IMG/VR virus record: IMGVR_UViG_3300012953_003199
Coordinates: 1 to 35,759 of that record
Origin: a virus
Taxonomy: Duplodnaviria > Caudoviricetes
Length of the DNA stretch: 35,759 nucleotides
Direction: 5' to 3' (one strand)
The notes under the pieces were generated by a model. It worked only from the letters and a program-made list of their open reading frames with translations. It searched no databases and was not told where the DNA came from. Numbering within the stretch: the first letter of the stretch is position 1; every line of letters starts with the position of its first letter. Made by a program: the position numbers and the translations under genes. Positions 1 to 35,759 of the stretch are shown in pieces.

Positions 1-1130
1 ATTTCATCAGGAACATAGTTACCTTGGAATGTAGGAGCAAATATAACTGCCTTACAAGCAGAAACCGTTAGGTCTGATATAAGTTCAGCAGTACCATACT
101 TAAGTGGGTTTGTAATTAACCCAATTCTTCTGTAATCATTATCTACAGGGAAGTCTCCAGCACCTTCATCATATGATAACTTAGCGTTGATCATGGTCCT
201 AAAAGCACCAACCTCAACAACTGCATCATATCCATGTCCATTTGGAGGAGGAATGATAACATCAACTTGTCCACCAGTACCAGTACCGATACCAGTTATG
301 TTGTCTACACTGATTTTACCGAATGTATATCCAGTACCACCAGATGTCACAGTAGCAGATATGATCTTACCACCATCAACAACAATAGAAACACGGCCTC
401 CAGTACCATCACCGTTAATAGCAACGTTATCGTACGTTCCATTATTATATCCCGAACCAGCAGCATTAATTACAACCGTATCAACTTCACCAGAAACAGC
501 ATTTGTCTTCACTGCTGCATTAGTGAAGACGGGCATATAATCATTAGAGAAGAATTTAAGGACGGAAGCAACTGGGATGGTGTACATATACTTCCAACGA
601 TATCCATCACCAGTAGTGACAATGGAAGTAGAAGTACCAGTAGGCTCAACTGTAGAAGGTTTACCATTAGGATCAGAGGGTGAAGTGCCATTATAGATGC
701 ACTTATATACCTGATACTGAGAGTTTACAACATAAAAGTCAGAGTCATATAGTTTAGTAGCACCTGAGGCAGCAGTTTTACTTGGAGAATAGTCATGTCT
801 GTACATGTCATAGGTGAAACCCAGTCCACCAGTAGTTTGTTCTGGGGAAACCCAGTCAATTCTACGAACAACCTGTACGGTATCAGAAGCAAGGACTCTC
901 TTCAAAGATACCATATCATCATAAGAACCCGAAAATTCGGAGAATGAATCTACTGCCTGTGGAGGCGAGTTTTCATTATCCCATGATTGTGGTCTTCCAA
1001 TGAACAGATACACCCTATCACGATTGGCACCAGCTGCCGTATCGGATTGAGTCGCATCTGGACCTTCAAGTGCCTTAATGAATTTTTGCGCCGAAAAAAT
1101 TCTAAATTGATCAGTTAATAGAGCTGCCAT
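1..1130 (-). CDS. gp8: T4-like baseplate wedge subunit gp8 (3' end runs off the window)
   Basis: Not in the ORF track. Hand translation from the ATG at 1130 gives MAALLTDQFRIFSAQKFIKALEG...YLFIGRPQSW...VVRRIDW...YDMYRHDYS...FYVVNSQYQVYKCIYNG...DGYRWKYMYTIP, which are gp8-type motifs. Located downstream of gp25/gp6/gp7. Confidence 0.9.
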   Translation of the reverse strand, partial: MAALLTDQFRIFSAQKFIKALEGPDATQSDTAAGANRDRVYLFIGRPQSWDNENSPPQAVDSFSEFSGSYDDMVSLKRVLASDTVQVVRRIDWVSPEQTTGGLGFTYDMYRHDYSPSKTAASGATKLYDSDFYVVNSQYQVYKCIYNGTSPSDPNGKPSTVEPTGTSTSIVTTGDGYRWKYMYTIPVASVLKFFSNDYMPVFTNAAVKTNAVSGEVDTVVINAAGSGYNNGTYDNVAINGDGTGGRVSIVVDGGKIISATVTSGGTGYTFGKISVDNITGIGTGTGGQVDVIIPPPNGHGYDAVVEVGAFRTMINAKLSYDEGAGDFPVDNDYRRIGLITNPLKYGTAELISDLTVSACKAVIFAPTFQGNYVPDE

Positions 1131-1156
1131 GTCCTAGTGACTATTGTCCTCTTGTT

Positions 1157-1164
1157 TATTTATG
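1157..1164 (-). promoter_or_regulatory. T4-type late promoter (CATAAATA) upstream of gp8
   Basis: The minus strand reads CATAAATA in the 38-bp intergenic gap, followed by AGAGGA. Matches the NATAAATA/TATAAATA gp55-sigma consensus. Confidence 0.65.
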
Positions 1165-1168
1165 TTGG

Positions 1169-4100
1169 TTACGAACGAACAGTTGTTTGATATTCAATTC
1201 GTTTAATTCTATATGATGCACCAGCATTACCTGTTATCTTTTCTCCACCCAAAATTGCTTGTGCTATAGCACCATTAGGAGTGGAAGCAAACTTACCATC
1301 AGAGATATTATTGGATGCATCTGTGAAAAGAATGAATGGGTGAGCTTTATAGGAGTTATCTATTATTTGCTTGTAACCATACCCTCCATTCGTAATATTG
1401 ATAGAAGCAACTTGGTCTGCTGCAGTTGTCATATTGACAGTAGCAGTTGCTTGTATATCTCCCATAGCACCACCCCAAGCAATAGTTTCACTATTCCTAC
1501 TTTCAGTGGCAGGGGAAGTTGGACCTTGGATCTCTAATAATGGAGTAGCACTATAGTTTTGACCAGAATCCTGAATAACAAAGTCAATGATTGATGAATC
1601 ATGAGAGAATTCATAAAGATAACCAGCAATACCAACGTTGATATTACCTGTGTTATATGGTGTAATATCCTTAAGTGTAAGAATACCATTTGAAGGATCC
1701 CATGATACACATGTTCCCCTAACTCCAGAAATAGCACCAGTTACAAGTTCATCAACACCGTAGTTTTGTCCGTTGTTATCTGAACCCAATTCAACATATA
1801 CTTTAACAAGTGCTGTATGATCTACACCATCACTTAGACCACCTGCACCTGTAACTGTTGCATACTTAAATGGTATATCTGCGTCCTTAATATTGTCTCC
1901 AACTTGGAATAGAGTAGTATTCTGACCACCAAGAGTTTCTTCAATACCATATAATGATGTATGGATACCACCATCAAGACTAATTTGATTGAGGAAATCT
2001 GTTCCTGTATTTACCAAATCAGGAATACCATCACCAACTGGTGGACCTGCAGGTATAAGATCTTGGAATGCTTTATCTTGTATAGATGAAATAGGAACTG
2101 TTAATGTTGTAATAACACTTCCAGTAGAATCTACAATAACGTGAGGATCAAATCCACTTGGTGCACTATCAGCAACTCCAGCATCAAACTGTACGATTGC
2201 ATCTTGTGTAGAAGGTAGACCACCATCAATATATGCTAATTCATCAATTTCAAATGTAACTAACAGTGCTCTTGAAATTGGATCCCAGTCATACACCTTA
2301 GCAACTTTGTTACCTGAGTTTTCAACCTTTCTGATAACTCTGTCACCAACATTAAACTTATAGTTTGAACTACCATCTGCATTATTCTGTCCAGCATCAA
2401 GAACAATACGCTGATCATAATTGAAGTTTACACCTCTTGTTAAACCTGAGAACTTACCAGCAGATTTAGAAGTATAAGAAATAGTTTCTGTACCTACAAT
2501 AATCTTACCTGAACCTGGATATGCATCAGTAGAATCAACATACACATTAGTATCAGAAGCACCAAGTGCTTTAACCAATCCAGTTAAGTAAATTGCAGAA
2601 GAGTTAAATGCCTGTCTTGCTCTTGTTTTACGCTTAAGATTAACAAGTTTTGTAAATATAATATTTGGTGAAGATGTATATCCTACACCTGGTTCAATAA
2701 CCTCAATACCAGTTATAGCACCCTGACTGATAGTTGCCCTTGCTTTAGCACCTAATCCTCCACCACCAGTAACTAAAATATATGGAGGTTCTTGATAATA
2801 TTCACCAGGATTTACAACAGAAATACTTGAAACCTTACCAAGTTTATCAATTTCAGCAGCACCTTGAGCACCTTGTCCACCACCACCCTCAAATATAAGA
2901 GTTGGTGGGGTAGCATAATCTCTACCAACACTGGATAATGATAAACCAGTAACTGTTTGTACAACAGGGTTACCAGTACCACCAGTACCTCCACCACCTA
3001 AAATTCTTGCAGTTGCAGAACCAAAATAATTATCACCCTTTTGGGTCATCTTAATATAAGAAAGTTGACCAGGTGTAGTTGTACTTAATACAATCTCACC
3101 TTCAGCACCCTCTGGGAATACTGATGGCATTTGTGGTACTGTACTACCTTCAAATATAGGAACACCGTAATATTTTAAACCAATAGCATAAGGATATACA
3201 GGATTACCTGAACCATCCTCAGTCATAAAGTATGCAAAAGTTCCATTTGGATACTCAGGAGTTACAGCAAATTTACCATTATACTCATCAAGAGTACCAG
3301 TAGAAGTATCCCAAATATAATCTTGTGTTAGATCTCCAAGAATATAACCACCCTGAACAGTTCTAACTCCTAAATTAGTTGTTGAATATCCGAAAGTATA
3401 GAGAGCAGGTGGAGCATCTACAGGAACTGTATATCTCATCTCTCTAGTAGTTGCTAACTGGAAACCACTTATATAAGACGTGTATGTTACTTCAGAACCA
3501 TTAATATAATACTTAACTCCTTGACCTGTATAAAGATATGCTGTATTTCCTAAATCACTTGGATTACCAGTAGAGTGCCAACCATTTTCTGTAGTAGAGA
3601 GTAGTAGATGGTTTACACTTGGTTGATCATCATTACTTGAATCATTCTGTTGGAAGACATAAGTCTTTCCTCGTTTTAAATCTAAGAAGTTAGGTCTTGC
3701 ACCATCAAATAAGAATTGCCCACCTGATACAGTAACAACATAAGTGACTGTAGTTGCAGTAGTTATTTCAGGACGAGCACCTGGAACTTCTGTACCAGTT
3801 CTTAATCTATATCCAGATACCTCTCTAGCAACAGCACCAGAAGCATTGTATCCCCAAGGTCCATAAATTGGATATCCATCATAGGACATACCCAATATCT
3901 TAGAGTGACCATCTACATGTCTTGAATAATCAGGACCAGTAGCAAAGAAATCTGTAATGTAATAATCGTTATCTGGTGTATGTGCTTCGACAGTAGGGTC
4001 TAAGATCATATAACCTTCATCACCTTCATACCCAGACATATATCTGTGATTCTTACAGTAATAATAAATGCGATTAGTTTCATCGCTATTCATTATGAAT

Positions 4101-5437
4101 AGAGGTTGTAATTCAGTTTCATAGTCTACAGATGGTGCAGAACTTGCACCTGTACTGTTATAGTAAAGAGTACCACTATTCAATAAACCATCCTGTGTCG
4201 TACTGAATTGCATAGGATGACCATCAGTATGATGTGATCCAGGAGAGTTAGTAGGATCTGATTGATCCCATTTAATTAAATAATTTGCTTGTACCTTAAT
4301 ATTTTCTGGTGAGAAATAGTATTGTCCAGGAACAAATGCACCAAATTCTGCAGCATCAGCACCAAAATCAATATAAAATATTCCGTTAACAAAGTTATAT
4401 GGAGCAGCACTAACTGTAAATGAAAATCCTGTAGATCCTAAGAACTTATCACCTTCAGCAAAATCACCACTGGTTGCTCTTAAATATATTCTTGTTACTT
4501 GATTTGTATTATCTTTTACTACTTTAGCAACTGTACCTTGAGCATTACCACCAATCTCATCTACAATTCTTCCAACTTCCACTTCCCCTAAAGTCTGATC
4601 AACTTGGTTGACCGTTAACATTATATTATCAAATTCTACTTTAATCTTCCAAGTAAATACCTGTAATTTACCCCAATCAAATACACCATTCTTTAAAGCA
4701 AACTCATTAATAGATTTACTTGATTGATAATATTGAATGTTACTATCAACTATAGTGTCATAGGCACTTGTATTTTTTATATAATCATACTTAACAGTGT
4801 CAATAGAAAATCCTACTGGAACATTACTAATAGCACCCCATTCTGGAGTATGTAATAATCCACCATTTGCTAATACACCAGTTACTTTATTTGTTTGTTC
4901 TTCTCTTGCTCCAGGATTAGGTACATCTTTACCACCCCTGTAAATAAATTTTTGATTAAAAGTTCTATCGACTAAAGGACCACCACCAGGAATTCTTTCT
5001 GTTTCAAGTGGAGTTGGTTTTGGATGATTGTCAGCAACAATCGTAAGTCTATCAGTCTTCTTAGGAGGAGTATCACTTGTTAAATCAAACGTAGCAGTAG
5101 TAGGAGAGTTTGGATGTGACTGCCATATTTTATTAACATCAAATGATGCTACTACATTTGGTGTTTCATCTTGAGGAACGATCTGTAATCTTAAAGGATC
5201 GTATCCTCTTCCTCGATTTAAAACCCTAACATGAATTATCTGCCCTGAATCATTATCGATAATAGGGTACAGTAATGCTTCAACATCTGGAGTACCACAC
5301 CCTTGTATAGTTAACCGAGGGGGATCATCCGATGAATAACTATTACCACCGTTTGTTACCTTTACCGCACGAACTCCAAATATCTCATCAAAAATTGGTT
5401 CAATTACGGCACCAGAACCAGGAACTGTTCTTGCCAT
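1169..5437 (-). CDS. Large virion structural protein (1422 aa) with Gly-rich GxGY repeats, a split YHYH-like domain and cupredoxin-like domains
   Basis: YHYH-family motifs HSKILGMSYDGYPIYGPWGY, LDEYNGKFAVTPEYPNG and PVYPY. Type-1 Cu-like motif GHPM...YYYCKNHRYM. Several GxGY repeats. Sits in the baseplate cluster. Confidence 0.75.
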   Translation of the reverse strand: MARTVPGSGAVIEPIFDEIFGVRAVKVTNGGNSYSSDDPPRLTIQGCGTPDVEALLYPIIDNDSGQIIHVRVLNRGRGYDPLRLQIVPQDETPNVVASFDVNKIWQSHPNSPTTATFDLTSDTPPKKTDRLTIVADNHPKPTPLETERIPGGGPLVDRTFNQKFIYRGGKDVPNPGAREEQTNKVTGVLANGGLLHTPEWGAISNVPVGFSIDTVKYDYIKNTSAYDTIVDSNIQYYQSSKSINEFALKNGVFDWGKLQVFTWKIKVEFDNIMLTVNQVDQTLGEVEVGRIVDEIGGNAQGTVAKVVKDNTNQVTRIYLRATSGDFAEGDKFLGSTGFSFTVSAAPYNFVNGIFYIDFGADAAEFGAFVPGQYYFSPENIKVQANYLIKWDQSDPTNSPGSHHTDGHPMQFSTTQDGLLNSGTLYYNSTGASSAPSVDYETELQPLFIMNSDETNRIYYYCKNHRYMSGYEGDEGYMILDPTVEAHTPDNDYYITDFFATGPDYSRHVDGHSKILGMSYDGYPIYGPWGYNASGAVAREVSGYRLRTGTEVPGARPEITTATTVTYVVTVSGGQFLFDGARPNFLDLKRGKTYVFQQNDSSNDDQPSVNHLLLSTTENGWHSTGNPSDLGNTAYLYTGQGVKYYINGSEVTYTSYISGFQLATTREMRYTVPVDAPPALYTFGYSTTNLGVRTVQGGYILGDLTQDYIWDTSTGTLDEYNGKFAVTPEYPNGTFAYFMTEDGSGNPVYPYAIGLKYYGVPIFEGSTVPQMPSVFPEGAEGEIVLSTTTPGQLSYIKMTQKGDNYFGSATARILGGGGTGGTGNPVVQTVTGLSLSSVGRDYATPPTLIFEGGGGQGAQGAAEIDKLGKVSSISVVNPGEYYQEPPYILVTGGGGLGAKARATISQGAITGIEVIEPGVGYTSSPNIIFTKLVNLKRKTRARQAFNSSAIYLTGLVKALGASDTNVYVDSTDAYPGSGKIIVGTETISYTSKSAGKFSGLTRGVNFNYDQRIVLDAGQNNADGSSNYKFNVGDRVIRKVENSGNKVAKVYDWDPISRALLVTFEIDELAYIDGGLPSTQDAIVQFDAGVADSAPSGFDPHVIVDSTGSVITTLTVPISSIQDKAFQDLIPAGPPVGDGIPDLVNTGTDFLNQISLDGGIHTSLYGIEETLGGQNTTLFQVGDNIKDADIPFKYATVTGAGGLSDGVDHTALVKVYVELGSDNNGQNYGVDELVTGAISGVRGTCVSWDPSNGILTLKDITPYNTGNINVGIAGYLYEFSHDSSIIDFVIQDSGQNYSATPLLEIQGPTSPATESRNSETIAWGGAMGDIQATATVNMTTAADQVASINITNGGYGYKQIIDNSYKAHPFILFTDASNNISDGKFASTPNGAIAQAILGGEKITGNAGASYRIKRIEYQTTVRS

Positions 5438-5442
5438 TTATA

Positions 5443-6666
5443 TTAAGCTACGTTAATTGTGCCATTCATGGCAGCGTGTAATGTACACTGATAATACAGT
5501 GTAGAAGGAGCGTCCATAGGGACAGTCCAGTATAATACTGTAGTTCCACTACCACTTTGACCAGTAGTGTAAGGAGTTCCAGCTAAACCCTGTGTACTCT
5601 GAATCCTAAATGGATGACCACCACCTTGAATTGAGTTATCAAATGCGTATGTAAATCCTTTATATACCGTAAAGGCAGGATCATTTACAACACCATTGAA
5701 TCCTGGTCCAGAGACTGTATAATCTCCAGTTCCCACTGCATTCAATTCAAACCAAATAACAGGACTCCTTGTTGGTTTCCAAAGAGCACCGTCATAGAAT
5801 AACGAATCTCCTTGAGTAATACCAGCAACGTTACTGTCAGTTAGACCAGCAAATGACGTTGTTAGAGTTCCAGAGAAATCGACTGTAAGTGTATCTCCAG
5901 CAACAGAAGTGGTAATATTTGTTCCACCAGCAATAGTCAATGTATCTGTTTGAGTATTTGCTGTTGTATTACCAGAGTCTCCAGCAACAGTAGCAAATAG
6001 GTTAATAGATGCAATACCAGATGCATCATCACCAGGTTTCCACTTACTTGCAGTAGAATCCCATTTTAAAACTTGATTATTAGTAGGAGCAACAGTAGTT
6101 GTATCAACGTCTACTAAATCATTAGCACCTGAATATTGTGTTAAAAGTTTTGCTTTTGTATTACCTACACCACCAGCAGTGATATTAATATTAACATAAG
6201 GGTTGTCATCACCACTTATAGTATAAAAAATTCCTCTATAGTCTGCCTCAGCAGGAGCAACACCTGAACTTGCATATTCGTTTTTATACTTTACTTTAGT
6301 CGGAAAATCGATATCTCCCGTCGTACCATTAAAACTATTAGTAATACCCCCAACACCGAGAGTAAGATTTCCTGTTCCGTTGGTAGCGATATTAATGTTT
6401 CCATTAGACGTTGATATGATAGAACTTCCATTTACGTCTAAGTTAGCAGTTAAATTTGTATAATCTGAAGGTAAAAATGTTGATCCATTATAGCGTAAGA
6501 CCTGTCCCGTCGCAGGGTTAGTGGTATTAACAGTTAATGTTGTACCATTACCTAACGCGGAATAGACTTCTGTGAAATTGTCGTTAATCTTGTCTCCACC
6601 CGCACGAAGGGTATCACCCGTATTATCGTTCGCAATAGTTCCAAGACTTAATGATTGTTTAGCCAT
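5443..6666 (-). CDS. Baseplate-attached fibre/connector with a gp9/gp10-like N-terminus and a C-terminal cupredoxin-like domain (407 aa)
   Basis: The N-terminus GTIANDNTGDTLRAGGDKINDNFTEVY is the T4 gp9/gp10-type motif. Fibre-type repeats GQVLRYNG, NQVLKWDS..KWKP and LFYDGALWKP. C-terminal GHPF...LYYQCTLHAAMNG. Confidence 0.75.
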   Translation of the reverse strand: MAKQSLSLGTIANDNTGDTLRAGGDKINDNFTEVYSALGNGTTLTVNTTNPATGQVLRYNGSTFLPSDYTNLTANLDVNGSSIISTSNGNINIATNGTGNLTLGVGGITNSFNGTTGDIDFPTKVKYKNEYASSGVAPAEADYRGIFYTISGDDNPYVNINITAGGVGNTKAKLLTQYSGANDLVDVDTTTVAPTNNQVLKWDSTASKWKPGDDASGIASINLFATVAGDSGNTTANTQTDTLTIAGGTNITTSVAGDTLTVDFSGTLTTSFAGLTDSNVAGITQGDSLFYDGALWKPTRSPVIWFELNAVGTGDYTVSGPGFNGVVNDPAFTVYKGFTYAFDNSIQGGGHPFRIQSTQGLAGTPYTTGQSGSGTTVLYWTVPMDAPSTLYYQCTLHAAMNGTINVA

Positions 6667-6686
6667 TACTCGCTACAATTTTTAGT

Positions 6687-6694
6687 TATTTATA
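6687..6694 (-). promoter_or_regulatory. T4 late promoter TATAAATA
   Basis: Perfect TATAAATA on the minus strand, overlapping the gp7 stop codon, 20 nt upstream of the ATG at 6666. Confidence 0.8.
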
Positions 6695-9600
6695 AAGGTG
6701 TTTCAGGGTCTACTGCTTCTTCTCCATATAGACTTAAGTCTGGAGCAGTCCAATCATCAGGAACTGATGTTTCAACAGCAATAGTTGGGTTTGAATATCC
6801 AGAACCAACGTTACTAACTTCAACTCCAGCAACACCAACCAGAGCTCGTATAGAACCCTCAAATCCAGATATAGAGTCAATCCTTACGGATGGTCTGGTA
6901 GTATATCCAGATCCACCTGAGGTTACTTGAACATCTCTGATTGTACCAGAGGTTAGATTTGCATTTGCAATCGCACCTGAACCGAATACAGATCCAAGAT
7001 AATCGAAGGTGATTAATGAGTTGGAAGATTCAATAACAGCAACTTCTCTGTCTGAAGTCTCACCTTGGATATCAATAAAGTCACCTGGTTCGACTGGAGG
7101 TACGACCTCAGCAGCGTCAACGTCTGCCTCAGAACCAACGTATGAGAATGCAACGAATGTTGAACCTACACGTGGAATCTCAGAGAATAATATCCTTGAA
7201 CCAACAATCTCAAATCCAATTCCAGGTTCCTGTATAACACCATTCAGTGAAACGATGATGTTATTTTCTGGACGTATGGTGGAAGATTGTACACCATCAG
7301 TTAGCGTTAGTGAGTAGAATACGTCATTACGCTTGAGGTTGAATGATTGACGTAAGGAGTCGAACTCGAATGAAATATCATCCAACTGTCTCAACTTACC
7401 TACGTAGAATCCTGTGAAGGACGCACCTAAATCTGGTGCCTCTTGGAACTGAATAGTATCAGAGAACGCTGTATATGCGTTAGATGCACCTGGAGGTTGT
7501 AGAATACCATTAATGAATACAAGTAAGTGTCCTGCAGGATCTGGTAGGTATGGAGTACCATTCTGCTGAGTTAACTTGAAGTTTGTAGTAGTTCCATCAA
7601 ATCCCTTGAATGAACGCTTAACACGTGCCTTAAGATCTACGATTGAATCAATAACTGATGCGTATCCTTCTGGACCTTTAATAGAATCCTTACCATCAAA
7701 TGTACCAGCGATACTTGAAAGATAAAGTCTCTTATTAATACCAACTGTTCTAATATCTTGTACGACAGCAGCTGCAGCACCAGCAGTAACAACCTTAGTG
7801 TTAATACTTGCGTAACCAATTGGGTTAGAATTACCAAGACCATAGTCACCTACAACGTCACCGTTAGTGAAGGTTCCAAGATACTCCTGCATGTAAATGT
7901 AGTTATTATCAAGATCAATAGAAGTGATAATACCGTAAGTATTCTGATCTTGTATACCAGATACAACTCTGTAAAGTCTATTACCAACAGTGAAGTCAGT
8001 AAGACCACTTAGGACTGTAACACCAAGTCTTATATAACCATTAGATGCAATTCTTGCACCAACGCCTATGTCAAGACCAGCGTATTTAACAACTTCAATA
8101 TATTGTCTGGAAGACTCTGGATAAACAACCGCAGTAGTTTCAAATTCACCAGTAAGAGTTGCAGTATCAACTGTTAGAGTACCACCAGTATTATCTAATA
8201 CAGCAGCCTCTCTTCTAAGGAATCCAGTAGGAGTTGCTGTAGCACCTGAAGTATATCCCTTGAATGGAACGTTATCTTCAAATACACCCTTAAGATCAAT
8301 AACATGAATTCTATCTTCAATAGCACTGATTTGAGCAGTTGTTGAGTTTGTATCACCAACAATGTTATCAGTAATTGCCCAAGGACCATTAGTAATCTTT
8401 ACATCAAGATACTTGTAGTTGGCATCAGTCCAGAAACCATATACAACACCAGTAATTGAAGGTGCACCTTGCTTCTTAACAACCTCACCCATAGTGTAAG
8501 GACCATCTGTAATATCACCATCAATTCTAAATCTTTGGAACACTTGTACTATTTTGCCTTCATTCAAGGTAAGATTTTCAAGTTCACCGTAGGTGTTACT
8601 TAATAAACCGTACATGTAATCAGCATTTTGTATTCCACCACCAACACCTTGAGGAATTGATCTTGTTCCGTATGTCTTAGTTGGTGTTGAAACACCGTTT
8701 ACACTAATGTAATTGGTGTAAGATGTATCAACGGTTAACTGTTGACGAACAATATCAATACAATACCTAACAATTCTACTTACTGAATCTGAATTATAAT
8801 GTGCAGCAGCAGTATCATAGAATGCTTTATAGAAACCAGAGTTAGGTGATGGTGAAGTTAGACCATTATTAAGTGCCTGAGACATATAAGTCTCCATCAA
8901 ATCTAAAGCATAATTCTTAATATTGTACTCAGAGTCAGAATAGAAGATCTTCGCATCTTGAGACTCATATGGGTCTAAAGTATTCTTATTAAGTTTAGCA
9001 CCCCAGACATAAATTCCATCACTATTATTACCAGCATATGTTTGAGCACCAGAGGCATTCTTGACATATACTTGTGATCTTACTGCTGCGAAACCGAAGG
9101 AGAATGTTATGGTGATATATGCTCTATACCAACCATCTCCAAGAGGTACAACACCATAAGCATCACCTGTAACACCATTTTGAGGTGTGAATAGTGAACC
9201 AACAACACCTGTGTCAAGTGCAACATCGAAGAATGCATTCTGAACACTGGAAGTACCATAGTTCAATGACATCATTACACGAGCGTTATCATATTCACCC
9301 TTCTTAAGGAATACTGAATATGTGTATTGCTGTGTAGGTGATGTACCTGAAGCACCCTCGTCAAATCTTTGATTGTCTGCGTCCCACTTAATAGAAGAAT
9401 CATCAAACGTATCATATGCAGATAGGTTATAAACTCTATGAATTGTATGATCTGAGTTAGTTGAAGAAGCAATTAACTTATCAGCAGTTAGAGTTCCATC
9501 AGGAGCAAGTAAAGCATCATCAGTAAATGAAACTTCAGTACCAGTCCAGTTAGTTGAGAATTGCTCTGGGTTAGTGAGTAAGTTAGTACCAGCAATCTGA

Positions 9601-12600
9601 CCACTTACATTAGAAGTAATAAGTCTTGCACTACCAAGGGTCTTAACATTAGTAACACTATCGTACCACTTATACTCAAGACCAATACCAGCATCATCAA
9701 TAGTTGCAGTGGCACCAGAATCATTACCTGTTAATACATCTCTATCCTTCCATTCTGTACCAGTAACAATACTGCATACAAAGAATTCTGTATCGATATT
9801 AAATTCTTGAACTATTGCAGTTCCACCACCATCGGATGTAACTGTTTCACCAACCTTGAAGTTACCAGTAATCTCACTAATAGTAATATTACGTGCAACT
9901 GAAGTCTTAGTCATATCAGTTGTGATGATATCATGAACTGTATCATCTACAATCTGATCAATGAATGTATTATAAACCCAAGCACCAGAACCAAACTGTG
10001 AATTAACTAAGGTTGTAATCTCTTCTTTATAGTAATTTCTATTATAGAGTAAGTTCTTAGCAGCACCTCTACCTTCCATCTTAGAAGGAGCAAGAATAGT
10101 AACTGCAATATCAGTTAACTCTTCTAATCTACGTACAACATCTTCAATTGCTACTGGAGATAACGCATCTGTATAAGGAACTTCATCTGTATGTTGAGCA
10201 ACATATTGTTGTGCAGTTTGAGTTCCATTAAGAGCAACTAAACGATTTCTAATTGCATGCTCACCAATAATCTTGATCTGTTCGATACCATAAACTGTTG
10301 CTAAAAGTTCAGTTTCAATATGATTTAACTGTCCAGCAGAAGTTAAGTAGTTTTCCATAGCAGCAATTGTGCTATTATTACCACCTGTCTGAAGGTCAGA
10401 AATCATACCAAGAATGATTAATTTAATATCTCTCTGACATGTACCTTCACCTAAAGCACCACTTGGATAAGTATGTGCATTATAGTTTACACTATTCAGT
10501 ACATAAGTAAATTCTTGTGTAATTAATCCTGTAATCTCCTCTGCCATATACTTCCTGTTGAAGTATAATCTATCAGCAGCAATCGCATAATCATTAGATG
10601 TAGGAGCAATAATATCATTAACTTGAGTTACTAAAGTATCGATAGCACTCTGAACGTTTGCACATCCACCACCATCTTGAGTAATACCCCAATCACCAAC
10701 AATAATATCATCAGTATTGTCATAAGTTAGATCACCCAAAATTGCTTGCTTCATGTAGTATGCAAGACGATTATGTGCATAGATTGACTGGAATACTTGT
10801 AATCTAATGTGTAGTAGTACATCATTAGTACCAAGATAGAACTTAGCAACATTGGTACTGTTGAGGTTACCACCATCTTCAATATCCTTACAGAACTGTT
10901 CAAGAAGTAATGTTAAGTCAGTCTTACACTGTAAAGTACCATCTGTGCTACCAGCTACGTTACGAGGCATCTCAGTAACAAGATCTGGATATAATGTAAG
11001 CATATCGTGAGATGTCTTATCTACGATAGGACCAGTATTTGAACGAATTAATGCAGCAGCATCTCTAAATCTGTTACGTGTAGTCTCATCAATTTGATTA
11101 GTAACAATGATATCGTTAGTAGCATCATGATAAGAAACTGGGAATGGAACCTCATAGTATGCACTAACTTTACCACCAAGGAATTCATGCTTAGGAGTTA
11201 ACTTAGTAACAGTTGCTAAATGATCTATAGCAGGAGTTAGATTTGCCTGATTGACAGTATCAACTAAGATATCCATTAGGTTATCAATAGTTGTGTATAC
11301 ATCTGTACAATCTGACCAGTTGTAATCTAATACTGTAACAGCATTATTTGCTATAGAAACTAACTGATGAGTATTTCTAATCTTCTTAACAGCACCATAA
11401 TTAGCACTTACAAATGTATGTACAGACTGTGGTAAGAAGGATACAGCGTTAGTTGTAGCACTTACAAATGTATGAGTATAGTCACCACCAGAACTAATTA
11501 CTGCTCTCTTGATTCCATTAGCAGTTGCAGACTGGAATGCGTGAGACATAACGTTAGTTGATGGTACTGCATCAAGAACCTGAACATCAAATGTGTTTGT
11601 AGTAACTCCAGAAATAGTAACCCACTTACCACTAACAGGATCACTCTTTCTTGGATAAGTCTTAGTTACAGTGTTACCATCAAGAGCACAAGTAAATGAT
11701 AGTGAATTATCAGCGATCTTAATCTTCTCACCGTTGACAAATCCATGATTTGCAACAGTAATGGTCATTACACCTGTAGTTGGATTGTAAGCAGCATTAG
11801 TTGCTGTAAAGTCGCTATTAGCACTAACGAATGTATGAGCAGTTGTGTTAGAAGATGTACCAACGTTAACTGTAATTGTGTTACCTGTTACAGCAGTGAT
11901 ATTAACAGCATCGTTATATGCTGGATCGTCAGCAGATGCTCCACCTTGACCATTTGCACGAGGATAAGAATGGTTAGAACCATTACTATCTTGAGCACAT
12001 GTAAAGGTTAAAGAATTATTTGCAATTCTGATAGATGTACCAACTGTAAGATTGTGATCACCAATTGTTAGAACTAAGACACCAGAAGCAGGAGTAAAGG
12101 ATGCAGCAGATACTTCATGACCAATAATAGGTGAAGTACCAACATTAACTGTAATTACACCAGTCTTTCTTCTAAGTCCCTTTGTAGCAAATGACTTGAA
12201 TGTATGAGTTGTTGTATCAGAAGATACACCTACGTTAACATCAAATGTATTAGTTGCTACATTTGATATTTGCATCCACTTATTACTATAAGGATCAGTT
12301 GCTCTTGGATATGCATGATCTGTTTGATTACCATCAAGATCACATGTCATGGTTAAAGCACCATCCAACATCATTACCCAATCACCATTTGACCATCCAT
12401 GATTAGCAAGTGTGATTGTCATAGCACCCGATGCTGGAGTGTATGAAACATTAGTTGGTGTAGCATGTGTATGTCCTACATGCTTAACAGGAATAGACTT
12501 AAGGTTGCCATAAGGATCTGTTGAACGAGGATAAGTCTTATTAGAAGATCCTCCGTCCATTGTACAATTGAATGTTAATCCATTATTTGCAATTGTAATA

Positions 12601-15600
12601 CTTGATCCAACACTCATACCGTGACCACTACCAACTGTTAGAGTCATATCACCAGTATAAGCATCATAAGTTGCTGCAGAAGGAGTAAATGTAGCATTAG
12701 TTCCTGCAGGATTTACATTAACAGTTATTGTTCCATCTTGCCTCTTAACACCACCAGAAGTAGCAGATACAAATGTATGAGCAGTTATATTAGAAGAAAT
12801 ACCAACATTAACTTCAAATGTATCAGCAGTAATAGCAAAGATGTCTAACCATCTGTTAGAAGATGGATCAGTTACTCTTGGATAAGAATGGTTAGAACCA
12901 TTACTATCTTGAGCACAAGTAAATGTTACTGCGTTAGTATCAAACTTAACTCTATCACCAGCAACTAATCCGTGTGAAGCAGATGTAATTCTTAAAATAC
13001 CAGTTGTAGGTTCATAGTTAGCAGTTGAAGGTGTAAGACTTGTAGTACCAACAGAAGCAACAGGTATTGGTTTTGCAGAGAACTCATCAAAATTAGTACG
13101 AGGATATGTCTTATTAGACTGATTATTATCCATTGCACAAGTAAATGTCAATGAATTATCATCAATAGTGACACTATCATCATCTGTTATATCATGTTGT
13201 CCAATAGTTAATACTAAGTTTCCGTTAGCAGGATCATAAGTTGCAGCAGTTGGAGTATATGGTTGATCAACAGTATCAGCAAGTGACTTACCAATGTCAA
13301 CAGTAAATGTATTTGTTGTTGCCTTTCTTACTCTTAAAGCAGAGTTGTAAGCAGGATCTGTAATACGAGGATAAGCATGATCTGTTCTCTTACCATCAAT
13401 ATGACATCTGAAGGTTAATGAATCAGGAGCAAGTTTAATTGCTGTACCCATCTTATGAATACCATTTGATCTTGCAGATACAAATGTATGAGTATAGTCA
13501 CCACCAGTACTTACTACAGATCTGGTAATACATCCAGTAGTAGCAGATACAAATGCGTGAGTTGTAGTATTAGTTGGTGATGTTCCCTGTAGAACATTGA
13601 TAGTAAAGGTATTTGTCGTTACAGCAGTAATTGGAACAAATCTATTACTAATTGGGTCTGTAGATCTTGGATAAGCATGGTTTGTTGCATTGCTATCCTC
13701 AGCACATGTGAATGTTACTCCACCATCAGCAATCTTAATATGCTCCCCAACCTTAAATCCATGATCAGCAACAGTCAATACCATGTTACCAGTGGATGCT
13801 GTATATGAAACAGTTGATGGAGTGTAAGTATTGTTAGCATCAATGAATGTATGATCGTAGTTACCACCAGCAATCAGACCACCAGAAAGAGCAGAAACAA
13901 ATGCGTGAGTAGTAGTGTTGGAAGAAGTATTAACATTCAAAGTAATAGTTCCATCCTGAACCTTAATACCGTTAGATGTGGCACTTACATAAGTGTGTGC
14001 AAAGTCACCAAATCCAGTAATACCGACATTAACATCGAATGTGTTAGTTGCTGAAGCAACAATAGGAGTCCATTCGTTAGCAACTGGGTCAGTAGCACGA
14101 GGATAAGTATGGTTTGTTGCGTTGTTATCTCTTGTACAAGTAAAGGTTAATGAATCAGCGTCAAATTTAACTTGACTATTTGCCTTCAATACACCATTAG
14201 TTGTAGCAGATATGAATACATGAGTAGATTGATCATTTGCAATACCGATATTAACATCAAATGTATTTGTAGTTACATTACCAATAGTCAACCACTTGAG
14301 GTATGAAGGATCAGTAGCACGAGGATATGAATGTTGTGATTCATGATTATCCTTATTACAACTGAATGTTAAAGCACCTTCAGTAATTAAAATTCTGTCA
14401 CCATTAGTATATCCATGACTTGATTTTGTCAAAGTCAACATACCAGTTGCAGGAACATATGCAGCAGCAGTAGGTGTAATCTGTGAAGCAGCAGTCAATC
14501 CATGACCGTTACTTGTGATTTGTAGAACACCAGTGGTAGGAGCATAGGTAGCACCTGTAGCAGTCTTATTAGAAGTACCTACAGCAGCAATTGAAATTGG
14601 AGCATCATATGCTCTATCTCTCTTCTGCTTAATGCAGTTAGTAACAGCAGATACAAATACATGAGTAGAAGTATTAGTAGAAGGTATATTCTGTAATACC
14701 TGTACTGTAAATGTGTTTGTAGTTACAGCAGAGACTTTCAACCATTTACCGCTAACTGGATCAGTTGATCTTGGGTAAGTATGGTTAGTCTGATTATTAT
14801 CTAACTGACATGTAAATGTGAGTGAATTATCATCTAACTTAATCCAATCACCAACTCTAACACCATGAGAGTTAACTGTGAATACTAAAAGACCTGTTGT
14901 GCCACTATATGTCGCAGTAGATGGTGTGAACTCATCTATAAATGGTCTTGGATAAGAGTGGTTAGATGCATTACTATCTTCAGCACATGTAAATGTTAAT
15001 GCTCTATCAGCAAGTCTAACAGTCTGACCAACTTGTAAATTATGTGAACCCAGTGTTAATACTAAGTTACCATTTGAAGGATCAAATGTCGCATTGGACA
15101 TATCATGCTTCTCAGTAGGTGACTTACCTACATCAATTGAAATAGATCCATCTTGCTTAACAATACCACCTGGATATGCAGACTTAAATGTATGAGCAGA
15201 TTTATCTGGAGATATACCAACATTAACAGTAAATGTCTTATCAGTCTTAGAATCAATTCTTAACCATCTTCTATAGAATGGATCAGTTGATCTTGGATAT
15301 GAATGCTCAGTCTCATCATTATCTTTAGCACATGTAAATGTTAGAGACTTCTCAGCAATTCTGATCTTATCACCAACAGAGTAACCGTGCTTATCAGATA
15401 GAACACTGTTATTTCTTGCACTTACGAATGTATGAGCATAATCACCACCAGTTGTTACAACTGCTCTTGTAACGCAGTTGGCAGCAGCAGAAACGAAACT
15501 ATGAGTTGTAGTATTTGTTGAAGGTACTACATCAAGAACTTGGATAGTGAATGTATTTGTAGTTACTGATTGTATATCAATAAACTTACTGCTAATTGGG

Positions 15601-18600
15601 TCAGTAATTCTTGGATAAGTGTGATTAGTAGCATTGTTATCCTTACCACAAGTGAATGTTAATGAATTATCAGCAATCTTAATCTTCTGTCCTGCTAACA
15701 TTCCATGACCAGCAACTGTAAATGCTAATAAACCGTTTGTTGGGTTGTAAGTAACAGAAGTTGGAGTTAAAGTACCTGCTTTAGCAACAAAAGTATGAGT
15801 ACCAGCAGTTGCATCGTTAGCAGGACCAACATTAACAGTAATTGATGTTGAAGTTACAGCAGTAATTGTCGTCGCAGCATCATATACAGGGTCAGTTACT
15901 CTTGGATATTTGTGCTCAGTAGCATTACTATCCTTAGTACATGTGAATGTTAAAGACTCAGGTTCAAATCTAACAGATGTACCAACGGTCAAATTATGAG
16001 CACCGATAGTCATCACCATATCACCTGAAGTAGGAGTATAAGTGACTGCTGTTGGATTGAATGATACTAAAGGTGAAGCACCAACATTAACATCGAAGGT
16101 GTTAGTTGTTACATTTGCAATGTTTATAAAATCACCACTTAGAGGATCAGATGATCTTGGATAAGGATGAAGAGTAGCATTATCATCCATATCACAAGTA
16201 AATGTGATTGCACCATCTTCAATCTTAACCTTATCACCAAGTACCATTCCATGATTAGGAATAGTTAATGTTAATACACCTGATTTTGCAACATATGAAG
16301 CAAGTGTAGGTGTAAGATTAGTACCAGAAGTAATTGTTAAAGCACCTGTAGAAGGAGTATAACTTGCATTAGTTGCTGTACTATGAACACCGTCACTTAC
16401 AATAGGAACAGAATCATTGTAAATTGGATCTGTTGTTCTTGGATAAGTCTTATACTCTGTAGTACCACCCATAGCACACAAATACTTCAGAGAGTTATTT
16501 GCAATCTTGATGTTGGTTCCTACTTCTAAACTATGATCTCCAATACCTAACTTTAACCAACCAGTTTCAGGGTCGTAAGTAGATGATGTTGGAGTGAAAC
16601 TCTTGATTGGTGATACACCAACGTTAACATTGAATGTGTTAGTTGTTACACCAGATACTGCTAAGTATCCAGAACTTGCTTCGTCGGATATTCTGGGATA
16701 GGTATGTTCAGACCTATCTTGGTCCATACTACACGTAAAAGTGAGTGAGTTATCGACAAGTTTGATTCTATCGCCATTTGAAAGTCCATGACTATTACTC
16801 GTAACAGTAAGTACACCAGTATTCGCTACGTATGCTGCATTAGATGCTGTAAGAGACGTTGCACCTACAATACCATGAGAAGACTTGGTTAAGGTTAATT
16901 CTCCTGTTGCAGCGTCATATACTGCATCTGTAGGAGTAAGTTGTGTGAATGAAGTTGTTGTGGAATCAGTAATAGTTGTATCAGTTACCTGAGTTAAACC
17001 ATGATCACCTTGAACTTCCCAAAGAGTATTGGTTCCAATATACTGAACCATTTCTTGAGTTTTCTGGAATGCCCAGATACTCTCGGTAACTTCATTCTTA
17101 ATTTCTTTTAATGAAATAGGAGTAGTAGTTCTATCAACATAGAATGCAGAAGCATCCCAGATATTACTATTACTACCATTGCGGATGTCACTTACAACAC
17201 TCTTCAATACATCAACAATATCATCAGCACAGTTAACAGATCCACCCTTAACAGTGAAGTTAGGGAATCTCTTCTTCATCAAATATACAACTTCTTGAGA
17301 AATGAAGTCTAAGTTAGATAATACTAAATCTCCAGCATTGATATATCTCTGAGTATTCTTATTAAATCCGTTATTGGCAATACCAACATTAACAGTAAGT
17401 GTTGTGCCTGAGACTGCAGTGATAGCAAGGGTTGTATCGTATGCAGGGTCAGTTAATCTTGGATATGTATGAGAGGTTTGATGATTGTCCTTAGCACAAG
17501 TAAAGGATAACTTGTTAGCACCGATCTTCAAAGTATCACTGGTTGTGAAACTATGAGAACCAATAGTTAATACCAAGTCTCCTGTATTAGGATCATAGGT
17601 AGCATCAGTTACATCTTTCTGTACACTATTAGCAGTTATGGTAATAGCATTAGTTGAAGTACTACCATTATAGATGTGCTTACCAGCAACATCTCTTACA
17701 GTTGCCAGAATAGCATCATTATTAAAGAATTCACCTTGAGTAAATCCTTCAACACCAGACCAGTCATCAATATAATTTACACCATCATTACCATCACAGT
17801 GAAGTAATAGTTTTGTATTAGCATCACCTTGGAATATACCAGCAACAGGAGTAAATGCACCAGTATAACGGTTAGTTGTAGAAACTCTTACCTCATCAAC
17901 ATGTCCAACAAATCCATTAGCACCATTCCAATCAGCACCAATTCTTATTGGTTTAGCAACATAAGTTGTACTGTCAGTACCAGTTCCAGCTTCAACACCA
18001 TTAATATAGATCTTACCAGTTGTACTTGACTTAACATATGCAATATGAGTCCATGTATTAGCAGAAATTGTTGTTGCACCTGAAGTTACAAGGTCAGAGT
18101 TGTTAACATTTACACGAACTTGACCTGCCTCTAAGTATAATCTAAATGCAACTTCATTAGCACTACTTGCTCTTGTATCAAATATATCAGCAGTACCACT
18201 TACTGAAGCAGTAGCAGGACGGATATACATTTCAACAGTAAATGCACCAGATCCAAATGCTATTTCATCAGTAGATGCATTAACAATATAATCAGCAGCA
18301 GCAAATTCTAAAGATGCTGTTCCAAACTTCTTCTGTGCAGTATCGATAGCAGCAGCATTTTCAAAAGTAAAATCATAATAATCTGCACCACTTGCTTGAC
18401 ATCTACCAATCTTACCAAGATATACAATATTACGTGCTTGGTTAAATCCAATAACCTCAGCTTTAGTATCTCTAGTTCTAATTACTTGTCCAGTATTAAA
18501 GAATCCTGTACCAAGACTATCAGTGAAACTTAGTTTTCTAACTCTTCCATCTTCTCCAGCAATGAAATCACCATTACTATTACCATATTCAATCTTATAG

Positions 18601-21600
18601 TTACGAATATTCTCATTTTCTGCAAGAGTTCCTACTGCATTATCATAAGGAATCGTATAGTTATTGATACGCTCATTAGCAGGGAAACTTGAGTCAAAGG
18701 CAGTAGAGTTATCAGTAAAGTTAACAACACTGATTTGTGACTTAGAAATATCGTCTAATACAACGTTTGGATAAGTCTGAGAAGTAATTCTGTTGAATAG
18801 TAAACCAAAGAACGATGAACCTTCAGATATATTGACCTGACCAATAAATTCTTGAGTTGTAGGATCTTGATATGCTGCAGTTGCAGTAACTGTAGCAACA
18901 ACACCAGATGATGCACCAAGAATAACATCATTCAATTGGATATCAAATAAACCAGGAGTTGACTTATAAGTACCAGCAGTCTTACTTAGGGTTAATGTAT
19001 TAGTAACGCTAATGTCTGTACCGTAAATTGGAGTATTCTCTTGTACAGATTGAGCAGTCGTACCTAATTGTGCTCTTGTTACTGCAAGAGTTGTAGATGA
19101 AGATCCATCAGTAATAGTATCAACTCTGAATATTTCAGAACCAAACTGATAGTTCTTAGTAGCAGTGAATGTACCAGCAGGAACTGGACCAGCAGCACCA
19201 GATGTAGGTACTACTTCAAATGATACTGTAGAAAGACCGATTGTATAACGAACCTTAGCAAGAGGAGTTTCAGCACCAGATTCAAGGTTAATTTGCTCAA
19301 CTTTTGCAGTGTCTCCAGTTAAATTGGTTACTTGCTCACCAAATGTGAATAAACCAATGTTAGATACTGCAGTATTAGTTGCTAAGTTAGCATTGAATCC
19401 TGTAGCAGAAACATTACATAATTCACCAATAATAAAGGTTCCTTCATTAATATAACCATTGATTGTAGTACCAACAACTGTTGTTACAGTTAACTTTGCA
19501 CCAGATGATATACCAGTTAATATATTACCTAATGATGGGTAAATACCACTCTGGTTAGTAAAGGTAAATGCAACTGTAGACTTCTGGGAAATCGATATAT
19601 TTGCATACTTAACACTTGCTGGAGGTTGTGGTGGTTCAGAGAATACAATAGAGACTTGCTGAATACTAAATGCAGTCTTAGGATTCTGTACAACACCATT
19701 CAATACAATCATCAACTGGTTTGCGTTTGCAACAACGTTAGAACCATCAACAGTTAGAGGGAATGATATTCTTTCTCCATCGAATAATGTAGAAATATCA
19801 TCAACACGTTGTACAACAGAAGTAAGAATATCCTCAGAAGATGTTAGTCTCTTCTGTCTGAATAATACCTCAGTATTGTTAAAGTCAGAGTAGATTGGTT
19901 CAACAAGAGCAAAGTTCTGAATATTAGGAACAATTGATTCTTGAGCAAGTTCAACAGACTTAGTTAACTGGAAGAATGTCTCTTTGTTAGGAACAAATCC
20001 ATACTCATTAAGGTTTAATTCACCAAATACCTTAAATGATGCAGGGTGAACGTTCTTGATAAGGATCTCCTTCCAATCGCTGATAGAAACAGCAGATTTA
20101 ACAGCATAGGAGAAGTCCTGATAATAATAAGAGTCTTGAATCTTTTGAATAATTTCGGAAGGTTTACCAACATCATCGATAAACTGACCTGTTGTTTTGG
20201 TTATAGAACCAATTTCAAGAACACCTTTAGCAATCTTCAGATCACTGATAGTACCTGAAGACTTAGAAATAACACCAGTAACTTTTTCATTTTCAGCAAA
20301 TGACCCAGTATAATCAACAATCTTAATAATACGAGGACCAACCTGCCAACCAGAGTTTGTAGATACATATCCACTTGCTGTAGCAGTTTCAAAGGTATCT
20401 CCTTGGTATATTAATTCTCCTTCTAAGAAGGTAGAAGTGATAACATTAGCAGTAGCACCACCACCGAATGATTCAGTTAACACACTCTGACGACCTTCAC
20501 CAGCGTTAACGAAGGAAAGAGCATCACCAAGAGCAGCGTTAGAAGCAGTAATAGCAAGTTTTAACTGATCACCTTCTAATGAGTTTGCAGCACCAGCAAT
20601 AGCATAGTAAGTAGTAGAAGCATTTAATCTACCAGTTGCACCAGCAGCAAGAGGGAAATCAGCACCATCTCCAGTATCAGTTACTGTAACTGTTACGGCA
20701 GCACCATTTGTAATACCATGAGGATAAGCAAACTGTAGTAATCCTAAGTCAAGGTTAACAACATAGTTGAATGATGACTTAAGACTAATAGTTGGTGTAG
20801 ATGAATATCCAGCACCAGGATCCTTAACAATAATTGTGTCAAGACGACCATTCTTAATGAATGCTTCAGCAACAGCACCAGTTCCACCACCACCTGTAAT
20901 TACAACAGCAGGAGGTAAAGAATATCCAGAACCTGGGTCGGTAACTGTAATGCTTGAAAGTATACTTGTAGATGTTAACTGGGCGTTAATCGGGAAGGTA
21001 ATCTCAGGACGTAAAGTATAGTCATGAGGATAATCATATCCAAAGTTATTATTCTTAAGTTTTTTGATTTTTCCGACATTTGTACCTTTAGTAAAGATAG
21101 ATGCACCTGAACCAGCAGAAGGAATAACAACTACAAGTTCAGCACCAGATCCAGTTAAACCAGATCCAAGAATACCAGAAATAGAGTTAATATCAATAGA
21201 TGCAGTAGTATATCCTTTACCTGGATCAATAACTTCAACTTTCTGTATCTGACCTGGAATAGTAGTACCTTCATCATCAGTACCATTATCAACAGTAATA
21301 GAAACTAATCCACCTTCTCCATCACCAGCAATAGGAACATTATTGTATTCTCCAACAGCATATTCAGTACCTGGAGCATTAATTTGAATTCTTTCAATCT
21401 TTCTTGTCGATACAATACCTGTAATAACTGGTAACTTAGTATAGAATCCACCAGAGTTAACAATACGGATATTATTAATAGAACCAACAGCTTTTAGTGA
21501 ACTTGTACTATAAGTTGTCCTACTTACATCTGCAGCACCTTCTGGCTCATTAAGTAGAGGGAATTTGAATATATCAGGTCCAGTAGTAATAGTTTGACCA

Positions 21601-24600
21601 GCAGTAGAACTAATCTGGAATGTACCCTTATATGGAGAATCTACAACATCTAAGTAACTACCAGGAATTACAGGAGAAGTATCTCCAGTTCTTGATGGGT
21701 CAAAGTAATATGAAATATTTGTAACAACACTCTCATCAACTTTCAATTTAACTGTAGGTGTAGGTTGTCCTTGACCAGTTACACCAGGAGTACCAATTCT
21801 TTCAATAGAGTTGAATGAATATTCCAACTTATAAAGGTTATCCTTAGCAAATGATAGGTTACCCCCAACCAATGAAGAGTGACTTAGGTCAAACAGATAC
21901 TGGTGACCATAATACATCTTCAACACAGGAGACTTAACAAATATGTTAACATTACCAGGAGTGGTAGTCTCAGGATCACTTATTGCTGCTGATGGTAATT
22001 TGTAAGTAAATTCAAGTGAACTTACAACAGTATCAACAGGGAATGCACCATCATACTCATCATATACAACACCACCAACAGTACGTGATGGGTTACCATC
22101 AACATAAAGCATTTGTGCTGCTTCAAGGTAATGCTTAGTAGCAGTAATTACATAAACTTCATCACTATTAGCAACCGCAGTTACCTGAAGAATCTTAATA
22201 AGATTTGCAACTAAAGTGATCTTCAGAACACCAGTTAAATTAACGATTGTTGCTTGAGAATAATCAGAATTATAAGAAATATCGCCTGAATTAATTGTAA
22301 CAACAGATCCGACAATATATGGTGAACTACCAGAGACTTCATCAATTCTTATTGAATAATCTGCATCACTATATGGTTTGAATGTTGCAAATGTGTGTAG
22401 ATTATTAGCTCCACCAACTTCTAAAGGATAACTTGAAAGAGGAATGATAAAGGTTCCAGGAGTTTGATTAACAACCTGTGCAAAGGTATATCCTATTATC
22501 TCATTAATATCATTAGGAATTGGTCCAACAATGTTATAAGTAGACTGCTCACTAAACTGAACTGTACTTAATTGACCAGTATTAAGATCATCTGACCAAA
22601 GGTTATTATTAACAGCAACGTATATCTTATTATTATCATTATCAACTCTAATGATATAACCGCTATTTTTGAATGTAGATCCTGTATAAAGTTGTAATTT
22701 AGCACCAACTGTGAAATTAAATGCCTGATTAATAGTAAGAATCTGAATATTATCAATCTTAACAGTATCAGTAACTTTAAAGTAATATCTGTCTTTAACT
22801 ACAGCAGATACTTTAAGTTTCTGTGAACCTGGAGAAGGAACAGTAGCAGTTCTTGAACCCCAAATATCCTGAGTATAAGTTAGATTCTCAGTATCCTGAG
22901 ACATCGTAGTAGTTGTATCATCAAAGTCAAGAGTCTGTAAACCAGCATCACCTAAACTATATCCAGTAGCAGAAACAGTTATTGCAGAACCAGTAACAGG
23001 AGTTACAGCAGTTCTAACAAATCCTACCTTAGTATTAGTTCTCTCACTATAAGTTCCGATTCTTCCAGATTCAGCATTCTTATCAACTTTAATACCCCAA
23101 CCAACATAATCAATATTATCATATTGATTCAGATAATTAGTAAACCATGCATCATCTACCCAGTCAAATGTCTGACTATAACTTGCAGTTGGTGGTAATG
23201 TTACAACGTCAGTAGGAACTGTAGGAGTTACAAATCTATTTCTTAGTCTAATATTATCAACATAGAACTGTCCTTGCTTAGACTGAGCAAAGTCAGTAGC
23301 ACCACTACCAAAACCAACTTGGTTACCGATATATAGATTCTTATTACCAAGAGAAGTACCTGATAATGTACCAGTAATTACTGCAATACCATTAATATAT
23401 GCTTTAAATTCATTACCATTCTTAGTCAATGCTACAAACTGCCAAGAATTGTCAGCATACATGTTTGTTTGAGATGATGACTGACCAGAACCGTTTATAA
23501 GTTGTGTTGTACTATTAGTAATGACTAATTGCAATTCTCCACTGCTATTATCATATCCTAACCATAGACCACCAGTAGCATCTCTTGCACCACCAATACC
23601 ACATAGAGTTTGAGCAGTTTGAGATAAAGTTTGTGATTCAGTAGCATTCTTGTAGACCATGAACTCTAAAGTCCAATCTCCAGCAAGTTTAGTTCCTAAT
23701 GTAGCACTTGGAAGACTTAAGTAAGAATTAACCCAAGTAGCATTAGAACCTGCAGGATTGTAACCATAGATCTTAGCAAGGTTACCTGTATAGGTTATTG
23801 CATTAGTAGCACCAACGGATGTCAGAGTATAATGACCTGTTCTATCAACTTGCTCATTATTAGCAAAATCAAATATACACTCGTTTCTATTCCACTGAGT
23901 TTGACCAAATACATGAACATCACCTGATTCATCAACATCAAGTGCAAGTGCAGTTACACCTTCAATATTGTTTAAATTGAAGTTATTAGTTGTATGATTC
24001 TTGATCTTACCGTCATAACCAATCTTAACTGTATCTACAGTTGTCTGAGTAGTTACATTATCTTTTCTTGTAAATGCTATGTTTAGATCACCAAATAAAT
24101 CAATTTCAGATGAATCTACTACATGAACTTCTCTACCTGGAGCAAGATAACGATAATTCCAGATTAAAGCACCATCAGTAGAATTAACTTTACCAACCCA
24201 GAAACTATCTATAGTTGTATCATCACTCTTCATTCTGCAAGAAGCAGTAAGATAAATTTCCTTAAATTCATCAATACAGAGAGTAGAATCTAAGAATGAG
24301 TATGTTGCATTACTATACTCTTTAATCCATGCAATTTCAATAACACTTGTACCAATAGTTGCTTTACCTACACACTGATTGATATCCTGAGAACTGCTTG
24401 TTGATGATACTTCCATTGTGAAGTATAGATCAGTACCATCAATAATCAAATCAGTAATTTTTTCATTAGCAGTTGCTGAAGCTAACTTTCTCTTAACTGA
24501 GAAATTACCAGTAGTATCAATAGTAGCAATGAATGCATCATAAGGTGCAGCAGAGTTAGTATTAGTGTAACCACCAATAACATAACGACTATCTGAATAT

Positions 24601-27600
24601 TTCTTAATTGCAGTTACATTATCAGAACGAGTAGCACCAGATATACCAGCATATGCTTTTTGGAAACCTAATGTTGCACTAAGACCGTTTTCTGCCTGAA
24701 CATACTTACAAAGTATAATATCAGGGTTATATGCATCAAGTAAACTACTATTAGGTTTATTATTACCAACTACCCAAATATTATCTCCATCTACATACAA
24801 TCTTTCAAATTCTACGTATTTTAGACCAGATGCACTCTCTAAAGTTTTCTCCCACTCTTTAACACCTGTAGCAGATAACTTCGCTACAAATCCTACTGTA
24901 TTACCATCAGCATCTAATGTTTTACCACAAGTGAATATTTCTTTCTTAATATTAACCTTACAGTCATTAATCTTGACATAATTATTATTTTCAATCTTAG
25001 AAACGTAATAATCTGCCTTCTTGTAAATCTGAGGATGACTTAGAATAACACGAGGATTAGCAGTATACCCAGATCCAGAGTTAGTAATATTAACAGTATC
25101 AATAGCACCAACAGAACTAACAACCGCTTGTAAAGCACCACCGCTTCCGTCTCCATCAATAACTATTGTTGGAGGAATTTCTTCATTATATCCAGATCCT
25201 GTTTGACTAATGACTATTTGCTCAATACCTTTGAATTGACGAACTTTAAATGTTTTGTTCGTGTTATCCATGATAGGTGTGTAATCAATAAACACACTGT
25301 CGCCAGCTATCAAATTATGAGGTACATTTGTCTTTAATGTACCATAGTTACTTCCACTTACATTCTCAAAACTATAAGTTTCAACTGTTTCACCTTTAAT
25401 ACGTGAAACACGAGCAGATACACCATCACCATCAGTATCTGTATTGTCAAATACCAGTCTATCATTGACCTGATAGTTAATACCAGGGTTCTCAACTGTA
25501 AATCCAGTTACCGAGGCATCTTCAAACTTAGTAATAGTCTCAACTTCAATGTCAACCTTAGAGTCAAATTTAACTGTGGGGAAGTAATCAAAGAGTTGTA
25601 AAGGTGACTCCTCGAACATCTGTTCTGGATCATCTATCTCATCTTGACTTATTACACCGTCTCTATTTTCGTCTTCTGCATCAAATAGGAGTATTTCACC
25701 TGCTTCAGTAGTCAATGCATTAGTAGATGCGTTTGGAGTCCTTGTAACGTCAATATCAACGTTCTCATAAGGGTCTCTATAACGCACAACACCTGAAGGA
25801 ATATTCTGTTGTGTTGCATCAGCAACAAGGTTCCATTTATCAACAACTGAATTGAAACTTGGTCCTAAAACATAAGGGAATAGTGGATTACCATCTTCTG
25901 TAGAGTCAATAGTAACAAAATAGCAATATCTACCAGCCGTAAAGTCTGGTGTCTTACAGAAACGACCATTATACTGATCTAAATCACCTAAACCAAAGAC
26001 ATACTCATAGTCTTCTACAAAATTACCAGCAGTTTCATCATTTAGTAAAGGACCAGCAGTTCTTGATGGATATGGGTTAGTTGTTGCATCATATACTAAA
26101 TTAGTCTTTAATCTATAAGAAGTATTCAGTTTAGCAATAGAGGATGCTTGATTAGTTGGGTCAGAGTAACCATAAGGACCATAAATCGGGTTACCATCAA
26201 ATGCCCATCCTATAATAGGAGAGTGTGCTAATTGAGTTTCTTGCTCCTTAATCTGTTGTGAAGCATTTTCAAATAAGTTATCACCAAGAATATATCTTAA
26301 TTTCTGAGGATTGGATAAGTGAGCATACTCACCACCATATTGATTGTTAAATCCTTCAAATACAGCACCCTTAGCATCATCAAACGTTGATGTTGCTTGA
26401 AGGTTATAAGTCCATTGGAATACATTAGGTGTAAAGGTAGCACCTTGACCAACAGATGTTAAGTTGATAATTGTAGTACCTTGAACATAGTTGATACCCT
26501 TATTAACAATAGTGATACCAGTAACTCTACCAGCATTTTCACCATCAGTATCAATAGTAGCACGTGCAACAGCACCAAATCCTTGACCTTGAATAGCAAC
26601 TTCAGGTGCGGTAGTATATCCAGATCCAGCAGAAATAATAGCAATAGAAATGATTCTACCATTAGTTACAATCGCTTGAGCAACAGCACCAACACCAGAA
26701 CTCAATGTTACAGATGGATTTGAGGTATATGAAGCACCACCATTTGATATAGCAATACTTTGAATTGGACCACGAACAGATGCTGTACCTGTTGCACCAG
26801 TTCCACCACCACCAACAATAGTAATTGAAGGCTGGGAAGTATATCCAGAACCGCCTTGATTAATCAGTATACTAGAAACAATACCTTTAGTAATAATAGC
26901 AGTTGCAGCAGCACCAGAACCGCCTCCACCTACAATAGAGACCAAAGGTGAAGATGAATACCCAGAACCCCCTGCAGTGACTGTAACTTCAGAGATAGAA
27001 CCATCAACAGTTACATTTGCAGTTGCACCTGAACCGCTACCACCTGCAATAGTAATTGCTGGAGGTGAAGCAGCATCATATCCAGCACCAGCATTAGTAA
27101 TGTTAATTCCAGTTACAGCACCAAATGTTTTAGATAAAGTTGACTTATAAGACCAAATTGATACACCATTAACCCAAGTTCCAACAGGACCAGAAGTAAT
27201 CGCATTCTTAGTCGAAATTGTAGTCGGTAATTTAGGAAATCTGTTTAATTTACGTTGGTTTCCTGGAAGAAGTGCAGATCCTGGGAAAGGACCAATCTTA
27301 TAGTTAGGAATACCTGTAGAAGCAACGTAAGTGTTAGTAGTATCAAAGAATGAGTTTTGTACGTTAGTTGTATATGAACCAATAGCATTTAATACAGCAC
27401 TGTTATCTGACTTACCCTTATTAAGGTCAACAGATACAAGAATATTACCCTGAGGTATAACTGTTGCAGGTTGAGGAAGATTATACTGGAAAACATACTC
27501 GGAATCCCTTGAAGTGACTAAGAAAGTTCCGTTATAGATGATTGGGTTAGCACCATATACAGTTACCTGATCTCCAACCAACAATCCATGAGGATTAGCA

Positions 27601-30506
27601 CAAGTAAGAGTAGCAGACTGATTATTAATACCACCAAAGGTTACTGTATTAACTGATATTAACTTTTTAACGTTATATAACCAAGTTGTAAGATCTGGAG
27701 TAGTACCAGTACCACCTAACTTAGAAACTGTTAATTTATCTCCAGGTAAGTAGTAAGATCCAGTATCTGTCAAAGCAGTTTGTTGTGCATCAACAATACC
27801 AACAACATTCATCACAACTTCTTGTAATGTACCTTTATTAAGGTAAACTTTGAAGTTTGAAGTGACTTGTGAAGCAGAATCCCAGTCCTCAACAACACCA
27901 TTTACTGAACGAGTACACTCAATAAACTGGTTAAGTGATTTTTCCTTATATTGTACAAGTTCTGTTGTAGCACCTGATCCTATGACAAATTCACCGTTTC
28001 TCTCTGGCCAACCAATAGTAGAGTCAACTGTAATGATTGAATCAGTTGCACTTAATGGCTCAGCAAGTTTTGTCTTATATGGAACAGTAAATGAACCATT
28101 AATAGTCTCTTCAGACAATACAAGTTCAAATATCTCTACTTCAGAAGTTTTAATTGAAATATAATTTTCTACAAGAGCACTCGCTGCTTTAATATTAGAG
28201 TCTGATATATCCTCTTCTTGTATCAATAAAGCATCTTTAATATCAACAGAAGCACCAGAAACCTTAGTAGCACGTAAAATAGTGTCAATAGACCAAGTAG
28301 CATCAGATGGTTTAATAATCTGATCTTTTGGATATGAAATACTTACAGTTTCACCATAAAGTAACTTAAAGAGATAAGCAATACTGAAAGATGTACCCTT
28401 CGCAGAGTAAAAGTCTTTAATAGTCTTAATTGATGTTCTAACATCGATTTTTGTATAATCGAGTTCAGGTACATCAGGAAGGAACTGTTCTGTATATTTG
28501 TCTAAAAGTCTCTTTACAAATAGTTGATCTAAGCACTTAACTGGTGTATTAACAATAGCTGCAGCAGCAGTAGTTGTACTAGAAAATACTGCATTACCAT
28601 CTTCTGTATATGAAGTAATTCCTGATGCAGCACGAGCACAACCTGTTAATTGTGCTTTACTATATCCTTTTCCTGCTTGTGTTACAGTAAAACCAGTGAT
28701 TTCTTTTAAACCTATCTCCGCAGATGCTTCTGCAGCAGGTGGAGTCTGAATAATGATAGATGGAGGTGCAGCAGCACTATAACCAGTTCCAAATGCAGTT
28801 ATATTAATATCAGTGATCTTACCATTAAAGATTGCAGCAACAGCAGTTGCTCCAGTACCACCTATTGAATTACCTTGTGCATCTGTTCTTCCATCAACAA
28901 TGTATACAGATGGAATATCCTCATATCCGCTACCACCATCTAAAAGTTCAATATTAATTACACGACCATCACCATCAACAGATGTTTGAAGTATTTGAGC
29001 ACCTACTGGGTCAATAATTGCTAATCTGGGAACTGTTGTATATCCTTGTCCTGCGTTGAGTACAGTAATTGAAGCAATAGTACCATCTGTAGCAAGGTTT
29101 GCACGTAATGATGCTTTAATCGGATTAGATCCAGTTGGTTCATCGACATATATCGTAGGAGCAGTAGTATAACCAAATCCCACATCAGTAATGGCAGGAA
29201 TACCATCAATACTACCATTAGTAATGGTCGGAACAGCTATTTTACCGCCTCCAGGCTGTCTAAAGGTAAGTCTTGGAGTAAATGTATACCCACTACCTGA
29301 ATTAAGTATTTCAAGACCAGTTACAGCACCATTAGTAACAGTTGCTTTAATTTTTGCCTGAGTTGATCCTGTTTTAGTTGGAGATTGTACTTGAACTATT
29401 GGTGGATTGCTATCACTATATCCTTTACCACCATCCAATAGAGAAACAGATTTAACACCATTAACTAAAGCATTAGCAGCAGCACCACTACCTAATGTAG
29501 AACTAATTGATACTTTAGGAGGATATTCAAATCTATATTCTGATCCAGTAACATTGGTTACAATATCAGTAAGAGTACCACTGTCACTTATACGAGCATA
29601 TCCAATGGCACCAGATCCAAATGAAGGAACAGGTGCTTCAATAGCAAATAATGATAGAAATCTACCATTTAGAGGAGCAGTTAAGAATATAAACTGATCT
29701 CCATCTATAAAGAAGTCAACTTTAGGAGTTAAAAGTCTATTATCATAAATGGCAAGAACATATTCATCTACAATAGGTTCATATCTTTCACCACTTCTTG
29801 TTATAGTAAACTGTCTCTTACTCTCACCAAAAGAATTAGATAGGTTATCTATTGGTACAATTGTGTTTTCAATAAAACCACTTAAAAAGTTAATATATGT
29901 TTGTTCAGCACCATCAGAAGGAATTCTTGTTCTTGGAGCCTCTGTGAAGACTATATTAGTACCATTAATAGTATAATCTACAGCAGGAATTAAAACTTTA
30001 CCATAAGCAGACACAATCAAATGTTGTGGTGTTATAGGAGCAATAGGACTGTCCTGAGATGTTAATGGAAACTGTGTTGTTGTACCATCAAACGAATCAA
30101 GAGGACTTGCAAGACCTGTCCACTTAAGTTTTACCTGATCATAAGAAATACCTGGACTTAACGCAATATTAGGTGCATGAGTAGTCCGTTCATAGTATAC
30201 TATCTCATCACCAATTAAAACTGAACCGTTATTTTCTAAAAACTTATCAACACTCTCTACAACAATCGTATCATCTGTCGCTTTTATTGCTTCTACAACC
30301 TTAGTCGCACCATCAAGAATCCCAATGTCCAACTTATCAATATCAAGATATTGAAGGAAGTTATTGAGTATATTTTGACCTAATCCTGTCTTCTCTTGAG
30401 ATCTATAGTAATACTGTATAAACTTGTTAAACAGAGGATACTCAGTCTCGATAAAATCGGGGGTCTGAGCCTTTATAGCTTGAGAAACCTTATTGATATT
30501 GCTCAT
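6690..30506 (-). CDS. gp7: Giant gp7-like baseplate wedge initiator / multidomain virion protein (7938 aa)
   Basis: Uninterrupted 23.8-kb ORF directly after gp6. gp7-like motifs include FIETEYPLFNKFIQYYY, IKDFYSAKGT..IAYLFKLLY and IQDSYYYQDFSYAVKS...HPASFKVFG. Also has GxGY repeats, a YHYH-like domain, a beta-propeller-like region (~23890-25000), two LamG-like domains (~23240-23690, ~17865-18340) and internal repeats. Confidence 0.8.
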   Translation of the reverse strand: MSNINKVSQAIKAQTPDFIETEYPLFNKFIQYYYRSQEKTGLGQNILNNFLQYLDIDKLDIGILDGATKVVEAIKATDDTIVVESVDKFLENNGSVLIGDEIVYYERTTHAPNIALSPGISYDQVKLKWTGLASPLDSFDGTTTQFPLTSQDSPIAPITPQHLIVSAYGKVLIPAVDYTINGTNIVFTEAPRTRIPSDGAEQTYINFLSGFIENTIVPIDNLSNSFGESKRQFTITRSGERYEPIVDEYVLAIYDNRLLTPKVDFFIDGDQFIFLTAPLNGRFLSLFAIEAPVPSFGSGAIGYARISDSGTLTDIVTNVTGSEYRFEYPPKVSISSTLGSGAAANALVNGVKSVSLLDGGKGYSDSNPPIVQVQSPTKTGSTQAKIKATVTNGAVTGLEILNSGSGYTFTPRLTFRQPGGGKIAVPTITNGSIDGIPAITDVGFGYTTAPTIYVDEPTGSNPIKASLRANLATDGTIASITVLNAGQGYTTVPRLAIIDPVGAQILQTSVDGDGRVINIELLDGGSGYEDIPSVYIVDGRTDAQGNSIGGTGATAVAAIFNGKITDINITAFGTGYSAAAPPSIIIQTPPAAEASAEIGLKEITGFTVTQAGKGYSKAQLTGCARAASGITSYTEDGNAVFSSTTTAAAAIVNTPVKCLDQLFVKRLLDKYTEQFLPDVPELDYTKIDVRTSIKTIKDFYSAKGTSFSIAYLFKLLYGETVSISYPKDQIIKPSDATWSIDTILRATKVSGASVDIKDALLIQEEDISDSNIKAASALVENYISIKTSEVEIFELVLSEETINGSFTVPYKTKLAEPLSATDSIITVDSTIGWPERNGEFVIGSGATTELVQYKEKSLNQFIECTRSVNGVVEDWDSASQVTSNFKVYLNKGTLQEVVMNVVGIVDAQQTALTDTGSYYLPGDKLTVSKLGGTGTTPDLTTWLYNVKKLISVNTVTFGGINNQSATLTCANPHGLLVGDQVTVYGANPIIYNGTFLVTSRDSEYVFQYNLPQPATVIPQGNILVSVDLNKGKSDNSAVLNAIGSYTTNVQNSFFDTTNTYVASTGIPNYKIGPFPGSALLPGNQRKLNRFPKLPTTISTKNAITSGPVGTWVNGVSIWSYKSTLSKTFGAVTGINITNAGAGYDAASPPAITIAGGSGSGATANVTVDGSISEVTVTAGGSGYSSSPLVSIVGGGGSGAAATAIITKGIVSSILINQGGSGYTSQPSITIVGGGGTGATGTASVRGPIQSIAISNGGASYTSNPSVTLSSGVGAVAQAIVTNGRIISIAIISAGSGYTTAPEVAIQGQGFGAVARATIDTDGENAGRVTGITIVNKGINYVQGTTIINLTSVGQGATFTPNVFQWTYNLQATSTFDDAKGAVFEGFNNQYGGEYAHLSNPQKLRYILGDNLFENASQQIKEQETQLAHSPIIGWAFDGNPIYGPYGYSDPTNQASSIAKLNTSYRLKTNLVYDATTNPYPSRTAGPLLNDETAGNFVEDYEYVFGLGDLDQYNGRFCKTPDFTAGRYCYFVTIDSTEDGNPLFPYVLGPSFNSVVDKWNLVADATQQNIPSGVVRYRDPYENVDIDVTRTPNASTNALTTEAGEILLFDAEDENRDGVISQDEIDDPEQMFEESPLQLFDYFPTVKFDSKVDIEVETITKFEDASVTGFTVENPGINYQVNDRLVFDNTDTDGDGVSARVSRIKGETVETYSFENVSGSNYGTLKTNVPHNLIAGDSVFIDYTPIMDNTNKTFKVRQFKGIEQIVISQTGSGYNEEIPPTIVIDGDGSGGALQAVVSSVGAIDTVNITNSGSGYTANPRVILSHPQIYKKADYYVSKIENNNYVKINDCKVNIKKEIFTCGKTLDADGNTVGFVAKLSATGVKEWEKTLESASGLKYVEFERLYVDGDNIWVVGNNKPNSSLLDAYNPDIILCKYVQAENGLSATLGFQKAYAGISGATRSDNVTAIKKYSDSRYVIGGYTNTNSAAPYDAFIATIDTTGNFSVKRKLASATANEKITDLIIDGTDLYFTMEVSSTSSSQDINQCVGKATIGTSVIEIAWIKEYSNATYSFLDSTLCIDEFKEIYLTASCRMKSDDTTIDSFWVGKVNSTDGALIWNYRYLAPGREVHVVDSSEIDLFGDLNIAFTRKDNVTTQTTVDTVKIGYDGKIKNHTTNNFNLNNIEGVTALALDVDESGDVHVFGQTQWNRNECIFDFANNEQVDRTGHYTLTSVGATNAITYTGNLAKIYGYNPAGSNATWVNSYLSLPSATLGTKLAGDWTLEFMVYKNATESQTLSQTAQTLCGIGGARDATGGLWLGYDNSSGELQLVITNSTTQLINGSGQSSSQTNMYADNSWQFVALTKNGNEFKAYINGIAVITGTLSGTSLGNKNLYIGNQVGFGSGATDFAQSKQGQFYVDNIRLRNRFVTPTVPTDVVTLPPTASYSQTFDWVDDAWFTNYLNQYDNIDYVGWGIKVDKNAESGRIGTYSERTNTKVGFVRTAVTPVTGSAITVSATGYSLGDAGLQTLDFDDTTTTMSQDTENLTYTQDIWGSRTATVPSPGSQKLKVSAVVKDRYYFKVTDTVKIDNIQILTINQAFNFTVGAKLQLYTGSTFKNSGYIIRVDNDNNKIYVAVNNNLWSDDLNTGQLSTVQFSEQSTYNIVGPIPNDINEIIGYTFAQVVNQTPGTFIIPLSSYPLEVGGANNLHTFATFKPYSDADYSIRIDEVSGSSPYIVGSVVTINSGDISYNSDYSQATIVNLTGVLKITLVANLIKILQVTAVANSDEVYVITATKHYLEAAQMLYVDGNPSRTVGGVVYDEYDGAFPVDTVVSSLEFTYKLPSAAISDPETTTPGNVNIFVKSPVLKMYYGHQYLFDLSHSSLVGGNLSFAKDNLYKLEYSFNSIERIGTPGVTGQGQPTPTVKLKVDESVVTNISYYFDPSRTGDTSPVIPGSYLDVVDSPYKGTFQISSTAGQTITTGPDIFKFPLLNEPEGAADVSRTTYSTSSLKAVGSINNIRIVNSGGFYTKLPVITGIVSTRKIERIQINAPGTEYAVGEYNNVPIAGDGEGGLVSITVDNGTDDEGTTIPGQIQKVEVIDPGKGYTTASIDINSISGILGSGLTGSGAELVVVIPSAGSGASIFTKGTNVGKIKKLKNNNFGYDYPHDYTLRPEITFPINAQLTSTSILSSITVTDPGSGYSLPPAVVITGGGGTGAVAEAFIKNGRLDTIIVKDPGAGYSSTPTISLKSSFNYVVNLDLGLLQFAYPHGITNGAAVTVTVTDTGDGADFPLAAGATGRLNASTTYYAIAGAANSLEGDQLKLAITASNAALGDALSFVNAGEGRQSVLTESFGGGATANVITSTFLEGELIYQGDTFETATASGYVSTNSGWQVGPRIIKIVDYTGSFAENEKVTGVISKSSGTISDLKIAKGVLEIGSITKTTGQFIDDVGKPSEIIQKIQDSYYYQDFSYAVKSAVSISDWKEILIKNVHPASFKVFGELNLNEYGFVPNKETFFQLTKSVELAQESIVPNIQNFALVEPIYSDFNNTEVLFRQKRLTSSEDILTSVVQRVDDISTLFDGERISFPLTVDGSNVVANANQLMIVLNGVVQNPKTAFSIQQVSIVFSEPPQPPASVKYANISISQKSTVAFTFTNQSGIYPSLGNILTGISSGAKLTVTTVVGTTINGYINEGTFIIGELCNVSATGFNANLATNTAVSNIGLFTFGEQVTNLTGDTAKVEQINLESGAETPLAKVRYTIGLSTVSFEVVPTSGAAGPVPAGTFTATKNYQFGSEIFRVDTITDGSSSTTLAVTRAQLGTTAQSVQENTPIYGTDISVTNTLTLSKTAGTYKSTPGLFDIQLNDVILGASSGVVATVTATAAYQDPTTQEFIGQVNISEGSSFFGLLFNRITSQTYPNVVLDDISKSQISVVNFTDNSTAFDSSFPANERINNYTIPYDNAVGTLAENENIRNYKIEYGNSNGDFIAGEDGRVRKLSFTDSLGTGFFNTGQVIRTRDTKAEVIGFNQARNIVYLGKIGRCQASGADYYDFTFENAAAIDTAQKKFGTASLEFAAADYIVNASTDEIAFGSGAFTVEMYIRPATASVSGTADIFDTRASSANEVAFRLYLEAGQVRVNVNNSDLVTSGATTISANTWTHIAYVKSSTTGKIYINGVEAGTGTDSTTYVAKPIRIGADWNGANGFVGHVDEVRVSTTNRYTGAFTPVAGIFQGDANTKLLLHCDGNDGVNYIDDWSGVEGFTQGEFFNNDAILATVRDVAGKHIYNGSTSTNAITITANSVQKDVTDATYDPNTGDLVLTIGSHSFTTSDTLKIGANKLSFTCAKDNHQTSHTYPRLTDPAYDTTLAITAVSGTTLTVNVGIANNGFNKNTQRYINAGDLVLSNLDFISQEVVYLMKKRFPNFTVKGGSVNCADDIVDVLKSVVSDIRNGSNSNIWDASAFYVDRTTTPISLKEIKNEVTESIWAFQKTQEMVQYIGTNTLWEVQGDHGLTQVTDTTITDSTTTSFTQLTPTDAVYDAATGELTLTKSSHGIVGATSLTASNAAYVANTGVLTVTSNSHGLSNGDRIKLVDNSLTFTCSMDQDRSEHTYPRISDEASSGYLAVSGVTTNTFNVNVGVSPIKSFTPTSSTYDPETGWLKLGIGDHSLEVGTNIKIANNSLKYLCAMGGTTEYKTYPRTTDPIYNDSVPIVSDGVHSTATNASYTPSTGALTITSGTNLTPTLASYVAKSGVLTLTIPNHGMVLGDKVKIEDGAITFTCDMDDNATLHPYPRSSDPLSGDFINIANVTTNTFDVNVGASPLVSFNPTAVTYTPTSGDMVMTIGAHNLTVGTSVRFEPESLTFTCTKDSNATEHKYPRVTDPVYDAATTITAVTSTSITVNVGPANDATAGTHTFVAKAGTLTPTSVTYNPTNGLLAFTVAGHGMLAGQKIKIADNSLTFTCGKDNNATNHTYPRITDPISSKFIDIQSVTTNTFTIQVLDVVPSTNTTTHSFVSAAANCVTRAVVTTGGDYAHTFVSARNNSVLSDKHGYSVGDKIRIAEKSLTFTCAKDNDETEHSYPRSTDPFYRRWLRIDSKTDKTFTVNVGISPDKSAHTFKSAYPGGIVKQDGSISIDVGKSPTEKHDMSNATFDPSNGNLVLTLGSHNLQVGQTVRLADRALTFTCAEDSNASNHSYPRPFIDEFTPSTATYSGTTGLLVFTVNSHGVRVGDWIKLDDNSLTFTCQLDNNQTNHTYPRSTDPVSGKWLKVSAVTTNTFTVQVLQNIPSTNTSTHVFVSAVTNCIKQKRDRAYDAPISIAAVGTSNKTATGATYAPTTGVLQITSNGHGLTAASQITPTAAAYVPATGMLTLTKSSHGYTNGDRILITEGALTFSCNKDNHESQHSYPRATDPSYLKWLTIGNVTTNTFDVNIGIANDQSTHVFISATTNGVLKANSQVKFDADSLTFTCTRDNNATNHTYPRATDPVANEWTPIVASATNTFDVNVGITGFGDFAHTYVSATSNGIKVQDGTITLNVNTSSNTTTHAFVSALSGGLIAGGNYDHTFIDANNTYTPSTVSYTASTGNMVLTVADHGFKVGEHIKIADGGVTFTCAEDSNATNHAYPRSTDPISNRFVPITAVTTNTFTINVLQGTSPTNTTTHAFVSATTGCITRSVVSTGGDYTHTFVSARSNGIHKMGTAIKLAPDSLTFRCHIDGKRTDHAYPRITDPAYNSALRVRKATTNTFTVDIGKSLADTVDQPYTPTAATYDPANGNLVLTIGQHDITDDDSVTIDDNSLTFTCAMDNNQSNKTYPRTNFDEFSAKPIPVASVGTTSLTPSTANYEPTTGILRITSASHGLVAGDRVKFDTNAVTFTCAQDSNGSNHSYPRVTDPSSNRWLDIFAITADTFEVNVGISSNITAHTFVSATSGGVKRQDGTITVNVNPAGTNATFTPSAATYDAYTGDMTLTVGSGHGMSVGSSITIANNGLTFNCTMDGGSSNKTYPRSTDPYGNLKSIPVKHVGHTHATPTNVSYTPASGAMTITLANHGWSNGDWVMMLDGALTMTCDLDGNQTDHAYPRATDPYSNKWMQISNVATNTFDVNVGVSSDTTTHTFKSFATKGLRRKTGVITVNVGTSPIIGHEVSAASFTPASGVLVLTIGDHNLTVGTSIRIANNSLTFTCAQDSNGSNHSYPRANGQGGASADDPAYNDAVNITAVTGNTITVNVGTSSNTTAHTFVSANSDFTATNAAYNPTTGVMTITVANHGFVNGEKIKIADNSLSFTCALDGNTVTKTYPRKSDPVSGKWVTISGVTTNTFDVQVLDAVPSTNVMSHAFQSATANGIKRAVISSGGDYTHTFVSATTNAVSFLPQSVHTFVSANYGAVKKIRNTHQLVSIANNAVTVLDYNWSDCTDVYTTIDNLMDILVDTVNQANLTPAIDHLATVTKLTPKHEFLGGKVSAYYEVPFPVSYHDATNDIIVTNQIDETTRNRFRDAAALIRSNTGPIVDKTSHDMLTLYPDLVTEMPRNVAGSTDGTLQCKTDLTLLLEQFCKDIEDGGNLNSTNVAKFYLGTNDVLLHIRLQVFQSIYAHNRLAYYMKQAILGDLTYDNTDDIIVGDWGITQDGGGCANVQSAIDTLVTQVNDIIAPTSNDYAIAADRLYFNRKYMAEEITGLITQEFTYVLNSVNYNAHTYPSGALGEGTCQRDIKLIILGMISDLQTGGNNSTIAAMENYLTSAGQLNHIETELLATVYGIEQIKIIGEHAIRNRLVALNGTQTAQQYVAQHTDEVPYTDALSPVAIEDVVRRLEELTDIAVTILAPSKMEGRGAAKNLLYNRNYYKEEITTLVNSQFGSGAWVYNTFIDQIVDDTVHDIITTDMTKTSVARNITISEITGNFKVGETVTSDGGGTAIVQEFNIDTEFFVCSIVTGTEWKDRDVLTGNDSGATATIDDAGIGLEYKWYDSVTNVKTLGSARLITSNVSGQIAGTNLLTNPEQFSTNWTGTEVSFTDDALLAPDGTLTADKLIASSTNSDHTIHRVYNLSAYDTFDDSSIKWDADNQRFDEGASGTSPTQQYTYSVFLKKGEYDNARVMMSLNYGTSSVQNAFFDVALDTGVVGSLFTPQNGVTGDAYGVVPLGDGWYRAYITITFSFGFAAVRSQVYVKNASGAQTYAGNNSDGIYVWGAKLNKNTLDPYESQDAKIFYSDSEYNIKNYALDLMETYMSQALNNGLTSPSPNSGFYKAFYDTAAAHYNSDSVSRIVRYCIDIVRQQLTVDTSYTNYISVNGVSTPTKTYGTRSIPQGVGGGIQNADYMYGLLSNTYGELENLTLNEGKIVQVFQRFRIDGDITDGPYTMGEVVKKQGAPSITGVVYGFWTDANYKYLDVKITNGPWAITDNIVGDTNSTTAQISAIEDRIHVIDLKGVFEDNVPFKGYTSGATATPTGFLRREAAVLDNTGGTLTVDTATLTGEFETTAVVYPESSRQYIEVVKYAGLDIGVGARIASNGYIRLGVTVLSGLTDFTVGNRLYRVVSGIQDQNTYGIITSIDLDNNYIYMQEYLGTFTNGDVVGDYGLGNSNPIGYASINTKVVTAGAAAAVVQDIRTVGINKRLYLSSIAGTFDGKDSIKGPEGYASVIDSIVDLKARVKRSFKGFDGTTTNFKLTQQNGTPYLPDPAGHLLVFINGILQPPGASNAYTAFSDTIQFQEAPDLGASFTGFYVGKLRQLDDISFEFDSLRQSFNLKRNDVFYSLTLTDGVQSSTIRPENNIIVSLNGVIQEPGIGFEIVGSRILFSEIPRVGSTFVAFSYVGSEADVDAAEVVPPVEPGDFIDIQGETSDREVAVIESSNSLITFDYLGSVFGSGAIANANLTSGTIRDVQVTSGGSGYTTRPSVRIDSISGFEGSIRALVGVAGVEVSNVGSGYSNPTIAVETSVPDDWTAPDLSLYGEEAVDPETPL
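8735..17352 (-). repeat. Helical phycobiliprotein-like repeats within gp7 (three clear, one degenerate)
   Basis: Recurring pattern A..L/I..N...I/M, then C-x-x-D-I/L-x13-G-G/S-N, then a C-terminal amphipathic helix. Copies at ~17352-16950 plus 11315-11250, ~11078-10605, ~10595-10085, and degenerate ~10080-9915 plus ~8935-8735. Confidence 0.7.
11330..16945 (-). repeat. 18 nested copies of a ~100-aa beta-rich domain (YxPxTGxLxLT..H / FTCxxD..HxYPR / NTFxVNVG / HTFVSA) within gp7
   Basis: 18 C-x10-YPR motifs counted here, plus one isolated copy at ~17385-17680. Confidence 0.9.
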
Positions 30507-30511
30507 CTAAT

Positions 30512-32545
30512 TTAGAAACAACTAGAAGTATTTGTTGTGCCAGAGTTATCAATATTAGGAACAGTAATAGTAACTGGTGTCTGATTGAAAACTGTTGGTG
30601 TCAAACTATTTAGAGGTATAGTACCAGGAGGTGTAGTACCAATTGGAGCAACAGTGATTTCTGGGTTAACAATATTAATAACGGTACCAGGCGTAGATGC
30701 TGGAATTGTTGAGTTGTTTGAAGGGATGAACAGCACGGGAATTTGTAATTCGTTTGGTAATAGGGTTAGATCAATAATGCTTCCTACACCAGTTGTAGCA
30801 TCAGTTAATGATATGTTAGTTAGATCAGGTACATTACCTCCTGCACCAACTACATTAACAGGTCCGAAACATATCTCTCCTGTAGAATAGTTAACTGAAC
30901 CAGCATTCTCATTAGTGTAAACTTTCTTATTACCAGTGTTATAGAAGGTTCTTAACTTACCAAATCCATCATCTTCAAATTGTTGATCTATACCAGGTCT
31001 ATCAGCAGTTCTAAAGGTTCCTGATAAAACAACAGGTTCTTTCTTACAAGCACCATTAGATCCACCATCATTACTTGGAGCACTATCATATAAAGTACCA
31101 CCAGTTGAAACACAATATGTGTTGGTAGAATTGGCATTTGGTTTGATATATTTCAGAATTGTAGTCTGTAGTGAAACGTCACTTATACACTTATCTGATA
31201 TAACAATTGCTTTTTCAAAGTTCTGACTTCTAAACGTAGAATTAAAGTTATTAATCTGTGTCTGAGTAGCCCAATCAGTAATAGCATTCTGTACATTAGT
31301 CTTAATATCTGATGTACTAGAACCGCAACCAGTATCATATAAAGCAAATATCTTGTTATAGATGTAGATTTCATCAGGATCAACGACAACAGGGTCGATT
31401 GATGCCATAGCATATTTTCTTAAATCTGCTTCAATTTCTTTTTTAGTTTGATCGTTAAGTAATGATCCTGTCTTAGTTTTAATTGCAATGTAAACTTTAC
31501 CGTAAATTGGAGGATTTAAAGCATCTCCACCGTATGCAACAACAGAATCAGCATTAGAATAAACTTTCTTAGTAATAACAGCATAATCTTGTGCTGTTAC
31601 TGCTCTATACTGTGCAGAATAGTATCTTGGAGCATTATATTTGATAGATTCTGGAGACTCTGCCCCAGATCCCAGTTGTGACCTGTCTTTTACAGTAGTT
31701 GCTACAGCACCAGCATTATACCCTAATCCTAAGTTATCGGTCATCTTTCCAACGAAAGAGAACCCAGTTATTTCATTTGCCTCATCACCAGAGGTTACAA
31801 GGTACTCAAGAACAACAACTTCTCCATCCTTAACCTTTCTACCAACACTATCATCACCAAACCTTATCTCATACCTCATATCCTCGCCTTCAGCAAGGAA
31901 GAAAACCCTTGTGCTAGCAGTTAGGTTAGTAATAGTATCAACTTGGTTATAGAGGTCAGAAGCAGTCGCAGATTCGTTCGCTTTAACTCTAACCTTCAAA
32001 GTATCGATATCAGCGTCTTCAGAAGGAATTTTGTATATTTGACTTGCGAAGGTATTAACAACATAGTTAAAGTTAACTATAGTGCCTTCATAAATCATCA
32101 AATTATCAAATTCTGCAATTCCAGTAGTAGTATTAACAACTACAGTAGTATCTTGAAGAATATTCCAAAGATAGTTACCACCAGTTGCAACAACACCCTT
32201 TCCTAAGGTTATACTACTTGGATAAGCACCATTTGTTTGTTCAGTTTGTACAATAAGTTTTAGACACGCCTTTGATGATGTAACTGACTTAGGGACATAA
32301 TTTAACAGTTTAGCAATATTAACAATATTATCTCTAACAGTAGCAGAAGGCAAAAACGCCTCATTCATTGCCATGTTAGCATTAAATGATGTATAATAAG
32401 TGTTATACGCTAAAGTATCAATCAAATAAGACAGACCAGATCCGTCAAAGTCATAATCAGTAAATTCTTTTCGAGTCCTTAAATATGACTTAATTGAAGA
32501 TTTAACATCTTCAAAATCTAATGCTGTTAAATTATTCGGTTGCAT
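30512..32545 (-). CDS. gp6: Baseplate wedge subunit gp6
   Basis: Motifs LDFEDVKSSIKSYL..FTDYDFDGSGLSYLIDTLAYNTYY..NEAFL.SA, YEIRFGD, ESIKYNAP and RAVTAQDY. Follows gp25. Confidence 0.95.
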   Translation of the reverse strand: MQPNNLTALDFEDVKSSIKSYLRTRKEFTDYDFDGSGLSYLIDTLAYNTYYTSFNANMAMNEAFLPSATVRDNIVNIAKLLNYVPKSVTSSKACLKLIVQTEQTNGAYPSSITLGKGVVATGGNYLWNILQDTTVVVNTTTGIAEFDNLMIYEGTIVNFNYVVNTFASQIYKIPSEDADIDTLKVRVKANESATASDLYNQVDTITNLTASTRVFFLAEGEDMRYEIRFGDDSVGRKVKDGEVVVLEYLVTSGDEANEITGFSFVGKMTDNLGLGYNAGAVATTVKDRSQLGSGAESPESIKYNAPRYYSAQYRAVTAQDYAVITKKVYSNADSVVAYGGDALNPPIYGKVYIAIKTKTGSLLNDQTKKEIEADLRKYAMASIDPVVVDPDEIYIYNKIFALYDTGCGSSTSDIKTNVQNAITDWATQTQINNFNSTFRSQNFEKAIVISDKCISDVSLQTTILKYIKPNANSTNTYCVSTGGTLYDSAPSNDGGSNGACKKEPVVLSGTFRTADRPGIDQQFEDDGFGKLRTFYNTGNKKVYTNENAGSVNYSTGEICFGPVNVVGAGGNVPDLTNISLTDATTGVGSIIDLTLLPNELQIPVLFIPSNNSTIPASTPGTVINIVNPEITVAPIGTTPPGTIPLNSLTPTVFNQTPVTITVPNIDNSGTTNTSSCF

Positions 32546-32964
32546 TACTCAGGTCTCTGTAGGACAAAGGAAAATGATTCAGTAATTGGTTGACCAACTA
32601 CTTGGTATACTATAGTAATATTAAGCATATTACGATTATGAATGGGTTGAACTTGGACATCTTCCAACCTTACCCTAGATTCAAACTGGTTAATTGTATT
32701 TATTATCTCTTCCTGTAAAGCGTCAGCTGTAAAGGGATCTAATGGTTCAAATAATAAATCATTTACCCGTGATCCAACTAAAGGTTGAAACGGTTTCTCA
32801 CCAGGTGTTGTCAGAACTAAATTCTTAATTGCCGATTTAATTGAATTATCATTTTTCACCGCATTAATATCATCGGTAAACGGATTCTTACCAAATGCCA
32901 TAGCAATATCCTTAAATGCCCGTGAGGTTCTTTGATCTTTAGATCCAACCGACTTTAATGCCAT
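32545..32964 (-). CDS. gp25: Baseplate wedge subunit gp25 (gpW/gp25 family)
   Basis: IKSAIKNLVLTTPGEKPFQPLVGS...LFEPL...INQFESRV. 139 aa, with a TAATG overlap onto gp6. Confidence 0.93.
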   Translation of the reverse strand: MALKSVGSKDQRTSRAFKDIAMAFGKNPFTDDINAVKNDNSIKSAIKNLVLTTPGEKPFQPLVGSRVNDLLFEPLDPFTADALQEEIINTINQFESRVRLEDVQVQPIHNRNMLNITIVYQVVGQPITESFSFVLQRPE

Positions 32965-33248
32965 TATACCTTATAAAATGTATATTTCAAAAACAGTTCT
33001 TCCATAGGTGCAACTGATTTGATAACCTTTACATAATATTTATCGTCTACTTGGAACTTTTCGCAATTAGGAGAATCAGAGTGATTTATAAACCCTCCTA
33101 ATGGTGTCCGAAATATTTCTTCACCTATAATAAGGTGAGATAGACCCAATTGTGTACCAACTAAAAGACTCTTCTTTGTGAAGATGCCTTGACCAGCAAT
33201 AGGACTGTTTGCGATAAACAGTCCCTCTGGTAATGCCCTATAAGTCAC
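32964..33248 (-). CDS. Minimal SET-domain protein (putative lysine methyltransferase), GTG start
   Basis: The three SET signature motifs are present: SPIAGQGIF (GxG), GFINHSDSPNC (NHS) and EELFLKY (ELxxxY). Confidence 0.85.
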   Translation of the reverse strand: MTYRALPEGLFIANSPIAGQGIFTKKSLLVGTQLGLSHLIIGEEIFRTPLGGFINHSDSPNCEKFQVDDKYYVKVIKSVAPMEELFLKYTFYKV

Positions 33249-33270
33249 ATTTACATAGTATAGCTGATAC

Positions 33271-33277
33271 TATTTAG
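33271..33277 (-). promoter_or_regulatory. Possible late promoter variant CTAAATA upstream of SET/gp25
   Basis: CTAAATA in the 30-bp intergenic gap, 22 nt before the GTG. It is one mismatch from ATAAATA. Confidence 0.45.
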
Positions 33278-33278
33278 T

Positions 33279-33857
33279 CTATGAGTATGATTCCTCATAC
33301 GCTTTTTGCTTTTTTAGTGCTTCTTGATGCACTCCCCACATCTCTTTAAAGAGTAGTGTAGCAAATTCATAAGCAGTTTCTACTTCACGTTGCATACCAT
33401 CATTTAATTTTCCACGGATCTTTGTTATCAATTCACCAGGATTATTAAACTCAAACATTTTACCAGATCCAGGTACTCTTGCTTTTAACTGCTGACCACC
33501 CATAAGGTCTCCCATATGCCTTGTATAGCAGTGTGCCCAGACTCGCTCTGGTTCATGCCTTAATCCATCTAAGTACGCTCTATAGGCGTGTACAGAGTCC
33601 AATACAGTAGGAGGTTCAGATCCAGTCCATAACTCATCAAAATCCTGTTGTATTTGAGGTGCTCTTAACAAATCTGGTAGATCGTTTAAAACACCACCTG
33701 ACATTCCAATATCTTCTAATGTTTGATATATCAACCAAAGTTGGTACAAATAAGTTGCATATGTCTCATGAGGACAACGACCACTGAATAGTATGCCAAC
33801 AAAGGGTTGATTCTCTGCTTGCTTATGATGTGCTTGTGTTAATTCCTTTAAACTCAT
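33279..33857 (-). CDS. ho1: Heme oxygenase (phage Ho1-like, biliverdin-producing)
   Basis: Proximal His motif LKELT..HHKQAE, YLYQLWLIYQTLE, and distal helix AHCYTRHMGDLMGGQQL (canonical HxYTRYLGDLSGGQ). 192 aa. Confidence 0.92.
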   Translation of the reverse strand: MSLKELTQAHHKQAENQPFVGILFSGRCPHETYATYLYQLWLIYQTLEDIGMSGGVLNDLPDLLRAPQIQQDFDELWTGSEPPTVLDSVHAYRAYLDGLRHEPERVWAHCYTRHMGDLMGGQQLKARVPGSGKMFEFNNPGELITKIRGKLNDGMQREVETAYEFATLLFKEMWGVHQEALKKQKAYEESYS

Positions 33858-33997
33858 TATCCTTGCCCCCTTGTACGTTTTTTCGCATGATTTCGACTGG
33901 TTGCGGAATATTTAGTATGTTTTCCACTCCCCTGCCGTGTTTTCTTGGGTTTTGCCTCCACAAAGGTGTCGGGATTCCAATTTACTGATTTTGCCAT
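33857..33997 (-). CDS. Small, highly basic 46-aa protein (not in the ORF track)
   Basis: ATG at 33997 gives MAKSVNWNPDTFVEAKPKKTRQGSGKHTKYSATSRNHAKKRTRGQG*. It fills the gap exactly, and its TAA overlaps the ho1 ATG (TAATG). Confidence 0.8.
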   Translation of the reverse strand: MAKSVNWNPDTFVEAKPKKTRQGSGKHTKYSATSRNHAKKRTRGQG

Positions 33998-34005
33998 AAT
34001 TTAGG

Positions 34006-34557
34006 TTATTTTCCTACGTATACATTTGGACTAGCTGTTGCGACTAACGACGTGCATGGAAATGCAGGTGATTGATCGCCTAATGGATCTGCCATTCTAC
34101 CTAAACGGAGTTTTTGAACAAAAACCGTTGCTGTAGTCGCCATTAATTTGCGAGCATGACCGACTGCTGCTTCTCTACCACCTGCAGTACCAATAGTACA
34201 ATGCCATGCTGGTGTACTTACAGTACAAAAACACTTAAATCCTACGGAAGTAGTTGTGTGTTGTACTGGAGTTGGATGGGGAACAAGCAAATCCTGATCA
34301 CATATAGGCATTTTACCATTAATGATCACAGTACGCAAGTACGGTCCAGCAGGTGCTTGAGCAGTAGGTGGCCATATAGTAGTTGCGTTCATTGCTTGAA
34401 CGGGTTTTGGCACTACTGCTGGTGTTAGAGATGGATGAGGACACGGACTAAGTGTACCACCACCCAATCCAGGATGGTGTGACGATCCGCAACCTACTCC
34501 ATGTCCACTGCAGACTCCCATATAAAGAGCTGCTCCTAAAGGTGCTCCTGCTGGCAT
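34006..34557 (-). CDS. PAAR / gp5.4-like spike-tip protein, extended
   Basis: PAAR-like segments CSGHG, TVIINGKMPICDQDLLVPH, GHAR...TVFVQKLRLGRMADPLG and C-terminal C...VATASPNVYVG. Confidence 0.7.
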   Translation of the reverse strand: MPAGAPLGAALYMGVCSGHGVGCGSSHHPGLGGGTLSPCPHPSLTPAVVPKPVQAMNATTIWPPTAQAPAGPYLRTVIINGKMPICDQDLLVPHPTPVQHTTTSVGFKCFCTVSTPAWHCTIGTAGGREAAVGHARKLMATTATVFVQKLRLGRMADPLGDQSPAFPCTSLVATASPNVYVGK

Positions 34558-34559
34558 AA

Positions 34560-35759
34560 TTATTGACTATAAGGGTTTCCGTATGCTGCTGTAGCTTGTG
34601 CTACTTGTAATGCAGCTGCAGTTAGGTCGTTATACATGTCGAATTTACCATTCGCAGTCCATGATTTGCATCCTTCACCCATAAGACCTGACATAGTATA
34701 TGTAGTCGTAGTCGTAATACCAGTTTCAGGATCAGTACTTGAACTTCCAGTTTGAGCTGCAGGAGCAGTACAACTAAAGTGAGTACATCCCGCAGTTACG
34801 GGAGTAGATGCTAATGTTACGTTAATTGTAGTTTTTCTCTTCGGATCTGGTCTATATTGGCGGAGCATATACTTTGTATACTCTGAAGCATGCGGTAATT
34901 CACTTGTTGGACCTTGAACAGTCTCTACAAGCATCTCATTACGCACATCATACTTGATTGCTACGTCCTGTGTGATGTCATCTACGTTCTTTTTACGTTC
35001 TGCTATCTCTCTTTCTCTATCATTTATCCAAAGATCCTTATTTGCACGTGGAATATCGATATCATTAAGATATTTGTAGTCATTTGTGTGCACTGTTGCG
35101 TCTCTATATGGTTGTGTAGCACCTGCAGTGAATCTTGCTTGCGGTAATGTACTAACTCTATTGCGATTTGGGTCTTCTTTTACCCTAAATGTATCATCTG
35201 GAACCTTATATTTGAATTCTTCGGGTGTTTTTTCGATATTTTCGACCATAGATGCTCTTTCTTCTGCTGTAACAGATGGAATTCCCTCTCCTGTTGGTAA
35301 ACTGTCTACAATTGTCTCACTATCACCTCTCCACTCCTTAACACCTGCCATATGTTTAACAACTACGGACTCTCTTTTCTCATCATTCTTAACTGCGAAC
35401 GTTGGAGGGTTCTCTGTACTGTATCCAGATCCTGCATTATCAACTTTTACTGCTGTTAAAACACCATTTGTAAATTCTGCCTTAAGTGTTGCCTGAGTTC
35501 CAGACTCAACTAAAGGTGGTGTAACAATTAATTCTGGTTCTCTTCCTTGTATATTATTTGGAATCCAACCTGTTCCTCCATCAACTATAGAAACTGCTGA
35601 AATGCGTCCATTTGTTAAAGTTGGAGTGATTATTGGTTGTTTTAGCGTCGAAAACACCTCTGGAGCGTTTTTATCTACGTCTGCGATGCAATATTGGATA
35701 CTTTTGTTCAAGAATTCGTATTTTCCGACTAAAATTGCCCTATCTGCTATACCTTTACC
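34560..35759 (-). CDS. Putative virion structural protein, 5'-truncated by the window edge
   Basis: The frame is open from the window end (GKGIADRAILVGKYEFLNKS...), so the track's TTG start at 35711 is probably not the real start. Contains GxGW/GxGY repeats like those of neighbouring baseplate proteins. Confidence 0.6.
   Translation of the reverse strand, partial: GKGIADRAILVGKYEFLNKSIQYCIADVDKNAPEVFSTLKQPIITPTLTNGRISAVSIVDGGTGWIPNNIQGREPELIVTPPLVESGTQATLKAEFTNGVLTAVKVDNAGSGYSTENPPTFAVKNDEKRESVVVKHMAGVKEWRGDSETIVDSLPTGEGIPSVTAEERASMVENIEKTPEEFKYKVPDDTFRVKEDPNRNRVSTLPQARFTAGATQPYRDATVHTNDYKYLNDIDIPRANKDLWINDREREIAERKKNVDDITQDVAIKYDVRNEMLVETVQGPTSELPHASEYTKYMLRQYRPDPKRKTTINVTLASTPVTAGCTHFSCTAPAAQTGSSSTDPETGITTTTTYTMSGLMGEGCKSWTANGKFDMYNDLTAAALQVAQATAAYGNPYSQ

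Follow-up and report, generated by a model that had tools for sequence, protein, structure and literature searches.

Introduction

Recursive self-insertion of a protein domain is known from Si3 of the cyanobacterial RNA polymerase β' subunit (RpoC2), which is built of recursively inserted HABAS/sandwich-barrel hybrid domains. Si3 has eight domains in six levels, with 8–10 domains across six representatives (PMC13114784; PMC11515920), and elements are exchanged between the nested domains (PMC11515920). A figure legend for Si3 colours depths 1–5 plus a grey host, and the level count seems to include this host. A 2026 survey covering 2.7 million classified domains likewise gives eight domains in six levels as its example of extreme nesting; its text contains neither "phage" nor "viral", and no description of nesting in phage proteins was found in open-licence papers or bioRxiv.

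In phages, small barrels of the six-stranded type act as inserted modules in the endosialidases of phi92 and K1F (PF12195) and in the depolymerase KP34gp57. The K1F barrel is described as a polysialic-acid binding site and a hotspot of host discrimination (PMC12632334), and the inserted barrel of KP34gp57 assists capsule binding. Sullivan et al. (2005; PMC1079782) proposed that very large cyanophage genes are fusions of gp7 with fibre-like parts; in the available portion of that paper, the description of P-SSM4 gp7 does not mention nesting.

Here we analyze a 35,759-nucleotide stretch of phage DNA (IMG/VR record IMGVR_UViG_3300012953_003199; hereafter, the window), in which an earlier reading of the sequence (the original prediction) had proposed 18 domains inserted into each other to depth 7. 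The phage case is larger and deeper than Si3, and is variable between relatives. We estimate a probability of about 0.8 for the explanation that best accounts for the results as a whole, namely, that nested barrels form a branched tree, likely projecting from the baseplate and likely binding host-surface glycans.

Results

The tree lies in a 7,938-residue gp7-like protein, encoded by a T4-like cyanophage, that also shows YHYH, LamG, and baseplate-wedge matches, the last of these (PF23786) at residues 680–730 with 36 bits against a cut-off of 27. The gene is flanked by homologues of gp6 (PF21379/phrog_219, upstream) and gp9 (PF07880/phrog_677, downstream). This gene order is the same as that around gp7 of P-SSM4 (orf080, "baseplate wedge initiator"), where the flanks are orthologous and an 11-unit tree occupies the same site. 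The giant protein likely belongs to the tail baseplate and, by analogy with relatives annotated as virion structural proteins, is likely a virion component.

A profile was built from uninterrupted units and first run without any nesting rule; the columns at which units stopped and resumed already followed a last-in-first-out order (26 to 28, 22 to 23, 57 to 58, and 71 to 71). In the exact nested parse, residues 4523–6390 resolved into 18 complete units of ~103 residues nested to depth 7, as had been proposed; every unit fills 100–103 of the 103 profile columns, and 1,824 of the 1,868 tree residues fall in match columns. The whole tree spans positions 11337–16940 (Table 1). The parse reproduced the bracket order originally read for the four parts of the unit (A to D), as well as the wide separation of A1 and B1, given as ~3.4 kb: A1 (16854–16940) lies 3.4 kb from B1C1 (13260–13451) and 5.5 kb from D1 (11337–11372). 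Two details refine this reading: in units 6, 17, and 3, part D itself is interrupted and its last strand resumes after the guest, and where part C is cut, the break is in the turn of its hairpin. Units 1, 3, 8, 13, and 15 are branching nodes, where one host has several guests, and in this tree units of the same family interrupt each other in the order A1-B1-C-B2-A2. We consider the nested architecture of the sequence virtually certain. A 19th unit outside the tree is likely circularly permuted.

Table 1. Positions of the giant gene, the nested units, and the helical repeats in the window.
Feature	Span	Strand	Pieces	Basis	Remarks
gp7-like giant protein gene	6690..30506	−		ORF	7,938 aa
Unit 1 (root, depth 1)	11337..16940	−	16854-16940, 13260-13451, 11337-11372		hosts 2, 13
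Unit 2 (depth 2)	13452..16853	−	16599-16853, 13452-13502	parse	hosts 3
Unit 3 (depth 3)	13503..16598	−	16383-16598, 15108-15152, 13827-13865, 13503-13517		hosts 4, 8, 12
Unit 4 (depth 4)	15153..16382	−	16323-16382, 15153-15392	parse	hosts 5
Unit 5 (depth 5)	15393..16316	−	16062-16316, 15393-15446	parse	hosts 6
Unit 6 (depth 6)	15447..16061	−	15771-16061, 15447-15461	parse	hosts 7
Unit 7 (depth 7, deepest)	15462..15770	−	uninterrupted	parse	
Unit 8 (depth 4)	13866..15107	−	14931-15107, 14568-14621, 13866-13949		hosts 9, 10; modelled subtree
Unit 9 (depth 5)	14622..14930	−	uninterrupted	parse + model	
Unit 10 (depth 5)	13956..14567	−	14481-14567, 13956-14171	parse + model	hosts 11
Unit 11 (depth 6)	14181..14480	−	uninterrupted	parse + model	
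Unit 12 (depth 4)	13518..13826	−	uninterrupted	parse	
Unit 13 (depth 2)	11382..13259	−	13038-13259, 12690-12728, 11382-11429		hosts 14, 15
Unit 14 (depth 3)	12738..13037	−	uninterrupted	parse	
Unit 15 (depth 3)	11439..12689	−	12465-12689, 12120-12155, 11439-11486		hosts 16, 17
Unit 16 (depth 4)	12165..12464	−	uninterrupted	parse	
Unit 17 (depth 4)	11487..12119	−	11811-12119, 11487-11501	parse	hosts 18
Unit 18 (depth 5)	11502..11810	−	uninterrupted	parse	
19th lone unit, outside tree	17382..17681	−			D-like part precedes A; none follows C
Phycobiliprotein-like helical repeat 1, main part	16959..17348	−		profile comparison	tree host
Last, Cys-bearing helix of repeat 1	11283..11330	−			displaced 5.6 kb by tree
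Phycobiliprotein-like helical repeat 2	10635..11081	−			uninterrupted in window

None of 300,000 permutations of all 35 pieces balanced within 3 or 6 columns, and neither did any of 300,000 permutations of the 17 resuming pieces alone; the parse scored 1,468, compared with 1,205–1,377 for 20 re-parsed shuffles. Five of five artificial head-to-tail arrays of the window's 7 uninterrupted units were read as tandem, and natural tandem arrays of the unit are also reported as such in other proteins, indicating that the parser does not invent nesting. Given that the units of the tree are only 24%–60% identical to each other, and that the independent contigs L002 and L004 (92%–94% amino-acid identity) carry the identical tree, the tree is not an assembly artefact.

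The site of insertion is, as originally stated, just before the last helix of phycobiliprotein-like repeat 1, and the Cys-bearing helix is found past the tree. A Pfam search of the helical repeats gave no match, and the profile of repeat 2 had its best hit to smURFP (E 0.002); its 40 rows comprised 31 phycocyanin, allophycocyanin, or phycobilisome proteins, 3 smURFP, 3 near-infrared proteins, and 3 unrelated entries. In some relatives, 1–6 units are inserted before the last helix of repeat 2.

AlphaFold was run on one four-unit subtree (units 8–11, residues 5132–5547, 4 of the 18 units) with a 62-row alignment that left out two-unit stretches cut at site c, which were misplaced onto units 10–11; L112, identical to the window, was excluded from the alignments and the coupling analyses. 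The resulting model (pLDDT 92.4, pTM 0.82, 412 of 416 residues at 70 or above) has no stretch below pLDDT 50. All orphan pieces are folded in it, the strand pattern is alike in split and unsplit units, and the insertion columns map to loops or turns. Units 9 and 11, which are uninterrupted, appear as separate barrels (residues 58–167 and 208–312), and the split hosts 8 and 10 are predicted to fold as single domains. Four of the 50 structure matches listed span model residues 1 to 416 with 74–79 aligned residues (rmsd 3.0–3.5), from which it follows that the three-piece host 8 is rebuilt as a single barrel. Thus, in this subtree the orphan pieces were neither disordered nor paired with adjacent units, and the rejoined outer domains folded. 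Units 13–18, modelled without an alignment, reached a pLDDT of 32.5, and this model was not used. When the three pieces of the root were predicted as a complex, they scored 0.45, a level rated as weak support, against 0.02 for the best control (partner pLDDT of at least 65; runs agreeing in 92% of contacts); such a mark is attained by 116 of 157 solved pairs and by 2 of 215 mismatched ones, of which only 18 solved pairs and both mismatches score 0.60 or below.

Residue couplings were used to compare nested with swapped pairings. Of the 45 strongest couplings from rejoined hosts, 30 are also seen in uninterrupted units. When learnt on the latter, couplings favoured the nested pairing in 16 of 17 host–guest pairs of the window, the swap being slightly favoured for pair 15>17. 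Outside the training set, the nested pairing was better in 746 of 888 pairs, and at the site before D in 372 of 460. Six hosts are cut before part D, the commonest insertion site; among them, nested assignment of the D hairpins ranks 495 of 720, and that of six A parts ranks 169 of 720; therefore, D and A pairings are not fixed by the sequence. The subtree model and the couplings support the branched fold of a single chain that had been proposed, and a fold of mostly unswapped barrels is probable.

The unit is predicted to be an FCCH/endosialidase-type β-barrel. Its structure matches (Z 7.0–8.0, a level rated common; rmsd 2.1–2.9 over 75–80 residues) are headed by FCCH, endosialidase, and riboflavin-synthase-type barrels, and no HABAS or biotinyl-lipoyl chain is among the 50 matches listed. 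The endosialidase-type barrels align at rmsd 2.1–2.2 over 77–78 residues with 18%–20% identity and Z values from 7.0 (K1F, residues 424–506) to 8.0 (phi92, the best match, rmsd 2.1, 78 aligned). FCCH domains of E1 score the same (Z 7.7), and together with those of siphovirus tail tube proteins (PF16190, PF08813) they show the same barrel at Z 7.2–7.7 and rmsd 2.6–2.9; E1_FCCH is also the nearest named Atlas cluster (score 0.92, 169 features). None of 13 units matched PF16190 at the curated cut-off, one of 13 matched PF12195 (End_beta_barrel) below it (E 0.044), and a Foldseek search of the PDB had no meaningful hit (best TM 0.15). Among PDB sequences, the unit had a single match (E 0.53), located within the barrel inserted in KP34gp57. 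In contrast to the window units, the endosialidase and KP34gp57 barrels are single copies within an enzyme and show no self-nesting, and the FCCH domains occur once per protein. The unit also differs from the endosialidase-type barrel by an extra Cys..Tyr-Pro-Arg hairpin and a longer closing hairpin. Its most conserved residues are C43, G15, Y54-P55-R56, D59, H24, and H92.

At the insertion site of the window, related phages have a single rooted tree, which comprises 1 to 23 units. With flanks matched by BLAST, this series runs from S-RIM8 (1 unit), Syn19 (4), and Syn30 (8) to P-SSM4 (11), the window (18), and contigs with up to 23. Other trees in the relatives reach 30 units and depth 10, and 42 nesting topologies were seen. 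In S-RIM8, one unit suffices. In five of eight relatives, the counterpart of unit 4 at the same tree position (45%–54% identity) is uninterrupted, whereas in the window 310 residues split this unit. The lone unit present at the site in three relatives did not match the pieces of the root better than other units. The nearest paralogue in the same tree shares the insertion site in 169 of 386 cases, as compared to a mean of 76 and a maximum of 97 after shuffling, in keeping with growth by copying. Between phages at 50%–60% identity, 11–14 of 15–17 shared tree positions best-match each other. The dN/dS of the tree (0.16, purifying) is like that of the rest of the protein (0.15–0.20), and the variability of tips and stems is nearly equal; hence, there is no sign of a host-range arms race. 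The unit was also found in proteins annotated as tail fibres. Among 185,579 prokaryotic genomes there was no evidence of a cellular family; the three loci detected (one single-cell and two metagenome-assembled records) are presumed to be phage DNA.

Discussion

The window tree resembles Si3 in that one small β domain is inserted into itself, with branching nodes where a host takes several guests. However, it has 18 units in 7 levels even with the helical host excluded from the count, its unit appears to differ in fold, judging by the structure matches listed, and it likely belongs to a virion protein. Si3 is partly domain-swapped and, unlike Si3, the phage family offers a natural series at one site that includes cultured isolates.

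Each copy is predicted to be a small β-barrel and the whole chain, accordingly, a single branched tree, which would project from the baseplate as a surface appendage. In the model, the first and last strands of the barrel lie side by side (coupling V5-A101/I102), an arrangement that would allow a whole barrel to plug into the loop of another through linkers of 0–8 residues. Six or seven loops accept guests; at the hairpin site, the two end strands of the guest are modelled as extending the host hairpin into a two-stranded stalk. Folding would be last-in-first-out, each finished inner barrel returning the next piece of its host to the open half. Growth and shrinkage may occur by recombination between paralogous copies, which would carry an insert, flanks included, into the equivalent loop of another copy, selection keeping only balanced products. 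The tree might bind host-surface glycans through many weak sites, aiding the hold on the host; by analogy with related barrels, we give this putative multivalent adhesion slightly less than an even chance.

A plain tandem array in which some copies are degenerate or partial, or a misassembly of repeats, could be suspected because head-to-tail arrays of the unit occur in other proteins (15 such neighbours, counted in a less redundant set, as locus counts are inflated by near-identical phages). This is extremely improbable, considering that the pieces add up to 18 complete units, that none of the 300,000 permutations balances, that independent contigs have the identical tree and cultured phages also have nested ones, and that all pieces fold in the model of units 8–11. 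It is also unlikely, though to a lesser degree, that a chain nested in sequence swaps its short end pieces (the D hairpin and A strands) between neighbours in three dimensions, giving an interdigitated rod or a knot-free lattice instead of a clean tree. The coupling ranks of the D and A assignments and pair 15>17 point in that direction, as do the existence of circularly permuted D-A-B-C units and the swaps described for Si3 (PMC11515920); moreover, the modelled insertion sites all lie outside the before-D and inside-D positions. Nevertheless, in the model units 9 and 11 are each a barrel of their own, host 8 closes from both ends, the nested pairing prevails at the before-D site, and with such short linkers only the nested reading needs no crossing.

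A tree folded as described may bind nothing specific and instead serve the baseplate as a bulky and rigid spacer or shield, giving wider reach or protecting or presenting the LamG and phycobiliprotein-like domains next to it. The tree shows no excess variation, its most conserved residues could be purely structural, and FCCH barrels decorate siphovirus tail tubes facing outward (PMC13576161). We consider this role somewhat unlikely, as the closest folds by rmsd are glycan-binding tailspike barrels and proteins with a tail-fibre annotation also carry the unit. A near-neutral accretion, in which a self-inserting domain multiplies by recombination and copies are kept since broken ones would misfold an essential baseplate protein, would fit the range of 1 to 23 units at one site and the many topologies, and would equally predict purifying selection. 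This seems quite improbable, because the tree costs 5.6 kb of a compact genome and ~1,870 residues per protein copy, and because tree positions persist between phages at 50%–60% identity even though entire subtrees could drop out cleanly.

Returning to the branched tree of glycan-binding barrels, we tentatively propose that T4-like cyanophages build single-chain protein dendrimers, in which a barrel with about six graftable loops, copied into itself by recombination, provides from 1 to at least 30 glycan-binding heads on the baseplate, arranged as a rigid branched tree in each lineage. If so, these proteins would offer a natural alternative to trimeric tail fibres, one that evolves freely, and would represent the deepest nesting of domains described so far. 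A barrel with six insertion loops would also be a ready scaffold for branched protein design. The series of 1 to 23 units at one site, cultured phages included, makes three questions directly testable: how a chain folds while its half-built domains await pieces up to 1,800 residues away, by which DNA-level route nested architectures grow, and what role giant baseplate proteins play in abundant marine cyanophages.

Nested architecture of the tree

The tree was parsed with a unit profile of 105 columns built from 123 distinct uninterrupted units. A segmentation blind to nesting already yielded pieces that stop and resume at matching columns, last in, first out, and the exact nested parse of residues 4490–6420 resolved 18 complete units, each covering 100–103 of 103 columns, to depth 7; together these account for 1,824 of the 1,868 residues of the tree. 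The unit number, depth and bracket order of the original prediction, made from the sequence alone, were thus reproduced. No balanced order appeared in 300,000 permutations of all 35 pieces, nor in 300,000 of the 17 resuming pieces alone, although the piece borders were taken from the parse itself, which somewhat favours the observed order. Twenty shuffled sequences scored 1,205–1,377 when re-parsed, compared with 1,468 for the real one, and the parser read five of five artificial tandem arrays as tandem. Since the window units share only 24–60% pairwise identity and the same tree is present in two related contigs (L002 and L004, 92–94% identical to the window in this region, dS 0.25–0.30), misassembly is excluded. 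The nested architecture is real.

Trees in related phages

The orthologous site, identified by its shared flanks, carries one rooted tree in each of 28 loci, with 1, 4, 8, 15, 16, 17, 18, 21 or 23 units and depths of up to 10; in cultured phages the site holds 1 (S-RIM8), 4 (Syn19), 8 (Syn30) or 11 units (P-SSM4). Among 125 distinct clusters that lie clear of ORF ends, near-identical phages included, 1,021 of 1,168 units sit within another one and none of the 147 top-level trees lies head to tail with the next. The comparison of nesting topologies that had been suggested revealed 42 multi-unit topologies, the largest trees having 30 units and depth 10. The trees of 29–30 units (L058, L083–L085, L089 and L093–L095; depth at least 10) follow what resembles the unclosed first part of one more, divergent host. 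Some trees seem to lie inside an unrecognised host, so depth is a lower bound.

In a less redundant count, limited to the 150 best of the 721 clusters formed at 50% identity, 153 of 284 units were inserted, 50 of 59 multi-unit clusters were nested and 15 head-to-tail neighbours were found. Therefore, nesting is the rule, but it is not obligatory. One protein of 4,764 aa (P0001) contains six separate four-deep nests, and three others (P0012, P0019 and P0020) contain mostly tandem units.

Within trees of at least four units, 1,057 of 1,068 units keep at least 95 columns and two carry more than 20 extra residues. The insertion points fall at six narrow sites and a rare seventh. In 5 of 8 compared relatives, the counterpart of unit 4, which is split in the window, occupies its tree position uninterrupted, a natural excision of the guest. 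Evidence on the other side comes from three relatives with a single unit, which is closer to units 13, 6 and 17 than to the root. Upstream of the tree lies an isolated, circularly permuted unit (D-A-B-C), recognised weakly in the window and clearly in L005, L033 and L035; in three loci such a unit interrupts a host between its Cys and its Tyr-Pro-Arg motif (L023:8825–9448, L053:7275–7916, L068:7742–8356).

Pairing of the pieces and predicted fold

Couplings from 1,039 rejoined hosts reproduced 30 of the top 45 obtained from 798 uninterrupted units, including the one between first and last strands. With couplings trained on uninterrupted units only, the nested pairing outscored an exchange of tails in 746 of 888 pairs with a guest that is itself a host, a count given without p-value because the sequences are related, and, once close relatives had been removed from training, in 16 of 17 pairs from the window. 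The nested assignment ranked 495 of 720 by couplings for six hosts cut before part D, and 169 of 720 for six A parts; short pieces are therefore interchangeable as far as sequence can tell. Modelled as separate chains, the three root pieces gave a complex score of 0.45 (best control 0.02; a level passed by 18 of 157 solved pairs and by 2 of 215 mismatched ones), with partner pLDDT of at least 65 and 92% contact agreement, which hints that they may assemble. Residues C43, H24 and H92, from three different pieces, are near-invariant in all units (H52, 71%) and possibly form a metal site clasping the pieces.

The subtree 8[9][10[11]], in which unit 8 hosts 9 and 10, and 10 hosts 11, was modelled from an alignment of 62 natural stretches (14 of them spanning the subtree, the rest units 10–11), with mean pLDDT 92.4, pTM 0.82 and no stretch below 50. 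Split and unsplit units share one strand pattern, the columns that take insertions are located in loops or turns, and at the hairpin site two host strands continue into the first and last strands of the guest. In a structure search, whose ranges give first and last aligned residues only, units 9 and 11 came out as separate barrels (model residues 58–167 and 208–312), and 4 of 50 listed rows aligned one barrel over 1..416. Because just 74–79 residues are aligned there, this barrel can, in the model, only be three-piece host 8. The top matches were the phi92 endosialidase barrel (Z 8.0, rmsd 2.1, 78 aligned) and E1 FCCH (Z 7.7, rmsd 2.7, 77 aligned), followed by tail-tube domains (Z 7.2–7.6) and K1F endosialidase 424–506 (Z 7.0), Z under 8 being a common level. 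Among predicted viral structures, cyanophage proteins matched, including a 197-residue one that superposes over 173 columns (rmsd 2.1). Each unit is predicted to be a barrel whose ends lie side by side, and the grafting of such barrels into one another's loops to give a fairly rigid branched body. The branched fold originally proposed is supported by the model for this subtree, split hosts included, but the couplings do not fix the pairing of the tree's short A and D pieces.

The giant protein and its helical repeats

Features of the window
Feature	Position	Strand	Remark
gp6 homologue	30512–32545		order as in P-SSM4 gp6-gp7-gp9
7,938-residue ORF	6690–30506	−	between gp6 and gp9 homologues
gp9 homologue	5443–6666		order as in P-SSM4 gp6-gp7-gp9
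Phycobiliprotein-resembling helical repeats, at least three	16959–17348, 10635–11081, 10233–10457	−	bilin-site Cys and Asp aligned
Likely permuted unit	17382–17681	−	
Gene after gp9	1169–5437	−	no unit in window
PAAR-motif protein (phrog_281)	34006–34557	−	adjoins a baseplate gene
Heme oxygenase gene	33279–33857		

The window is a T4-like cyanophage fragment. The 7,938-residue protein has a Pfam Baseplate_wedge match over its cut-off, YHYH and LamG domains, and matches to PHROG families of virion structural, baseplate and tail-fibre proteins; the 405 phage records that match the region all bear the label Synechococcus, Cyanophage, Prochlorococcus or Marine. Gene order, these matches and these labels place it, we infer, in the baseplate. 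The gene after gp9 carries one unit, near residue 154, in L011, L018, L020, L024 and L026, so the domain would also move between genes.

The tree interrupts repeat 1 directly before its last, Cys-bearing helix, as originally noted: once the tree is removed from the sequence, the match to the repeat profile reaches column 149 instead of 138, but its score rises just from 24.5 to 25.9 bits. The likeness to phycobiliproteins is plausible; a PDB search with the repeat profile gave 40 rows, 31 of them bearing phycobiliprotein names (best E 0.002), whereas Pfam gave no phycobiliprotein match for the repeat. In repeat 2, whose equivalent loop carries further units in relatives, all 14 of 14 aligned rows keep the bilin-site Cys and Asp. 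A heme oxygenase gene is present in the window as well, and the virion may carry a bilin.

Function, growth and comparison with known architectures

By analogy, the tree could serve in multivalent attachment to host-surface glycans, to which we assign a probability of about 0.45, because the K1F barrel is described as a polysialic-acid site and host-discrimination hotspot (PMC12632334) and that of KP34gp57 as assisting capsule binding (PMC10653864); the only PDB sequence match falls in the latter, insignificantly (E 0.53). dN/dS is 0.16 in the tree versus 0.15–0.20 elsewhere in the protein, indicating purifying selection; that the tree varies no more than its surroundings speaks against a role in setting host range. 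A passive spacer is a somewhat less probable alternative, and near-neutral accretion of units is less probable still.

The tree would have grown by recombination between paralogous copies, since the nearest paralogue shares a unit's insertion site in 169 of 386 cases (76 expected), whole subtrees differ between relatives, and copies keep 60–83% DNA identity in stretches. Folding would be last in, first out.

Recursive insertion of same-family domains has a precedent in the Si3 region of the cyanobacterial RNA polymerase, which is reported to have eight domains at six levels (PMC13114784) and to be partly domain-swapped (PMC11515920). Compared with these accounts, the present tree is larger and deeper, has a fold that differs by structure search and lies in a likely virion protein. 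Sullivan et al. 2005 noted giant gp7 fusions as possible fibres, the accessible text not describing nesting (PMC1079782), and a search of open-licence papers and bioRxiv preprints turned up no description of domain nesting in proteins of phages. The evolutionary series of tree sizes among relatives makes this architecture testable.
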